IMG/VR virus record: IMGVR_UViG_3300014039_000013
Coordinates: 96,404-160,403 of that record
Reading direction: 5' to 3' (one strand)
Length of the DNA stretch: 64,000 nt
From: a virus
Taxonomy: Duplodnaviria; Caudoviricetes
The position numbers and the translations under genes are program-made. The notes under the pieces are model-generated. The model was not told the origin of the DNA and did not search any database. It worked only from the letters and a program-made list of their open reading frames with translations. Positions 1 through 64,000 of this stretch are shown here, one piece after another. Numbering within the stretch: the first letter of the stretch is position 1; each line of letters opens with the position of its first letter.

Positions 1-126
1 TAACCGTGTTTCTATAAAAATTTTTATTTATCTTTTATTTTCTATTTTTAGAGGTTAAAACAGATGACATTGGATTGGCACTACTATCAGCAGGTAATAA
101 TGATAACCTCATCTAAGCTTTAGGAA

Positions 127-717
127 TTATTTGCATAACTTAACAATAGTATTATAATGAATATCAACTATAGTTTGTTTACCTTTTTCTGAAAGAAGAA
201 AGTCTACATCTTCTTTATTATCTTGAAAAAGATTTTCTGTAAGAACAGCAGGACATTTAGTGTCTCTACACATTGCTAAATTTTGTACCCAATAATGTTC
301 TTTTGGAATTGATCTATTACCTTGTTGATTTAATTTTAAAGCTTCGTCATAAAGAGTTTTAGCAAGTAATTTAGAATTATTTGAAGCGTTTAATGATACA
401 AATACAGACCATCCTTTAGCAGAATGCCATTTACCATCGCCACCAGCAGCATTACAATGTACTGATATTGAAATTGCATTTTTATTATTTTTTAGATATT
501 CAGAATTTATTCTTCTACATCTTTCTTTTAAAGATATATCAGTAGCTTCTGGTGTAACTATAAATACTTTGTATCCATTATCTATCAATTTCTTAGATAA
601 TAACTATACTATTTCTCTAGCATAACTATATTCTTTAAGTTTTTTATCAGGAGAACACTTTCCAGGAGTATTTACTCCATGTCCATTATCAAGACAGATT
701 AAAGTTTGTTTATTCAT
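127..717 (-). CDS. N-acetylmuramoyl-L-alanine amidase (Amidase_3) endolysin, 196 aa, one in-frame TAG (604-606)
   Basis: TAG read-through extends the 153-aa ORF to MNKQTLICLDNGHG...KE, restoring the N-terminal Zn ligands; SVHCNA and VLTENLF motifs downstream. Confidence 0.9.
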
Positions 718-1076
718 AGTAGTATTAGATAAATATTAATTAATAAAACAAATGTATTATATCTGATATTTTGCTTAAAAATAAAAATAGAGCGTTTGTA
801 TTTTTTACTCTCTATTATACAAACGCTCTAAATGTTAAATATCGATATTCCTTTACTGCTATAGGTCACAGTACTACCACTAATAATTTCTTATTGAATA
901 TCAGCTAAAAAGTCACATGGTTTGTAGATATCCATTAACTAGAGTAAAAATTATGATTCTTTTTGTTTCTTTTTTGTTTTTTGTTTAGTTGGTTGATAAG
1001 AATCTTCATCATACCAACTTAAATCATTAATATCAACTTTCATAATTTAATTTATAAAATTAATAAACAATATTTG

Positions 1077-1149
1077 TCTAAGTGACAGGACTCGAACCTG
1101 CACTATCTTGCTCCCAAAGCAAGGCTCTTACCGATTAGAGTACACTTAG
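1077..1149 (-). tRNA. trnP: tRNA-Pro(TGG)
   Basis: Acceptor CTAAGTG/CACTTAG, anticodon loop TTTGGGA, T-loop TTCGAGT. Confidence 0.9.
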
Positions 1150-1150
1150 A

Positions 1151-1411
1151 TTATTTATCTTGATTATTTTCATATCTTTCTGACCAAGCTTTGGTAATAC
1201 CAGCTGAAGTAAATATTGCTGCTACTGCTGCAATATAAGCTGCAATACCATCTAAATTAGTAGCAATAGTATGATTGTAAATTACTTCAACAATTAATAT
1301 AATTGCAGGTATAATAAGTAAAATACAACCTATAATAGTTACTATTACTAAAAAGAAGTTTTTTGAGCTAACTCCTGTATTATTTTTAATTAATTTTCCT
1401 ATATAACACAT
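1151..1411 (-). CDS. Two-TM holin-like membrane protein between tRNA genes
   Basis: 86 aa, two hydrophobic helices, charged C-tail, upstream of amidase on same strand. Confidence 0.55.
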   Translation of the reverse strand: MCYIGKLIKNNTGVSSKNFFLVIVTIIGCILLIIPAIILIVEVIYNHTIATNLDGIAAYIAAVAAIFTSAGITKAWSERYENNQDK

Positions 1412-1413
1412 AG

Positions 1414-1486
1414 TGATTTATTTGGGACTCGAACCCAAGACTCTCACATTAAAAGTGTGATACTCTACCAACTGAGTTAATAAATC
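1414..1486 (-). tRNA. trnK: tRNA-Lys(TTT)
   Basis: Anticodon arm TCACA-CTTTTAA-TGTGA, canonical D and T arms. Confidence 0.92.
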
Positions 1487-1576
1487 AAAGGAGTTTATCT
1501 ACTCAGATTATAACTGAGATAGATATTTTAGAAGATTATTATTCTATTTGCTAGATTATAGAAAATTAAAATATTG

Positions 1577-1648
1577 TTGGGACACCAAGAATTGAACTTG
1601 GATTACCTGGACCAAAATCAGGTGTAATAACCGTTATACTATGTCCCA
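1577..1648 (-). tRNA. trnQ: tRNA-Gln(TTG)
   Basis: Acceptor TGGGACA/TGTCCCA, loop TTTTGGT, T-loop TTCAATT. Confidence 0.88.
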
Positions 1649-1689
1649 ATAACTAGTTTAAAAGATTAAATTTATATAACTTACTATTG

Positions 1690-1775
1690 TAGCTTCAGTG
1701 GGACTCGAACCCACAAGAACATTTCTGTTCAGGGGATTTTAAGTCCCCCGAGTTTACCTATTTCTCCATGAAGCC
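1690..1775 (-). tRNA. trnL: tRNA-Leu(TAA)
   Basis: GGGGA-CTTAAAA-TCCCC anticodon arm, long variable arm, T-loop TTCGAGT. Confidence 0.92.
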
Positions 1776-1997
1776 AATTTTATTAGATCATATATTATAA
1801 ATATATGAAAAATATTTTAAAATTACAAATTACTATATAATTCATCTAAAAATTCATAATAATCATCTAAAAAATCATCTTTTTCTTTTGTATTTAAACT
1901 ATTAAATTCTTCTATAATCATATTTTATATTTTATTAAAACTTAAAACCTGTAAGTTTACAGGTTTTAAGTTTATTGTGGATAATATATTCTAAATA

Positions 1998-2246
1998 TCA
2001 AAAATATAATATAGCATTATCTTCTTTAATTAAAGAGCATATTCCATATTCTTCAATTAATTTTTTAGAAGATACCATTAATGCCATATTTAATAATTGA
2101 GGATTAGAAATTATTAAATTTAATAATGCATTTAATTTATCTTTATATTTAGTAGTTTTAATATACTTTGAAATTATTTCTAAAGCAAATTCTTGTGAAC
2201 ATTTATTAGTATTCAGAAAATTGATTAAATCTTTTTTGTTTATCAT
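1998..2246 (-). CDS. Hypothetical protein
   Basis: ORF track; tightly packed leftward operon. Confidence 0.6.
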   Translation of the reverse strand: MINKKDLINFLNTNKCSQEFALEIISKYIKTTKYKDKLNALLNLIISNPQLLNMALMVSSKKLIEEYGICSLIKEDNAILYF

Positions 2247-2604
2247 ATAATATATTTACATATTCATATTGTTCTTTAATTTTTCTTTTTAAAAAAGACA
2301 TAGTATTTTCTATTATAAAAAATAATCTAATTTTATTAATATTATTTATTTCGCTTTTAATATTTCTTTTTAATAAATTAAAATAATTAGAATTATTATA
2401 TAATTTTTTATATAATTGTAATTCACAATCAGCTCGAAGTAATTCTTTATTACATGATTTAAGATCATAATAATATAATTCTAAAACTGTTGTTTTTCCA
2501 ATTACATTTCCAAACAATTTTGGAGTATATGTATATTGTGCAACTACATGATTATCGTTAGTAATCATAATTTTATAATCCATTGAAAACTTAATTCTCT
2601 CCAT
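2206..2604 (-). CDS. Hypothetical protein
   Basis: ORF track; overlaps both neighbours in operon. Confidence 0.65.
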   Translation of the reverse strand: MERIKFSMDYKIMITNDNHVVAQYTYTPKLFGNVIGKTTVLELYYYDLKSCNKELLRADCELQLYKKLYNNSNYFNLLKRNIKSEINNINKIRLFFIIENTMSFLKRKIKEQYEYVNILYDKQKRFNQFSEY

Positions 2605-3028
2605 ATTTATTTCTAATTAATTTATGAATATAATTTTCTTGATGTTTAATCATTGCATCAGCAAATTGAATTGTATTAAGATATATAGGCAACACTTTTA
2701 AATAATATGTCATATCAATAAAATCCAAATTAGAATTTATATTATTAGATATACAATTAATAGCATATTTCTTTAATTCATAATATGTATTATATTCTGC
2801 TTTTGCTCTAGCAAGTTTTTCTCCAAATTTAGAATCAAATTCAAGATCGCTATTAATAGCTATACCTTGGGACACAATATGCTTTAATGGTTTGTTTTTA
2901 GTTCTAAAGTTTATTGAAATCTTACACAATATTCCGCCAGCACTTTGATCACAAATATAATCAATTTTATTTACTGTAGCAACAATTCTTTCGTTTCTAT
3001 TAATCTTTTTCATAATTATTTTTGCCAT
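2591..3028 (-). CDS. Hypothetical phage protein
   Basis: ORF track; EFDSKFGEKLARAKAE resembles a motif common in small phage proteins. Confidence 0.7.
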   Translation of the reverse strand: MAKIIMKKINRNERIVATVNKIDYICDQSAGGILCKISINFRTKNKPLKHIVSQGIAINSDLEFDSKFGEKLARAKAEYNTYYELKKYAINCISNNINSNLDFIDMTYYLKVLPIYLNTIQFADAMIKHQENYIHKLIRNKYGEN

Positions 3029-3306
3029 AAAAAATTATTATAAATATTAATTAATTTAGTAATTTGATTTTTGAAAATACCAGTATAATAATACTTAACA
3101 TAATAATTTTTTGTTATTACCCCTAATATTGTACATATACCTGCACAAATATTAATATATGGTAATATTAGCATTACTATAAATGGTATAAGATGATAAA
3201 TAGTTATATTGTGAATTTTATTATTTCCGTCTTTAAAATATAAATGTTCAGCTATATATAATGCTATTAAAAATAATATTAAAGCAAACAAATAGGTATA
3301 AATCAT
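3016..3306 (-). CDS. Small membrane protein, paralog of 10239-10532
   Basis: Hydrophobic; shares ALYxAEHLY, PxIN and YNNFLW with the 10.2-kb gene. Confidence 0.75.
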   Translation of the reverse strand: MIYTYLFALILFLIALYIAEHLYFKDGNNKIHNITIYHLIPFIVMLILPYINICAGICTILGVITKNYYVKYYYTGIFKNQITKLINIYNNFLWQK

Positions 3307-3310
3307 AATA

Positions 3311-3493
3311 TTAATTATTTGAACTTATATAAATTGTAGCAATAATAAAAAATATTATTGTTAACCACCCAGCAAATGTAGTAAATAATGCCATAAATAT
3401 ACAATAAATAACATGTATTAATGCTGGTATTCCAAAGAAAATTAATAGAATAAATAGAAATATAAAAAATATAGCAAAAACTATTTTATCCAT
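3311..3493 (-). CDS. Small membrane protein
   Basis: 60 aa, almost entirely hydrophobic. Confidence 0.6.
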   Translation of the reverse strand: MDKIVFAIFFIFLFILLIFFGIPALIHVIYCIFMALFTTFAGWLTIIFFIIATIYISSNN

Positions 3494-3495
3494 AA

Positions 3496-3861
3496 TTAAA
3501 TTTCTTTAAAGATTGCATAACCATTATTCTTTAATAATTTAATTGCTTCTTGTATTGGATCTTTTTTAATTTTATATTTATTATTGTTATTTTTAATTAT
3601 TTGTTGATAATTTAAAACAATTTGTTTAATTTTTTCCCAATATACAGATTTATTTTTAAATTCATAAGTGTTCTTATGTACTCTTAAAATAATTTTGTAT
3701 TCTATAAATAATTTAAAAAATAAATCTGTAGAAGGAAATTCTGATAATTTTAACAAATTAAGAATTTTATCTTTAGAAAACAACTCGTTTTCTTGCTGAA
3801 AAATATAAAGTTGTGATGTAAGATTTTTATATTCCAACTCAGAATAATTAAGTCTTCTCAT
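3496..3861 (-). CDS. Hypothetical protein
   Basis: ORF track. Confidence 0.65.
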   Translation of the reverse strand: MRRLNYSELEYKNLTSQLYIFQQENELFSKDKILNLLKLSEFPSTDLFFKLFIEYKIILRVHKNTYEFKNKSVYWEKIKQIVLNYQQIIKNNNNKYKIKKDPIQEAIKLLKNNGYAIFKEI

Positions 3862-4034
3862 AATCTAATTACTTTTTTAATATTTTGATTAAAAAGTACA
3901 AAAAAGGAAATGTTATCATAATCCAAGAATTTATCGCCATTTGGCACATATAATTTTTCGCCAGATTCAGAATATAATAACATTCCTTTTTTCTTACCTT
4001 TAAATACTTGAATGCCTGATTCAGACATATTAAT

Positions 4035-5264
4035 TTAAATATTTAAATCATTAAACATTCTATCTTCCATCCAAACTTCTGCACCAATATAATCTCCATT
4101 ACTATGTTGATTAAGAGTTAAACAATAAAGCTTTTCTATACCTACACATAATTCATTTCTTAATCCTTCTGGATAACATTTATTTATAATATTAGATAAT
4201 GTTATTTCTTCATTTTCTGAATAATACTTTTCAGAATATTCTAATATTGCATTAAATATATATAGCCAAAGAAGAATCTTTTTAAAATTATATGTAGGTC
4301 TTAGAAATCTAAATTCAATAGTTTTATTAACATTATAACATAAAGCATTAATAAAGTTAACAAAATAATATCGAGTAATTACATTCCACTTTCTTTTACG
4401 TTCTATATCGTTAGGATGAGCTTGTGTAAAATCACCATAAAAAGGTCTTCCTACTAACTGCTGATACATTTTATCAAAGCTAGTATAAAATGGAAGTTTT
4501 TTACAATAATCTTTTTTATTATTTTTATATTCCGAACTATAAAACGTAAGACTTGGAAGAATTCTTGTTAATTCACTTTGCAGTATATAACAAGTTTTAT
4601 AAAGATTATAGATTTTATCTGATTTTAATGGGTAACCTCCTAAATGAACATGTAAAGAACATTCTTTATTAAAATCAGTATATTCTTTAAGAGTTCCTAA
4701 TTGTTGATAAAGAAGAGCTATTCCATTATTACCCTCTAATACTACAGTTGAATATTCTGGAGCTGATATAGATCCATCTCGAAGAGGAATCAATCCATCT
4801 TGGAAACATATATCTTCAGGAACATAACCTTGTGAAGTTTCAAATTCTAAACCAAATGTATATTTTAGATAATTCGATAACTTATAATGAGTTGTATTAT
4901 TTTTAATAATTTGTTTGTTTTTAAATATATTAAAATTTTCTATAGCTTCATAATGTTTTTCTATTACATAAGGAAATTCTTCTTGTCCCTTAATAAGTTG
5001 TTCTCTTCTACAACTTAATGGAGTCATACAACAAGGTGGAAAATACATTCCTCTACATTTACTGAAAACTAATTTCTCTTTAAATATTTTAGGATTAGTT
5101 AAAAATGTTTTTACACAATCGTCAATAATAATAAACATTTTAACTAGTCCTTCAAAGGAATTAGTATATCCATAAATAACTTGTCCAAAGATATAATCTA
5201 CAACAATTTTTACAGATCCTCTTTGAGGTATCCAATATTTATTTACTTCATCAAAGACTTGCAT
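4035..5264 (-). CDS. Putative amidoligase (Amidoligase_2, COOH-NH2 ligase superfamily)
   Basis: Motifs FGLEFET, DGSI, EYST, CSLHVH, RY, TIEFR. Confidence 0.8.
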   Translation of the reverse strand: MQVFDEVNKYWIPQRGSVKIVVDYIFGQVIYGYTNSFEGLVKMFIIIDDCVKTFLTNPKIFKEKLVFSKCRGMYFPPCCMTPLSCRREQLIKGQEEFPYVIEKHYEAIENFNIFKNKQIIKNNTTHYKLSNYLKYTFGLEFETSQGYVPEDICFQDGLIPLRDGSISAPEYSTVVLEGNNGIALLYQQLGTLKEYTDFNKECSLHVHLGGYPLKSDKIYNLYKTCYILQSELTRILPSLTFYSSEYKNNKKDYCKKLPFYTSFDKMYQQLVGRPFYGDFTQAHPNDIERKRKWNVITRYYFVNFINALCYNVNKTIEFRFLRPTYNFKKILLWLYIFNAILEYSEKYYSENEEITLSNIINKCYPEGLRNELCVGIEKLYCLTLNQHSNGDYIGAEVWMEDRMFNDLNI

Positions 5265-6568
5265 TTTTCTTTAATTTCTTTAAATGTTTCATCTAAAGTA
5301 TCATTCAATATTTCAAATGCTTGTCTACAACTTCTTCCATATTTAGTAATAGTTTTAAATCCATTAATAAATTCAATAGAAGTTGTTGCAGTTAGCATTT
5401 TAAGAGTTCCTGTAAACGGCTCTTTTTCAGTTGGAGACAAAGCTTTAAACCACTGTTCTCCTTCTGAGAAAACTTGATCACAACTTAAATATCTTATAAG
5501 AAGTTTAAATTTAGAATTAAATATATCATTTGTTAATCCTGTTTGCTTTTTTAGAGCATACAAAAATTTAAAACATGAAGAATTTCTAAGAGCAATCCCA
5601 TTCCAAAAATATATTTCTTTACAGTCAGAAGTTTTACAAGGTTTATCAACTATTCTTCCAAATTCTGTAATAATATATTTACCAGATAAAAGACTACCTT
5701 TACCAGAATAAGTATTATTTAATTGATTAAGTAATATATAATCATCATAAACAAAATTATTATAATTAAAATCATCATAAAAATATTTACTATATGATGC
5801 TATAGGCCTTTCTTTATGTTGATATACATCGTCTCTAGGAAATTCTTTTATAGGAACTATGTCTTTTCCATCAAATTTAAGTAAAATATTAGAATTTATG
5901 TCCCATGTTATTAATCCAGGTCTAAGAGCCATTAAATATGAACATATAGACGAAAATACTAATTCTTCTTTATCAACATCTATACAAAAATACAAAGGAC
6001 GTTCTTCAGTTTTATCTTTACTATATTTATCTTTCTTAGATGCCCCCTTAAAAAGAAGAATTTCTGGAGTTTTCTTTCTATAATCAGCTATAGCGAATAC
6101 AGCTCCTCCATTATATTCATTTAACGAATCATATCCTGTATAATAGAATATTCTAGCCATAACTTGGGAATCAGTCATTCCTTTAATATTTATTTCAGGA
6201 ATATATTTTTTGGCTAATTCTTCATAATTATGAATAGTTCCATTATGCATTAGCACATATTCTATTTTACCTTGTTTATTAGTAATTACAACAGGTTGAG
6301 CAGTAGTTTCATCAATTTTCCCAACAGATGCCTTTCTACAATGCCCAAAAGCTATAGTACTTTCAAAACACGTTTTTAGAAATTCATTTTCTGGAAAGAA
6401 ACATTGAAACCATTTTTTATCACCTTTTGATCCATACTCGTAGTGACCATCTATGAAATAGCCACAAGAGTCACCGCCTCTACTATCATTGGCAATTCCT
6501 AAAGTACAAAAGGTTGTAAAATCGAATCTTCTGGGCTTTGTATTAACTATGCCCCAAATACCACACAT
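5243..6568 (-). CDS. Class II (Ntn) glutamine amidotransferase
   Basis: N-terminal MCGIWG; RGGDSCG, GHCRKAS, HNGTI, TDSQ. Confidence 0.88.
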   Translation of the reverse strand: MCGIWGIVNTKPRRFDFTTFCTLGIANDSRGGDSCGYFIDGHYEYGSKGDKKWFQCFFPENEFLKTCFESTIAFGHCRKASVGKIDETTAQPVVITNKQGKIEYVLMHNGTIHNYEELAKKYIPEINIKGMTDSQVMARIFYYTGYDSLNEYNGGAVFAIADYRKKTPEILLFKGASKKDKYSKDKTEERPLYFCIDVDKEELVFSSICSYLMALRPGLITWDINSNILLKFDGKDIVPIKEFPRDDVYQHKERPIASYSKYFYDDFNYNNFVYDDYILLNQLNNTYSGKGSLLSGKYIITEFGRIVDKPCKTSDCKEIYFWNGIALRNSSCFKFLYALKKQTGLTNDIFNSKFKLLIRYLSCDQVFSEGEQWFKALSPTEKEPFTGTLKMLTATTSIEFINGFKTITKYGRSCRQAFEILNDTLDETFKEIKEKCKSLMK

Positions 6569-6569
6569 C

Positions 6570-7361
6570 TTAAACTAAATTATAATTTTTAATTAATTGC
6601 TTTGCTAAATCAGAATCACTATTATTAATAGCTGCTTGAATTTCTTCATTATTAGGTATGAGTTCTCCAGTTTTATAAGCGTTAACAGCTTTTATAATTT
6701 GATCCCAAACAAATTCAAGTCTTGCTTCTGTTTTCATCATAGCAGAACTTAATGTTCTGTATTCAAATCCATAATTCTTTAATCTAAAGCAACCTGCTTT
6801 ACCATAAAGAGTACGTCTTTTAGTATCTTTATCTTTTATGACAGATGGAATACCTAAATATGCATCAAAATACTTTATTAAAGATAATGAAGTATCTATA
6901 TTAGGATTTTTATATCCAAAATGAATGTGAAATCCACAACTTCTGATATTAGTTTTAGTTCCTTCTGGTTTTGGATTAGCTTTTTGAGTATAAACATTAT
7001 AATCCTTATCGCAACCAAACTGTTTAGCTTGATCAGATTGCAATTCTGACTCTGGGATTATATTTGAAGCAGCACATTTAATACCTAAATCAGGATTAAT
7101 ATTTCTTACATAGTTATCAATATAATTTTTCATATATTGAATAGCATCAACAAATTCTTCTTTTGTTGTTACTGGAGGAATATTAAATTCTGCAAGAATA
7201 TTATCTGTTTGCAAACCAAATCCCTTAGCAAAATCTTCAGCTCTCCAAGGATTATCTTTAGATCCTGGAATTAAACCAACAGCTGAAACTATTTTATTAG
7301 TTTTCTTATTAATAATAAATAATTCTGGATCTGCACCAATAGTAATATTACTTAATCTCAT
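6570..7361 (-). CDS. phiEco32-like COOH-NH2 ligase type 2
   Basis: GADPELF, DNILAEFN, FGCDKD, GFHIHFG, RRTLYGKAG, EYRTLS. Confidence 0.88.
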   Translation of the reverse strand: MRLSNITIGADPELFIINKKTNKIVSAVGLIPGSKDNPWRAEDFAKGFGLQTDNILAEFNIPPVTTKEEFVDAIQYMKNYIDNYVRNINPDLGIKCAASNIIPESELQSDQAKQFGCDKDYNVYTQKANPKPEGTKTNIRSCGFHIHFGYKNPNIDTSLSLIKYFDAYLGIPSVIKDKDTKRRTLYGKAGCFRLKNYGFEYRTLSSAMMKTEARLEFVWDQIIKAVNAYKTGELIPNNEEIQAAINNSDSDLAKQLIKNYNLV

Positions 7362-7977
7362 TTACTAAATCTTTAATAAGGTTATTAATCATTTCAGCAA
7401 CAGGGGAATCAGGAATCATTTCTGGATGTCCTTGTACAGCTAAACATTTAGGTAATTCTTCTCTGTGATAAAGAACAATTTCAGGTTCTCTATAGGCGAT
7501 AGTATCAGGATTTATTTTATCTCCTTCATAATAGTCACTACGTATACCGTAAGAAGTATATAATATATCATAATCTTTATCATTTAAGTCAAATGGATAT
7601 TGCATTTGATGATGAGTAGAAGTTATTTGATATACTTTATCTCCATTACTTATAGCATGTGTATAGCCTATTGCGTGATTAGACACATTTTGAACAAGTT
7701 TACCACCATTCATTACACATAACCATTGACTTCCTCTGCAAGATCCATAACAAACCTGCTTTTTGGGATCAATTTTATCGAAGATATCTTTTTCTTCTTG
7801 ATCTCGGCTAAGGCAATTAAAAGTTGTTCTATGTTTTTTACAACCATAAAAAGAAGGAGTGACATCTTCTCCACCTGTAAACACAACTAATTGTGCATCT
7901 TGAAGACGATTAACTATCTCTACATCTTTAATGAAGTTTACATAATTTGTATCTCCGCCTACAACATATACTTTCAT
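7348..7977 (-). CDS. Class I glutamine amidotransferase / peptidase C26-like
   Basis: TGGEDV, CRGSQ nucleophile elbow, STHHQ, QGHPE. Confidence 0.88.
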   Translation of the reverse strand: MKVYVVGGDTNYVNFIKDVEIVNRLQDAQLVVFTGGEDVTPSFYGCKKHRTTFNCLSRDQEEKDIFDKIDPKKQVCYGSCRGSQWLCVMNGGKLVQNVSNHAIGYTHAISNGDKVYQITSTHHQMQYPFDLNDKDYDILYTSYGIRSDYYEGDKINPDTIAYREPEIVLYHREELPKCLAVQGHPEMIPDSPVAEMINNLIKDLVNEIK

Positions 7978-8741
7978 TTCTTTAATTCTTTATATACATT
8001 TAAATAAACAGGTTTTCTATACTTATCATAAATATCCTGACTTTCCCAATATTCTATATCTGTTTGTTGTAATTCATCAATAGTATCAGGAATATAATCT
8101 ATGCTATTATTTTTAAGATATTTATAAAGTTCATTAAGTTTAGTAATTTGGGTTAACTTATTTTTTAATTCTTTAGTTTTTAAAGATTGGGGAATTGATG
8201 AAACTTTAGGTACTTGATGAATAGAACGTAAATCTTCGTAATCACAACAACTTAAAACAAGATTAAATAAATTAGCAATAGATGTAAATTTAAATTGTTT
8301 TTCTTGTTTTAGTCTATAAGTATCAACTAATAGAACATTATAAGGATATTCATAAGTATATCTTAGCCAAGTAAGTAAATATTTATGAAATGTTCCTGGA
8401 ACATCATTTAATTGTAAATTAACTTCAAAAACACTCCAATTACCATTTTCATTATAATATTCATTATTTTCTTCTATTTTAAAAGTAAAAGGATAAATAC
8501 GTTGAGCTTGACGAAGATGGTTTTCTAGTTGGTTTTTAGTTAATAAACAATAATTAGACTCATGATAGTCGTGAATTAATGTAATATCTTTATAAAGAAT
8601 TATACGATAATTAATACTAATTTTAGCTTGATTAACATGATTAAAAATATATCCAAAACAAGCACAATTTAACATTTCTTGATTTAATTTACCATTACAT
8701 GAATACTCTGTATGATAATCTAAATAACAAAAATCTTGCAT
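7974..8741 (-). CDS. Hypothetical protein, first gene of amidoligase operon
   Basis: ORF track; likely start MQDFC at 8741; overlaps the GATase start. Confidence 0.7.
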   Translation of the reverse strand: MQDFCYLDYHTEYSCNGKLNQEMLNCACFGYIFNHVNQAKISINYRIILYKDITLIHDYHESNYCLLTKNQLENHLRQAQRIYPFTFKIEENNEYYNENGNWSVFEVNLQLNDVPGTFHKYLLTWLRYTYEYPYNVLLVDTYRLKQEKQFKFTSIANLFNLVLSCCDYEDLRSIHQVPKVSSIPQSLKTKELKNKLTQITKLNELYKYLKNNSIDYIPDTIDELQQTDIEYWESQDIYDKYRKPVYLNVYKELKK

Positions 8742-8781
8742 AACAAAAAAAAAGGAGAGCAATATGCTCTCCTTTATTTAA

Positions 8782-9051
8782 TTAAAATGTAATTTGTTCA
8801 ATTTTCACTGGTGTTGTAATGCTAGAGAATTTTGCAAATGGGAATGCATCTTCACGGAAAGAAGTTTCAATTACCCAAAGTTCATTCCCTTTAGTTGTTG
8901 TAATACATGTTCCTTCTTTAGCATTAAAAAGAGGACTATTTTCATTAACGAGGCAACGATAATAGCAATTGTTGTCTTCTGCCCAAATAACTACTTGGGG
9001 AAATGAATAAACTTCAACAGGATTCTTTGTGTACAAAATAGTCTTAATCAT
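8782..9051 (-). CDS. Hypothetical protein
   Basis: ORF track; followed by hairpin 8751-8775 plus T-run on the minus strand. Confidence 0.7.
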   Translation of the reverse strand: MIKTILYTKNPVEVYSFPQVVIWAEDNNCYYRCLVNENSPLFNAKEGTCITTTKGNELWVIETSFREDAFPFAKFSSITTPVKIEQITF

Positions 9052-9161
9052 TTGTATAAATTTTAAAAAGTTAATAAATATAAAAATAGTCGATATAAAT
9101 ATCGACTATAAATTCATAATATATTATTTTAATCAGCTTTATAAATTAATAAGATAAATTT

Positions 9162-9371
9162 TTATTTTTTAATTAATTTATATGCAACTTTAATAAATTC
9201 ATTAATTTGGTTATCATCATAAAAACAATCTATGTTATAATCGAATTGAACTTTCCTAGCTACATGATATGTAAAGTTTATATAATTGAATACTTTCTGA
9301 CCTTTTCTCCATCTATCTGGAAGAGATTTAATATTATTAAATATCTCTTTTTTAAATTCTTCTAAAGTCAT
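9162..9371 (-). CDS. Hypothetical phage protein
   Basis: ORF track; RKGQKVFN...DCFYDD resembles small conserved phage proteins. Confidence 0.7.
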   Translation of the reverse strand: MTLEEFKKEIFNNIKSLPDRWRKGQKVFNYINFTYHVARKVQFDYNIDCFYDDNQINEFIKVAYKLIKK

Positions 9372-9410
9372 ATATTACTTATTTTTATTTAATTATTTTA
9401 ATTTAACATT

Positions 9411-9456
9411 TAGTTGATGTATAAAGAATCGAACTTTATTTATGACCATCACATCA
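9411..9456 (-). ncRNA. Armless tRNA-like element (acceptor stem + T arm only)
   Basis: TGATGTG/TACATCA 7-bp stem, TAAAG-TTCGATT-CTTTA T arm, 11-nt linker containing TGG. Confidence 0.55.
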
Positions 9457-9911
9457 AAGATATTCTCAATTTGAGAATATCCATAAAATTAATCTTACTT
9501 TCTAATAGGAATCATACAACTAGGTGTTAATAATGTAGATTCGCTAATACGTTTAAAACATTTTTTAATTGTTCTTTTAATTATTCGCATAATTATTTTA
9601 ATTAATTAGTTAATAATTGTTTATCTTCTTTAGGTATCCGTATTTATATAATTCTGAATACTTTTTAAAATACCATTTAATTGATCTTTTTACTAATTTA
9701 ATCATAATAAATAATTTTAATTAATATTACCAATTTATCTATATAATATTAAAAGTATTGTGTTTGCTGAAAACTAATAAAAGCCACTAGTTTAAGGATA
9801 ACATAGAAACCTGAGAATAAAAATAAGCTACAAAAACTCAACTCGAGAAACATCACTTATGTGTTTTTTAACCTTTTATTGTCTAGACTTCTTATAAAAG
9901 GAATTATTTAG

Positions 9912-9985
9912 TGGACCAGTCAGGATTTGAACCCGAAACCTTAACATTATGAGTGTTCTGCTCTAACCACTTGAGCTACAAGTCC
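9912..9985 (-). tRNA. tRNA with CAT anticodon (Met or Ile2)
   Basis: AACA-CTCATAA-TGTT anticodon arm, canonical D and T arms. Confidence 0.88.
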
Positions 9986-10042
9986 TAATAAGCACACTGA
10001 AAAGTGTGCGTGCTCTAGTATATTCCACCTAGAGGGGTTAAA

Positions 10043-10201
10043 TTAATTTGCACATATGGTAGTATCAATTACTACACTGTCAACTGAATCAGAGTCTACT
10101 TGAACAGAATCTGTAGAAACTTTATCAGACTTTACAGAATGACCACATGAAGTAAATATTGTTCCTATCATAAGTACAAATACAAAAACTAACTTTTTCA
10201 T
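10043..10201 (-). CDS. 52-aa lipoprotein with repeated D-S/T motifs
   Basis: MKKLVFVFVLMIGTIFTSC lipobox then DSV/DSV/DSV/DTT; below the ORF-track cutoff. Confidence 0.75.
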   Translation of the reverse strand: MKKLVFVFVLMIGTIFTSCGHSVKSDKVSTDSVQVDSDSVDSVVIDTTICAN

Positions 10202-10238
10202 TTGAATAAAATTTAGTTAAACATATAAATTATCTACG

Positions 10239-10532
10239 TTATATTTCTAGCCAAAGAAAATTATTGTATTTAATAATAAATTTATTTATATATTCAGAAT
10301 ATATACCATTGTAAAAGTAATCTATATGAGGTTGTGATTTAGTAACTACATATAAATTAGCTATAATCCCAGCAAGTACATTTATAAAAGGTATACATAA
10401 TAATACTATAAAAGGAAGTATATTAAACATATGAATGTTATATACTTTTTTATTATTTTTTAAATAAAGGTGTTCAGCTAGATATAACGCTATTGACAAT
10501 AAAATTAATGATATTAAATAAGTAAAAATCAT
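10239..10532 (-). CDS. Small membrane protein, paralog of 3016-3306
   Basis: Start MIFTY at 10532 aligns with MIYTY of the paralog. Confidence 0.75.
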   Translation of the reverse strand: MIFTYLISLILLSIALYLAEHLYLKNNKKVYNIHMFNILPFIVLLCIPFINVLAGIIANLYVVTKSQPHIDYFYNGIYSEYINKFIIKYNNFLWLEI

Positions 10533-10746
10533 AATTAATATTTTTCTTTTTCTAAATTTATCCAATAATCAGATTCTAAATCTTCATAGATTTCTTTAAG
10601 TTCGTTATCTGATAAATTAGAATAAATATCTTTATCTTTATAAATATTTTCAGATGTTGTTTTCATAATTAATTTCAATTAAAACCTACTAACTTAATAA
10701 AGAGCTTTATTAGAGGTTAGTAGGAATAAAACAATATATAACTTAG

Positions 10747-10819
10747 AGCTTCTGATAGGATTCAAACCTACGACACATGGAGTACAAAACCATTGCTCTA
10801 TCAACTGAGCTACAGAAGC
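10747..10819 (-). tRNA. trnT: tRNA-Thr(TGT)
   Basis: Acceptor GCTTCTG/CAGAAGC, loop TTTGTAC. Confidence 0.85.
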
Positions 10820-10879
10820 AGAATGAAATGCAAATATTTCACAACATTTGCACTTCTAAATGTTATACAATTTGAACTG

Positions 10880-10953
<74 letters not shown>

Positions 10954-11026
10954 AGGAATAAGTAAGCGTATTTCACAATAGACTTACTTAAGAAGTACAA
11001 ATAAACTTTTATAACAGATATATTTG

Positions 11027-11107
11027 TTGCATAAAGATTAGTATACAGAATCAAATTGGTATATTCTGCTTAGAAGGTAGACATAATAACCTTTATACTA
11101 ACACTGC
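11027..11107 (-). pseudogene. Degenerate tRNA (TCT anticodon)
   Basis: D-arm-like AGTATAAAGGTTATTAT and TCTAC-CTTCTAA-GCAGA retained; T and acceptor arms broken. Confidence 0.4.
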
Positions 11108-11211
11108 AGACAATTTGGTCTTATTTATTACAAACTAGACTATATCTTTCAAACGTAATGTATAACTATATTAAATATAATATTTTTAATATTATTTTCA
11201 AAATAAATTTT

Positions 11212-11745
11212 TTAATACCCGTTTTTTCTATAATATTGTAAATTTTTATCTGCTAAATCATATAATTTTTTAATATTTGTTCTTAATAGTATTTTATATT
11301 GTGTTAATACTATATCATATAACATGGTATCAGCAGAAATTCCAAAATTATTTACATCATATTTATCACATTTGTGATTTTCCCAAAATATAATTGATTC
11401 TGTATTTAAACCATAAATTCCTCCAAGGTATACTTGATCAGGAGTCATAGTTAAAATTGAATCACATCTGAACATACCTGTTTTATCTGGACTTAAATTA
11501 ATATTTTGAAATCCAGATCCCCAAGCATCTTTATGTATATTTAATAGTTGTTTTAAAGATGTTGCAACTTCAATATTTTCTAATATTTTAGGAGCATTAT
11601 GAAGTTGCTTAATATAAAGAGATACTTGTTCTTTATTTTTATTTATTTCTTTTTTATGAAATATGTTATTCCAGAGATTATTATTTTTCATGTTTTTGAA
11701 TTTTAAAGAAAATAGCGTGACCTTTAAAAAAATGCTTAAATCCAA
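11212..11745 (-). CDS. Hypothetical protein (likely start MKNNNLW)
   Basis: ORF track. Confidence 0.7.
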   Translation of the reverse strand: MDLSIFLKVTLFSLKFKNMKNNNLWNNIFHKKEINKNKEQVSLYIKQLHNAPKILENIEVATSLKQLLNIHKDAWGSGFQNINLSPDKTGMFRCDSILTMTPDQVYLGGIYGLNTESIIFWENHKCDKYDVNNFGISADTMLYDIVLTQYKILLRTNIKKLYDLADKNLQYYRKNGY

Positions 11746-11841
11746 TTCGATAACAATCTTTTAAGGAACGTGTACAAATCATAAACCAATTAGATTTACC
11801 AACGCGGTAAAATGTAATTTTATATTTTCTTTTCATTTTAA

Positions 11842-12063
11842 TTAATAAGATATTTTATTTAATGAATCTATTTGTAAAATAGCTTGATTATTATAAATAA
11901 ATATTATTGTATGTTCTCTTGGATTTATCTTAAAGGTATCAGCTTTAATATAAACAGTATCATGATAATTATTTCTAATTACAGTATACTGATGTCGTTT
12001 ACTACAACTAGAAATAATCATACATGATATTAAGAAGTAAAAATAATATTTATTAGTAATCAC
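11842..12063 (-). CDS. Putative small lipoprotein
   Basis: Hydrophobic N-terminus ending IISSC. Confidence 0.5.
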   Translation of the reverse strand: MITNKYYFYFLISCMIISSCSKRHQYTVIRNNYHDTVYIKADTFKINPREHTIIFIYNNQAILQIDSLNKISY

Positions 12064-12261
12064 AATTAACTATTTTCTTATCTTCTTTCTTGACATAATG
12101 TTCGATTTCTTCTGTTAATTCTTCAACAGTAAGAACATTTCTGTCATAGAGAATGAAAAGGCTACTCATTATCTCTGAGTTTGTCATTTTCTTTAATTTT
12201 TGAAGGATTTTTCTTTTTAGTTTTTTGATAATTTACTGCTTTATCATCATAGATAGACAAA

Positions 12262-12756
12262 TCATTTATATCTAATTTCATGTTTTCTTATTACTTTGAT
12301 GTTTACAGGAATTAATTGTGTTGTAATAGCTATAAATGAAAAGGTGTCAAGCTCTTCAGGATGATTTTTTATATTATGATAATATTGATTTTGTACTTCT
12401 GAAAACGTTCTACCTAAAACTTTAGCTACATATTTAATACCTACATTTATGTTACTAGATAAACTAGCTAATACTGCACAGAGAAATCTTACTTCTACTT
12501 CAGTCCAAAAAGCATTTTTACGTTCTTCAGGATAATTATAAAAGGAAATAGAAGAAAGTACGTCTTTTAATTTAAGTATCTCTTCCTGAGAGAACCTTTC
12601 TTCTAACAAATTTAAAGTAACTTGTCTTCTCCATACACAAGGACACTTTTTTTCAGCTATTTCTCTATAAAGAGTATTAAATTCTTTTAGGAGAATTAAA
12701 TCTTTAAGATTAATATTGTATTCTTTTGATATATTGTTGAGGCTAATTATAATCAT
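12262..12756 (-). CDS. Putative Myb/SANT-like HTH DNA-binding protein
   Basis: FWTEVEVRFL...VAKVLGRTFSEVQNQYY pattern. Confidence 0.5.
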   Translation of the reverse strand: MIIISLNNISKEYNINLKDLILLKEFNTLYREIAEKKCPCVWRRQVTLNLLEERFSQEEILKLKDVLSSISFYNYPEERKNAFWTEVEVRFLCAVLASLSSNINVGIKYVAKVLGRTFSEVQNQYYHNIKNHPEELDTFSFIAITTQLIPVNIKVIRKHEIRYK

Positions 12757-12869
12757 AATAAAAAATTTTAATGTTAATTATTTAAATATTACTACAATAT
12801 CGTAGATAATGTTTTAATAAAACAAATACCCCTATTCTCACGAACCAGAGTATATAAACATGTTGACTT

Positions 12870-13190
12870 TTATCCTTTATAATCATCATATCCCATATTA
12901 TCATAATATATTTCTTCTTGGGATTTGGCATAATAGAGATACTGACCAATAAAGTCAGCAACTTCTTGAAAGTCTTCATTGTTACCAGTAAACTGATATG
13001 GTGTGAGACTTTCAATATAAACTACTGCTCTTAGCATTTTCTCTGTAGGTTTACGCAGAGAAGTTCTTGCTTTACTAATTTTCCAATCAGGTCTATTAGC
13101 CAGCATTTTGAAGTTAAGGGCATCATTAAAAGTAGAGAATTTTGCGAGAAAATGTCCTTCTGTATCAAGGACTCTGTATAATTTTTCCAT
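12870..13190 (-). CDS. Hypothetical protein
   Basis: ORF track; A-rich Bacteroidetes-type leader. Confidence 0.7.
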   Translation of the reverse strand: MEKLYRVLDTEGHFLAKFSTFNDALNFKMLANRPDWKISKARTSLRKPTEKMLRAVVYIESLTPYQFTGNNEDFQEVADFIGQYLYYAKSQEEIYYDNMGYDDYKG

Positions 13191-13250
13191 TGTTGTTTGT
13201 TTTAAATTAATAAAAATAAGCAGTTTTATATCATGCTTAGGATAGGATAA

Positions 13251-13478
13251 TTACTCAACCACAAATTCGGCTTTTATTATCTCTTTAACTGGAATAACGT
13301 TCCAATTATTAAACATATAATTCCAGAAATACAAGTTACCTTCATCTACGAAGGTATCCTTATATCTATCACCTTCATTAAAGTTGATGAATACTTTGAT
13401 TGAAGGTAATGTTAATGTTAATTCTGCATCATTAGCGATGCAAAAATTAATTATTGTATCCAATGTTTCTTCTTTCAT
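13251..13478 (-). CDS. Hypothetical protein
   Basis: ORF track. Confidence 0.65.
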   Translation of the reverse strand: MKEETLDTIINFCIANDAELTLTLPSIKVFINFNEGDRYKDTFVDEGNLYFWNYMFNNWNVIPVKEIIKAEFVVE

Positions 13479-13697
13479 TGTTTTAAATGTTTTAAGCAGA
13501 GAGCAATATCGCTCCCTGCTTTGATGAATACTAATTTAATTTGATAGATTCCCAACTTACTCTTTTACCATTTATGATAACAGTTGGGATATCTAGAATA
13601 AGATATTCAATATCTTCTTCTTTAAGAGATACCTCATACTCTTTATTATATGCTGCTATAATGTTTTTAAGCAACATACAACTTATTTGTATTTCTA

Positions 13698-13940
13698 TTA
13701 GTATGTATAAATTGTGAAACCCTCATACATGGAAAGTTCAGATTCTTTGATGTATGTGATTTTACCAAACACCTTAGTATAATATCTCTTTTTAACAATA
13801 ATCGTCTTAGAGATTTCTACTATAGTTTTACTGTTGTGATTTCGTGCTAAATCATTACGATGAGCACGAATAGAGGATTCATAGCCCTCTGAGCTACAAA
13901 TCCTCTGTGCGTTAAATCTTCTTCTCATTTTCTTCTTCAA
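13698..13940 (-). CDS. Hypothetical protein
   Basis: ORF track. Confidence 0.6.
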   Translation of the reverse strand: MKKKMRRRFNAQRICSSEGYESSIRAHRNDLARNHNSKTIVEISKTIIVKKRYYTKVFGKITYIKESELSMYEGFTIYTY

Positions 13941-14094
13941 TTATTGAAGTGAAGCACAAAATTGCAGCAAATAATGCTGCTAAACTTATTACAATAGCAA
14001 TTCCGCTACTGTAACAATTGTCTGCTACTATAGCAACAACCACTAAGATTATTGCTATAGTAGCATACAAGAATGTTCCAATAATTCTTAACAT
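13912..14094 (-). CDS. Two-TM small membrane protein
   Basis: Two hydrophobic helices. Confidence 0.65.
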   Translation of the reverse strand: MLRIIGTFLYATIAIILVVVAIVADNCYSSGIAIVISLAALFAAILCFTSIIEEENEKKI

Positions 14095-14100
14095 AATTAT

Positions 14101-14385
14101 TTATTTATTAAGAGTTACTGCTACTGGACAGCTCTCGCTGTTGAGAGCTGAAAGAGAATCTACATAATTGAGAATCTCTTCATTAGACACTTCCTCTACT
14201 GTAGAGAGGAAAACTTTATCACATAATTTCTGATATTTATCAGACTTCTGTGAATAAAATTCAGCAGCCTCTTTATATTGAAGAGACTCTGAATGGTACT
14301 TATTAGCCTTATTGTAAAAAGTGAAGGCCATTGTAAGTGCAATGATGACTAATACAGCCATCATAAGATTTCCGAAATTTTTCAT
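14101..14385 (-). CDS. Membrane-anchored coiled-coil protein
   Basis: Start MKNFGN at 14385; N-terminal TM. Confidence 0.65.
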   Translation of the reverse strand: MKNFGNLMMAVLVIIALTMAFTFYNKANKYHSESLQYKEAAEFYSQKSDKYQKLCDKVFLSTVEEVSNEEILNYVDSLSALNSESCPVAVTLNK

Positions 14386-15415
14386 TGTTTTTTTTGTTTT
14401 TATATCCCACAATGTCGTGGGATAAGTTGTTAATTAAATTGTTTTATAGTTACGACTCCCGGATTTGAACCGTCCTCCCTGCCTTTAAAGGGTGCTTTCC
14501 TACCAGCTAGTCGCCTTCCCCTTATCCGTTATACTAATTTCAAAGTAAAAATACTTCTTATATAGTTTATCCAGCAATAAGGGAGCTGTCTTTTTTTAAT
14601 TTGGTAGACGATTGGAACAAGAACCAACTGATGATTTCTATAATCATCCTAATATAGAAGTAGGGCTACTTCAAGTTTCTTTTTGTTTGTGGGTGCCACC
14701 CGAGCAATCTGTACCTTTTAGATATACTATAGATGTACTGCTCTGAAATAAGACCTCTTTTAAATTATTAATGAGTGAGGTAACTCGTATACGTTTGATG
14801 CATATAGCTATCTTATTTTCGCTATTACAACATACTAAAAACACAGAAGCGTACAAGTCTGTGCTCATACGCTTCTGTGGCCCTTCATCTACGCAATGTC
14901 GTAGATGAATATGTTTTAATAGTTATTGGATACTAATGCGTACCCAATAACTATTTTCGGACAGCCCTTCTGTAAAAACTGCCCAAGACGGGCTAACTTC
15001 TTTTTAATGAGTTCGATGTCTTCACTCTCGAACCACACAAAATCAGTTGTTTTTTCTTGACCCCTACAATGGGTCGTTTTTACTATTTTCATATTACTTT
15101 GTTGTTTTTTTCACAGACACAGAGCCATTACTAAAATAGTAGTTTCTCTCTGTGTTTCATCAATGTGAATTTTAACGTCTCCTGGATGACGAAATTTTAT
15201 ATTTTAATTCTCGATTTACGGGAAAATAAATTTTAGTTTAACCTAAATAACTAAAAAGGTAAAAATTGTTAAAAATAAGACGTAGTTATACATCTTGTTT
15301 TTAACAATTAAAAATTTGGAATAAACGGAAAGACAAGAATCGTGGGCGAGGTTGAGTGCTCATTTTTAACCATGTTGCTCCAAGTTTTATCAACTCAGAG
15401 CAACACAGTTAATCT

Positions 15416-15913
15416 TTACGGCTGAGTTTCTTCAACCTTATCTTCTACAATGTCAATTGTCATTACTGGTGTTGACATTATTTCCATTTGTCCAAATCGT
15501 TTGGTTGTTACCCTCTGGATATTTTCAACCCTGAGAGTCTTACCAGCAAGAGCTTGCATACCAGACGCAACGGTGTCATACTTCTGAAACTCAGCTACCG
15601 CTGTGCCAGAAGCAGATACAGATTGTCCTGTTGCAAGACAATCTTTATCGTACACACGTACATTCTTGTAAAATGCACTAGTGTACAATCTCTTACCAAC
15701 ACCGTTTACATCAACAATGATGTATTCGGCAAAATACTTGCCGATTTGTTGATGAAACACCTGGTTGTATTCACTTGGCATAGTGAATGTGTCTCCTTTT
15801 TCAAAGGAGACATTTTCATCACCTTTGATGAATGTTTTGGCTGTAAAGCCAACAACCACGCTCGTATTCTCTTGTTTACGAGCAATTTCAATCTCTTTAG
15901 CTACTGTTGCCAT
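15416..15913 (-). CDS. Hypothetical early protein, probable distant paralog of 16544-17014
   Basis: Shared ASG[TS]A and AGKxxxV motifs; shared upstream element. Confidence 0.8.
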   Translation of the reverse strand: MATVAKEIEIARKQENTSVVVGFTAKTFIKGDENVSFEKGDTFTMPSEYNQVFHQQIGKYFAEYIIVDVNGVGKRLYTSAFYKNVRVYDKDCLATGQSVSASGTAVAEFQKYDTVASGMQALAGKTLRVENIQRVTTKRFGQMEIMSTPVMTIDIVEDKVEETQP

Positions 15914-15963
15914 GATCTAATTATTTTTTAATTATACATATGTGAGTATTTATCCGCGCTCAC

Positions 15964-16010
15964 TTCGCTACGATGCTATCGCAAGGTATACACCCTGCTC
16001 GTTATGAATT
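15964..16010 (-). promoter_or_regulatory. Conserved leftward promoter-like element, copy 1
   Basis: Minus strand TCATAACGAGCA-N5-TATACCTTGCGATA..TAGCGAA; near copy at 17123-17170. Confidence 0.6.
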
Positions 16011-16154
16011 AAATATAACCTGCTCGTTAGGGTCTCATTTAACTATTATTAACAATTCGTGTGTAATTAAAGAATTTTGTAGTTTGTGTATTTGTGGGTG
16101 TTATAGTGCGGTCAATTAGATAAAACGACTTAGAGTTTATTGTGAGTAAAGGCA

Positions 16155-16236
16155 TTAACTATGGTTTGCAATTGAGAAAGACATTTAACTAAATTTAACG
16201 TCAACAAATTTTTAACTATGGTTTGCAATTGAGAAA
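16155..16236. repeat. Two exact 25-nt direct repeats separated by 32 nt
   Basis: TTAACTATGGTTTGCAATTGAGAAA at 16155-16179 and 16212-16236. Confidence 0.85.
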
Positions 16237-16285
16237 AAATAAAGGGTTAACTCATTCCTTTCGGAACAAGTTAACCCTTTATTTT
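16235..16285. terminator. Long hairpin, probable bidirectional terminator
   Basis: AAAATAAAGGGTTAACT...AGTTAACCCTTTATTTT. Confidence 0.6.
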
Positions 16286-16543
16286 ATATCAAGCCCACTC
16301 TACTTTGGGAAGAGCTTTTTTCGAACCCACCATCGAAAATTCCATGCCTCATGAGTTCGGTGGCATGGATTCATAAAGTAGCCGCAATATATTAACGTTA
16401 CGGCTACTTTTAATTCTTTAAAATTCATTGTTGTGTGAATTTTAAATTAAGGGGCATAGTTTTTGCTGTTGTCATAGCCCCCCCCCATTCGGACACTTCG
16501 CTTCGGTTACTATTATTCAGCCGAAGCGGCGGCGCGGTGTACC

Positions 16544-17014
16544 TTATGCGTTCACCCACTCCATAACGAAAGCGCGTTTCGCGTAATCGTTATTGGCTTT
16601 AAGGAACGCACGGCATTGAACGACCTCAAAGACCACCTTCACCTTCTTGCCTGCGAACTTTGTCTTGAAGTCCGCTTGCAATTCGGCTCTGGTGCCCTCA
16701 CTGGTTTTGAGCCAGCTTATGAGGTCGTTTGCGGCACTGCCTGACGCAAGTGTGCGCAACCCTCCGTCTGCCAAATTTAGCGTATTCGCTAATTTGTGCA
16801 GACAAATGAGCTGCTCCCCAAGTTTACACCACAGCGTTGGCTGATAAACGCCTTTGCCGTCTGTGCGCTTCTTGGGGTTACCGCTTGCGTCCACCTGACT
16901 ATCGAAATAGTAGGTGTTTAGACTGTTCTCGTCGAGCGAGAATGTGCCTTCTGCCGTTGGTACGCCTGCGCTTGCGAGTCTTTTAACGAACTCGCCTGCG
17001 TAGATTTGTGCCAT
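16544..17014 (-). CDS. Hypothetical early protein in a GC-rich island
   Basis: Likely start MAQIYAG at 17014; visibly much more GC-rich than the rest of the window. Confidence 0.75.
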   Translation of the reverse strand: MAQIYAGEFVKRLASAGVPTAEGTFSLDENSLNTYYFDSQVDASGNPKKRTDGKGVYQPTLWCKLGEQLICLHKLANTLNLADGGLRTLASGSAANDLISWLKTSEGTRAELQADFKTKFAGKKVKVVFEVVQCRAFLKANNDYAKRAFVMEWVNA

Positions 17015-17122
17015 GCGGTCACGGTAGAGAGCGCAAATTCTACTACGCCAACAACCTGCGCCCCCTACCTTGGTATTAGGAGCTGTTGGCGAGAGCACGT
17101 ACAACACTCTTCGCTGTACGTT

Positions 17123-17170
17123 TTCGCTATGAATTTATCGAAAGGTATATTGACATGCTCGTTATGATTT
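17123..17170 (-). promoter_or_regulatory. Conserved leftward promoter-like element, copy 2
   Basis: TCATAACGAGCA-N6-TATACCTTTCGATA..TAGCGAA. Confidence 0.6.
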
Positions 17171-17216
17171 CCCATATCGATGCCCCAGGGGGGCTGATGA
17201 TATGATCTACTCCTGC

Positions 17217-17454
17217 TTTCAGAATTAAATAATTTTTTCAGAATTAAATAATTTTTAAAATTCTAAAAACTATATTATTAATACAGGGTTATTAATTTTG
17301 TTTATAAAATATTTTTTGTCCAAATAAAATTTTTAAATTATATTTATAAGTTCGGAATTAAATATAGGGGGGGATTATAAATATGAACTTTAAAAAAATA
17401 AAATAAATAATTTTTTAATTAAGAATTATTAACATTTGGTTATTTAATTCTGAA
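17217..17454. repeat. TTCRGAATTAAATA motif, three direct and one inverted copy, at the strand switch
   Basis: 19-nt tandem 17217-17254; copy 17351-17364; inverted copy 17441-17454. Confidence 0.7.
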
Positions 17455-17494
17455 CTAATAAATTAATTTTGTAATCAATAATAAATTAATAAAT

Positions 17495-17842
17495 ATGATA
17501 GAACTTTTAGAAAAATTAGCAACTGAGCTTGCAAATGCAAAGCCAGTAGTATCTGAAAATGGTAATCAGATATTTGATATAGATGGTTTAAAAATTGAAT
17601 TGAAAGAAAATGGTGATTCAATTAGTATTACATTAACTCACAATGATTTAGCAGAAGATTTTAAAAAGTGGTGTGATAAATTACCAGACGATGTCTTTGT
17701 TGAAGCTTGTGAACAAATTGAGAATATGAAAGAATTTACAGAAGATATTACTGAAGAGAAAATTTGTTTGTTTAAAAATTTAGTAGTAAATTTGATAAAG
17801 AAACACATTAAAGATTATCAGAATCTTCTAGAAACTCTTTAA
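17495..17842 (+). CDS. Hypothetical acidic protein, first gene of the suppressor-tRNA operon
   Basis: ORF track; TAATTTTG (-7-like) at 17464-17471; no TAG. Confidence 0.75.
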   Translation: MIELLEKLATELANAKPVVSENGNQIFDIDGLKIELKENGDSISITLTHNDLAEDFKKWCDKLPDDVFVEACEQIENMKEFTEDITEEKICLFKNLVVNLIKKHIKDYQNLLETL

Positions 17843-17850
17843 TAGATTAA

Positions 17851-17939
17851 GGCTCTGTGGTGTATGGTTGCACGGGTTGACTCTAAATCAATATAGCCTT
17901 CTGAGGGCGGCGGAGTGGGTTCGATTCCTACCAGGGCTT
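17851..17939 (+). tRNA. Amber suppressor tRNA (anticodon CTA), long variable arm
   Basis: Acceptor GGCTCTG/CAGGGCT; D stem GTGT/GCAC; GTTGA-CTCTAAA-TCAAT; 22-nt variable region; GTGGG-TTCGATT-CCTAC. Confidence 0.88.
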
Positions 17940-17946
17940 CTATAAT

Positions 17947-18246
17947 ATGATTATAGCAATTTACAGAATTAATAATAAGATTTACAAAACTACTAATTTA
18001 AAGAAGAGTATAAAGAATAAAAACATTAATGAGATTCTTTATCAATTAGATTATAGTGGCAATGTTCAATCTGCTGAAGATATTTTAGATAGATGGATTA
18101 AAGTAAATCTTAAAGATTATGACAAAAATTTAAAATATTATTATTTTAAAAATAGAAAAACAGGGAATGTGATCAGGTCTATATATGATAATTTAGATAA
18201 TTTAAAAAAAATTATTAAAGTATATGAATATGCAAGAATATCTTAA
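17947..18246 (+). CDS. Hypothetical protein
   Basis: ORF track; no TAG. Confidence 0.6.
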   Translation: MIIAIYRINNKIYKTTNLKKSIKNKNINEILYQLDYSGNVQSAEDILDRWIKVNLKDYDKNLKYYYFKNRKTGNVIRSIYDNLDNLKKIIKVYEYARIS

Positions 18247-18416
18247 ACAACTTTATGAATAGAGTATACATCTCTGTTAGACTATTGACAATTTAACTCA
18301 TTTAATCCATTTGGAAAATAGTCAAGAATATTTAAATTGGCATGATGAGTTAAATGATATTTCGATATCTTATTAAAAAGTATATGTAGTAGTTAAAAAT
18401 AAATTATTAATTAAAC

Positions 18417-18444
18417 AGGATGGACTTCGGTTCATCCTTTTTTT
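18417..18444 (+). terminator. Rho-independent terminator
   Basis: AGGATGGAC-TTCG-GTTCATCCT followed by T-tract. Confidence 0.85.
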
Positions 18445-18456
18445 GTTTTATAAAGT

Positions 18457-21192
18457 ATGGCAAAAAAAGAAAAAACTAAAAGAAGTAAATCATTTACTGA
18501 TTTATTAAATCAACTTGTTGAATCTCGTTAGAATAGAAATGTTGATTTAGAAGAAAAGAGAGACGCTATTAGAAATCCAGTTGAGGATTTACCACAAATA
18601 GCAAAAAGTGAACTTTAGAATGAAGCAAATTCTAGAACTGTAATTAATAATACAAGCAATTGGAGTATTCAAACTAACGAATATGGATATCCTTATGTTT
18701 ATTCTGAAGATTTTCAAGAAGCAATACCAGAAGAATTTTTAAATGATGTATTAGAAAAAGTTCCACAATTAAAATAGGGCTATTAGAATATACGAGCTGT
18801 ATATGAACAAAATGCACATCCAACAGTAATAACACAAGGTGAAGATCATTCTAATGATACTCCTTATCAATAGAAAATGCGTGAACAAAATAATAGATAT
18901 TGGGCAAGACAATATGAACAAAACACAGGAGCAGAAGCTCTTAGCGGATTGTTGGCTCCACTTATGCCATCATAGTGGGTTTCTGCAATATCTAGAGGTA
19001 TACAAGATAAATCTTTTTTATCTGCATTAGAAGGCTTATATACAGGTCATGGATTTAAAGATTTAAATAGTTCTGCATTACAAGGAGATTTAGGTACTGC
19101 GGCAAATTTTGTATTTGATATTCTTGGTCCAGTAGCTGTAGGTAAAGTTTTAAAAGGATCAATGTCTGTAACAGATGGTATAGCTTAGGCTTTAAAAAAT
19201 AGTAATATAGTAAATCAAATAAAGTTAGGTACAAAATATGCAAGATAGCTTGGATATTTAGGAATGAATATGCCGCTTCATATATTAAAACCAGAAGAGG
19301 CATTTCAATTAGTTAAATAGGGTGTTAATGATAAAGATGTATTAGATTATATAAACACATTATCAGATGATGTAATTGCAAAAGCAGCAAAAGATGCTAA
19401 ATTTACTAAAAAAAGTATTGTAAATTTTGGTACACACAGTGCCAGTGATAGAGTCGCTAATGCTTTGGCAATTAACAAAGCTAAATATCCAATAACCGAA
19501 ACTCCTATTAGAGATTTAGCAGAATTAAAGAAACAAATTGCAAGTTTAGAATCTAAAGCCAAAACCACAAAATTAACAAGATCAGAAAAAAGTTAGCTTG
19601 AAAAATTAAAAACGCAAGTTTAGCAAATACGTGGTTTAAAAAGAACTAATGCTAAAAATAATTTAACGGACGAATAGTTAATAGATAGTTTTAACAAAAA
19701 TCCAGAAGATCCAATAGCATTACAACTTATTAAAGATAAAAATTTATATCCATTAGTATAGAGTAGAGATATTTATACTAAATTAGCAACTGGAAAAAGA
19801 ATAACAGAAGCAGAAAGACAACTTATTAAATATGAAGATCTTACTGAAAAAGAATTATAGAATTTAAAAACACTTGATTACAAAAATGGATTTAATAGTG
19901 CTGGTATAGATGAAGCTATAGCAAAAAAACAATCTATTGTTAATTAGCCTACAACGCCTGGATCTACACCTAACTCTACTACAGCTTCAGAACCATCACC
20001 TACTGTTTAGCCAACCACAGAACCTGTAGCTAATCCAGTTATTGAACCACTGTCAGTTAATAATCCAACATCAACAGCCCCAGAACCTGTAGCTGTTCAA
20101 GAACCAACAAACCCCACAGAATATACTTTTATAATTGATACTCCTACAAGAAGCATTAAACTTAATGTATCAGATCCTAACTCAACTAAAGCATTTGATG
20201 AATTTGGAAACGAATATGGAGTTGTATGGTAGAAAAACGAATACGGAGAGCTAACACCTAAATTAACAGGTGAAGTTAAAATAGATAAAAGTCAATACAA
20301 TAGGTTATTTTCGACAAATCCAAATGTTGATTTATCTTCTGGGGAAGTTAGAATGGTTGAAGGAGAAAGTAGAAATAAATTTACACATCCGCAAGATTTC
20401 TTTACAAAACCAAAGAAAAATAAGAGAGGCAAAATTGGAACTTACTTTCTTGGAGAAAAAGCTAGACCACAAAAAGTAAAACCTACACTAGTAGAATACG
20501 GTGACGAACTTTATAATTTATACTCTAATGTTGATATACCAGAACACACCAAAACTATTAATTGGTGGACAACTGCTCCAGCATTAGGTGGAACTGGTTA
20601 TGGATTGTATTCTTTAGGTGATTGGATTTTTGGAAAAGATACACCAGAAGAAAAAGCAGCAAAGTTAAAACAAGAAGCACAAGAGAAAAAAGCCGATATA
20701 CAAGAAGCAATACAAAGTGCACGCATACCAATTTATGATTTTGAAGGAGAATTAGCTGATACAGTATCAATTAATATTAATGGTAAACCACAAATTTATG
20801 CTATAAAACCTACAAATAAAATTGATCCAGAGTACCATCCCGATTCAAATATTTGGTCTGGTATTCCAATTACTATTGATAAAGATGGTATTGGGCATAT
20901 TAGGAGTGATGAACCAACATTCTTTACTAAGAAATATGGAAAATGGATTCAAGTAAACAGTGCTCATGATTTAGCAACTCCAGATTAGTTTTAGCAAGTT
21001 AATGACACAACAAATATGGATAATAGTTTACCAGCTGTTAGTATGCCAAGTTAGCCATCAGAACAAACCCCAACTAGATAGTCTACTCCAGTTCAAAGAC
21101 AACAACCAGTTGAACAAAATACTGATCCAGATGATGATTATGTAAAAAATGATTTTTTAAAAACATTATTTAATAATACATATTATGTTTGA
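18457..21192 (+). CDS. ~911-aa putative virion cargo protein (TAG=Gln), 'A-type' N-terminus
   Basis: Start, the 20353-20988 fragment and the final TGA share one frame under TAG read-through (interior only partly read codon by codon); P/T-rich linker. Confidence 0.75.
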
Positions 21193-21871
21193 TACTCCAT
21201 TTGTTACATACGACCCATTTGCCACATATAATCAAGTTGATCCACCGCAAATAGATTATAAAGAATCAAATTACCAACTATAGTCTTTGATTGACAATTT
21301 AAAAAATCTTGATTTTAATAAAAGATTAGACGTAGATGATTTGCCTCAAATTGAGAATAATCATGAGGTTAAAAATGATGAATATAATATCCAAAATAAT
21401 ACGTCTGACGATAAAGATACTACACAAGCAAATACAGAAACAAAACCTAATAACAAAAAAGCTCAATTGGAATCTGTATTAGATGCTTAGGGAATTACAG
21501 GGTAGAAAAAAACAACATTACTAAAAATTGCAAAAATCGAATCTGGATATAATCCTAAATCATAGGCTAAGGGTTCTTCCGCTTGTGGATTATTTGGTTT
21601 TATTAATAGTACCAGAAAGCAATTTAGTAATTTAAGTAGAAAAGACTTTTTAAATGATATAGATGAACAAGTTAGGTGTGCATCACAGCTTTATGAAGCT
21701 CAAAAATAGTTTTTAATAAGAAAAGGATTTAATCCATCTCCAGAGGCGATCGCATTAAGTTGGTTTAGTCCAAAATGGGCAATAACATATTTAAAAAATG
21801 GAGTTGATGAAGGTAAGGATATATTTGGAACTACACCTAGTAAATATTTAAAAAAATTCAGAGAAGCATGA
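21185..21871 (+). CDS. Lytic transglycosylase (SLT) domain protein (TAG=Gln)
   Basis: IAKIESGYNPKS...SSACGLFGF. Confidence 0.8.
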
Positions 21872-22434
21872 CAATGACTTAGTATGATAGAGTGTATTAG
21901 GACGTAAACGCTAGAATCGATACATTATTACCATTATTTAAAAGATTAAAATCATAGTACAAATTGTCTGACACATAGGCAATGGGGTTATTAACTAATA
22001 TAGCGGCAGAATCTGGCGGAAATCCAAATGCAAGAAATGGTCAGTATTTTGGATATACTTAGTTATCTCCTATGCAAGTTGATTTTATTAAAAAATACTA
22101 TGGTAGTACAAACGAACATGCATAGTTAAGATATTTAACAGACGGTATGCGCGGAAAGATTAAAACAAATGATAATAATATTAATTATGAATTAAAAATG
22201 TTGCAAAAGCTTAATAAAAATTATACAGATTCATTATCTTTTGCAAGAGATTTTCATAAGTATCATGAAAGAAGCGGAAGTCAAGATTGGCCAAAACGAC
22301 AATTGTATAATAAAGCATTAAGAGAAATATTTAAAAATAAATTTCATATTAATGTTGCCTCTAATTTATTTAATCCTAATATAGATTTATATAATCAAAA
22401 TATAGATTTAAATGAGCAAAACTATCTCACCTGA
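21868..22434 (+). CDS. Phage tail lysozyme-like protein (TAG=Gln)
   Basis: AMGLLTNIAAESGGNP...FGYT(Q)L...FHKYHERS. Confidence 0.7.
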
Positions 22435-23857
22435 AGAAGTTATTAAAAATGGATATTCGTTTATAAAAACTACAGACGGAAGACTTGTTTTAGTAGATAA
22501 GGATTACAATATTTTAATTAATGATGTTTAGAACCAACCTTAGCTACATGATTGGATAGATTTACATAAATTGTGGAATCATCCAGAAGGATTAGTTGCA
22601 ACGCATAATTATAATCATATTCGTAATTCTGAAGGAATGAAAGCAATTGATGATGCTGTAAGGTGGGGAGGAAATACGGCTGGGCTATTCGCTACAACAG
22701 TAGCATTAGCTCCAACTGCTCTTACGAGTGTTGTTACATATACCCCTATAATTGGATAGAAGTTTGTAAAACCATTTTTAAAATCAATGGATTATTTATT
22801 TAATCCAACAACATATCATGGCGGTTTGCTTTCTAGTGCGGTTGCTGCTAATGAAATTAATAATTTTAAGAATAATCCAAATATTGAAAATGGTGTTTAT
22901 GCTGGATTATCGTTATTGCCATTTTATCCAGCAGTAAGATCTGCCATTTCTAAAACAACAAATACAGCAAAAGATTTATATGAATTATTAAAATATAATC
23001 CTACATCTAAATTAACTTATCAACCAAGTATAACAACTTTTACACCAAATCCTAGTATATATTATAAATCTATTTCCGTTGGTAATACATATTGGCCAAA
23101 ACAGAAAGATATATTTAAATACAATGCTTATTTAGATTCTTACTTTTATACGGATAAAGTTAAAGCTTTAATTAAATAGTTTGAATTAGATGGAAACTTA
23201 AAAACATTATAGTAGTCGTTAAAAACTCTTCCAGAAAAAGATGCAGAATAGTTAAGAATGTTTTTAAAGACATATAATTTTTAGCACGACAAAGTACCTT
23301 ATTATGATTCATTAGACAAATTATTAAGCGATCATCCTAGTTTAAGAAGATCGTATGATAGTTCTCCACGTAGTTCAAAACAAGATATTAATCGAGCTGC
23401 TGGAGTTGTAATTGATAATGGAGAAGATTATGCTGTTTTAATTAGAGAGGATAGCTAGATCGATCATGAATACGAACATATGCTTCAAAGAAAAAGATAG
23501 AATCAAAATGGTCCATATCTTGAAGAACAAGTAAATCTTTTACAATCTGCTTATAAACATACAGATGGAGATCCAATAACATCATTAACTGATGAAAAAG
23601 GTGCTGTAAATTAGCAATTAAGAACTTCTATTATTAATTAGTTTGAATAGGAATTTAATAGACATCCAACTGTTGAAGAATATTAGAGATATGTAGATTC
23701 AATACCAGACGATTATTTAAATGCAATGCTGAATACTGATACAAATGATTATGGAATGCAATATTCTAGTAATAATTCTGATATTGGATTAATAAAACAA
23801 GCATTAAAATATATTGGAATTTCATCTGTTCCATTAGTATTTAAAAATAAAGAATAA
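22412..23857 (+). CDS. 481-aa protein, 'B-type' N-terminus + zincin-like HExxH domain (TAG=Gln)
   Basis: Joins track fragments 22571 and 22787; DHEYEHML near 23461-23485. Confidence 0.7.
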
Positions 23858-23860
23858 TAA

Positions 23861-23896
23861 AAAAGCTCGGCTATTTCTAGTCGAGCTTTATTTTTT
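23861..23896. terminator. Bidirectional terminator between convergent arrays
   Basis: AAAGCTCGGCTA-TTTC-TAGTCGAGCTTT flanked by A/T runs. Confidence 0.8.
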
Positions 23897-24515
23897 ATAT
23901 ATATCTACGTATGTTTTCTATTTTCATTTTTGGTAATTTTCTTTCAACAACACCAGATTTTTTATTTGCGGCGTCTATAATATAAATCTAACCGTTTGAA
24001 TCAATCTTACTTACTAATCCAATATGCTTACCACTTGATGATGCGTTAGAAGCAAATTGGATTATATCTCCTTTTTGGACATCATTAAAATTAATTTTAT
24101 CTCCAGATTTTCCTTGCTATGCAGCTGTTCTTGGAACATTTATTCCAGCAGATGCAAACACTGTTTGAATCAATCCACTACAATCAAATCCATTTTCCGA
24201 AGTTCCTCCCCAACGATAAGGTGTACCAATGTAACTTCTAGCTTTACTGATGATTTTGTCAACAACATTATTAGGTGTATACACAGTAGGATTAGATAAT
24301 TCTCTCTAAGTTACTGGAACAGGTAGCTCTGTAGTATAAGAAGCTACATCATAATCGCTTGGTTTTAATATAGTTGGTAAGTGTTCAGTATCATTATTAT
24401 CATAATTTAAATAATCAAAAATACTTAATTGCTACGAACTTGGATTATATAAAGATTGTATTGTTGGAAGCGATTGTTGGAAATAAGGAGAATAAGAAAT
24501 ATAATTATTCTGCAT
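23895..24515 (-). CDS. NlpC/P60 peptidoglycan peptidase (TAG=Gln), absent from ORF track
   Basis: YIGTPYRWGG...GFDCSGL...PRTAA(Q)Q...GDII...HIG. Confidence 0.88.
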
Positions 24516-27500
24516 ATAAATCAAACATATAATTTATAATAACATCAATTTCGTCATCTGTAAAATTTTGATCTTTTAATTTATTTTTTAAATAATCTTC
24601 TGTTTTAAAATTATGTCCGTGTGATTTTTCATTTGCTTCATTAAACATATCTTGTAATGGTAATGACTCTATATTTTTATTTTTTAATAAAGTAGCATAA
24701 TTCTATGCATCTTCATTTATCACGCCTTTATGTAATTTACGTTTTAACGATCGATACCCTACCATACCAAGACCTCCTAACATACCAAGACCAAAACCAA
24801 TAGTTGGCGTCATAATTGCTGCGTTCACAAAATTATTTTTTAAATTACTTGTATTATGTATTCCACTAAGATATAAATTTCTCCAAGTATTTGATTGTCT
24901 TGATAATATATTTTGCGCAGACTAAACGTCATATGATGGGAAATATAAGCCAGTAGAAGGTTCGGTTGCTTTAGATTGATAATTTCTCAATAATTCTTGA
25001 AATTCTTGGGAATAATTTGGTGAAGTGAATAGTTTTACTCTATCAATGACCTAATCATTAGATTTTGTGTGTGCTATTGTTGGTATATCCCACTTATTAG
25101 AAAATGTTAAACCTACTTCTGGTGTCCAACCTTTCTATATTAAATATTTAGTTGGATCATTCTAAATATCTAGCATGCCAACATAAGACCCACCATATGC
25201 CCCTACGCCTCTATTTGTTGCCATAGATCTCCATAATCCTAAATTACTTGATTGTGATGCATTAAAAACACTTTTTGGATCTGAATAATATTCAGATCCA
25301 AAATTGTTTTTATTAGTAACACGTTTTACTTGATCCACAAATTCATTTAATGTTAAATTGTCATCATATGACAATCTACCAATACGAACGGAACGGAATG
25401 GGAAATTATCACCAAATGCTGTAATACCACCACTAGTGTGATTCTGTCCTACACCAGAACCAGTTCCACCTCCATACTAAATATTTTCAGTAAACCCTCT
25501 TAATAATTCTTCATTTGTTAAATCTCTGCCAACATATGGAGAATATCTACCTTGTGCTCGTAATCCATAAAAATTATTCATATAATATACATCAAATATA
25601 TTCTACATTTGTTTTGGATTTTTAGCAATTTCATTTATTTGGTTTTCTGTAAAATATTGTTTTGCTGAATTTTCATTTATAACTTCTTGTAAAAATTTTT
25701 TATTAGCTTCAACGTCATCAAATCCTGTAATTTGTGCAGACGGACGTTTCCATGTTGAGCCAAATAAAGATTTTCCTTTTGTTAGAATTGCAGATTCAAT
25801 AGCAGACTACTGTTCTGGCATGGTTAATAAATTATAAGCTCTATATCCTTGTTTCGCGTTTGCTGGATTTTGTGCACTTAAGTTTGCGCCCATAAATAAA
25901 ACATCAGACAAATGAACTTTTGCAACATTATCTCCTTGTCTAAGTTCCTAAAATAACTATTCAGCAGATACTGGAAGAGGTATATCGTAAGTAGTAATTT
26001 CGTTTAATTCATTAGCTTTATATAACCTATTTGCTTCTTCTGGATGTAATACAGAATATATCTAATGTGCTAGTTTACCAACGGCCTATCCATTTTCGTT
26101 TTCTTGAATTATATCAAAATCAACGCCATTTGTGTTGCCCTGGGCAAATTCAGAAACTCCTTTTTCATCGCCAAGACCATTTGTTCCAGTTTGCTAAAAA
26201 TGTATATTAGATTTTGCTTTATTTAATCTAGCAGCAGTAGTTATAATTTCTGTATCATTATTAACTTGGTTTTGAATAAAGCCCCTTCCGACACCAACAG
26301 TTGATCCTGTAACTAGCCCCTCACCATTTAAGGTTTTATTCAGGCTACTTTCGTAATTTCTAACAGCTTTTATGATTTCTGGATTTGAAAATCTTGACTA
26401 ATATAATCTTCTAGTTATTTTTGTGGATATAGTTATCGGTTTATCTTTTACAAGTAAAAAATTATAAGGAGCTTCCCCTATTTTTAATTCAATATTCTAG
26501 AGATTTTCTGGAGTTTGTAACATAACTGCACCACCACTTACATTACTTGTAGTATTTCCAAATTTTACTTCAAAATTTGGTACAACCATATCAACATACA
26601 CTGGCTCTGGTTGTTTATTAAATTCTGGATGATGTAATATTTCCTGTTCTGATTTATATAAATCAGGAAATAAAATTTTCTTTTCGTCATCTTTAGAAAA
26701 ATAACCATCAGAATATTTTTTGTCTCTTAAACGAGTAGTTAGATTATTCCAAGATTTTTTAGGTCCATACTAAAATAAATATCTCATATTAGTCCATCTT
26801 TCAGGGATTACATTTTCACCAAGCCACTATCCAGCTTTTTTAGCTGTATTATATACACCCTTATATGTTTTACTAGGAATACCAAAAAACGGTGTTGCCG
26901 CCAATGCAAAATTGGCAACCGCCGCAGCCTTTCCGTCATTTATATTAAATGCGTGTTTTAATTGATCCCATCCTTCTGCTGTATAATAACTAAACTACGC
27001 ACCATTAGCAGCTGCTCCCCAACCCGTGTTTGCAAACAAAAGAGGATACTTATATCCTTGCGTCATTAAAGATGGTGTGGTTCTTGTAAATAAAGTTTCT
27101 GCCAATGTTCCTAAATTAGTATTTGGTAAAACTCTATCAACTAAAAACTATGTTCCTTTTTGTGCAGCATTTGTTGCTTGACCAAGACCAAATCCACCTA
27201 ATGCAAATTCAGCAGCAACTGGAGCTGTTGCTACCGCTGCGAGACCCAATGCTGCTGCATCACCACCTTGTCTCATATCATCTCTAACTTGTTGTATAGC
27301 ATCCTTATGTGCAACAGTTGCTCTCTAGCTACTTTGAGTAAAATTTTCAGCTTTATCCCAAAGATTATTTTTATCTATCCACTATGTTAAAAATGGAGAT
27401 CTCTATACATTTGGAACTATAACTTTATAACCATTGTTTTTGTCAACAAGTTGCAACTTACCATCTTGATTAGTTAAAAACGTGTATCCATATTTTAATA

Positions 27501-27714
27501 CATCATCCGCATTAACAGCTAAATGCCCATTTGAGTTTCTATACTATCCAGGAGACCATTTTCTATCTACTGTTACAGAAGCCTCATTAAGTTTAGTAGG
27601 GTTTTGTTCTGAAGCTAAATCTATAACCATATCATTAGCTTGTTGTTCTAATCGCTAGCCAAGCTACTACATCTACTATAAATACGGATTATCTTTTATT
27701 TCGTCGTCATTCAT
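24505..27714 (-). CDS. ~1069-aa putative cargo protein, 'B-type' N-terminus, possible nucleotidyltransferase domain (TAG=Gln)
   Basis: Start, 25162 fragment and stop share one frame with read-through; five TAG in first 20 codons; LVTGS...NDTEII...VDFDII. Confidence 0.7.
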
Positions 27715-29113
27715 TTTGTTTTAATATTTGTATTGGTAATGTTGAAAATAAAGTGCCAGTTAACGCTTTCCAAACATACGGCATTGATTCTTCATCTAAT
27801 TTAAGATAATTTATTAATCCAGATTTAGGACTATTTTTAGGATAACTTTTTATTATTTGTAATGCTTGTTCATATCCAGGATATTCTTGTCCTATTTTTA
27901 ATCCTAAATCTTTTCCTATATCTCTAGTATTCATTACTGCTTCAACAGGGGTAACAGATAGATCAAAATCTCCATAATAAGAATTTGGTTTAAATATTTT
28001 AGAGCTTTTCGTTTTTAAAAATCGATGTTCTTTCATACCTAATTTTGGATCGCTTGCCATCAAAGATTCAGATACGTTTCCATGTTTGAAAGAATGCCCG
28101 TGCTCGTGTGCGCTAACATACTATGGACTCATATTTGAACCAAGATTATATGTAATATCACCATTGCCGTCAGCACTTCCTCCAATATCACTTTTTGGAT
28201 CATAATATGTTGTTACTTTATATTTCTAATTGAATTCTGGTTTTTCGTAAGTTGGAGTATAATGTAATCCCATCTATTCAGCTTCAATGACATTTTGTTC
28301 AGCAGCCTATCTATATGCAGAACTATTTATCCAATCTACCGTTTCTTGTCGTCCCTATCTTATTAAATCAGACAAATTACCTGTTTCCCACTATTTTGTT
28401 TCTGGATTAAATAAATATGGATAACCATTTTCAGACCACGATTTACTTAGATATTTTCCATTAAATGTTGGAGTGTCCAATTTTGTTACACTAAACATAT
28501 TTCTTTTTGGATTAATACTATAAATTAATCTTTTAGGAACTTTTATAACTTTATTTCCAAGAATCATAAATGTTAAATCTGTCGTCAAACCAGCAATCTA
28601 TCTATTTTTAACAGGCTAATCAGTAGCAGTAAAAATTCGTTCTGCAACATATCCTGGTCTAGTAACATTTAAAACTGTGTTAAAATTTTGTTTACCAGAC
28701 TAATAATAATCATTTGATTTTTGCTATTGATAAAATTGTTCTCTCTAAAAATCGTTATGATTATCTCCATCAGATGATGAAACATACGATGTATTAAACA
28801 ATGCTTTATCAGCATCGTCTTTTGCCTAATGCCACATATCATATAATTTCGAGTGCTCCGATAATACATCATCAAGATATTTATCTGGCACTTCTTCATT
28901 ATCATTCATAACAACTCCAACAGGATAACCAATTTGATTAAATTTAATAGTATAAACTGAACCCTTTAACCAATGATTTAAATCCTATGTTGTTTGTGCT
29001 GCTTCTGGATTATTATTTATAAATTCCTATGAATCTGTTAATCTTATGGCATCCCGCGGTTGTTCTAAAGTTTTAGTACGAAATTTTATTTTTGTTTTCT
29101 TTTTATTTACCAT
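27707..29113 (-). CDS. 468-aa protein, 'A-type' N-terminus + zincin-like HExxH domain (TAG=Gln)
   Basis: Joins fragments 28391 and 27707; VSAHEHGHS and downstream PVEAVM. Confidence 0.72.
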
Positions 29114-30326
29114 TTATTTTTAAACTATTTAAATATTTTCTCAAATAATCATAATTTAAGTCTTGATATCTACCTGCTCTATCGCTATACATCCAACCAG
29201 TGCCTAATTCATTAGGTATAAGTTCTGTATAATTACCTTTAGGAGTAATTGTTATTGATGGTAATTGATAAGCACCATTATACATAGCTTTTGTGTTACC
29301 ATTATTATAATATAAATCTGAACCTAAATAATCTAGTACTCTATCTGTATTATTAGGTACAGCTTGTCTTGCAGACATGTTAAACACCCTATCATTATTT
29401 AACCAAGAATTAATACCTAAATCAGGATAAGTAGGATGGCTAGGTTTCTTATAAGTACCACTTTTTCCAGCATCTGGGAAATGTGCTTTACTTCCTTGTT
29501 CTATAGCTTTTAACTGTCTATATGCTTCAGTAGGATTATCATTGTAATATTTTTGATAATCATAATCATCCTTGTTTATATCTTGGTTGTTCCATGCTTT
29601 AGATAATCTAGTGGAGAAATCTTTATATGATTTTTTAAGTGGCCCTCCCTCTGCATATCCAACGACACCCCTTGCTCTTAACCTTTCTGGAGGAGTAACC
29701 TTCTCAGTATCATAAACAATTTTTCCAAATTGATTTCTATAAACACCCTCACCTATAGGGGTCAGATTAATAAAAGCAGGATCTGTTGTATTTGAGTCAG
29801 CATACACGTAATCACCCTTTCTTCTAACAGGACCACCTTCAGCATGTTTTGTTTTAGCCTTTTTTGCTTCTGCTTCTTCGGCCATCTTTTTCCTTGTTGT
29901 TTTTAAAGAGTCCGCTGTTGCCACCGCAGAACGATGTATAGCGATTGGACGATTCCAATAATAGGGAGCTGTACCTACAACACCTTGAGGTAGATTTGCT
30001 CCCTGCTGCCAAGGGTACACATTACTCAGAAAAGTAGGATAACCCTTATAATATGTTGTACTATTAGGTGCAAGGGGACCCTTACCAGAAAAGTAAGGCT
30101 GTTCATGTTGTGAATATAATTTTCTTAAAGTCTCCCAATATTCTTTAGTGGGTATGCCTGCTACTGTTGTAGGTTTTTTTGATTTAGTGGGAGATTTCTC
30201 TTCTGTCCCTTGTAAATTATCATATAAATTTTTACCTGTAATGACAGAGGAAGCATCATCTGGTACACCTACTAAAGATGCGTATCCGGGTAGCATTCCT
30301 ACTGCATCAAAAGCTAGTGAACTCAT
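29103..30326 (-). CDS. Hypothetical virion-type protein; in frame with 30381-30599 across one TGA
   Basis: ORF track; two AEGGP motifs; no TAG. Confidence 0.7.
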   Translation of the reverse strand: MSSLAFDAVGMLPGYASLVGVPDDASSVITGKNLYDNLQGTEEKSPTKSKKPTTVAGIPTKEYWETLRKLYSQHEQPYFSGKGPLAPNSTTYYKGYPTFLSNVYPWQQGANLPQGVVGTAPYYWNRPIAIHRSAVATADSLKTTRKKMAEEAEAKKAKTKHAEGGPVRRKGDYVYADSNTTDPAFINLTPIGEGVYRNQFGKIVYDTEKVTPPERLRARGVVGYAEGGPLKKSYKDFSTRLSKAWNNQDINKDDYDYQKYYNDNPTEAYRQLKAIEQGSKAHFPDAGKSGTYKKPSHPTYPDLGINSWLNNDRVFNMSARQAVPNNTDRVLDYLGSDLYYNNGNTKAMYNGAYQLPSITITPKGNYTELIPNELGTGWMYSDRAGRYQDLNYDYLRKYLNSLKINGK

Positions 30327-30380
30327 AGCACTGGTAGGGTCTTGCCCATTTCTATAAGCTTCTTTGGCTGTATATATATA

Positions 30381-30599
30381 TCAAATGCTAAATCGGGGAC
30401 CTATAGTCCAGGGAGTAGGGATCATTTGTAATGTACTTCCTACTACCGATGCGCCAGCTGCCATTCTTTGTGCATTTTCCCACTTTTCATCAAAGTCAAG
30501 AGTGCTTTCCGTTTGGTATTGTGCGTCTCTTGCTACCTGAGTTTCAGGTAACCCTACTATATCAATAGGAGGTATCTCTTGTATATATGTTCTACTCAT
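30381..30599 (-). pseudogene. Probable N-terminal fragment of the 29103-30326 gene
   Basis: Same frame; TGA next to a TA dinucleotide run. Confidence 0.5.
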
Positions 30600-31159
30600 T
30601 ATAATCTATCTATAAAATGTACAATATTTTTATCTTCTTTCATTTTTTGTGTAATAATAGGATTGTGTTTTTTAGCCCATTTCTTAATAGTACTAAACCA
30701 GTTCATTCTTTTAATATTCTGCCAGAATGAAAGATTTGAATAGAATGGGATATAAGTATAATCCATTATCTGAAATTTTTCATTTAATATAATTCTCCAA
30801 TTCTTTTTAATAGCAGCAAAAGAAATCTTAGCAAGGTAGGGAGGTAAAAACAAAAGTTCTTTTTCAAAGCATTCCTCATCCTTACTATTACCTTTTTCTA
30901 ATATTAATCTGATATGAAAATCTTGATAATCATCTAGTATTTCATATAGCATTTTAAATCTCTTATTAAAGTTTACTAAACCATGACATAATTCCCAATA
31001 TCCATCTTTAGTTCTGTGAACTCTAATATCAAGATATTTAACTCCTAAATCTTGCTGCTCTTTTATTGTCTTTGTTTGTGTTCTCCATAAAAAAGAAAAC
31101 AACTCATATATTTTATTTTTAGCTTTTAAATAAGTAAAGCTATCATGTGTTCCTATCAT
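30599..31159 (-). CDS. PI-PLC X-domain phosphodiesterase
   Basis: GTHDS, TQTKTIKEQ..LGVKYLDIRV, LCHG. Confidence 0.8.
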   Translation of the reverse strand: MIGTHDSFTYLKAKNKIYELFSFLWRTQTKTIKEQQDLGVKYLDIRVHRTKDGYWELCHGLVNFNKRFKMLYEILDDYQDFHIRLILEKGNSKDEECFEKELLFLPPYLAKISFAAIKKNWRIILNEKFQIMDYTYIPFYSNLSFWQNIKRMNWFSTIKKWAKKHNPIITQKMKEDKNIVHFIDRL

Positions 31160-32047
31160 TTAATAATTATATTTAGAATTATTAATTAATTGTTGTATTT
31201 GCGGATTAGTTAATAATAACTATCCATTAGTTTTTACTTTTTGAGTATGATCTTTTTCGTTAGTATTATATATATTAGATTTATATCTTATAAAAGCGGA
31301 CTCTATTGGATGTAAATTATAATTAATTTTTCTTTCTTGATTAATAAGATAATTCCATCCTATATCTTCTTTCTATAAATTTGAATTTTTACTAGCTTTG
31401 CGTTCTTGGTTCAATCGATTATCTGTTATTCTGTCTGTACTATTTAAATATTCATCATATGGATTATCTTCAAAATATGCCCAATTACTAAGTAACACAA
31501 CTGGTGAATACATGTTGTTTCCAGAATTAAAACTTCGCCAATGTTTAGAATTAATCATACCGTTATACTATATTCCAGCAGTCCGATCTTTATGATTTCC
31601 TATTGTGCTTTCTGTAAATGGTAATCCTAATGCTTCTTGTTTTGAAATATTAACTTTGCTGCCGTATTTTAATAACGAATCTACCACATTCTAATTTATT
31701 CTTAAATTATTGATTTTTGGATTATCACTTTTTATTATAATTTGATTACTATTGGGAATACCAAATTTTTTATCTTGATATTTGCGTCGAGCTTTAAAAT
31801 ATTCCGACTAAGCTTTGGCATACTATTTCTTTCCATATAATTTAGTTACAGTTCCATCGCTGTTGTACTATACCCATATATTACCATGTCTATATTTCTT
31901 TCCTAATGGCATCCATTTACCGTCTCCATTTCTCCATCTTTTTTCTTTTGAAAAATATGTAGGATTACCATTAGGCTTGTATGTTGAATCAGAAATTGCA
32001 TCATATATATTTTTAACTCCACTAACTATTGAATCCCATAAACTCAT
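31160..32047 (-). CDS. 295-aa protein, possible lysozyme-like fold (TAG=Gln)
   Basis: Read-through ORF containing fragment 31373; EALGLPFTESTIG. Confidence 0.55.
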
Positions 32048-32055
32048 TATATATT

Positions 32056-32337
32056 CTAATTAAAATCAGTTATTAATACATGTATTTTATTTTTATCTAT
32101 ATTTTTAATATTAAATATTCCATTATGAACCTTACGATGACAATTGGCACAAAGTAAACAACATTTGTTCATTTCTCTTAGTATGTCTTTTGAATCTATA
32201 TCATGTTTTAAACGATGGCTTAAAGAAAATTCTTTATTTTCTAAATGATGAAATTCTAAACAACAAAACTCAGATTCTCCACAAATAATACATTGATGCT
32301 TAGATTTGTATTTCTTTAAAAATTCTCTAGCATTCAT
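32056..32337 (-). CDS. HNH endonuclease
   Basis: CIICG...LEFHH...LLCANCH. Confidence 0.85.
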   Translation of the reverse strand: MNAREFLKKYKSKHQCIICGESEFCCLEFHHLENKEFSLSHRLKHDIDSKDILREMNKCCLLCANCHRKVHNGIFNIKNIDKNKIHVLITDFN

Positions 32338-33152
32338 TTTTTATATTTATCTCTATTTATATTATATTTTGTTATTGCAGTTTTTAATCTATCGCCTTGT
32401 TCTATAGTAGGAAGTATAACTATTGTATTAACTCCGTCTTTAGTTCCTTTGTTTACATATCTATAATGTTCTTTTGCATATTCAAGAGAATCACCAGGAG
32501 TTGTTATACCTTTAATATTTCCATCTTGATTTGCCCCATATCTTAAAGCTCTCATTGTTGCATCAGCACAATTATTAGTTACTAAATTATAATTAGGATC
32601 ATCTCCACCCTTACTAATTTTTAATGGAATTCCGTAATTATTATCCATAATTAATTCTGAATGACCAGTAAAAGGATACATACTTATAAACGGATAATAT
32701 GTATTTAATCTGACTGGTCTAGCTGCAACAACTTCTGGAATTGTGTGTATAGTAACAGAATAGCGGTCAGGATAATTACCCTTATAAACATTTGAATCCG
32801 TGGTTAACATATCTTCGACATATGGATTGTTAGTTTGTGGCTTGGGGTAAAAATATAATTGACCATTATCATTTTTCCAATATTTATCTGATTCTACATG
32901 TTTATTATATTCTTCTAAAGCTTTTTTTAATAAGCCTCCTTGCTGATGTTTCCAAGTTCTAGCATTAGCCGCAAAAGTAGCCCGTTTCCTAATTTTAGGA
33001 TCAGAACTGTTTTTACCTTTTTGAATACACTCATTTGTTACTTTACCTCCACAATAATCTGTAAATTTTCCTTTATTCTATTTCTTTATCTTAATTTTGT
33101 ATCCTTTTTTAAATCTTGGAACTAATTTTGGTAATAAATTTAAATCATTCAT
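32334..33152 (-). CDS. Basic N-terminal domain + permuted papain-like peptidase (TAG=Gln)
   Basis: KGKFT...RKRATFAANARTWKHQQGG, then GHSE...YNLVTNNCAD (His before Cys). Confidence 0.65.
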
Positions 33153-33237
33153 AAATTTGTTAAATAATAATTAAAAATAAATATTTGTATAAATTTATTA
33201 TATAATATATATTTAAAAATTGCAAAAGATATTAAAT

Positions 33238-33927
33238 ATGAAAATTTTAACTACTACACTGAAAAAAATTTGGAATTTTATTGATTAGTTAAATTCCTAG
33301 ACTAAAACTTTAATCATTTTTATTATAATGTTATTATTTGTAATGTATTTTAATTAGCATTCTAATAAAAATATAATATTAGATTTTATAAAATAGAATG
33401 AGTAGATTGAATCTAAGGCGGATTAGTATACAATTAAAATTGCTCCAAAGATACAAGAATGTATAACAATAATTTAGAAATCAGATCCAGAATGTTATGA
33501 TGTATTACTTTTAAATTATCATAATTCTAAAAAAAGCATACAAGGAATCAGATATTTATACTTAAATTGTATATGCGAATCCCCAAAAGGTATTAATGAT
33601 TCACCTGTAAAACAATATTGGAACGAATTAGAATATATATACTATCAAGATGAATTATCCAGAATACATAATCAAGGATATTTAAGAATTGATGATGTAA
33701 ATAACATTAAATCTGAATTTCCTAAATTGTATGTACAACTAATATCTAGTTAGGCTAAATCAGCAGCATTTTATCCGATAGAAGGAATTGATAATTCAAT
33801 AGGTATTATAATAGTATTATATAAAAAGCCTAAAAAATATAATTTGGGATATTATAATTCTGTAATTGCTTTATAGATTTAGAAATTATCTACAATACTT
33901 GATTATCCAAATGTAAATGTTAAATGA
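33238..33927 (+). CDS. Single-TM protein, T4 T-like holin candidate (TAG=Gln), absent from ORF track
   Basis: N-terminal TM then LLNYHNS...FPKL...FYPIEG...IGIIIV, a GAF-like pattern. Confidence 0.5.
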
Positions 33928-33930
33928 TCT

Positions 33931-34839
33931 ATGAAAATTGATAAACAAAATGGTAATATAGCGTTCTGTGATTCAGAACATAAATATTGGGATATAAAAA
34001 ATCCTGATAAAAAATATATTTCAGTAACTACATTAATACATAGTTATACACAAGATTTTGATTCTAATTTTTGGAGTAAATATAAAGCGTTAGAAAAGCT
34101 TATTCCAAAAGAAGCGTGGAATATAGAGAAGAAATCATTACTAGCTTCTCATATTTTTAATAATGAAATATTATCTATATATAATATATCAGAAAATGAT
34201 TTTAATAAAGAGGTACAAAATATATTAGATAATTGGGAGAGAGAAAAAACAGAGTCATGTGAAAGAGGAACAAAAATTCATGCTGAATTAGAAAATTCTT
34301 TTTATAAATCAGGAACAAGACCAAATACATTAAAGAAATTTGGTATTGGTGGTAAATTTGATTGTAAAAAAAATTATACTGATTTAGATTTAGATAAAGC
34401 TGTATATCCAGAATATTTAATTTATCGAGATTCTAATGATGGAGAACTTCATATAGCTGGACAAATAGACGTTTTAATTAAAAATGGTAACGAAATCACC
34501 ATAGCAGATTGGAAGAGCAATAAAAAAATAGACTTAAAGAGCGGATTTAATACTCAAACCAAGTCGTCAGCTAAAATGAAGTATCCATTAAACACTCTCG
34601 ACGACTGTAATTACAATCATTATCAATTACAGTTGTCTACATATGCTTGGATGCTTCAAAAGATTAATTCAAACTTTATTATTAAGGATTTAATCTTATA
34701 TCACTTTGATCATAAAGGAAATGAAACACTATATCATTGTGATTACTTAAAGAAAGAAGTTGAACGAATGTTAGTTGATTATAAGCGTAAACAAAAGCAC
34801 GAATTAGAAAAATCTAAATATAAACGTATAGAATATTAA
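33931..34839 (+). CDS. PD-(D/E)xK exonuclease
   Basis: SVTTLI, RGTKIH, AGQIDVL, ADWKS, YQLQLSTY. Confidence 0.85.
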   Translation: MKIDKQNGNIAFCDSEHKYWDIKNPDKKYISVTTLIHSYTQDFDSNFWSKYKALEKLIPKEAWNIEKKSLLASHIFNNEILSIYNISENDFNKEVQNILDNWEREKTESCERGTKIHAELENSFYKSGTRPNTLKKFGIGGKFDCKKNYTDLDLDKAVYPEYLIYRDSNDGELHIAGQIDVLIKNGNEITIADWKSNKKIDLKSGFNTQTKSSAKMKYPLNTLDDCNYNHYQLQLSTYAWMLQKINSNFIIKDLILYHFDHKGNETLYHCDYLKKEVERMLVDYKRKQKHELEKSKYKRIEY

Positions 34840-35108
34840 TGAATATAGGTAATATAATAAAAGGAAACGCGAATGCTTTTTTCGGATTAAATAAGGACGT
34901 ATCTGAAGAAAGAATTAAAATATGTAAGAAATGTCCTTTATTTACAAAACGATTAGGATTATATATTTGTAATCCTAATTTGTATGTTAATACAAAAACT
35001 GGAGAAGTTTCTTCAACTAAAAAAGATGGATATAAACACGGATGTGGATGTATTATTAAAAGTAAAACTAGTGTATTAAACGAAAAGTGTCCACTATCCA
35101 AATGGTAA
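34839..35108 (+). CDS. Small Cys-rich protein
   Basis: CKKCP, GCGC, CPLSKW. Confidence 0.75.
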   Translation: MNIGNIIKGNANAFFGLNKDVSEERIKICKKCPLFTKRLGLYICNPNLYVNTKTGEVSSTKKDGYKHGCGCIIKSKTSVLNEKCPLSKW

Positions 35109-35132
35109 TTAACTTTTAAATGATAATGAATT

Positions 35133-35711
35133 ATGGTAAGAACTAATTTAACTGCTAGCGAAAAAGTTGCTAGAGAAGCTGTTGGACTTGAAGCTCCAGC
35201 AAAACATTTTATGATGGGCGAAAAGAATGCTGATGATATTTTAAAAAGAGAGGCAGCAGAAAAGTTTAACACTAAAGTTGATGAATATGTTGATAAATTC
35301 AATAAACATTCAGAAAGACTTAGTGAATATGCACAAACTGTTACTGAAAATGCTGCAAATTTAGAAATTAGAGCTATTTTTGGAAGAGTTCTTGTTCGTC
35401 CTTTTAATGAAAATCCATTTCAAAGAATACAAGTGTCAGACAGTGGTTTGATATTAGACCTTGGTGGACAAAAGCCAGAATTTAAAAACCAAGATAATGG
35501 ACAAATTGAAGAAGAGGAGAACATAATTAAAGTAGCGACTGTAATTGATGTTGCTCCTGATTGTAAATATCTAAAAGAAGGTGACACTGTAATGTATACG
35601 CGTAACTCTTCAATTCCAGTTCCATTCTTTAAACAGGGTCTTGAATGTATTTCAGAAAATCGAGTAGTAGCAGTTATTAATGAGGGTCTTACTAAGAGAT
35701 GGTCCGAATAA
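35133..35711 (+). CDS. groES: GroES-like co-chaperonin domain protein
   Basis: GRVLVRP, SGLIL, ATVIDV, LKEGDTVMY, SENRVVAVI. Confidence 0.65.
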   Translation: MVRTNLTASEKVAREAVGLEAPAKHFMMGEKNADDILKREAAEKFNTKVDEYVDKFNKHSERLSEYAQTVTENAANLEIRAIFGRVLVRPFNENPFQRIQVSDSGLILDLGGQKPEFKNQDNGQIEEEENIIKVATVIDVAPDCKYLKEGDTVMYTRNSSIPVPFFKQGLECISENRVVAVINEGLTKRWSE

Positions 35712-35950
35712 TGGAAGAAAAGATTTATTTAAAACCGGGAGATCTTGTATAGCTTAAGCAAGATCTCCCTTATAAACCAACAATGATTGTTGTTAAAAAA
35801 GAAGTTTCCATTTTTAAAAATAGAAACGGAGAAGATAATTCTTTAAGAGGAATTAAATGTAGATGGTTTACATCAGATGGAATATTACAAGAAGCTGTAT
35901 ACAATACAAAAGATTTACAGCTTGTAAAATCTAATAATACTATAAAATGA
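35711..35950 (+). CDS. YodC/DUF2158-like small protein (TAG=Gln)
   Basis: KPGDLV(Q)LK..PTMIV...CRWF...LQEA. Confidence 0.65.
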
Positions 35951-36426
35951 ACGAAAAAGAATTGCAATAGGCTTTTGCTTAGTATTTAGCATAGATTTCT
36001 GGAGCTAAAAATCAACAAGAGTTGGAACAATTTGTAAAGCAACTTGGTAAAGATGGACTTCAAAAAGAATATCAAAAATTTATGCAATTAATTCAAAAGC
36101 AACAAGCTTAGAAAGCTGCACATGGTGCAAAACTTGCTTATATTTCAAAGTTAAATGGATTTAGTTGTCCAGAGGGAGAAAGACTTGAATACTTTCAAAA
36201 AGGTGGTAGATTTTGTAAAAGATGCGTAAAAGCACAACAAGAAAGAACAGAAGCTGAACAAAAAACTAAAAAAGCTCAAACTGGCACAAAATTTATTCAA
36301 GATTTTAAAAATCAAATTGAAAGTGCTAAATGTGGAAAAAAAGTTAAAAAAGCAGATGACGGGGTTAAATTACGTAAGCAAGATTCAATAACTCCAAGAA
36401 GTATTCAACCTTACGCAATGCAATAA
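35947..36426 (+). CDS. Gln-rich hypothetical protein (TAG=Gln)
   Basis: MNEKELQ(Q)AFA(Q)YLA(Q)IS; overlapping start/stop with both neighbours. Confidence 0.75.
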
Positions 36427-37016
36427 TGATTACTAAAATATTCCTATATGATAATGTGTATAATCGTGTAGAATTAAATACACCAGAAATTCTTCTTGTT
36501 AGAGAATTTGGTGCGCTAATGGATAATGATAGGAATAAATGTAAAGAAGATCCAACAGGAAAAAATAAATTAAGAGCGTTTAGGGAATTTCAATACATCT
36601 ATTTAGCTATTGATTGGCAAAGTCCTTATTCAGATTATAAAGAATAGGAACGTCATCAAGAAGCATTAAAAGACGCATCTATAACAGAAGAAGAATTTAA
36701 TAATCCAGAATTTAGAGCAGCATGTAGAAAATATAGAGCTTTACAAGAAAGTAATAGATCTATAAAATTATTACATGCTGCTTAGAATGCTGTAGATAAA
36801 TTTGCTGATTATTTTAATAATGTAGATCCAGAAGAACGAGACCCAAATACAGGAAAACCAATTTATCAAGTAAAGAATATTATGATTGAAATGTCTAATA
36901 TTTCTAAAGTTAATGAAGAACTTTCTGTGTTAGAAGGACAAGTTAAAAGTCAATTATTAGATACTTCTAATATTCGTGGTGGAGTTGAAGACGGATTCAT
37001 ACCTAATGGAATTTGA
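36426..37016 (+). CDS. Protein upstream of TerL, possible small terminase (TAG=Gln)
   Basis: Read-through of the 36426 fragment; position. Confidence 0.6.
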
Positions 37017-37018
37017 TT

Positions 37019-39313
37019 ATGGTTGAAACAAAAAAGAAAAGGGGTCGTCCAAAAAAAATCAAAATTCCAGATCCAATTTAGGATATTATAGATGATATTA
37101 ACAACAAAGAAGATTAGGAATTTCATTAGATTGTAGAAGAAGAAAGAAAGAAAATAAATAAATAGTGGGATGTTAGTATTGATGACCCAATAGATTTCTT
37201 TGATGCAAATCTGTCTTATGAAATAACTGGATATAAACCTATTAATAAGAATTAGGGTTTAGATTTTGACCCATCTTGGTTTACAGAAGTAAGAGATGTT
37301 TATAAAAGAACTGGACATTATTGTATGTATAGACCAAAAACAAAAGCCTTTGGTGATTTTTGGACTAGAGAATACGATAGATGTAGAAATGGAATGACAT
37401 CTCATGGATATACTATAACTGGTGATAATTATTTCTTTTTAAATTATTATTAGTTAGCCAATTTGGAAACAGCTAAAGCTGGTGAAGGAAGAGCAATAGA
37501 TTTTCCTTCTTTTTATGTAATTTAGTATGAATGGTTTCATTATTTGGAACTATGTAAAAGAGCTAGAAAAAATGCTGTACTAATGAAGGCTCGTGGTATC
37601 GGATTTTCAGAAATGGATGCGTCATTAGCAGCAAATACTTATAACTGTAGACGAGCTAGCAACACAATTATAGCAGCAAATTTATCTAAATATACAGAAG
37701 ATACACTATCTAAAACTTGGAATGCTTTATCATTTTTAAATGATTATACAGACGGTGGATTTTTTAAATTACGTCAAGTAATTGATAAAAGCGATATTAA
37801 AAGGGCGTCATTTTACAAAATGGTAAATGGACAAAAAGTTGAAGATGGTTTTAAATCGCAAATTAAAGGAATTGTAGCCGATAAGCCAAATAAAATTCGT
37901 GGTGATAGATGTGATGTTTTATTATACGAAGAGCTTGGTTCTTGGGACAATTCAACAAAAGCGTTCATACAAGGTGACGCTTTGGTAAGTATTTAGGGTG
38001 CAACATTCGGTATAAAGATCGGTGGCGGTACTGGTGGTGACTCATCAGCTGCACTTGAAGGTCTTAGAACTATGTATTATGATCCTACAGCTTACAATAT
38101 TTTACCATATAAACATAATTTTACTTAGACTGGAGAATCTGTTTTAACTGCATATTTTATACCTGCTTTTACGCTTGTAAGGAGTGCATTAGATAAAAGA
38201 GGCTATACAGATCCAGAAAAAGGCAAAGAATATTATAATAAAAGAAGGGCTGTATATGCAAATAGTCCAAAAGATTTAATTACTTACAGTGCAGAATATT
38301 GTTTCACAGCAGAGGAAGCTTTCGCGCTAGAAGGTGATAATAAATTTAATAAAACACTAATAGCTGAGCAATTAGCTTTAATAAGACTACATAAAAAAGG
38401 TAGACAAGTTAAAAATATTGATTTAAGTTATGTCTATAAAAATAGTGTACATTCTGCTGACAACATAATTGGTATTAAATATACTGAAAATCCTAATTCT
38501 CATTTAAGAATTATAGAATCTCCTATTTGGGAAATGGAATCTATCAAAGATGAAAACGGAGTTGTTATTTGGAATCCTCCTACAAGTCCAATTGATAATT
38601 TGTATGTAATTGGAGTTGATAGTATTGATATAGGAGCACAAGACACATCTGATACAACAAAGTCACCATCGGATTTTTGTTTAACAGTAAAAAAGAGGGC
38701 CTATGGATTAGAAGAACCAATGTATGTTGCTATATATAAATTTAGACCAGATGATATACGTGAAGCTTATAAATTAACTATTAAAGTAGCATATTGGTAT
38801 CATGCTAAAATTAATATAGAAGCTACACGTATGAATCTTATTAGTTGGGCCAGAGATCATCATCATTTACATTATTTTATGAAGAGACCTAGTGCAACAT
38901 ATACAAATCCTACTAAAAGAAATATTAATTAGTATGGCTCTCCAGCAACGGTTGCAGTTATTGATCATCAAACTACTTTAATAGCCGATTATGTGATGGA
39001 TTATTGTCATAATATTTGGTTTGAAGATATGTTAGATGAATTAGTAAGATATAACGATTCTAATAAAACTAAGTTTGATATAATTGCATCAATGGGAATG
39101 ACGGAGCTTGCTGATGAAGAATTACATGACGTAAGCCCTAGAGAAAAGAAAAAAGTAGAAGAAAATTGGTAGGATATAGGATATTATACAGATGAAAAAG
39201 GTTACAAACGATATGGTATTATTCCAAATAATAATACATTTAAAACGATTGCAAATGATAATTGGAGAGAAACAGAGTATTATAGAAGATCAAGTAACCC
39301 AAGATATAGATAA
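37019..39313 (+). CDS. terL: Terminase large subunit, 764 aa (TAG=Gln)
   Basis: KARGIGFS (Walker A variant), LLYEE (Walker B), GGTGG, IGVDSID, FDII; fragments 37544 and 38534 in frame. Confidence 0.92.
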
Positions 39314-39605
39314 TATAAAAAATGAAATTTTATCATATATTTAGGAACATTATAAAGCGCAATATATTGGTGAATTAAAAATTACTAAAATTGAACCAAT
39401 TGGATTTAAAGTTGTTTTTGGATTAAATGCTCCAGAAAGACCTTTAACAATAATGGCGTAGTTAGATACTTGTGATTTTATTAAATTTATAAAAAAGGAA
39501 ATTAAAGAACGTAGTATGGATTTAGTAAAATATTTTATTGGTATTTAGACTCTTCCTGAATAGTGTGAAATTAATACATCTTGCTCATGTCAGAAAATGA
39601 ATTAA
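39255..39605 (+). CDS. Hypothetical protein between terminase and portal (TAG=Gln)
   Basis: Read-through ORF filling the gap. Confidence 0.6.
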
Positions 39606-41788
39606 TAGACAAAGCTAACTCTGCTATCGCTGAATTAGTTTATCCAAAATATGAATTAAAAAAAGCTTATAATTACTATCATGGGAAAAGAGATGCAGAT
39701 TAGTTTAGATACTTAGAGGAAAATTATGGAATAGGAAATCCTACATCTGTTGAATTTATACCATTAATTAGAAAACATATAGATGCTCTTGTAGGCGAAT
39801 ACTTAGGTATGCCGATTATTCCAAAGGTATCATGTAAAGATGTAGACACACTTTCTAAAATACATAGAGAAAAAGAATTATTAATTAATAAAGAGGTTTT
39901 TGAATTTTTAAGAAAGAGATATAAAAATAAATTGTTATCATTTCTTGAAAGAGGCGGAGAAGACGCCCTGTCTGATAGCTCAATTTAGAAAGAAATAGAC
40001 TCGTTAATTGACAATTTGGATGAAAATTTTATTTCATCTTATGAAATTGCAGCTCAAAATATTGTTGAATATTTAATGTAGTGTAGACATACAGATATGA
40101 CTACTAAATTAAGATAGCTTTTACTTGATTTACTAATATCTGGATATACATTTTTTAGAGTTCATCCTTCTGTTGGAGATTAGAATGTAGAAATAGAAGT
40201 ATTAGATCCATTAAATACATTTATTGATAAAAATCCAAATTCTCCATATATTAAAGATTCATATAGAGCTGTTGTAAGAAAATGGTATACAAAATCTCAA
40301 ATATTAAATTTGTATGGATCTTAGTTATCAAGAGAAGATAGAAAACTTTTAGAAGATTCGTGGGAACAGTCTGTTTGTGACTATAATTCTTATTATGTAA
40401 GAACTATGTCTACAGCTAATGGAACTCCTGCAACAGACGGAATTCGAGCTGGAGAAGAAATTGTTCCTGGTTATCCTGATGGATATGGTAAAGATAGAAC
40501 ATATCATTTTATTCCTGTTTATGAAGTAGAATGGCTTGAAACAGATTCTAAATTTGTAATGCAACGATATAAAGTAATTCGTATTGGCGATGGAATTTAT
40601 ATACTTCAAGGTAGGGATGACAATGTTGTTAGATCGCATGATAACCCAAACTATTGTTCTTTAACATTGAATGGTGTGTATTTTGTTAATAGAAATTCAG
40701 AACCTTATTCGTTAATGTTAGCATGTGTATCTTTATAGGATAAATATGATCTCTTACATTTCTATAGAGATAATTTGATTGCTTCTAGTGGATCTGTAGG
40801 TGATTGGCTTGATGTTAGTATGCTTCCTTCATTCTTAGGAACAAAATTAGCCGAAAGAATTGAAAAGTGGAAGGCTTATAAAAAAGCAGGAACAGCATTA
40901 ATAGATTCTTCACAAGAAGGTAGGCTAGGTTCTGGACAAGCTCCTGTTAATACAATATTTAATGGTTATGATGACACTGTAAAAGCAACAGCCATACAAG
41001 CAATTCAATATGCAATTGACGCAATTGAACAAACTGCGTCTTCAATTACTGGTGTATTTAGAGAGCGTTTAAATGGAATCGAATAGAGAGATGCTGTAAC
41101 AAATATCAAAATGGGAGCTAATAATTCATTTATAATTACTAAATAGTATTATTAGCAAATGGATTTAGTAACCAACGAAATGCTTTTAGATGCATTAAAT
41201 GTTGCAAAAAAAGTATACAAAAATGGACTTACTGGCACATTAATACTAGGTGATAAGTATTAGAAAATATTTACTGCTTTGCCTGAAAAGTTTACTATGA
41301 CCGATTATGATATTCATATATCTACAACTACAGATACTCTAAAAGATATGGAATACATTAAACAGATTATTCCAGAATTTATTAAATCTAATTCATTAGA
41401 CCCATCAATTATATTTGAAGCTGTCTCATCCAAAAGTATAACAGAGTTAAAATCTAAAGTTAGACTTGCAATGCAAAAGCAAAAGAAAGAAAATAATCAA
41501 TTATAGCAATTAAGCTAGCAATGTGAAGAACTTTAGAATCAATTGCAGCAATCTTAGAAATAGCTTGAACAATTAGAAAAAACTAATCAAGAATTAGAAC
41601 AAAGTAAACTTCAGCTTGAGCAACAAAAAGTTCAAATGGATTATAAGATTGAGCAGCTTAAAGCTGACACTGATAAGAGATATAAAGATGCAATGATTGA
41701 AGAACAAAAAAAGCGCACAGAAATTGAGCTTGAATAGCTTCATGACGGAGATCCTTATAATGATAGAATAAGACAACTTGGAGAATGA
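39587..41788 (+). CDS. Portal protein, 733 aa (TAG=Gln)
   Basis: Fragments 40406, 40775 and 41279 in one frame; ITGVFRERLNGIE(Q)RDAVTN; Gln-rich C-terminal coil; follows TerL. Confidence 0.85.
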
Positions 41789-42570
41789 CACCATTAATAG
41801 AAGTATGTAATATTGGTGATTGTACATTAGCAATTACCGATTTAACTCAATAGTCTAATGAATATATAAATGAAAAAGAATCTAATGTTGAGGTTTATTA
41901 CAAACAAAATAAATTTAAATATTCAGAAACTTGTACAATTAATATTCTTTAGAAAAACTATTTTTCTGAACAAGAAAATGGAGAATCATATAAAATAATA
42001 AATACATATTTTACAGATCATTGTTCTTATTTAGATGAACAATATATTAAATTAGATCAAGATGGATATTATACTATTTATCATATAATTCTTCCTACGG
42101 TACAATGGTTAGAAGAAGAATTAAAAAAAGAAAATAATATTACTAAATAGAAAGATTTTAATATTTATGTAACAGATTGTAAAAAAACATATCATTATTG
42201 TAATGAAACTAAAACACTAACAGAAGTTGATTCTAAGCTAATTAGTCAAATTAACTATGAAGATACTACAATATCTAGAATATGTTATGATTATTTTAAT
42301 ATATGTAAATTATTTGAATGTTATATAAAATTATGTAAATCTATATTTAATAATATTAATTTAAGATGTATTAATAAAAATTCTGATGTTTCTGAATCTA
42401 TATTTAATAGAGATTTTTTATGGATGACAATTAATGTAATAAAATATCATATTGAAAAGAAGGAATTTTTAGAAGCAGAAAGAATATTAGAATCTATAAA
42501 TTATTGTAATAGATTTTGTCAACAAGATATACAAACAAACAAAACTTCTGGATGTGGATGTAGTAGTTAA
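41785..42570 (+). CDS. Hypothetical virion protein (TAG=Gln)
   Basis: Read-through ORF coupled to portal stop (ATGA), ends GCGCSS. Confidence 0.7.
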
Positions 42571-42728
42571 AAGATAAAGTTATAACTGAATATAATAAGT
42601 TCATATCTGGATTAGAAAAAGGATATCAAAACGATTATAAAAATATTTTAGATATGATATGCTTAATTGAATTTACATCTTATATAGATAATAATGAATC
42701 TTTATATGAATATTATATTAATTTATGA
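42558..42728 (+). CDS. Small protein starting ATG-TAG-TAG
   Basis: Fills the gap; coupled to next ATG. Confidence 0.5.
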
Positions 42729-43678
42729 GTTGTATTAATGATGAATTTAGACATGTATGTCTAAAAGATTTGGAACATTATTTTAAGAAGGATGATTATT
42801 TTGGTGATTTATCTGAAGATGAAATTAAATTAATTCAAAAAAATCTTGGAATAGTTACTGATAATCCTGATTAGGATGAATATAATCCGACCGTATTGGT
42901 TGCAGATTACAAAACAATATTAAATATCGTTTTAGCTGGAACATTAAAAGTAGGATATGTTTATTTAATGAATGATTTCAGATCTATTTATAAAGATAAA
43001 AAAGGAAATATTCTTGGTTATGATGAATTTATTCCAAGTTAGGAATTTTTTATGATGTTAACTCCTACGTCGTCTAATACTTTTGATAAACGAGTAGTTC
43101 TTAAGCCGAAATCTGGTTCAGCTAATTCTTTACAATGGATAGTAGAATATGATATAACACCAACTTTGCTTAATGAAAATACTACAGATAAGGGTCATAT
43201 AACATATTTAAAAGACGAAAATAACAACACAGCTTATTATGATTTTAAAAATATAAAATTTTTAAAAGATTTATCTGAATTAAATAAGGGGGCTGGTTCG
43301 TATGTAGAAGACACTTATTTATATACATTTGATAATGGAGGTAAAGACGCTTCAACTTTATCGAATTGCAAAAATAATCATCTTGGCAATGGAGCTATAA
43401 GAAACGTCTTTTTAGGTGGAGCAAATAATGTTTATTTAGATGCTGATGCTCATGATAATATATTCTTTAAAAATGTAGAAAATTGTCATTTAGGATATGG
43501 ATTTAGCAATAATTATGTATTAGATTATATGCGTAATTGCAACGGTTCTGTACACGATGTAACTCTAAACGAAATTATTTCAATGAATTGTCCAAAGAAA
43601 TTTGATATTTTAGGAGACAACCAAATTATTGTGTATTTAGATTCTGAAACAAGAACTTATCAATTTAAGGATTTATGA
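42725..43678 (+). CDS. Tail-associated protein with beta-helix-like repeats (TAG=Gln)
   Basis: Extends the 43052 ORF; NNHLG/RNVFL/DNIFF/NNYVL repeats. Confidence 0.7.
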
Positions 43679-45243
43679 TTGAAGATATAAATAAAAATAT
43701 TTCAGTTTGGAGGGGGGATACTACTCCCCCAACTGATTATCATCTTTGGGAAACTTCAGATGGTAAATTTAAAACAAAAATAAATGACGAGTGGAAGCAA
43801 ATAACATCTCCTACTGATAAACAACACATTGATAGATCTATATATAATATATCTACTGATATTTGGGATAAAGACAATATTTCTTTTGAAATCAATCATA
43901 ATGATGGCAAGACTAATTATATCAGTTTAAATAGCGTGTCGAAAGAATGTGCTGGATTAATGTCTTCTGACCAATTAAATACATTGGACAATTCTGTTCA
44001 GGAATTAAATATCGGTTTATCGACTACAACGGTAAATATAGGCATAGTTAAGAATGACAATCATATAGAAGTATCAACTAAATAGATTCCGTATGCCAAC
44101 TATGAATATGCTGGCGTAATGACTGCTGAAGATAAATCCAAATTAGACACTAATATCTATAATCTTGGTGTATTTAATACAACAAGAGAAGGTGAGCAAG
44201 CTGCTGCTTAGCCAGAAATTTCAGGTAATAATGAAATTGCTTTAATCCAATATAAATATGGAGAAAAATCAGCTTTAATTATTTAGCAAGTTGGAGATTT
44301 TAGAACATTGCAAACAATATTTTTAGACGGTAAACCATCAGCAAGATATATTATATTTACTGATAATAATCGTAACGAAGTACAAAGTATATCTAGGTGG
44401 TAGAAATGTGGTATTACAAATTTAGAATATAATGATAACAATCATAAATTAAATGTTAAATTTTTACTTGATACTTTCGATGATGCGGGAGTAGTATTAC
44501 CTACTGCTGGAAATTATAATTGGGGGTTAATAGATAAAATAACATACGACCAAGCTGTTGACTTATATACAAAATTGCATAATATTACTTTAAAATCTGT
44601 TACTCCAACTAGTTCTAATATTTTAAAGTCTTATCAGTTATTAGACAGTGATAATCATGTATTAGGAGATACAATTAATATACCAAAAGACTCATCTATA
44701 AAAACAGTAGAAGTGGCTGATACAAAAGCTACAATTGATTCAAATGGCAATATAGTACATGGTTAGGGTGATACTGCATTAAGTATTGTCTACATATTAT
44801 CTGATGGAACTTATAAAATTGTTAATTTATCATTGATCAAATTTTTAGAAGAATCTGAATTTGGCGACGGATTAGAAGTTAATGACCACAAAGTAAGTGT
44901 AAAAATTAATGATGATTCATCAGATTATTTAAGTAGATCTGAAAACGGATTGAGTATATCAACTGTTATAGAATCTTTAAATAATAAGTTAAATAATTCT
45001 GGTGATAACAAATATTTAGGAAAATTAATAATTAGTAGTTCGCATGATACTGTAAATAATATTACTATTGGTTCTGGATTAATCACAGCTGGATTAGATA
45101 GTTAGAAACATATACAATTATCAAGTTCAAATATAGTATCTATTGATGGTGATATTCAAGATAAATTCTGTACAGAAACTATTATTGATAAAAAAGATAA
45201 AGAGTTAAAACAAGAAATATTAAATTTATTAATTGCTAAATAA
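43675..45243 (+). CDS. Tail fibre-like protein, 522 aa (TAG=Gln)
   Basis: Joins 43675, 44575 and 44833; AGLMS and AGVMTAEDK fibre repeats. Confidence 0.72.
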
Positions 45244-45245
45244 TT

Positions 45246-46268
45246 ATGGGAAATATTGTTGGAAATCAATTTGGTTTAGTTGCTTCTAAAAATCAAGAAA
45301 CAGCTATTACTGATAGTAAAGCTACAGGAAATGAAGCAAAGTTTTATATAACTAAAAATAATAGTGATAATACAGGTACAACCTGTAATGCAGCAGGAAA
45401 TGCTGAAGATAGCATTGCTCTTACCATTAATGGTAATGTACTTAGAGGTATGAGCAAAAAGCAAGAAGAGACGGTAAACAAATATATAGATGTTAATCCT
45501 GCAACTGTTTATAAGTTTAAGGGCACAGTTGCTAATTATACAGCTCTTACTAAAATAACTTCAGTTAAAGCAGGTGATGTTTATAATGTAACAGATCCTA
45601 CTTCTGCAGGTTATCCTAAAGAAACTAACTTTGCTGCCACTAAAGATGGTACAGGTGCTACAAAAGATATTTGGGATTCTTTGGGTGGTATAAGCATGAC
45701 TATAGCTACCGCTGATAAAGCAAATATTACTAATGATTACGCTAATAGTCACGTTAAAAGGGTTGCTATACGGGTTGGCACCAATCCTTCTGTAAGAAAT
45801 ACAGCAGCAGATAGTATAGAATTTTATGTAGGAACAGGATTAACAGCTACTAACTATTTAAATGGTGTCTCAATAGAACCTTCTTTAGGAGATGGTCTTG
45901 AATTAGTTGTAAGCAGCAAAAGTGACACTGCTGCTATTGATTTAAACAGCAGCAAAGTTGGAGATTATGCCGAAAGTCGTATACATAGTAAATTAAGTTC
46001 GTTTATACCAAATGGTGATGCCCTTACTGTCATAGGCACTGGTAGTGATACTAAGTTAAGTATTCTACTTGCTACTAATTATAAGGCTAATGTGGGTAGT
46101 CATGGTTATCCTGGTTGGGAAGATGCTGTGCCTGGGCTTATAGGAATACACTCTTTATCTCCTGCTGGTATAGATGGGCAAGGTTTATATATCAGTAAAT
46201 CTATACTTAGTATGTTTGTGCAAGGTCTTATAGACATTGCAATATCGAGTTATCTGAATGCAAAATAA
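45246..46268 (+). CDS. Tail/virion fibre-like protein, no TAG
   Basis: YKFKGTV...GDVYNV...WDSLGG motif. Confidence 0.7.
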   Translation: MGNIVGNQFGLVASKNQETAITDSKATGNEAKFYITKNNSDNTGTTCNAAGNAEDSIALTINGNVLRGMSKKQEETVNKYIDVNPATVYKFKGTVANYTALTKITSVKAGDVYNVTDPTSAGYPKETNFAATKDGTGATKDIWDSLGGISMTIATADKANITNDYANSHVKRVAIRVGTNPSVRNTAADSIEFYVGTGLTATNYLNGVSIEPSLGDGLELVVSSKSDTAAIDLNSSKVGDYAESRIHSKLSSFIPNGDALTVIGTGSDTKLSILLATNYKANVGSHGYPGWEDAVPGLIGIHSLSPAGIDGQGLYISKSILSMFVQGLIDIAISSYLNAK

Positions 46269-46286
46269 ATCAAATAATAATTAGTA

Positions 46287-47171
46287 ATGGAAGAGAAAAA
46301 AGATATTCAAGTAAGTGTAGTAATTACTGCATATAATGTAGAGAAGTATATTAAAAAAGCAATTGATTCGGTATTAAATCAAACTTATAATAAGAATATT
46401 GAATTGATTGTAGTAGAAGATTGTTCAACAGATAATACGCTTAGCATAATTAAGGATTTACAAAATTCTGAAACCTCACTACCAATCAATCTGATTCAAC
46501 ATAAAGAGAATCAAGGTGCAGGTATTTCAAGAAGAGATGGTATTAAAGCTGCTACAGGAGATTATGTAATGCTTCTTGATGCTGATGATTGGATTAATAA
46601 TGATTATATAGAACACCTTGTAGCAAGACAGCAAGAAACAGATGCTGATATTGTAGGAGGTGGAATTGCATATTATTATGAAGAAGATGACCATTATAAG
46701 GTAGAAACTTATGGTACTCATGTTAGTGAGGGATTCCAGAAGTTTAAGGACTATCAAAATGGTAGAATAGTCTTTCTTAATAATAAGATTGTTAGACGTT
46801 CTATGTATGATAAGGTTGAGTATTGCGGCAGAAGATATGTAGAGGATACTCCTGTTATTATGAAGCTTCTTTATTATGCAAATAAAGTAGCCTATGTTAA
46901 TGAAGCAGGATATAATTATTTGCAGAGAAGTGGTTCTCTTTGTCATGAATCATCTGCATGGAAACATCAGCTATTTAGTGCATTATGCTGTGCAGAATTG
47001 ATTGAATGGTTTAAGGATAAAGAAGAGCCTTATAATAAGATATTTAATCTTAATCAATTTGTAATGTATCTAAAGAATATGCAACAATATCAAGTTGCCA
47101 CAGAAGAAGTTGCTAAATATATTATAGAATATAATACTTGCTTTTCATATTTGTTAAATAATATAAAATAA
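46287..47171 (+). CDS. Family 2 glycosyltransferase, no TAG
   Basis: VSVVITAYN, VEDCSTD, LLDADD, VED, YNYLQRSGS. Confidence 0.93.
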   Translation: MEEKKDIQVSVVITAYNVEKYIKKAIDSVLNQTYNKNIELIVVEDCSTDNTLSIIKDLQNSETSLPINLIQHKENQGAGISRRDGIKAATGDYVMLLDADDWINNDYIEHLVARQQETDADIVGGGIAYYYEEDDHYKVETYGTHVSEGFQKFKDYQNGRIVFLNNKIVRRSMYDKVEYCGRRYVEDTPVIMKLLYYANKVAYVNEAGYNYLQRSGSLCHESSAWKHQLFSALCCAELIEWFKDKEEPYNKIFNLNQFVMYLKNMQQYQVATEEVAKYIIEYNTCFSYLLNNIK

Positions 47172-47425
47172 TGTCGCAAACATTAAATAAGAATTTTGAT
47201 CATTAGTCTTTATAGGTAAGTGTCTTAAAAGATGTTCCAAGTGGGCAAGATTTTGAGATTGATAATGGATTTTTAATTAAAAATATTACAGAAGACGATA
47301 TTGAGTTAACTATAATTCCATTACATCAAAAAGAATCTATAAAGACTATTTTTTATTCAGGTTGGAATCCTGAATTAGTTAAAAAGATTATTAATGTTCC
47401 TTCAGGAATACAAATAGGTTATTAA
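47171..47425 (+). CDS. Small hypothetical protein (TAG=Gln)
   Basis: Read-through ORF filling the gap exactly; GWNPELV. Confidence 0.65.
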
Positions 47426-47427
47426 TT

Positions 47428-49590
47428 ATGGGATTAACAATAACAGGTAATAAAATAACAGGAGGAGCTAAAGCTAAAGTAGTTGACTCCCTTCCTGATA
47501 AAGGAAGTTCAAATTCTATATATTTAATTCCTAATAAAACTACAGGAGATAATAAATATGATGAGTATATTTGGATTAAAGATACTGAACATCCTGAAGG
47601 ATATTTTGAAAAAGTAGGACAAAGAGATATTGATTTAGAGCCTTATGCTACAAAAGAGTATGTAAGTAGCAATTATTTTAGAAGTACTACTGAGGGTAGA
47701 ATGGAGGTTTTAATGCCTATTTCTACATTTTCAGAGGGGCTTTCAATAAAAAAATCTGATAATAGTGAACGTAGTTTTATTAAAATATATCCTAGTACTA
47801 TATATCTCGATAGTAGTTCTATAGTTTTATCTTCTCATATACAAATTGGAAGTTATAAAATGGTTGGAGATGGTGATTTGCATGGTATTTATGTCAGTGA
47901 TTATTTTACAGCAAATAAGCTAGTAACTCCTACTTTAGATGCGTCATCAATTAAAATTGGCTACGAGGGTATACGTATTATAGGTACGAGATATAAGTTA
48001 TCAACCGATTCAAACGAAATGCTTGTTCCTAATGTACTTAGCGGTGCATTTGGTAAAGTATACATATCATCACATGTAGATGAATTATTAGACAATAAAG
48101 TAGACAAAGTTGAAGGAAAAGGATTAAGCAGTAATGATTTTACTGATACTCAAAAAACACAATTAGAATCATTACATGATAGTGCTAAAACCTCTATAGA
48201 TACTCCAGTTGTTTCTACTGATACCATAAAAACAACTTTTCATTCTTTAGGACATACAGCAGCAACTACTATTACTTACCCAGCAGCAACTACTACTACA
48301 GCAGGTGTAATGAGTGCTTCTGATAAAGTAAAAGTTGATAGTATTGATATACTTGCAGGTACTATAAATCACGTAACTGATACTATTAGTTCTTCTTATT
48401 ATTCTAAAACAGATGTTGATAAAAAGTTAGAATTAGAAGCCAAAGCTAATACAACAGCATTAGAAAATACAAAAGAAGAATTAAATACTAAAATAGATCA
48501 ATCTCTTTCAAATAAAGCTGATAAAACGAAGGTTTCTACTACTGCTGATGGCCTTATGAGTAAGGAAGATAAAATTCTTTTTGATAAGTTAAAATCTGTT
48601 CCGGCATTAAGTCATATTAATGATGATAATGCTTTTACGACGTCAAAAACAGGAGTAACACTTAATTATACTTGTTATGATTCTACATAGTGGGGTCTTA
48701 GTGGAACTTCGCACAATACTCAATTACCAGTAGCGTCTTCTTCACAAGCAGGTATTATAACTGTTGTTGATAAACAAAAATTAGACAATTTTGAAGAGTC
48801 ATTATCAAATGATGAAATAACAGAAATTGGTGGGTCTGTAATAACAAGTGATAATATTTCTGTAGATTCAAGAATAAATAATTTACAAACACAGGTAGAT
48901 AAAAATACTAAAGCTATTGAAAAATTATCACCAAAAGAACAACTCTTTATAGATCTTTGGAATAGTGCTTGTGGTAGCAATGGTAAATATAATACAGAAA
49001 CAGGTTATTATGAATTAAACGGACTGACCGATATTACTTATGATGAAGCGTTACTCATTTATTTGCATAGCTCTAACCCTTATCCCACTAAAGTAGGAAG
49101 TACTGATAGAACTAATTTGGTTAGATTAGCAGCAAACCCAGTTATATCATGTGGAATAAGTAACATTGCTGCAGCTGCATCTAAATTAGAAATATTTAGA
49201 ATACCAAATTTAAGTATATATGACAGTAGCTGGTCTTTTATGTCGTGTGGTAATTTAACTATAATTATTGGAGATTTTACTACATATAATACTGTAACTA
49301 GTAATACATTTAGAGGATGTATAAAATTAACAGCAATACATATGGGTATTGGTGGAAATTGTTCTGTAAGTTTTCAAGATTCACCATTATTGACCTATGA
49401 TTCAATTAAATATACAATAGAGCATGCAAGAAATACTTCTGCAATAACAATTACAGTACATCCAACAACATACGCTTATCTCACAGGTACTACTGCGCCA
49501 ACAACACAAGTAGGAGGTACAACAGAAGAATGGCAGGCTTTGGTAACAGCTGCCACAGCTAAGAAAATATCATTTGCAACAACAAATTAA
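47428..49590 (+). CDS. Tail fibre, 720 aa, single TAG at 48688
   Basis: Joins ORFs 47428 and 49063; GKGLSSNDFT, AGVMSASDK, DGLMSKEDK; LRR-like C-terminus. Confidence 0.78.
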
Positions 49591-49592
49591 TT

Positions 49593-49751
49593 ATGATAAA
49601 AATAGAAGGAAATCAAATATATAGTACAGATAAATATCTTCATAGAAAAGATGATGAAGCATATTTTAAAAGATGCATACTTCTTGAAGGTGATAATGAA
49701 GATTCTTTTGAAGAAGTTGATGAAATACCTAATATTGATATAAATGAGTAA
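49593..49751 (+). CDS. Small protein, possible fibre chaperone
   Basis: 52 aa filling the gap. Confidence 0.5.
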   Translation: MIKIEGNQIYSTDKYLHRKDDEAYFKRCILLEGDNEDSFEEVDEIPNIDINE

Positions 49752-51324
49752 GTACGTATCAAAAGAAAATTTATAGTAGTATGATGCTATAATTAAGGGT
49801 TATATTAAAGATAAATTACAAAATGATGAAATGCAAATAGATATATATTCTTATGGTATTTAGTGGAAACCAAATACAAATTAGCCAGTAAGAATTGGTA
49901 ATCCATTATATCATAAATCATTACCAATACAATCTCAAATGAGAGGCTGTATAGCAAAAGGTAAAGTAATTAACTATTATTTGAATCCTACTGACTGGGA
50001 AGAGCCTTATGAAAATGCTCCGAATATAAAGAGTGTTAAATTAAATTCATATACAGATACAATATTAACATTTAATATATCAAATTCAAACGCAATTTTT
50101 TCAATAGGTAATAAAGTAAGATGTTATAATGATGATACTATAGTAGAAGGAATTATTACCTCAATTAATAGTACACAATTAATTGTAACATTTGAATCAA
50201 TAAAATTAGGAAACCTTGCTTCTGATCAAACATATACTATTGTACGAATGCCTAGATTAGACGGATATGATGGGCAAGTAATGATTGAAATACCAAAATT
50301 TTATTTATGGAGCACAACAAGTGATACTACATATTCTGTAAGAATAAGTGAAAAGAAATTAGTGGATTATGCATTAGAAATTCCTCATCTATTATTAAGT
50401 GCATATAAAGTTACATTATTGCGTTCTGTTCCTGAAAATATGGGATGGCTTAGTACATTACAAGCTAATACAGCTGTATCTATAATGAATAAAAACGCCT
50501 ATTGTAGAGGTGGAAGCAATCGTTCTAATAGAGATACATTAAATGAAATTCAAACAGATTTACAAAAACCTGTTACTAATTAGACTAAACAAAATATGGA
50601 GTTATATGCTAGGAAATCAGATGGTCATATTTTGTGTTATGAATATTATAAAGCTATATTTTATTGGTTATTTGCTATTGAATACTGTACATTTAATTGT
50701 CAAAATAATTTTAATGCAAATTTAACTAGTGATGGCTATCATCAAGGGGGTCTTGGAGCAGGTGTAACAAATTTAAGCGATAGCGTATGGTCAAATCTAA
50801 ATAGCTATAATCCAGTAACTCCTATAGGTATTACAAATAAAATTGGAAATGAATCAGGAGCAATATCAATAAAGTATAAAGACGATAATTTAACATATCC
50901 TAATAGATATAGGGGACTAGAAAATCCATTTGGTGATGTATGGCTGAATTTGTCAGGATGCTGCATGATTACAATTGATAAAATTTCTAAATTGTATACT
51001 ACTACAAATCCAGAATTATATAATTAGACAAGCACATTAGATGGGTATGTATATAAAGGAACATTTGGATCTTCTTCTAATTATGTATGTGAATTCGATA
51101 TTTAGAAATAGGGCGAGTTAATTATAAAAGACGGTGCATCATACCAATCTTCTAAATTTGATTATTTTTATACAAATTTAAATAATGGTTTATTTACTTT
51201 GCTGCTGGGTGGCCGCGCGTTCAGCGGTTCTAGTGCGGGCTTCGGTTCTGCTTTTGTCAACGGCAGCCTTTCTGCTGCGTGGTCTGATGTGGCTTTTAGG
51301 ACTTACACAATAATAGATGATTAA
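49744..51324 (+). CDS. DGR target protein with C-terminal CLec-type variable domain, 526 aa, 8 TAG
   Basis: Joins 49939 and 50596; YRGLENPFGDVW; ends LLGG...GFG...VAFR with VR at the 3' end. Confidence 0.88.
51198..51299 (+). repeat. DGR variable repeat (VR)
   Basis: Ungapped match to 51478-51579; 16 of 20 mismatches are at TR adenines. Confidence 0.9.
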
Positions 51325-51343
51325 TTTTTAATTAAGATAAAAA

Positions 51344-51375
51344 TTTGTTTGTTTCAAAATAATACGATAAATTTA
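51344..51375 (+). promoter_or_regulatory. Bacteroidetes-type promoter for the DGR RNA
   Basis: TTTG-N20-TAAATTTA (consensus TTTG-N19-21-TAnnTTTG). Confidence 0.45.
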
Positions 51376-51383
51376 TAGTAAAC

Positions 51384-51459
51384 AGTTGGAGAAATCGGGG
51401 TGCTCGCAAAAACTGGCTAGACCGAAAAATGAGCATCGACACTCGAAACTTCTCCAACT
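51384..51459 (+). ncRNA. Structured element 5' of TR
   Basis: AGTTGGAGAA/TTCTCCAACT enclosing TCGGG/CTCGA and GGTGCTC/GAGCATC. Confidence 0.6.
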
Positions 51460-51477
51460 TTTTTGGTTATATAATTA

Positions 51478-51579
51478 TTTACTACTGAGTGGCGGCGCGA
51501 ACAACGGTTCTGGTGCGGGCTTCGGTTATGATAATGTCGACAGCGGCCTTTCTGATGCGTGGTCTAATGTAGCTATTAA
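51478..51579 (+). repeat. DGR template repeat (TR)
   Basis: A-richer copy of VR located between target and RT. Confidence 0.85.
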
Positions 51580-51676
51580 TCGTACACATATAAATTAGAT
51601 TATATAACCATACCTCTTGGTAAAAAATAAAGTAGATTTGGAACGGATTAGTAAATTTATGAAAATCACTAGTACA

Positions 51677-52891
51677 ATGCAGAAATATAAAAAACTTAAA
51701 TAGTACGATTTAATAGAAGTAATCGCTCATAGAAAAAATTTAATTTTAGCTGATAAGACTGCTAGAAAAGGAAAACATTATAGAGCTATAGCTAAACATG
51801 ATTTAAAATTAGAAGAACATTATAACAATATTACAAATATGTTGTTAAACAATACATACAAAACTTCTAAATACAAATTAAGTAAAATTTATGAACCTAA
51901 AGAGCGTATAATATATAAATTACCATATTATCCAGACAGGATAACACATCATGCAATTATGAGATTATTAAAACATATTTGGAATCGTTAGTTTATATCA
52001 ACAACATATGCTTGTATAGACAAACGTGGAATACATTCTTGTGCTAAAAAAGTTAAACAAATATTACAAGAATATCCAAATGATACTAAATATTGTTTAA
52101 AAATTGACATTAAGAAATTTTATCCGTCTATAAATAATGAAATTCTAAAAAGAATTATTAGAATAAAATTAGCAGATAAACGTTTATTAAATAATCTTGA
52201 TGAAATAATAGATTCTGTTAAAGGTGTCCCAATTGGTAATTATTTATCACAATATTTTGCAAATTTATATTTAACTTATTTTGATCGTTGGTGTAAACAA
52301 TATTGTCATTTTTATATACGTTATGCTGATGATATTGTTATATTACATAATGATAAAACATTTTTACATAATTTATTAATTGCAATAAAAATATATCTAA
52401 AACATGAATTAGATTTAGAATTAAAGCCAAATTATCAAATTTTCCCAGTTGAATCAAGAGGTATTGATTTTGTTGGATATGTTTTTAGGCACAATTATGT
52501 TTTATTAAGAAAATCAATTAAAGTTAAAATTAATAAATTATTAAATAATCGAAATAAATTAAATAATAAAAAATTTGTTAATAAATTAATGTCTTACTAC
52601 GGAATGCTTAAATTTTGTAATAGTAAACATTATTTATAGAAGATTGAAAAATTAACAGGAATACATTTAAGTAATTTTGTAGGTAAAAATATTAAAGTAA
52701 ATCAAATTAAAAGAGTTGTAAGAATCATTGAAATAGAACCACATAATAAATATTTTAAAGTGAATTTTATTTTAAACGGAAAACCTTATACTTTAAAATC
52801 TAAAAATAAATTATTATATAAAGTATTAAAATATGAATAGAATATTTGGGAATCAGCGTCCAAATTCGATAACAAGATTGATAAACAATAA
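51677..52891 (+). CDS. DGR reverse transcriptase, 404 aa, 4 in-frame TAG; absent from ORF track
   Basis: EPKERII, PDRITHHA, KIDIKKFYPSI, GVPIGNYLSQ, RYADD, GIDFVGY. Confidence 0.93.
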
Positions 52892-53174
52892 ATATATTTA
52901 TTGTTATGATATAAAATCTGAGCCAGATGTAGAAGATGAAAATGGTAATATAATTAAATAGTATTCTTGGATTTAGCTTGAATTATTTGGATTACCAAAT
53001 TATAAAGACTGTGTAAAAGCTGTAATTAGACACTTTTATACACAAGAAGAAGAATTTGATTTAATTAACTCATACAATAAATCTATTATTAATTCAGAAC
53101 CTGATGAAGATTATAAAAATTATTTAAATCTGTTATCCGAAATTAAAGAAAACGTTCATAATGATTTTTAGTAA
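52833..53174 (+). CDS. Hypothetical protein downstream of RT (TAG=Gln)
   Basis: Read-through ORF ending just before a terminator. Confidence 0.65.
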
Positions 53175-53180
53175 AATTTA

Positions 53181-53213
53181 AAAATAGCCCTCCGATTTTG
53201 GAGGGCTATTTTT
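53181..53213 (+). terminator. Rho-independent terminator
   Basis: AAAATAGCCCTCC-GATTTT-GGAGGGCTATTTTT. Confidence 0.88.
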
Positions 53214-53220
53214 GTATAAA

Positions 53221-53252
53221 TTTGTTTATAAAATTTAAAAAGTATATATTTG
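53221..53252 (+). promoter_or_regulatory. Consensus Bacteroidetes housekeeping promoter
   Basis: TTTG (53221-53224)-N20-TATATTTG (53245-53252). Confidence 0.7.
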
Positions 53253-53319
53253 TAGTATGATCATTAATTAACTTAATTTCGCGAAGTTATATTTACCAAC
53301 AATTTTTAAATTTTTTATT

Positions 53320-54231
53320 ATGAGTGAAAGCAAAGTATTTATGTTGCCAGATTCAAATCAAAGTTAGATTGATCCGAACCTTATGATGGCATTGAATCAA
53401 AATGGAGGTTTTGGTGGCAATGGAAACTGGATGTGGATTTTCTTTTTATGGTTTTTGTGGCCTTTAATGCGAGGAAATGGATTTGGATTAAATGGATAGA
53501 CCGATGGATTTGGTCCATTAGCTAATTAGATTAATAATGACAATGGTAGAGAATTATTAATGCAGGCTATTAATAGAAACGGTTAGGCTATTGATAATTT
53601 GGCTAGTATGTTTGGATGTAAAACTGATACAATTACATAGGCTATTAATGGTGTAATGGGACAAATTTCTAATGTTGGAAATTAGGTTGGTATGTCTGGT
53701 ATGCAAATTATTAATGCTGTTCAAGCTGGCAATACTCAACTTGGATAGCAAATTGCATCTTGTTGCTGTGAAAATAGACTGGCAACATGTCAGCAAACTA
53801 ACACGCTTCAAAATGCCATTAATAATGTTGCTGTTGGACAAGAAAGAGGATTTAGTTCTGTTGCTTATGAAACTCAGCGTCAAACTTGTGATATTACAAA
53901 TTCTATTAAAGACGCCGTTACTAATATTACTGCTCAATTTGGTGATTTAAAAACACAAGCTCTTCAAGATAAACTTGATACTTCTAGAGAAATGATTTCT
54001 ACTTTAAAGAATCAATTATCTAACGAACATCAAACCGCAGCCGTAAATCAAATAGTTGCGCAAGCTACAGCTCCACTTGGTGTTGCATTAAATGGCTTAC
54101 AATCTGAAGTTAATAATATTAAATGCCAACTTCCGCAGACTGTTACATTACCTTATTCTTGTGCAACTGCCGTTCCAACCGCATTGGCATATAATTATGG
54201 TTTATTAAATAATACTGGTTTTTGGGCTTAA
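53320..54231 (+). CDS. 'CCC' protein: Gly-flanked TM + coiled coil, 303 aa (TAG=Gln)
   Basis: GGFGGNGNWMWIFFLWFLW...IASCCCENRL; includes the 53992 fragment. Confidence 0.82.
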
Positions 54232-54233
54232 TT

Positions 54234-54557
54234 ATGTTTCCATATAGTTATACTAATATAAGAGGTATAGCAGAAGTAACTAGTTCATCCATAACAGTAG
54301 GAACTTCAGAAGTTACATTTACATTTCCTAATCATTCTTTTGCACGAATGAATTATAGAGGTTGGGTTACATTAAATTTAGCTTAGGAGATTCCAAGTGG
54401 AACAACTACAACTTTACCAATAGTATTAAATACTAATGGCTCACCAATTAATTTAACTAAAAAAGGTGGTGACAATGTTACTGTAGCTGATATAACTGGA
54501 ACAGGTTATTATTTGGTATATTATAATAAATAGAATAACACTTTACAAATTCTTTAA
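54234..54557 (+). CDS. Small beta-rich protein (TAG=Gln)
   Basis: Read-through ORF; IPSGTTTTLPI, GTGYYLVYY. Confidence 0.75.
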
Positions 54558-54559
54558 TT

Positions 54560-55021
54560 ATGTTTTCATCATTATCATAGGGAACTATTGTATATATTCT
54601 TGATAAAACAGAATCTCCTAAATTAAAATATGGAGAAGTTGTTGGAGTATCAGCTCCTAAATTCTAGGCAATGAATACAGTAGTAGATTTAAAAATTAAT
54701 ATGGATGGTAATGTTTAGGATTTTAGTAATATTCCTAGTAATAATACAATAGTTTCTTATAATAATGGGAAAATTACTATTAGTGAAACTAAACAAGGTT
54801 TATCATCAGAAGTTGAATCGTCTTTACAAAATAGAAAATAGATTTTAAATAATATAGAATAGTATAAAAAAGATGTTGTATATTATGAAGAAATATTAAA
54901 GGAATTAAATCCATAGTTTGCTAAAGACAAGGAAAGAGATGATAGATTAAATAATTTAGAATAGAAATTTGAAGGTGTAGAAAGCAAGTTAGATAAAATT
55001 CTTAATCTTGTAACAAAATAA
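54560..55021 (+). CDS. Hypothetical protein with C-terminal coiled coil (TAG=Gln)
   Basis: MFSSLS(Q)GTIVYILDK. Confidence 0.75.
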
Positions 55022-55025
55022 TATT

Positions 55026-55208
55026 ATGTATATGGTCGAAATTAGCGAGGATAAATATAGCAAAATAGCAAAAGCAATTAAATGTATGATAGAAAAATCT
55101 GAATATCTAAAAGAATTGTTTGATGATGATTTAGATTTCAGAAAACGCGATCGTTATGAAGATGATTATGAAGATTATCGTCCTCATAAACGTGGAAGAT
55201 TTTATTAA
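55026..55208 (+). CDS. Small charged protein
   Basis: ORF track. Confidence 0.7.
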   Translation: MYMVEISEDKYSKIAKAIKCMIEKSEYLKELFDDDLDFRKRDRYEDDYEDYRPHKRGRFY

Positions 55209-55210
55209 TT

Positions 55211-55585
55211 ATGAAAAGCATGGACAATTACGAGGATCGTCCAGCTGCGATGAATCATTATTTATTTCATTATGGATGGCATTTTAATAAAAAGATGTTA
55301 AAGTTTGCACTAAAACATCTTCCTAAAAAGTCTGAAATATATGATAAAGACAAAGTTGATAAATTATTAGAAACTTATAATATTGAGATACCAGATTGTT
55401 TATACGATTATATATATGTATTAAATTATGCTGTTTCAATGTATTATGAATCTAGTATTACAACTGAAAAACAATTAGCGTTATTTGTTAAGGATTCATT
55501 AGAATTGGATGATTTAATTTTTACAAAATGGTATGCAAGTATGTGTAGACTTGGAATCCCAATTAATTGGGAAGATATGTTTTAA
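55211..55585 (+). CDS. Hypothetical protein
   Basis: ORF track; YGWHFNKKM...PINWEDM. Confidence 0.75.
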   Translation: MKSMDNYEDRPAAMNHYLFHYGWHFNKKMLKFALKHLPKKSEIYDKDKVDKLLETYNIEIPDCLYDYIYVLNYAVSMYYESSITTEKQLALFVKDSLELDDLIFTKWYASMCRLGIPINWEDMF

Positions 55586-55913
55586 TAATTGGACAATTTA
55601 TGTTCTTTATTTTGTTTCTAGTAATTTATTATAGAAATATTTAAAGAATATAGATTGTCCTTTTATGTTATTATAGGAGTGTATTAAAAATTATAACAAT
55701 AGTTATGGATTCACATATTCAAATAAATCAGAATATAAATCAATAATATATCTTAATAAACATGAATCAATTTCAGAATTAATAAATACAATATCTCATG
55801 AATCATCTCATTTAATTTACCATATTAATAATAAATATTCTGATGAAGTTCGGAGTACATTAATAGGAAATTTATCTGAATTGATTTTTAATAAATTTGT
55901 TTTAAAGAGTTAA
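55551..55913 (+). CDS. Small zincin-like protein (TAG=Gln, start uncertain)
   Basis: GFTYS...NTISHESSHL (HExxH). Confidence 0.55.
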
Positions 55914-55951
55914 AAAAAATAAATTTTATTTCGTTAATAAAAATTAATATT

Positions 55952-56125
55952 ATGGAAAATTTATTTGGAAAAGCTTACGAAACAATCGGGAATACGAATT
56001 CTGATTTGCTTTTAAAAACACGTGGTGAAATTAAAATGCAAATCGGAAATCAATATTTAGATTTGTCTAGTAAACTAACAGATTTAGAAAATAGAATTAA
56101 AGCGTTAGAAAATAATAATCATTAA
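55952..56125 (+). CDS. Small hypothetical protein
   Basis: 57 aa, MENLFGKAYE. Confidence 0.6.
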   Translation: MENLFGKAYETIGNTNSDLLLKTRGEIKMQIGNQYLDLSSKLTDLENRIKALENNNH

Positions 56126-56139
56126 ATGTTAATGTAAAT

Positions 56140-57189
56140 ATGGATATTGATGACATTGATTTAGAAGATCCTATTGAAGACAGCGAACCTGTTGAAGAAT
56201 AGAACTCTGAAGATTCGTATTCTCCTCCTGAAAATCAAAATGCAGATGATATTATTACATCTCTTTTGAAAGATAGAGGAATAGATGATACGAATAAAAT
56301 TAAATTTGAAGATGAAAATGGTCTAATTACAGAAAAATCTTGGAATCAACTTTCTGTTGATGAAAAAAAGAATATTCTAAATTAGTCACCAACAGCAGAT
56401 CCAGATGTTGATTTAGATTCACAAGAGATTGAAATGCTTAATCAAATGAGATTGGCAGGAATGAATCCAGAGCAATATGTAACAGCACTAAGAAAGTAGG
56501 GCGCTGATTATGCTATTGCTCAAAATAAGAATTCAAATGATGAATCAAATCTGAAAACTGCTGATTTAACAGACGACGAGTTATACGTATTAGATTTACA
56601 ATATAGATCACCTGATATGACAGATGAAGAGATTGCTCAATCTCTAAATATTGCTAAACAAAATACTGGATTATTTGAAAAACAAGTAGAAGGATTAAGA
56701 CAGTATTATGCAAATTTAGAGAGCGAAGAAATGTCTCGTAAAGAACTAGAAGAACAGCAATAGAGAGAAGCTCAATTCCAAGAGTATGCTAATTATATTT
56801 AGCAATCTATTAACAATTTAAATAATGTTGGTAGTATGGATATTTCTTTGTCTAATGATGACAAAAATGAGCTTGCTTAGTTTATTTTAGGAAGAGATTA
56901 GGCTGGTATAAATTGGTTCGGTAAAGCCTTAGAAGACCCAGATACAGTAACTAGAATGGCATGGTTTGCATTAAAAGGAGAAGATGCATTTAATGAAATA
57001 GAAAGTTACATAGCATAGCAGATTAAAACTACTGCATAGAATTATTATAATAAGGGATTACAAGATGGTAAAAATGGAGTAATCAATAATCCATCTTCTA
57101 AAGTTGTTGTAACTAGTCCACAACAAAATCCCAACGGTTTTATAAACCGAAAGAACGAACCAATTGGACTGGAAGATATAGATTTTTAA
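56140..57189 (+). CDS. Acidic protein upstream of MCP, putative scaffold (TAG=Gln); absent from ORF track
   Basis: 349-aa read-through ORF; D/E-rich; position. Confidence 0.72.
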
Positions 57190-57202
57190 AAAATTATTTA
57201 TT

Positions 57203-60200
57203 ATGATTGTAGCAAATTTTGTAACAAACCGCCCCACAATGGGCGAAACTCGTACTTACGAAGACTTTTATAAATTTTTGGGTAGATTTAGTGCCCAAAC
57301 AAAATCTTGTGAAGTGCTTAAATCCCTCTATATTGCTACAATTAATTATTATGGGTAATAAGCAGCAAAACGTGAAAGCGGATGTTCAACGACTAACTCA
57401 CCATACATTTTGGGACATGAGCGCAAGATTGAAATAAAGATATAGTCTGATCTATTATGATAGTAAAATAATAGTTAATAAGATTAAATTCTTATGGATA
57501 ACAACTGACTAAACCTCATAAATTAGGTGTAGTATCACGTTTGTATCCTGAATTGACAGCCTCTTATTTAACTGAGAGTCTTAGAAACATCTTCTATCAA
57601 AATTCTAAGTCAAATTAGAAGTATCAATCAATTAATAGTATGATGTTTGAATGGGAGGTTGGTTTCGACCTCTAAAAATCCTTTTAAATACTGGAAAATC
57701 CTAAAACCAGTAGCAAATAAAAATGTTCAACGACTAATCGAAAGATGTATGTATAAAATTATAAAGACAATCAATATTAAAACTAGTAATTATTTTTATG
57801 GAATTATTAAATCGAGAGATTTAACATTTGATAATCAAATTGGTAATTCTGTAAATATTACAGATCCTATGACATACCAATTTAGTAAAACTAAATTTCA
57901 GCAAGCAGTTAAAGAATTTGGAGTTAAAAATTTTAGAACAGAAGTTCAAGATTACGGTGATTCGTTTGAAGAAATGTATTTAAAACTACAAGATTATTTA
58001 ACTCCTGAAAAAGTTGCTCAAATAGAATGTTATAATAATATTTATCCTATACAAAATTTAACATATTATGTATACGATAAGAATGGATATTATCTTGGAG
58101 AAATGCATAATTACGATGCTGACATTATCTTAAATGGACTCAAAGTCAAAGACCTATATATATGTCCACGCAAAGGTAAAAATTTCGCTCACGCAAAGAA
58201 AATGTTTATTCAAGAAAGACCTGTTTTTAAATATGATATTAATGGTAATTTAATGAAACGTTATGATACACAAGTAGAAGCAGAACAAGATAATAAATAT
58301 TCTAATATAACAAAATCTATTAAATTAAAGCAAGCTTGTAAGAATGGTTATTTTTGGAGTATGCAAGAACTTCCAAAATTAAATTGGAAAAACAGAAAAT
58401 GGGTTCAACAATATGATAAAGATGGTAATTATATTAGAGGATGGAAATTTAAAAAACAATGTTATAGAGACATTGATTATTCTATTTTTAAATCTTTTAA
58501 TACTAATGAACCATATCACGATGGTTTTTTATATTTTTATGATTAAAAAAAGGATACTCATTATTGAGTAATGATATAGTCTATTAAGGAAACCAATTAT
58601 ATTAAGCGCATAGAGCTTGCTGATAAACCTGTTGGTACAGGTGAAAATGGTACTGAAATCGAATTTGCTTTCAAGGAACGCTACTATGAAAAGTATGATA
58701 TTTTCATGCATGAAAAGACTCGTCAACAATTTATGGTAGTTGCTCGCCCTGTACGTAAGTCTGACAATTATTGGGTATGCACATGTCGTTTGATTGATAA
58801 TTCATATGATTCATCTATTGATTTAAGTGATTTTGAAATCGGCGACAAGACTAGATTTCAGTCTGTTGCAATGCCTGAGTTGCATAAAATATTTGTGCAA
58901 ATAAAATTTACTTAATTTCTGGAAAGTTTATCTAATCAGAAGCTAACTTTATATTTTGAGAAATATAAAAAATGTTCAACGACTAATCGCAAGGTTACAG
59001 ATATTAATCGAAAAAGTAAATAATTTTAAAAATATATTTATGAAAAAATGGAGTTATATAGTATATCAAACAACCAACATAATTAATAATAAAATTTACA
59101 TAGGTATACACAAAACAAAAGATCCGAACGTGTTTGATGGATATATTGGATGTGGGGTTTATATATCACAACCGTATACCTATCAACATGCTAAAACAGC
59201 TTTTCAACACGCTGTAAAAAAATACGGCCCTAAAAACTTTAGAAGACAAACAATAGCAATATTTGACACTATTGAAGAAGCTTCAGATTTAGAAGAACAA
59301 ATCGTTAATGAAAAGTTTTTAGCTAGATCCGATGTTTATAACATGGTTCTAGGTGGACTTGGTGGATATTTCATTTATAATAGAATCAAAGTTTATCAAT
59401 ATGATTTAAATGGTAATTTTATAAAAGAATATAATAGTATGATTGATGCAGCATTACAATTAAATTGCGATTATACATTAATTTCATACGCAGTTAGAAA
59501 AAAATCTATTGCAAAAAATTACTTATGGAATACAGATAAACTTGAAAAATTGGATTTGTCACTTTATAATCTTGGAAACAATCACCAAATTAAATTATAT
59601 TTATATAATATTAATGGCGATTATATAAAAGAGTATAAAAATCAAACAATAATGTCAAAAGAATTAAATGTATCAACTACTTCTATACGAAATTCTAGAT
59701 TACTAGGATCTGTTTTAAAAAAACAATATTATGTATCTACAGAAAAAGCAGAATCGTATAGTTTAGCTAGAAGCATTTATCTTGATAATAGACCAGTATA
59801 CAAATATGATAAAAACGGATGTTTTATAGAAGAATATACATCACAAAAAGAAGCACTGATAAAAAATCCAAATAGTAATATTAATAAATCTATTCGATTA
59901 AAATGTGTTGATAATAATAATTTTATATGGGGCTTATCAAAATTAGAATATTATAATCAACCAAAAAATAATAAGAAAAAGCGTGTTGGTAAATTTGATT
60001 TAAATGGAAATTTGATAAAAGAATATGAATCTGTTACAATGGCAGAAAAAGAAAACGGAACATCTGTTTGGAAGGTGTTATCTGGAATAAATAAAACTCA
60101 TAAATCTCATATGTATAAATATATTTAATTAATTAATGATATAGTCTAAATTATAATAATTTGGAAGAGGGTTACGTTAAGTATTAGAGCAATATTGAAA

Positions 60201-63200
60201 GACATAGAAACTTCATCAGTACTCATCGTGTGCGAAAAGCATCGTTTGCACGATATTATTTAATTATTAGTATTAATTAAATATTAAAACCTCTTAAAAT
60301 ACTGGAAAATCTCACAATCAGTAGCCAATCAAAATGGTTCAACGACTATCTGAAAAGAGTAGATAACGAAAAAAGAGGTATAATTTAATTTAAATATGAA
60401 ATATAAATTATAATGATATAGTCTATAGAGACGATAGCTATTCAGCACTTTATGCTGCTCACGAGGATCAATTTATTGCAATTGGTGAAGGTAAGGGCAA
60501 TGGTGATCTAACAGAAACCGTATACAAGATGACTAAGAAGGAAAAGAACCTTCTCGAGAACTTCTTGTGGGTTAGAAACAACGGTAACAAAAAAGTAAGC
60601 CGTTATAAAAGTTTTTAAAATTCTGAAACGTCTAAATATAGAAAATCAGAAGCGATTGAAATCGTTCAGAGACTATCCAAAAGGAGTAATTTTAATAATG
60701 AAATATAAACGCTAAAGATATAGTCCAAATATTATAGTAATATAATAAGAAGATTGTTACTCTTCAACAAGTGTAATGTGGATAAAATAATTGTTCACTT
60801 AAAATTTTTCTAATTTCTGGAATATTAAATTAAATCAGAAGCTAATGTATTGTATGTTATTCAACAATATAAAAGTTCAACGACTAAATAATTAAATAAA
60901 TTTAATGGAAAATAATTTTATGAAATACATAGTATATCTAACAACAAATCTAATTAACAATAAAATTTATATTGGTGTACATTAGACTGAAAATCCTGAC
61001 ATATTTGATGGATATTTAGGTTGTGGGTCATGGATAAGTAAACCATATTCTTATAATAAATGTAAATATCCAATACACGCAGCAATTAATAAATATGGTC
61101 CAAAGAATTTTAAAAGAATCACATTAAAAGTTTTTGACAAACTTGAAGATGCTTTAGATTTAGAAAGATGGTTAGTTACAGAAGAGTTTATAAAAAGATC
61201 TGATACATACAATGCTGTTTTAGGTGGAGGATTACAGCCTAAAACAAATAAAAAGGTATACCAATTCGATATATATGGAAAATTAATAAAAGAATGGGAA
61301 TCTGGTATTAGTATAAATAAATATTATAGATGTTCTGTTTCTATAATCGAAATAATAAATCAAAAAAGAAGTTTCGCTGGAAGTTATTGGAGTTATAATA
61401 ATACCATTGATGTTAATAATTATAAATCTGAATTAAACCACGGATTTATAAATCAATATAATTTAAATGGTGATTTTCTATCAATGTTTAAGAATGCAAC
61501 AGAGACATCTCAAAAACTTGATATAGATTTAAAAAAAATAATATCTGCGGTTTTTAGAAAAAAACCGTGTGAAGGATATTATTTTTTAAAATCTGACGTA
61601 GATATTGCACAAGTAATTTCTCCAGTTTTTAATCATAAATATGGTAAATCACATATATATGAATATGATAAGAATGGGAATTATTTAAAATATTATAATT
61701 CATTATTAGAAGTAAAAAAAATTAATAATTATAGTGCATATAGATTAAAAAAATCAATTTTAAATAAAACCATTTTAAATGATAAATATTACAGTTATTA
61801 TAAATCTGATAATATCAAAAATATAATAAAAACATCTAAACCAATTATAAAAATATTACAATACGATTTGAAAGGTAATTTTATAAAAGAATGGGAATCT
61901 ATTAAATCATGTAAAAAGCAATTTAAAAATTGCACTAGAGTATGTCAAGGGTATTTAAAATCTACAGATGGTTATGTATTTAAATATAAAATTAAAGATA
62001 TAGTCTGATCTATCATAATGATAGTTAACAGAATGAAAAACGGTAAAGCTACGATATGCGATCCTGATACTGGTCGTCCTATAGATGTATGTTGGACGCA
62101 AAAAACTATTTATAAAATGCTGAAACAAAGAAAACAATCAGCAGCCACATAAAAATATTGGTTCAACGACTATCTGAAAAGAGTAGATAACGAAAAATAA
62201 ATTACAATTTTGTAAAGATATAGTCTAATTTTAAATGAAATTTATCTTTTAATACAAACTATTATAGAAGTAAAAAGATTATGAAATATATTGTATATTT
62301 AACAACAAATTTAGTAAACAACAAGATTTACATTGGAGTTCATCAAACAGACAATCCTGATGTATTTGATGGATATTTGGGTTGTGGTGTATTTATTAAT
62401 GCACCTAAAACCTATAATAAAAAACTAACTACATTTCATTGTGCGGTAGCAAAATATGGACCTGAAAACTTTAAGCGGACTACATTAAAAGTTTTTAATA
62501 AACTTGAAGACGCTTTAGATTTAGAAAGATGGTTGGTTTGTCCTGAATTTTTAAAACGAACAGACACATACAATACAATATTAGGAGGAAGTCTTCAACC
62601 TAAATTAAATAAAAATATTCATCAATATACAATAGAGGGGAAATTTATAAAAACTTGGAATTCTATTAAAGAAATTACAGATTTTTATAATGTTAATAAA
62701 GATAGAATAAGAATGTGCATAAACGAACAGCGTTCGTTTCATTGTTCTTATTGGACTGAAGAATATTATGAAAATTTATATGATATTCTTTATCAATTCA
62801 GACCAAGTTCTAGAGGTTCAATAAAAGTATATACTATTGATGGACAATTTAAAGGAATATATTTTTCTGGAAAAGAAGTTTGTAATAAATTTAATATTAC
62901 AAGGCCAAAATTAAATTATAGGTTGGCGCACAAAACTGATTATAATGGTTATTATTTTCTAAGAGAAAATGAAAAAATTGAAGATTTTTTATCTGGTGAT
63001 ATAAGAAAACAAAAAACAATATATCAATACGATTTAAATGGAAATTTTATACAAGAATTTGATAATATTAAATCTATTAAAAAGATAATAAAAACAGTCA
63101 ATAAAAACAATTTAGAAAGAGCCATTAAAAATCAAATAAAATATGAAAATTCGTATTGGTCATACGAAAAATTAAATAAATTTAATATAGAATTAGAAAA

Positions 63201-63768
63201 TAATAAAAAAGAAATATATCAATATACATTAGACAATGTATTTATTAAAAAATGGAATAGTATATCTGAATGTAAGAAAGAATATCCTTCTGCATTACAA
63301 GTATGTTTAGGAAAAAGAAAACATTGTCATAAATTTAAATTTTCATTTAAACCAATCTGATACATAGGCGATGGCATCATTCCACAAGTGGAAAGATTCG
63401 CATCGAAGTATGCATTTAATACACTTACTTTAGAAGTGTTTAATACGGTTATAGCAACCCTGAACGAGAAGGCTGCCCAACCTACTGGAAATCACTACAT
63501 GTTCGTCTGCAATGAGCGAATGTGGCAGTTAATTCAACTTGTACTTGGCGATTACTTAGCTCGTTTCAAGACAGTTGATACTCTTCTCTATTCTAAATCA
63601 GCTAACAACTATGTAAAGGTAGGTGCTACCTTTAATTCTTATGAATTTGGTGGTAACACTATAACCTTCAAGGTTGATAGAACTTTCTCTAGAGAGTATG
63701 GCTTTGAGAAAGGTTATGCTCTTTGTTTAGATTTAACAGCAGATAAGACTTCTGCTGAACCTCCTATT
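57203..63768 (+). CDS. Major capsid protein, spliced and 3'-partial; exons 57203-57283, 57508-57660, 58589-58885, 60164-60231, 60429-60585, 60757-60783, 62036-62082, 63360-63768
   Basis: Exons join in frame (1239 nt, 413 codons): ...FLG|TKPH...WEV|ETNY...ELH|EEGY...HRV|DDSY...NNG|LLFNKCNVD|KNGK...RPI|YIGDG... Confidence 0.85.
57284..57507 (+). mobile_element. Group I intron 1 (224 nt, no ORF)
   Basis: P1 TTGGGT/GCCCAA with U.G; TTCAACGACT and GATATAGTC core; terminal G. Confidence 0.85.
57661..58588 (+). mobile_element. Group I intron 2 with HEG
   Basis: P1 GAGGTT/GACCTC; core motifs; terminal G restores frame. Confidence 0.85.
57749..58546 (+). CDS. Degenerate GIY-YIG/NUMOD1 homing endonuclease
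   Basis: YKIIKT...YFYGI; VFKYDINGN and VQQYDKDGN repeats. Confidence 0.7.
   Translation: MYKIIKTINIKTSNYFYGIIKSRDLTFDNQIGNSVNITDPMTYQFSKTKFQQAVKEFGVKNFRTEVQDYGDSFEEMYLKLQDYLTPEKVAQIECYNNIYPIQNLTYYVYDKNGYYLGEMHNYDADIILNGLKVKDLYICPRKGKNFAHAKKMFIQERPVFKYDINGNLMKRYDTQVEAEQDNKYSNITKSIKLKQACKNGYFWSMQELPKLNWKNRKWVQQYDKDGNYIRGWKFKKQCYRDIDYSIFKSFNTNEPYHDGFLYFYD
58886..60163 (+). mobile_element. Group I intron 3 with HEG
   Basis: P1 TTGCAT/GTGCAA; core motifs. Confidence 0.85.
59040..60128 (+). CDS. GIY-YIG homing endonuclease with NUMOD1 repeats
   Basis: YIVYQTTN...KIYIGIH; repeated VYQYDLNGNFIKEY. Confidence 0.88.
   Translation: MKKWSYIVYQTTNIINNKIYIGIHKTKDPNVFDGYIGCGVYISQPYTYQHAKTAFQHAVKKYGPKNFRRQTIAIFDTIEEASDLEEQIVNEKFLARSDVYNMVLGGLGGYFIYNRIKVYQYDLNGNFIKEYNSMIDAALQLNCDYTLISYAVRKKSIAKNYLWNTDKLEKLDLSLYNLGNNHQIKLYLYNINGDYIKEYKNQTIMSKELNVSTTSIRNSRLLGSVLKKQYYVSTEKAESYSLARSIYLDNRPVYKYDKNGCFIEEYTSQKEALIKNPNSNINKSIRLKCVDNNNFIWGLSKLEYYNQPKNNKKKRVGKFDLNGNLIKEYESVTMAEKENGTSVWKVLSGINKTHKSHMYKYI
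60232..60428 (+). mobile_element. Group I intron 4 (197 nt, no ORF)
   Basis: P1 ATCGTGT/GCACGAT; core motifs; splits codon GT|A. Confidence 0.82.
60586..60756 (+). mobile_element. Group I intron 5 (171 nt, no ORF)
   Basis: P1 AACGGT/GCCGTT; TTCAGAGACT and GATATAGTC. Confidence 0.82.
60784..62035 (+). mobile_element. Group I intron 6 with HEG
   Basis: P1 GTGGAT/GTTCAC; core motifs. Confidence 0.82.
60920..62008 (+). CDS. GIY-YIG homing endonuclease, one TAG at 60983
   Basis: MKYIVYLTTNLINNKIYIGVH(Q)TENPD; in frame with the 61484 fragment. Confidence 0.88.
62083..63359 (+). mobile_element. Group I intron 7 with HEG 3' of the core
   Basis: P1 CGTCCTAT/GTTGGACG; core complete by ~62226; splits codon AT|A. 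Confidence 0.8.
62281..63360 (+). CDS. GIY-YIG homing endonuclease
   Basis: ORF track; YIVY...IYIG, NUMOD1 repeats. Confidence 0.9.
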   Translation: MKYIVYLTTNLVNNKIYIGVHQTDNPDVFDGYLGCGVFINAPKTYNKKLTTFHCAVAKYGPENFKRTTLKVFNKLEDALDLERWLVCPEFLKRTDTYNTILGGSLQPKLNKNIHQYTIEGKFIKTWNSIKEITDFYNVNKDRIRMCINEQRSFHCSYWTEEYYENLYDILYQFRPSSRGSIKVYTIDGQFKGIYFSGKEVCNKFNITRPKLNYRLAHKTDYNGYYFLRENEKIEDFLSGDIRKQKTIYQYDLNGNFIQEFDNIKSIKKIIKTVNKNNLERAIKNQIKYENSYWSYEKLNKFNIELENNKKEIYQYTLDNVFIKKWNSISECKKEYPSALQVCLGKRKHCHKFKFSFKPI

Positions 63769-64000
63769 TAAACATTTGGGTAGGAGAATAAAATAACTTC
63801 TTAATTGCTGGAACATATAATAATCAGCAGTAGTAATAATATGTAGACAGGCATTTTATGTAGTATATTATTATTATTCAGAGACTAGTTACGAAACTTA
63901 CATGAAAATGGAAACAGAAGAAAATTATGAAATATATTGTATATTTAACAACAAATTTAGTAAACAACAAGATTTACATTGGAGTTCATCAAACAGACAA
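63769..64000 (+). mobile_element. Group I intron 8 (partial), HEG starts at 63927
   Basis: P1 CTCCTATT/GGTAGGAG; TTCAGAGACT; MKYIVYLTT start. Confidence 0.78.

Follow-up and report, generated by a model that had tools for sequence, protein, structure and literature searches.

A phage amber suppressor tRNA with a variable-arm hairpin resembling a spare glutamine anticodon loop

Recoded crAss-like, Lak, and Jade phages have code-change modules in which a standard-code suppressor lies directly upstream of recoded late or lysis genes (PMC7886860; 10.1101/2021.08.26.457843; PMC9523058). The locus described here, part of a 64,000-nt window (the whole stretch of phage DNA that was analyzed), has the same arrangement and, again as in those phages, the reassignments are TAG to Gln here and TGA to Trp in relatives. 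Unlike the Jade phage module, which combines a suppressor with an aminoacyl-tRNA synthetase (aaRS) and a release factor (RF), it belongs to a complete genome with no RF gene and no aaRS gene of the families searched. Neither a variable-arm anticodon mimic nor the neighboring genes ORF A and ORF C described below appear in the portions of those three reports available to us. How host GlnRS and TrpRS accept altered anticodons is left open in the recoding papers (10.1101/2021.08.26.457843).

Individual features of the tRNA have parallels elsewhere. Like supE-type amber suppressors and other CUA tRNAs charged by GlnRS, it places CUA on a Gln-like body with a weak first pair and would, as proposed here, have UAG read as Gln through a host enzyme; unlike them, it is phage encoded and has hundreds of in-frame TAGs to serve, it contains an inserted hairpin of 17 nt that presents a second anticodon-like loop of the cognate type, and it belongs to a family with U73 or A73 instead of G73, with C3-G70, and with A38. 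With class II tRNAs (Leu, Ser, bacterial Tyr, and Sec), whose long variable arms the ribosome tolerates, it shares a long variable region containing a hairpin, but it has a 4-bp D stem, a small D loop, and a hairpin on long single-stranded linkers, and its family conserves the loop sequence rather than arm length or orientation, with a core closest to tRNA-Gln and tRNA-Glu. Small hairpins with a cognate anticodon loop outside a decoding arm are known from the synthetase-binding mimics of the Escherichia coli thrS operator and of yeast aaRS mRNAs; such isolated mimics bind their cognate synthetases and regulate translation (PMC9976931), whereas the mimic here lies inside the tRNA that itself needs charging. 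Aptamer-tagged allo-tRNAs are reported to show that a suppressor tRNA may remain translationally active with a hairpin in its variable arm (PMC7590224), but those tRNAs are synthetic, have a 9/3 acceptor/T arrangement, and carry an aptamer rather than an identity element as the insert. In the recoding and suppressor literature, of which our coverage is incomplete, we found no description of a variable-arm anticodon mimic.

The suppressor cassette and its TAG-recoded genome

The features of the locus, from ORF A to the first large recoded gene, are as follows.

17495..17842, + strand: ORF A, 115 aa, acidic and TAG free, a conserved gene directly upstream of the suppressor
17851..17939, + strand: amber suppressor tRNA(CUA), 89 nt, assigned from ARAGORN, Rfam, family covariation, and tRNA-Gln/Glu likeness
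17881..17887, + strand: decoding anticodon loop CUCUAAA (anticodon CUA at 17883-17885), invariant across the family
17896..17908, + strand: variable-arm hairpin GCC / UUCUGAG / GGC, with a 7-nt loop resembling the tRNA-Gln(CUG) anticodon loop
17909..17915, + strand: 3' tail of the variable region, GGCGGA(G), whose last bases, GGA, match the end of a sister suppressor's UGGA
17947..18246, + strand: ORF B, 99 aa, TAG free, lying between the tRNA and ORF C in this phage only
18224/18230-18376, + strand: ORF C, about 50 aa, a conserved small gene with in-frame TAGs at 18260 and 18278
18417..18448, + strand: intrinsic-terminator-like hairpin (18417-18438) plus T run, closing the cassette
18457..21192, + strand: first large TAG-recoded gene, 911 codons with 21 in-frame TAGs

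ARAGORN called a tRNA with anticodon CTA at 17851-17939 (+), which also matched Rfam family RF00005 at 38.9 bits (gathering score, 29); no RNA family other than tRNA was found by Rfam at 17300-18500. The predicted RNA is a cloverleaf with the parts of a canonical elongator tRNA, namely, a 7-bp acceptor stem (GGCTCTG/CAGGGCT, with G1.U72 and U4.G69), a 5-bp T stem, the T loop TTCGAnT, GG in the D loop, and a 7-nt anticodon loop with U33; the discriminator is U73, and CCA is not encoded. A single-sequence minimum-free-energy fold was uninformative (z = 0.08). Across 23 distinct relatives, compensatory changes were found at 7/7 acceptor and 5/5 anticodon-stem pairs, and the covariation score of the cloverleaf was matched by none of 500 shuffles. 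ARAGORN, Rfam, and inspection of the sequence thus bear out the first-pass annotation of this DNA, which had described a CTA tRNA with G1.U72, a U discriminator, and a hairpin in a 22-nt variable region; the 22 nt extend from the anticodon stem to the T stem.

The genome is that of a complete, 160-kb crAss-like (Zeta-type) phage with DTR ends, and both Bacteroidales and Firmicutes are among the hosts predicted for Zeta crAss-like phages (PMC12386605). As the first-pass annotation had stated, TAG in this phage reads as Gln, judging from aligned residues and from conserved columns in related proteins. Residues aligned to window TAGs (1,668 residues from 56 related loci) were 37% Q, compared with 37.4% for true Q codons, and Q gave the best log-likelihood for the meaning of TAG. 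At conserved Q columns (at least 80% agreement among at least 15 relatives; n = 18), the window has TAG at 7 and CAA at 9, and TAG occurs at no other type of conserved column (0/39 E, 0/22 S, 0/53 L, 0/35 Y, and 0/36 K). This placement of TAG at Gln-homologous positions and at no other conserved residue is the pattern of a Gln-inserting amber suppressor (code 15 usage). The tRNA(CUA) cassette stands at the exact head of a block of TAG-rich late genes, in which CAG is almost absent and TAG largely takes its place. Stop-codon reassignment in phages seems to be limited to TAG becoming Gln and TGA becoming Trp.

No aaRS domain was detected in the complete genome in a search that covered the Glu/GlnRS (PF00749), Tyr/TrpRS (PF00579), and class IIa (PF00587) families, and neither GatB (PF02934) nor RF (PF00472) domains were found. 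These results do not support the suggestion that a phage synthetase might lie outside the window.

The remainder of the cassette agrees with its initial description as an operon of its own, with TAG-free ORFs on both sides of the tRNA, a short TAG-containing ORF, and a terminator; it is a short unit ending in a terminator-like hairpin at the head of the TAG-recoded block (terminator-like sites, 1 found versus 0.5 expected) and would be transcribed as ORF A, the tRNA, ORF B where present, ORF C, and the terminator. A hidden Markov model (HMM) of the ORF A family matched 31 frames, all on the same strand as and upstream of a CUA tRNA, including those of short-arm suppressors (L062, L063, and L070). 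In the comparison of recoded with nonrecoded relatives that had been proposed as a check on the operon, ORF A was not found in three standard-code and two TGA-recoded relatives. ORF A had no significant match in Pfam, PHROGs, or Atlas, and its AF2 model (pLDDT, 79) had no PDB fold match at an E value of ≤0.001. ORF C starts about 10 nt past the tRNA in relatives and has a conserved C-terminal motif, (Y/F)L-x-W-x-D-x-LN-x-(L/I)S, with no Pfam family above the cutoff. ORF A and ORF C are each present at about 25 loci, while no homologue of ORF B was found at any related locus; ORF B has weak Pfam similarity, below the cutoff, to winged-helix domains.

The two ORFs next to the tRNA had been put forward as proteins possibly needed for its charging. 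ORF A (17495) is indeed conserved, as is ORF C, but the ORF at 17947 is not. In sister phages, ORF A and ORF C are likewise found on either side of a homologous suppressor whose variable loop has the normal 4 nt, and both were absent near long-arm opal suppressors, so neither is tied to the arm, and their role as arm-specific partners is ruled out by these two contexts.

A Gln/Glu-like core with an inserted hairpin

Long arms had initially been noted as marks of Leu, Ser, Tyr, and Sec tRNAs. By sequence comparison, the arm here does not mark such an ancestry, and the core is class I and Gln/Glu-like, with the hairpin inserted in an ordinary short variable loop. The commonest family member had a similarity score of 22 against phage tRNA-Gln(UUG), followed by tRNA-Glu at 13; the window copy scored 15 against Glu and 14 against Gln, and scores against Ser, Leu, and Tyr were ≤9 for both. 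As had been remarked, the tRNA does not look like the tRNA-Gln(UUG) that this phage encodes at 1576-1648; in its acceptor and D arms, it is nevertheless similar to tRNA-Gln and tRNA-Glu of other phages. The first pair, 1-72, is UA in 13, AU in 6, GU in 3, and UxU in 1 member of the family and never G-C. The D stem has 4 bp (GUGU/GCAC) and closes a 6-nt loop. Since the sister suppressor L063 has the same D stem and the same upstream ORF A yet a 4-nt variable loop, UGGA, the variable-arm hairpin is an insertion.

Other tRNA classes were considered and rejected. A class II tRNA, for which a long arm, a class II D arm, isotype kinship, and A73 (Leu and Tyr) or usually G73 (Ser) would be expected, is excluded by the 4-bp D stem, U73, Ser/Leu/Tyr scores of ≤9 versus 14 to 22 for Gln/Glu, and the short loop of L063. 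ARAGORN labels any CUA tRNA as tRNA-Pyl, a class with a 3-nt variable loop, no GG or T-psi-C motifs, a single base between the acceptor and D stems, and PylRS present; the window tRNA has a 22-nt variable region, GG and TTCGATT, and two bases (TG) after the acceptor stem, and the genome has no PF00587 class II aaRS domain. The tRNA-Sec and allo-tRNA forms (8/5, 8/4, and 9/3) have an acceptor stem of 8 to 9 bp, a shortened T stem, and, in Sec, a 6-bp D stem, while the window family is 7/5, with every pair covarying in that register.

The identity elements of E. coli GlnRS comprise a weak first pair (U1-A72), G2-C71, G10, U35, A37, G73, G3-C70, G36, and U38 (PMC9976931). Measured against this E. 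coli set, which may differ from the host's own rules, the window tRNA has a weak first pair (G1.U72), G2-C71, G10-C25, U35, and A37 but has U73, C3-G70, A36, and A38 in place of G73, G3-C70, G36, and U38. An equivalent of G36 occurs only within the variable-arm loop, UUCUGAG, and not in the decoding loop.

The variable-arm loop and its opal counterpart

The UUCUGAG loop reproduces U33, C34, U35, G36, and A37 of the tRNA-Gln anticodon loop; in an alternative drawing, that of the first-pass annotation, the hairpin is GCCTT-CTG-AGGGC, with 5 bp and a CUG triloop. The loop motif N-U-(C/U)-U-G-(A/G)-N is present in the arm of all 23 family members on a stem that covaries (second pair, CG in 11, GC in 6, and UA in 1), and two versions of the loop, CUCUGAA and CUUUGAA, are identical to real phage tRNA-Gln loops. 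The corresponding pattern, U followed by a tRNA's own anticodon and R, was found in the arm of none of 49 genuine Leu, Ser, and Tyr tRNAs. The stem of the amber mimic is only 2 to 3 bp and is joined to the rest of the tRNA by linkers of 2 to 3 and 6 unpaired bases. A recent duplication of the anticodon arm was rejected as its source, as no stem sequence is shared when compared by eye.

The CGGA of the 3' tail is complementary to the UCUG of the hairpin loop, and the two may pair in a pseudoknot or a masked state. Complementarity of loop UCUG to tail CGGR was found in 23/23 members of the window family versus 5.4 expected, and among other scaffolds in 18/59 versus 10.7 expected. A pseudoknot could therefore account for part of the loop conservation in the window family, but as a general cause of that conservation loop-tail pairing was rejected, being confined to this family.

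A Trp parallel was predicted first and then found, in the long-arm tRNA(UCA) genes of TGA=Trp sister phages. These tRNAs have the acceptor set of tRNA-Trp (A1-U72, G2-C71, G3-C70, and G73), and their variable arm forms a 5-bp stem with the 7-nt loop N-U-CCA-(A/U)-A in 15/15 sequences; real phage tRNA-Trp anticodon loops are CUCCAAA in 13/14. Compensatory changes occur at four of the five pairs of the opal arm stem, and RNAalifold predicts the same hairpin. In a cross-check, the Gln-type motif was absent from the opal family and the Trp-type motif from the amber family. Scans recovered 82 distinct amber and 43 distinct opal long-arm suppressors, which are built on a wide range of scaffolds and show 24 and 36 types of stem, respectively; because the scans required the motif, these counts describe its breadth and structural context, not its frequency. 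Closing pairs of the arm hairpin were found in exact register only.

Proposed charging by the host and competing readings

Charging of the window tRNA is probably unusual, since the extra arm bears an apparent spare Gln anticodon loop. This upholds one part of the original proposal of noncanonical charging, and the parts that invoked a phage synthetase and arm-specific flanking proteins are not supported. We propose that the hairpin is a tethered spare cognate anticodon read by host GlnRS, through which the phage amber suppressor is charged with Gln, and give this reading a probability of about 0.5. Since the phage encodes no such enzymes among the families searched, host enzymes would put Gln on tRNA(CUA), with the anticodon-binding part of host GlnRS reading UUCUGAG. 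The arm loop would thereby restore the G36 determinant that was lost from the decoding anticodon in the change from CUG to CUA. With the variable region starting at the upper end of the anticodon stem, flexible linkers could allow the hairpin to lie alongside the real anticodon arm and about as far from the acceptor end. The variable loop points away from the enzyme in the solved E. coli GlnRS-tRNA complex, so that docking of the mimic would call for a shift of either the variable arm or the real anticodon arm. Both the function of the hairpin as an aminoacylation identity element and its mode of docking are what we infer from these features. The hairpin is not essential, since TAG is recoded to Gln in sister phages by a suppressor whose arm is short.

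Spare-anticodon hairpins in both amber and opal families suggest an undescribed way to keep tRNA identity after an anticodon change. More tentatively, and at somewhat less than even odds, a second cognate anticodon stem-loop (CUG or UUG for Gln and CCA for Trp) read by the synthetase may be a general design of phage suppressors that uncouples identity from decoding. GlnRS and TrpRS both depend heavily on anticodon bases (PMC9976931), and a spare cognate loop offers a concrete, testable answer to how such strict anticodon readers accept suppressors while also explaining the paradox of a long arm on a Gln tRNA. If true, the spare loop would represent a new type of tRNA identity element and a natural case of a charging address separated from the decoding anticodon; it would also supply a rule for designing efficient suppressor tRNAs (for genetic-code expansion and nonsense suppression) and a marker predicting the amino acid inserted by a phage suppressor. 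Should the proposal fail, a conserved motif recurring on dozens of tRNA scaffolds would still need explaining.

It is also conceivable, though on the unlikely side, that U35, G10, and the weak 1-72 pair are all that host GlnRS needs to charge the tRNA and that the hairpin is tolerated or structural (e.g., a core-bracing pseudoknot), its likeness to the Gln loop being a coincidence or a relic of the gene's origin. Glutaminylation by way of U35 occurs in amber suppressors of several origins, and even a long-armed amber tRNA-Ser acquires Gln identity after two acceptor changes (PMC9976931); the short-arm version suffices in sister phages, and the loop-tail complementarity in every member of the window family would suit a structural role. 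Against this reading stand a loop motif that persists across 24 stem types and changing scaffolds, a tail that is complementary in just 18 of the 59 other scaffolds, the independent opal family, where a cognate CCA loop tops a 5-bp/7-nt hairpin in 15/15 sequences, and the lack of anything similar in the 49 ordinary long-arm tRNAs. We consider it unlikely that the hairpin is read instead by a factor that does not charge the tRNA, such as a tRNA-modification enzyme of the host or the phage, an anticodon-directed nuclease or toxin for which it is a decoy, host GlnRS for which it is a sponge, or ORF A or ORF C for which it is a site. The conservation of ORF A and ORF C beside the tRNA would fit such a reader, as would the fact that anticodon-loop mimics in mRNAs are regulators and not substrates (PMC9976931), but these ORFs flank the short-arm suppressor too and are absent near the opal long-arm tRNAs, and a loop triplet matching the recoded amino acid is most simply a matter of identity. 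We know of no nuclease specific for Gln and Trp anticodons, which counts against the decoy reading.

An improbable rival has the two hairpins interchangeable, with the CUG hairpin able in an alternative fold to serve as the anticodon arm (for the synthetase only, or also for a ribosome reading CAG) and the CUA arm as the extra one. The opal mimic is exactly the size of an anticodon arm (5 bp/7 nt), the D stem and the CUA arm are separated in the window family by GG rather than by one nucleotide (an extra base), and CAG is nearly absent from the late genes, all of which would suit this reading. The amber mimic, in contrast, has a stem of just 2 to 3 bp and would then lie 2 to 6 nt from the T stem, Rfam and ARAGORN both put CUA in the canonical arm, and the arrangement has no precedent. 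Least probable is a suppressor derived from a class II tRNA (Ser, Leu, or Tyr), by which UAG would be read as one of these residues, with TAG at Gln-derived sites only through CAG-to-TAG mutation. The long variable region and the anticodon loop CUCUAAA, which matches supF-type tRNA-Tyr suppressors, speak for such an origin; against it stand the lack of any SerRS- or TyrRS-type domain in the genome, a core that scores lowest against Ser, Leu, and Tyr, the 4-bp D stem with its 6-nt loop, the placement of the hairpin between 2 to 3 and 6 unpaired bases, and the presence of TAG at 7/18 conserved Q columns versus 0/110 conserved S, L, and Y columns. The exact 19-mer of the anticodon arm led to an unrelated, odd CUA tRNA-like element (L057 to L059).

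The recoded late block and the meaning of TAG

The phage genome is complete (160,403 bp, direct terminal repeats, 27% G+C), and the window is its final 64 kb. Relatives of its portal protein (39581-41788), 42 to 66% identical, occur on 56 IMG/VR contigs, the longest of 197 kb, and portals of crAss-like phages match it only distantly. This setting fits the large-genome Zeta group of crAss-like phages, which switches among the standard code, TAG recoding and TGA recoding (PMC7886860; PMC12386605). The relatives sort into three sets: TAG-recoded, TGA-recoded (TGA opposite W) and standard-code. Minus-strand genes between 46 and 113.5 kb of the genome are nearly TAG-free. In-frame TAGs are abundant, up to 53 per gene, in a plus-strand block that starts at window position 18457 and wraps to 46 kb of the genome; counted over the whole genome, CAG is nearly absent from TAG-rich genes (0 to 6 per gene), where the main Gln codon is CAA. 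The suppressor cassette lies at the exact point of strand divergence, at the head of the TAG-recoded block, and the window contains every one of the eight tRNA genes in the genome, tRNA(CUA) being the sole plus-strand one. A reverse transcriptase gene within the recoded late block (window 51617-52891, plus strand; RVT_1, E = 2.7e-15) probably belongs to a diversity-generating retroelement, an element already reported from Zeta crAss-like phages. Close to the tRNA cluster, neighboring early genes (window 4035-6568, minus strand) carry Amidoligase_2 and class II glutamine amidotransferase domains, a known phage pairing for which no tie to Gln-tRNA formation was found.

Twenty-five recoded genes were translated with X at every TAG and aligned by tblastn to 56 related loci. 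Q made up 37% of the residues opposite window TAGs (n = 1668), compared with 37.4% at real Q codons, and the same residues gave the best likelihood for TAG as Q, with E and S well behind. A strict test was restricted to columns covered by 15 or more relatives, at least 80% of which agree on the residue. Of 18 such Q columns, the window fills 7 with TAG, 9 with CAA and none with CAG; TAG is missing from every strictly conserved column of E, S, L, Y, K, W, N, R, T, D, G or A. Since TAG occurs at conserved Q columns and at none of these others, it acts as a full Gln codon, beyond a merely tolerated site, and it looks like a substitute for CAG in this genome. The 1668-residue alignment and the conserved Q columns thus bear out the assignment of TAG to Gln in the first-pass annotation.

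The suppressor tRNA and its cassette

The cassette comprises the following features:
17495-17842, plus strand: ORF A, upstream of tRNA(CUA)
17851-17939, plus strand: suppressor tRNA(CUA), ARAGORN and Rfam in agreement
17947-18246, plus strand: ORF B, downstream of tRNA(CUA)
18224-18376, plus strand: ORF C, a small ORF with two TAGs
18417-18438, plus strand: terminator-like hairpin downstream of ORF C

On the evidence of ARAGORN, Rfam and sequence inspection, the CTA tRNA described in the first-pass annotation is real: it has a G1.U72 pair, a U discriminator (U73), no encoded CCA and a 22-nt variable region that includes the hairpin GCC-UUCUGAG-GGC. The paradox raised there, a long arm on a Gln-reading suppressor, is genuine. 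Pattern scans on the D arm and anticodon loop, with the variable region unconstrained, returned 23 distinct relatives from viral contigs and metagenomes, including one contig binned with an Eubacteriales MAG. In this family, compensatory changes affect 7/7 acceptor pairs and 5/5 anticodon-stem pairs, and 96.6% of cloverleaf cells are paired, with shuffles and slid registers nowhere near, which is strong support for the cloverleaf. The D stem GUGU/GCAC is invariant, and the first acceptor pair is weak or mismatched in every member. Among the phage tRNA genes compared, the commonest member is nearest to a tRNA-Gln(UUG) (score 22; next isotype Glu, 13). The window copy scores 15 for Glu and 14 for Gln, and Ser, Leu and Tyr scores are at most 9 for both. 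Opal (UCA) suppressors share the same D arm, which therefore partly marks the suppressor scaffold of the lineage, not Gln alone.

Three TAG-recoded sisters (loci L062, L063 and L070) have a CUA tRNA homologous to that of the window, with an identical D stem, A1-U72 and a 4-nt variable loop, UGGA; the long variable region of the window copy likewise terminates in GGA. This short-loop homologue and the shared end indicate that the window arm is, as judged from sequence, a hairpin insertion into a class I variable loop. Class II inheritance of the long arm is ruled out by the same homologue, with its matching D stem and common GGA end.

ORF A and ORF C each form families of about 25 loci, with ORF A just upstream of the tRNA in every locus and the ORF C start ~10 nt past it. 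ORF B is present in this phage only. In two loci its slot, past the suppressor tRNA and before ORF C, is taken by a GIY-YIG-type, homing-endonuclease-like gene (L116:11302-12462, minus strand; and L123, 3' of its tRNA at 2254-2339, minus strand), and this slot seems prone to insertions. ORF A was not found in the three standard-code and two TGA-recoded relatives searched, the latter two being the complete genomes among them. Because the short-arm suppressor has ORF A and ORF C on either side as well and neither was found near opal suppressors, the conserved amber "code-switch" cassette that exists here is unlinked to the arm. The suggestion that helper proteins are needed for tRNA(CUA) is not supported, since ORF A and ORF C are not tied to the arm and ORF B is confined to this phage. 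The ORF A homologue of the short-arm sisters (L063:1120-1488, plus strand) holds two in-frame TAGs and so cannot be made there before the suppressor works. An AT-rich spacer 5' of ORF A contains two copies of a direct repeat, cagaattaaataatttttt (window 17219-17258, plus strand). It may act as a promoter or in the regulation of the cassette; a sigma-70 scan of this region was no better than chance.

Anticodon look-alikes in the variable arms

The amber hairpin loop UUCUGAG is built like the anticodon loop of tRNA-Gln (Y32, U33, C/U34, U35, G36, R37). The motif N-U-(C/U)-U-G-(A/G)-N is kept in 23/23 family members, among which the second stem pair varies among C-G, G-C and U-A, and two loop versions, CUCUGAA and CUUUGAA, are identical in every base to anticodon loops found in real tRNA-Gln genes of phages. 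Among 49 ordinary tRNAs for Leu, Ser or Tyr, not one carried its own anticodon in loop context within the arm. Throughout the window family, loop bases UCUG can pair with a conserved tail, CGGR (23/23 versus 5.4 expected), which may create a pseudoknot or a masked state; only 18/59 other scaffolds show this complementarity.

The idea of a Gln mimic predicted, before the opal tRNAs were inspected, a CCA loop in TGA=Trp relatives. Two long-arm tRNAs of such sister phages are:
L186:127-220, minus strand: long-arm opal tRNA(UCA)
L200:931-1023, minus strand: long-arm opal tRNA(UCA)

The L186 tRNA, the first inspected, has the acceptor set A1-U72, G2-C71, G3-C70, G4-C69, G5-C68 and G73, which is that of tRNA-Trp by comparison with PMC9976931, and its hairpin loop is GUCCAAA. 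A scan on D arm and anticodon only yielded 15 distinct long-arm UCA tRNAs (alignment A6). Like L186 and L200, these have a tRNA-Trp acceptor set, and in each the hairpin combines a stem of 5 bp with the 7-nt loop N-U-C-C-A-(A/U)-A. Compensatory changes occur at four of the five pairs of this stem, base pairing holds in 97% of cells, and RNAalifold independently predicts the same hairpin. Real phage tRNA-Trp anticodon loops read CUCCAAA in 13/14. Searched for each other's motif, the amber family lacked the Trp motif and the opal family the Gln motif. In two independent suppressor types, the arm bears a conserved look-alike of the anticodon for the matching amino acid.

Two wider scans required the motif itself and are informative on breadth and structural context only; with them, the distinct long-arm suppressors number 82 (amber) and 43 (opal). 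Their D-arm, T-arm and acceptor scaffolds are many and unrelated, their stems are of 24 (amber) and 36 (opal) types, and the 7-nt loop is closed only in the exact register. The design is not universal among long-arm amber suppressors, since one CUA tRNA (L102:2699-2780, minus strand; G1-C72, G73) has a variable hairpin with a UAA triloop and no Gln-like motif.

Charging and a proposed role for the hairpin

Domain searches of the complete phage genome covered Glu/GlnRS, Tyr/TrpRS, class IIa synthetases, GatB and RF and found none, while control genomes matched. Host enzymes must therefore charge tRNA(CUA), and a phage synthetase, earlier proposed as a possible requirement, is not supported by any of the aaRS domains tested. 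We consider tRNA(CUA) very probably (roughly 85%) a host-charged, Gln-inserting suppressor.

GlnRS and TrpRS both depend on anticodon bases (PMC9976931), and the suppressor anticodons each lack one such base, G36 for Gln and C34 for Trp. In the most economical reading, the hairpin would present an intact cognate anticodon loop to the synthetase. The variable region emerges at the upper end of the anticodon stem, so a hairpin as large as an anticodon arm, on single-stranded linkers, could lie beside the real arm; by our reasoning its loop would then be about as far from the acceptor end as that of the real arm. Long variable arms are tolerated by the ribosome. In mRNA operators, isolated mimics of anticodon loops bind their synthetases (PMC9976931). 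Against a mimic count the amber hairpin stem of only 2 to 3 bp, the dispensability of the hairpin in sister phages and the UCUG/CGGR complementarity of the window family. Docking is a further difficulty, as the variable loop in the known complex with E. coli GlnRS points into solvent. We give slightly less than an even chance to a function of the hairpin as an identity element. A recoded Zeta-type crAss-like phage with a suppressor heading the late genes and TAG as Gln has already been published; in our incomplete coverage of the recoding and suppressor literature, no variable arm was described as carrying a mimic of the cognate anticodon loop.

Other suppressor-like tRNAs were seen among the relatives. 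Short 72-nt opal tRNA(UCA) versions with the same D arm occur in L190, L192, L206 and L209, and the TGA-recoded relative G009 has a 75-nt, ochre-suppressor-like tRNA with anticodon UUA (L151:393-467). G001, a TAG-recoded relative (contig of L006), has at least 26 tRNA genes; Rfam and ARAGORN found no CUA tRNA in the loci examined, and a 93-nt gene labeled tRNA-Tyr(AUA) at 160905-160997 looks miscalled. Odd CUA tRNA-like genes (L057:310-395 and L099:6079-6165, both plus strand) have an apparent 8-bp acceptor stem (GGGTTAT.../...ATAACCC) and, after the anticodon arm, a 3-bp hairpin whose 5-nt loop, AUUGU or AUUGC, includes UUG. The L057 copy, missed by both ARAGORN and Rfam, directly follows a tRNA-Gln(UUG) and has an aberrant T region and an anticodon arm identical to that of the window tRNA over 19 nt.

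What the first reader, a model, noticed from the sequence alone, without database searches (positions are those of the whole stretch)
18457..29113. Convergent arrays of modular cargo proteins: shared N-termini, different enzymatic C-termini
Seen only after recoding. 18457(+) and 29113(-) share an N-domain (SIQTNEYGYP..IPEEFLNDVL vs TIKFNQIGYP..VPDKYLDDVL). 22412(+) and 27714(-) share another (EEVIKNGYSFIKTTDGRLVLVDK..WIDLHKLW..VRWGG vs DDVLKYGYTFLTNQDGKLQLVDK..WIDKNNLW..MRQGG), followed by an Ala/Gly-rich hydrophobic stretch. The SLT and NlpC/P60 genes also start alike (FVTYDPF vs YISYSPY). C-termini differ: unknown, zincin, zincin, putative nucleotidyltransferase. Inference: a polymorphic virion-delivered effector system in which the N-domain is a packaging or translocation tag and payloads are exchanged. 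This is my best candidate for an undescribed system, and standard gene calling misses it.
Basis: partly seen in the sequence, partly recalled or inferred. Interest (0 to 1): 0.8.

Follow-up and report, generated by a model that had tools for sequence, protein, structure and literature searches.

The report
Swappable cargo-protein module in crAss-like phage
A large gut crAss-like phage that reads TAG as glutamine has a late-gene block of cell-wall hydrolases and four big proteins built from two shared N-terminal modules joined to exchangeable enzyme-like ends; these are probably proteins carried in the virus particle and injected into the host, but no protein data test that.

Summary
Under TAG=Gln, 18457-33152 resolves into two convergent late-gene arms that meet at a bidirectional terminator.

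**N-terminal similarities**
- ND2, shared by the 481-aa and 1069-aa proteins, is significant (BLASTP 3e-12).
- ND1, shared by the 911-aa and 468-aa proteins, is short but significant (z=9; hhalign E 1e-6).
- The SLT versus NlpC/P60 N-terminal resemblance is not significant.

**Payload exchange**
- ND2 is a rare family: 14 representative clusters among 1.84 billion proteins. It is fused to at least six C-terminal architectures.
- One relative keeps a 285-aa N-module 96.5% identical to that of a 1069-aa-type protein but carries an unrelated HExxH end.
- The 468-aa protein's zincin-like end occurs behind at least four different N-termini.

**Virion delivery is inferred only**
- The genes are TAG-rich late genes next to the packaging module.
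- Three cell-wall hydrolases in the block best match tail or virion protein families.
- Hydrophobic Gly/Ala helices follow the N-domain in three of the four large proteins.
- The first gene of the minus arm has a 53-aa motif 74% identical to crAss001 cargo protein gp45.

I read this as the phage's cargo or ejection-protein module with polymorphic payloads. It is a new variant of a known kind (polyvalent proteins, MuF polymorphic toxins, crAss001 cargo). This scan has already flagged similar islands in other crAss-like genomes.

The parts
17851..17940 (+). Suppressor tRNA, anticodon CUA. Context only: it is needed to translate the block.
   Evidence: ARAGORN; TAG aligns to Q in a standard-code relative
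18457..21192 (+). 911-aa protein (P0001). Layout: basic N-tail, ND1 (residues 66-113, window 18652-18795), hydrophobic helices (19084-19164 and 20554-20634), C-terminal region of unknown function. 21 TAG codons.
   Evidence: orthologue at 76% identity on a 160,308-bp contig
21185..21871 (+). 228-aa lytic transglycosylase (SLT domain at residues 105-157) behind an ~100-aa low-complexity N-terminal extension
   Evidence: Pfam SLT 3.3e-5; PHROG transglycosylase, tail fibre and baseplate hub families
21868..22434 (+). 188-aa Phage_lysozyme2 (phage tail lysozyme) protein
   Evidence: Pfam PF18013 5.6e-9; PHROG tape-measure family
22412..23857 (+). 481-aa protein (P0003). Layout: ND2 (22412-22696), hydrophobic Gly/Ala helices (22667-22981), zincin-like end Z1 with HEYEH at 23465-23479. 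14 TAG codons.
23862..23889 (.). 12-bp-stem hairpin flanked by A and T runs: a bidirectional terminator between the convergent arms
23895..24524 (-). 209-aa NlpC/P60 peptidoglycan endopeptidase behind an ~85-aa N-terminal extension
   Evidence: Pfam NLPC_P60 1.3e-19; PHROG minor tail, tail and virion structural families
24505..27714 (-). 1069-aa protein (P0004). Layout: Gln-rich leader, ND2 (27235-27528), hydrophobic N-module to about residue 280 (26875-27714), Pol-beta-like nucleotidyltransferase region (25765-26382), GGGTGSG motif (25453-25473), C-terminal hydrophobic helix. The catalytic-type motifs are GS at residues 470-471, DxE at 487-489 and D534. 28 TAG codons.
27707..29113 (-). 468-aa protein (P0002). 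Layout: basic N-tail, ND1 (28820-28963), zincin-like end Z2 (27710-28471) with HEHGH at 28094-28108. 14 TAG codons.
29103..30326 (-). 407-aa protein (P0007). It has no TAG codons and GC of about 0.38, and carries two [HY]AEGGP motifs. Its C-terminal domain (29178-29657) is 60% identical to the N-terminal part of a structural-module protein of IAS virus.
30599..31159 (-). 186-aa protein without TAG codons. A homologue directly precedes the 1069-aa-type gene in a relative.
31160..32047 (-). 295-aa late protein (7 TAG codons), no family match
32334..33152 (-). 272-aa first gene of the minus arm. It carries a 53-aa motif (32952-33110) that is 74% identical to residues 371-423 of crAss001 gp45 (cargo protein C1).

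Best explanation
The block 18457-33152 is the cargo (ejection or internal virion protein) module of a 160-kb TAG-recoded phage distantly related to Crassvirales.

**Proposed mechanism**
- The genes are translated late, once the CUA suppressor tRNA is active.
- The products are loaded into the particle and expelled ahead of the DNA.
- Three small enzymes (SLT, tail-type lysozyme, NlpC/P60) open the peptidoglycan.
- The four large proteins share one build: a short basic or Gln-rich leader, a small docking domain (ND1 or ND2), one or more Gly/Ala-rich hydrophobic helices that insert into the host envelope, then a payload. The payloads are two unrelated HExxH zincin-like domains, a Pol-beta-like nucleotidyltransferase, and one unknown domain.
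- Recombination just after the hydrophobic region swaps payloads between related phages, so the set delivered is polymorphic.

**Shown**
- The recoding.
- The two paralogous N-modules.
- The catalytic-type motifs.
- The payload swaps.
- The gp45 motif next door.

**Inferred**
- Packaging, ejection and membrane insertion.
- Enzymatic activity and targets.
For: **Late, structural-side genes.**
- TAG codons occur only in this block and in the structural and giant-ORF genes, not in the early arm.
- The block abuts the terminase and portal module.

**Virion-type enzymes.** The best PHROG matches of SLT, lysozyme2 and NlpC/P60 are tail, tape-measure, baseplate and virion proteins. Endolysin appears only at 9e-4.

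**Link to a proven cargo protein.**
- ORF 32334-33152 shares a 53-aa motif at 74% identity with crAss001 gp45.
- In the phage collection the motif occurs only in Crassvirales, mostly in genes annotated as putative transmembrane protein, the annotation that gp45 carries.
- gp45 was found in virions by mass spectrometry and cryo-EM, and has an N-terminal transmembrane helix (PMC10172136).

**Shared build.** Hydrophobic Gly/Ala helices follow ND2.

**Modularity.**
- The ND2 profile finds only 14 representative clusters, of 395-1142 aa.
- P0019 and P0012 are 96.5% identical over residues 1-285, then unrelated.
- P0021 and P0024 are the 481-aa type plus a 280-aa insert. P0018 is a 481-aa-type hydrophobic region joined to the nucleotidyltransferase.
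- The Z2 end sits behind at least four different N-termini, with middle modules present or absent among proteins whose first 149 residues are 92-99% identical.
- Contig-length fingerprints place P0019-type and P0021-type proteins on one 158,148-bp contig, and orthologues of the 1069-aa and 911-aa proteins on one 160,308-bp contig.
- Plus-arm synteny is kept in L007. In L008 the 407-aa and 468-aa genes are absent.

**Phage-restricted.** No ND2 or Z2 relative was found in 185,579 prokaryotic species genomes.
Against: - There is no proteomic or structural evidence that any of these proteins is in a virion.
- The four large proteins show no detectable homology to crAss001 gp45 or gp46, and PF25725 crAss_CARG1 is absent from the genome.
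- Both AlphaFold models are poor (mean pLDDT 49.5 and 53.9).
- Fold matches are below any safe threshold: nucleotidyltransferases at Foldseek E >= 0.05 and Z 5.0; zincins at Z about 4.
- Allelic replacement at one locus is inferred from protein sequences and contig lengths.
- The phage's lysis genes have not been identified, so one or more of the hydrolases could be endolysins.
Confidence: 0.58

Rival explanations
1. The block is a late lysis and envelope-remodelling cassette that is not packaged. The three peptidoglycan hydrolases are endolysins. The hydrophobic-helix proteins are membrane-anchored holin-, spanin- or peptidase-like factors that act from inside the infected cell, for lysis or superinfection exclusion.
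For: - It holds three cell-wall hydrolases, and proteins with hydrophobic helices, in a late operon.
- No other lysis cassette was identified in the window.
- NlpC/P60 has a weak endolysin PHROG match (9e-4).
Against: - Proteins of 468-1069 aa are far larger than holins or spanins.
- The hydrolases carry 85-100-aa non-catalytic N-terminal extensions and no signal peptides.
- Their best matches are tail and virion families.
- A nucleotidyltransferase-like payload makes no sense for lysis.
- The gp45 cargo motif is in the same operon.
Confidence: 0.12
2. They are external tail-tip or fibre-like structural proteins. The shared N-domains are virion-attachment anchors, as in tailspikes with conserved N-terminal adaptors. 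The variable C-termini are receptor-binding or surface-degrading enzymes that act from outside the cell.
For: - A conserved N-terminus with a variable C-terminus is the classic tail fibre and tailspike pattern.
- The C-terminal domain of the 407-aa protein matches the N-terminal part of a structural-module protein annotated as SGNH hydrolase in IAS virus.
- The block sits near structural genes.
Against: - Gly/Ala hydrophobic helices directly follow the N-domain.
- There were no fibre or beta-helix family hits.
- Predicted structures are mainly helical.
- Nucleotidyltransferase and zincin motifs suit intracellular or periplasmic action.
- A tail protein with an adjacent reverse transcriptase lies elsewhere, at 49744-52891.
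Confidence: 0.1
3. The block is an ordinary ejectosome with paralogues. An ancient inverted duplication of an [ND1 protein, hydrolase, ND2 protein] cassette produced the two arms. The N-domains are simply conserved channel-forming parts, and C-terminal differences reflect fast divergence and domain accretion. There is no tag-plus-payload logic and no effector role.
For: - The two arms mirror each other: the ND1 protein lies upstream of the ND2 protein in each, with hydrolases in between or after.
- ND2 identity within the phage is only about 30%.
- Some family members (P0026 and the L009 protein) have ND2 plus hydrophobic region and no payload.
Against: - N-modules 96.5% identical carry unrelated C-termini.
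- Near-identical Z2 proteins differ by whole middle modules.
- Both are recent exchanges, not slow divergence.
- The payloads carry invariant catalytic-type motifs.
Confidence: 0.15

Closest known systems
Cargo proteins C1 (gp45) and C2 (gp46) of Bacteroides phage crAss001 (Bayfield et al. 2023, PMC10172136)
   Same: - Late genes beside the structural module of a crAss-like phage.
- A basic N-tail followed by a Gly-rich hydrophobic helix.
- The proposed role: ejected first and forming or passing an envelope channel.
- A 53-aa gp45 motif (74% identity) lies in the first gene of the minus arm.
- That paper notes that cargo sets vary between crassvirus groups.
   Different: - The four modular proteins show no detectable homology to gp45 or gp46.
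- PF25725 is absent from the genome.
- gp45 and gp46 carry no recognised enzyme domains and are not described as payload-swapping.
- Here the virion RNA polymerase-size genes lie elsewhere in the genome.
Phage-type polyvalent proteins (Iyer, Burroughs, Anand, de Souza, Aravind 2017, PMC5512222)
   Same: - The domain repertoire: zincin-like metallopeptidase as hub, lysozyme or transglycosylase, Pol-beta nucleotidyltransferase.
- Heavy domain shuffling.
- Proposed delivery with the invading DNA.
   Different: - Polyvalent proteins string 2-15 effector domains in one polypeptide.
- Here each protein carries one recognisable payload behind a shared N-module, and the hydrolases are separate genes.
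[quoted passage not shown]
- None of its named domains was matched here.
MuF polymorphic toxins of temperate phages (Jamet et al. 2017, PMC5576092) and polymorphic toxin systems generally (PMC3482391)
   Same: A conserved N-terminal domain is thought to direct the protein into the phage particle, and variable C-terminal enzymatic domains are exchanged by recombination.
   Different: - No Pfam domain, MuF included, was reported in the four large proteins (Pfam scan).
- No immunity gene follows any payload.
- The host phage is a large, apparently lytic crAss-like phage.
- The N-modules include hydrophobic helices.
T4 internal proteins (IPI-III, Alt) with the capsid targeting sequence.
   Same: A shared N-terminal element marks otherwise unrelated proteins for encapsidation and injection, and the locus varies among relatives.
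   Different: - The T4 tag is a peptide of about 10 residues that the prohead protease removes.
- ND1 and ND2 are folded domains of 50-95 aa, mostly followed by hydrophobic helices.
- No protease site was identified here.
Ejection proteins of podoviruses: T7 gp14/15/16 and P22 gp7/16/20 (cited in PMC10172136)
   Same: - Capsid-stored proteins that span the envelope.
- T7 gp16 carries a lytic transglycosylase (my own knowledge).
   Different: - No sequence relation was found.
- Here the hydrolases are separate small genes, and the large proteins carry exchangeable non-hydrolase payloads.

Membership tests
crAss001 cargo protein C1 (gp45; Pfam PF25725 crAss_CARG1) | Sequence match to gp45 or to the PF25725 domain | tested here: not met
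   - PF25725 finds nothing in the whole 160-kb genome.
- phmmer of gp45 against all genome ORFs hits only the 53-aa motif in ORF 32334-33152.
- hhalign of gp45 against the four families gives E >= 0.006, over glycine-rich helices only.
crAss001 cargo protein C1 (gp45; Pfam PF25725 crAss_CARG1) | N-terminal hydrophobic or transmembrane helix, and a late gene beside the structural module | tested here: met
   Hydropathy peaks of 1.4-1.7 after ND1 (911-aa protein only) and after ND2 in both ND2 proteins; the 468-aa protein has no segment above the threshold. TAG-rich late genes lie next to the terminase and portal genes.
crAss001 cargo protein C1 (gp45; Pfam PF25725 crAss_CARG1) | Physical presence in virions (mass spectrometry, cryo-EM) | not testable with these tools
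   There is no cultured representative and no proteome at hand.
Phage-type polyvalent proteins (PMC5512222) | Two or more unrelated effector domains in one polypeptide | tested here: inconclusive
   Each large protein shows one catalytic-type motif. Relatives add middle modules of unknown function. No named polyvalent-protein domain was matched.
Phage-type polyvalent proteins (PMC5512222) | Zincin-like MPTase domain (HExxH helix plus a downstream Glu) | tested here: inconclusive
   - HExxH is invariant in both families.
- An invariant downstream Glu exists in Z2.
- Structural matches to PPEP-2 and PPEP-3, neprilysin and the lethal factor centre reach only Z 4.0-4.3.
- Peptidase_M78 matches below its cut-off in one homologue.
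MuF polymorphic toxins / polymorphic toxin systems | Conserved N-terminal trafficking domain with recombining C-terminal domains | tested here: met
MuF polymorphic toxins / polymorphic toxin systems | MuF (Phage_Mu_F) N-terminal domain | tested here: not met
   The Pfam scan of all block proteins reported no MuF or other head-morphogenesis family.
MuF polymorphic toxins / polymorphic toxin systems | Cognate immunity gene immediately downstream of the toxin end | tested here: not met
   The genes overlap or abut the next large gene or the terminator. No small ORF follows any payload.
Pol-beta superfamily nucleotidyltransferase (payload of the 1069-aa protein) | hG[GS] ... D-x-[DE] ... third acidic residue | tested here: met
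   G470, S471, D487, E489 and D534 are invariant in nine homologues at 31-89% identity.
Pol-beta superfamily nucleotidyltransferase (payload of the 1069-aa protein) | Nucleotidyltransferase fold, or a match to a curated family model | tested here: inconclusive
   - Top Foldseek PDB rows are nearly all Pol-beta-fold enzymes, but E >= 0.05.
- VIA gives ANT(2'') at Z 5.0, 150 residues aligned, rmsd 5.7.
- There is no Pfam, NCBIfam or PDB sequence match.
Tail fibre / tailspike with N-terminal anchor (rival) | Fibre, beta-helix or receptor-binding domain families | tested here: inconclusive
   No such Pfam or PHROG match was found, and the models are mostly helical. The models are of low confidence.

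The most novel reading that the evidence does not exclude
ND1 and ND2, each with its hydrophobic helices, are true portable loading-and-translocation handles. Any payload fused behind them is packed into the particle of this crAss-like clade and driven across the Bacteroidota envelope. That would make this a phage-borne polymorphic effector delivery platform distinct from MuF, the T4 capsid targeting sequence and gp45. Its zincin and nucleotidyltransferase payloads would act as injected host-takeover or anti-defence enzymes.
Probability: 0.3. Interest if true: 0.75.

Novelty: new variant of a known kind. Interest (0 to 1): 0.55.

Why it matters
Crass-like phages are the most abundant viruses of the human gut, yet how they enter cells and what they inject is known from a single structure (crAss001). 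That paper itself says cargo sets differ between groups.

This locus offers:
- a defined, testable set of candidate cargo proteins for a divergent, recoded clade;
- two new N-terminal modules that can be searched for;
- evidence that payloads are swapped between close relatives, as expected for proteins in an arms race with the host.

If the handles really direct loading and delivery, they would be useful for annotating crassvirus dark matter. They would also be useful for studying protein delivery by phages.

Tried and rejected
**Searches that found nothing**
- Megablast and tblastn of the block and of P0004 against 50,697 phage records.
- Single-protein scans of IMG/VR with P0004 and with the terminase, and alignment scans with A3 and A4.
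- Search of the two nearest INPHARED relatives (MT835470.1, code 11; MT835539.1, code 15) for the four proteins. A local phmmer at E<=1 found only the SLT catalytic domain and the C-terminal domain of the 407-aa protein. The block is therefore not conserved at that distance.
- PDB sequence and profile searches. The only result was a sub-threshold (E >= 0.08) match of the GGGTGSG motif to the tubulin signature.
- Scans of genome contigs with A2 and A4.
- The BFVD fold search, which was uninformative.

**Ideas tested and rejected**
- ND1 and ND2 being related to each other (hhalign E about 0.1).
- The three HExxH modules being related beyond the motif.
- The C-terminus of the 911-aa protein being homologous to that of P0029 and P0030, suggested by the shared ...N-x-x-Y-V end. 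hhalign E is 0.12. Only P0025 (BLAST 0.004) and the L007 protein (3e-5) give any signal.
- The SLT and NlpC/P60 shared N-terminus.

**Partial result**
- The metagenome scan gave only two short contigs, L007 and L008.

Full report
**What the DNA is**

The window is the last 64 kb of a single 160,403-bp virus record. The record has a 50-bp terminal overlap, is rated 100% complete, and has a GC content of 27%.

Its large terminase is about 28% identical to those of classified Crassvirales. It is 45-50% identical to two unannotated human-faecal phage records: MT835470.1 (standard code) and MT835539.1 (TAG recoded).

TAG is a sense codon here:
- Under table 11 the region 18457-32047 is a field of short ORFs. 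Under table 15 it closes into long genes.
- No gene ends in TAG, and TAG is confined to late genes.
- A tRNA with anticodon CUA lies at 17851-17940.
- TAG positions in conserved proteins align to Q in the standard-code relative in 18 of 52 cases, and to no other residue more than four times.

**Anatomy of the block**

| Arm | Coordinates | Product |
|---|---|---|
| Plus | 18457-21192 | 911-aa protein (P0001) |
| Plus | 21185-21871 | 228-aa SLT transglycosylase |
| Plus | 21868-22434 | 188-aa Phage_lysozyme2 protein |
| Plus | 22412-23857 | 481-aa protein (P0003) |
| Between | 23862-23889 | 12-bp-stem hairpin with A and T runs on both sides |
| Minus | 33152-32334 | 272-aa ORF |
| Minus | 32047-31160 | 295-aa ORF |
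| Minus | 31159-30599 | 186-aa ORF |
| Minus | 30326-29103 | 407-aa protein (P0007) |
| Minus | 29113-27707 | 468-aa protein (P0002) |
| Minus | 27714-24505 | 1069-aa protein (P0004) |
| Minus | 24524-23895 | 209-aa NlpC/P60 peptidase |

The minus-arm genes are listed in order of transcription. The hairpin separates the two arms.

The arms mirror each other. In each, the ND1 protein lies upstream of the ND2 protein.

**Are the shared N-termini real?**

- **ND2** (P0003 residues 1-95, P0004 residues 63-160) is secure. BLASTP gives 3e-12. The local score is 175 against 27.8 +/- 4.9 for shuffles.
- **ND1** (P0001 residues 66-113, P0002 residues 51-98) is short but real.
  - BLASTP gives 2e-4.
  - The score is 91 against 35 +/- 6.1, with 0 of 1000 shuffles reaching it.
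  - hhalign of the two small orthologue alignments gives 90.8% probability and E 1.2e-6.
- **SLT versus NlpC/P60** fails. BLASTP E is 13, and 11 of 1000 shuffles reach the score. The closest recoded relative conserves only the SLT catalytic part, residues 84-228.
- ND1 and ND2 are not related to each other.
- Within the 160-kb genome each domain has exactly two copies.
- A Gly/Ala/Pro-rich hydrophobic helix follows ND2. The 911-aa protein also has a hydrophobic helix downstream of ND1; the hydropathy scan found none above threshold in the 468-aa protein.

**The payloads**

- *P0003 and P0002.* P0003 carries HEYEH and P0002 carries HEHGH. Both motifs are invariant across homologues, and Z2 also has an invariant Glu downstream. 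No curated family matches. One Z2 homologue touches Peptidase_M78 below its cut-off. The P0003 model is poor (mean pLDDT 53.9). Its C-terminal half aligns weakly to zincins: PPEP-2 and PPEP-3, neprilysin, PepO and the lethal-factor centre, at Z 4.0-4.3. 'Zincin-like' is therefore a motif-level call.
- *P0004.* It has GS (470-471), DxE (487-489) and D534, all invariant in nine homologues at 31-89% identity. The model has moderate confidence only over residues 445-730. There, almost all top Foldseek rows are Pol-beta-fold nucleotidyltransferases, but with E >= 0.05. VIA gives ANT(2'') at Z 5.0. The assignment is plausible but unproven.
- *P0004, further motif.* An invariant GGGTGSG motif resembles the tubulin signature only as a motif.
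- *P0001.* The C-terminal region has no assignment.

**Are payloads exchanged?**

This is the strongest result. A profile of ND2, scored against 1.84 billion representative proteins, finds only 14 clusters, of 395 to 1142 aa. Together with the homologues of P0004 and P0002, the architectures are:

| Architecture | Members |
|---|---|
| ND2 + helices + Z1 | P0003, P0020, P0022 |
| The same with a 280-aa insert before Z1 | P0021, P0024 |
| Leader + ND2 + helices + nucleotidyltransferase | P0004, P0011-P0017 |
| P0003-type helices + nucleotidyltransferase, without the first half of ND2 | P0018 |
| Leader + ND2 + helices + a third HExxH module | P0019 |
| ND2 + helices + other C-termini | P0025, P0027-P0030 |
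| ND2 + helices only | P0026, and the L009 protein |

These assignments rest.

- P0019 and P0012 are 96.5% identical over residues 1-285 and unrelated after that. The break falls right after the last hydrophobic helix.
- A sub-domain of the P0019 end recurs in the middle of the Z2 proteins P0037 and P0038.
- The Z2 end of P0002 sits behind ND1 in P0002, P0034 and P0035. It sits behind a different N-terminus in P0036.
- Z2 also follows a segment like P0001 residues 132-255 in P0041. In P0037-P0040 and P0042 it follows a further leader.
- In four of those five (P0037-P0039, P0042) the leader is 92-99% identical, yet whole middle modules are present or absent.
- Contig lengths serve as fingerprints. 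They place P0019-type and P0021-type proteins on one 158,148-bp contig, and orthologues of P0004 and P0001 on one 160,308-bp contig.
- Two short ENA contigs add context. L007 keeps the plus-arm order: P0001-like end, SLT, a small gene, then the ND2-zincin gene. In L008 a homologue of the 186-aa gene directly precedes the P0012-like gene, without the 407-aa and 468-aa genes.
'Alternatives at one locus' is therefore inferred, not seen.

**Why I read it as a cargo or ejection module**

1. The genes are TAG-rich late genes beside the packaging and portal genes.
2. The three hydrolases best match domains embedded in tail, tape-measure, baseplate and virion proteins. Two of them carry long non-catalytic N-terminal extensions.
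3. The first minus-arm gene has a 53-aa motif 74% identical to residues 371-423 of crAss001 gp45. This is in a phage whose terminase is only 28% identical.
   - In the phage collection the motif occurs only in Crassvirales, mostly in genes annotated as putative transmembrane protein, as gp45 is.
   - gp45 is a cargo protein shown in virions by mass spectrometry and cryo-EM. It has an N-terminal transmembrane helix and is proposed to be ejected first and to help form the channel.
   - The same paper says cargo sets differ between crassvirus groups.
4. The C-terminal domain of the 407-aa protein is 60% identical to the N-terminal part of a structural-module protein of IAS virus.
5. The ND2 and Z2 scans found nothing in 185,579 prokaryotic species genomes.

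Against this reading:
- There is no homology of the four large proteins to gp45 or gp46, and no PF25725 in the genome.
- There are no protein-level data.
- The lysis genes are unidentified.

**Comparison with what is known**

The logic is that of polymorphic toxins (PMC5576092, PMC3482391). The domain repertoire is that of phage polyvalent proteins (PMC5512222). It differs in these ways:
- The N-modules are new.
- They include hydrophobic helices.
- There is one recognisable payload per protein.
- The hydrolases are separate genes.
- There are no immunity genes.

Earlier notes of this scan describe similar swappable cargo-enzyme islands, and Gly-Gly junction peptides, in other crAss-like genomes. 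The kind has therefore been seen before by the scan, on other DNA.

In this window a [HY]-x-x-G-G-[PL] motif occurs twice in the 407-aa protein and once in the 272-aa ORF. It also occurs at the extreme N- or C-termini of several relatives (P0015, P0041, P0019, P0026). I did not test its significance.

**Verdict**

- Real feature: about 0.9 for payload modularity.
- About 0.6-0.65 that these are virion cargo.
- About 0.3-0.4 that the N-modules act as loading or translocation handles.
- It is a new variant of a known kind.

Noticed in passing
window 29103-30326 (-): The 407-aa gene has no TAG codon among 14 Gln codons, while its neighbours have 14-28 TAGs. Its GC content (0.376 in 29400-30199) is well above the 0.28 background. 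This suggests recent acquisition from a non-recoded source, or a need for expression before suppression sets in. The 186-aa gene at 30599-31159 also lacks TAG.
   Followed up: partly
window 32952-33110 (-): A 53-aa Lys- and Cys-containing motif (KGKFT.YCGGKVT..CI.KGKNS...RKRATFA.NAR.W) is 74% identical between this phage and crAss001 gp45, although their terminases share only about 28% identity. Its role in gp45 (residues 371-423, just before the portal-bound domain) is not described in the paper.
   Followed up: partly
window 49744-52891 (+): A tail protein (phrog_5302, 3.5e-62) is followed by a reverse transcriptase (phrog_1423, 5.4e-96). This is a likely diversity-generating retroelement acting on a tail gene.
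   Followed up: no
window 25453-25473 (-): An invariant GGGTGSG motif in the 1069-aa family is identical in form to the tubulin/FtsZ GTP-binding signature. Only a sub-threshold profile match to tubulins was found (E about 0.08), with no fold support.
   Followed up: partly
window 27655-27678 (-): Five TAG codons fall within codons 13-20 of the 1069-aa gene. Orthologues keep Gln-rich sequence there, so the start is real.
   Followed up: partly
window 29103-30326 and 32334-33152 (-); relatives P0015, P0019, P0026, P0041: A short aromatic-x-x-Gly-Gly motif followed by basic residues occurs inside the 407-aa and 272-aa proteins. It also occurs at the extreme N- or C-termini of related modular proteins, and several times in crAss001 gp45. 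Other notes of the scan describe Gly-Gly junction peptides in crAss-like cargo proteins.
   Followed up: partly
L002 (MT835539.1) 6566-13600: In the nearest recoded relative the equivalent position holds a single minus-strand array of about ten small ORFan genes plus SLT, spanning 7 kb instead of 14 kb. The cargo block is hypervariable at that distance.
   Followed up: partly
window 46287-47171 (+): A GtrB-like glycosyltransferase without TAG codons lies inside the structural gene arm.
   Followed up: no
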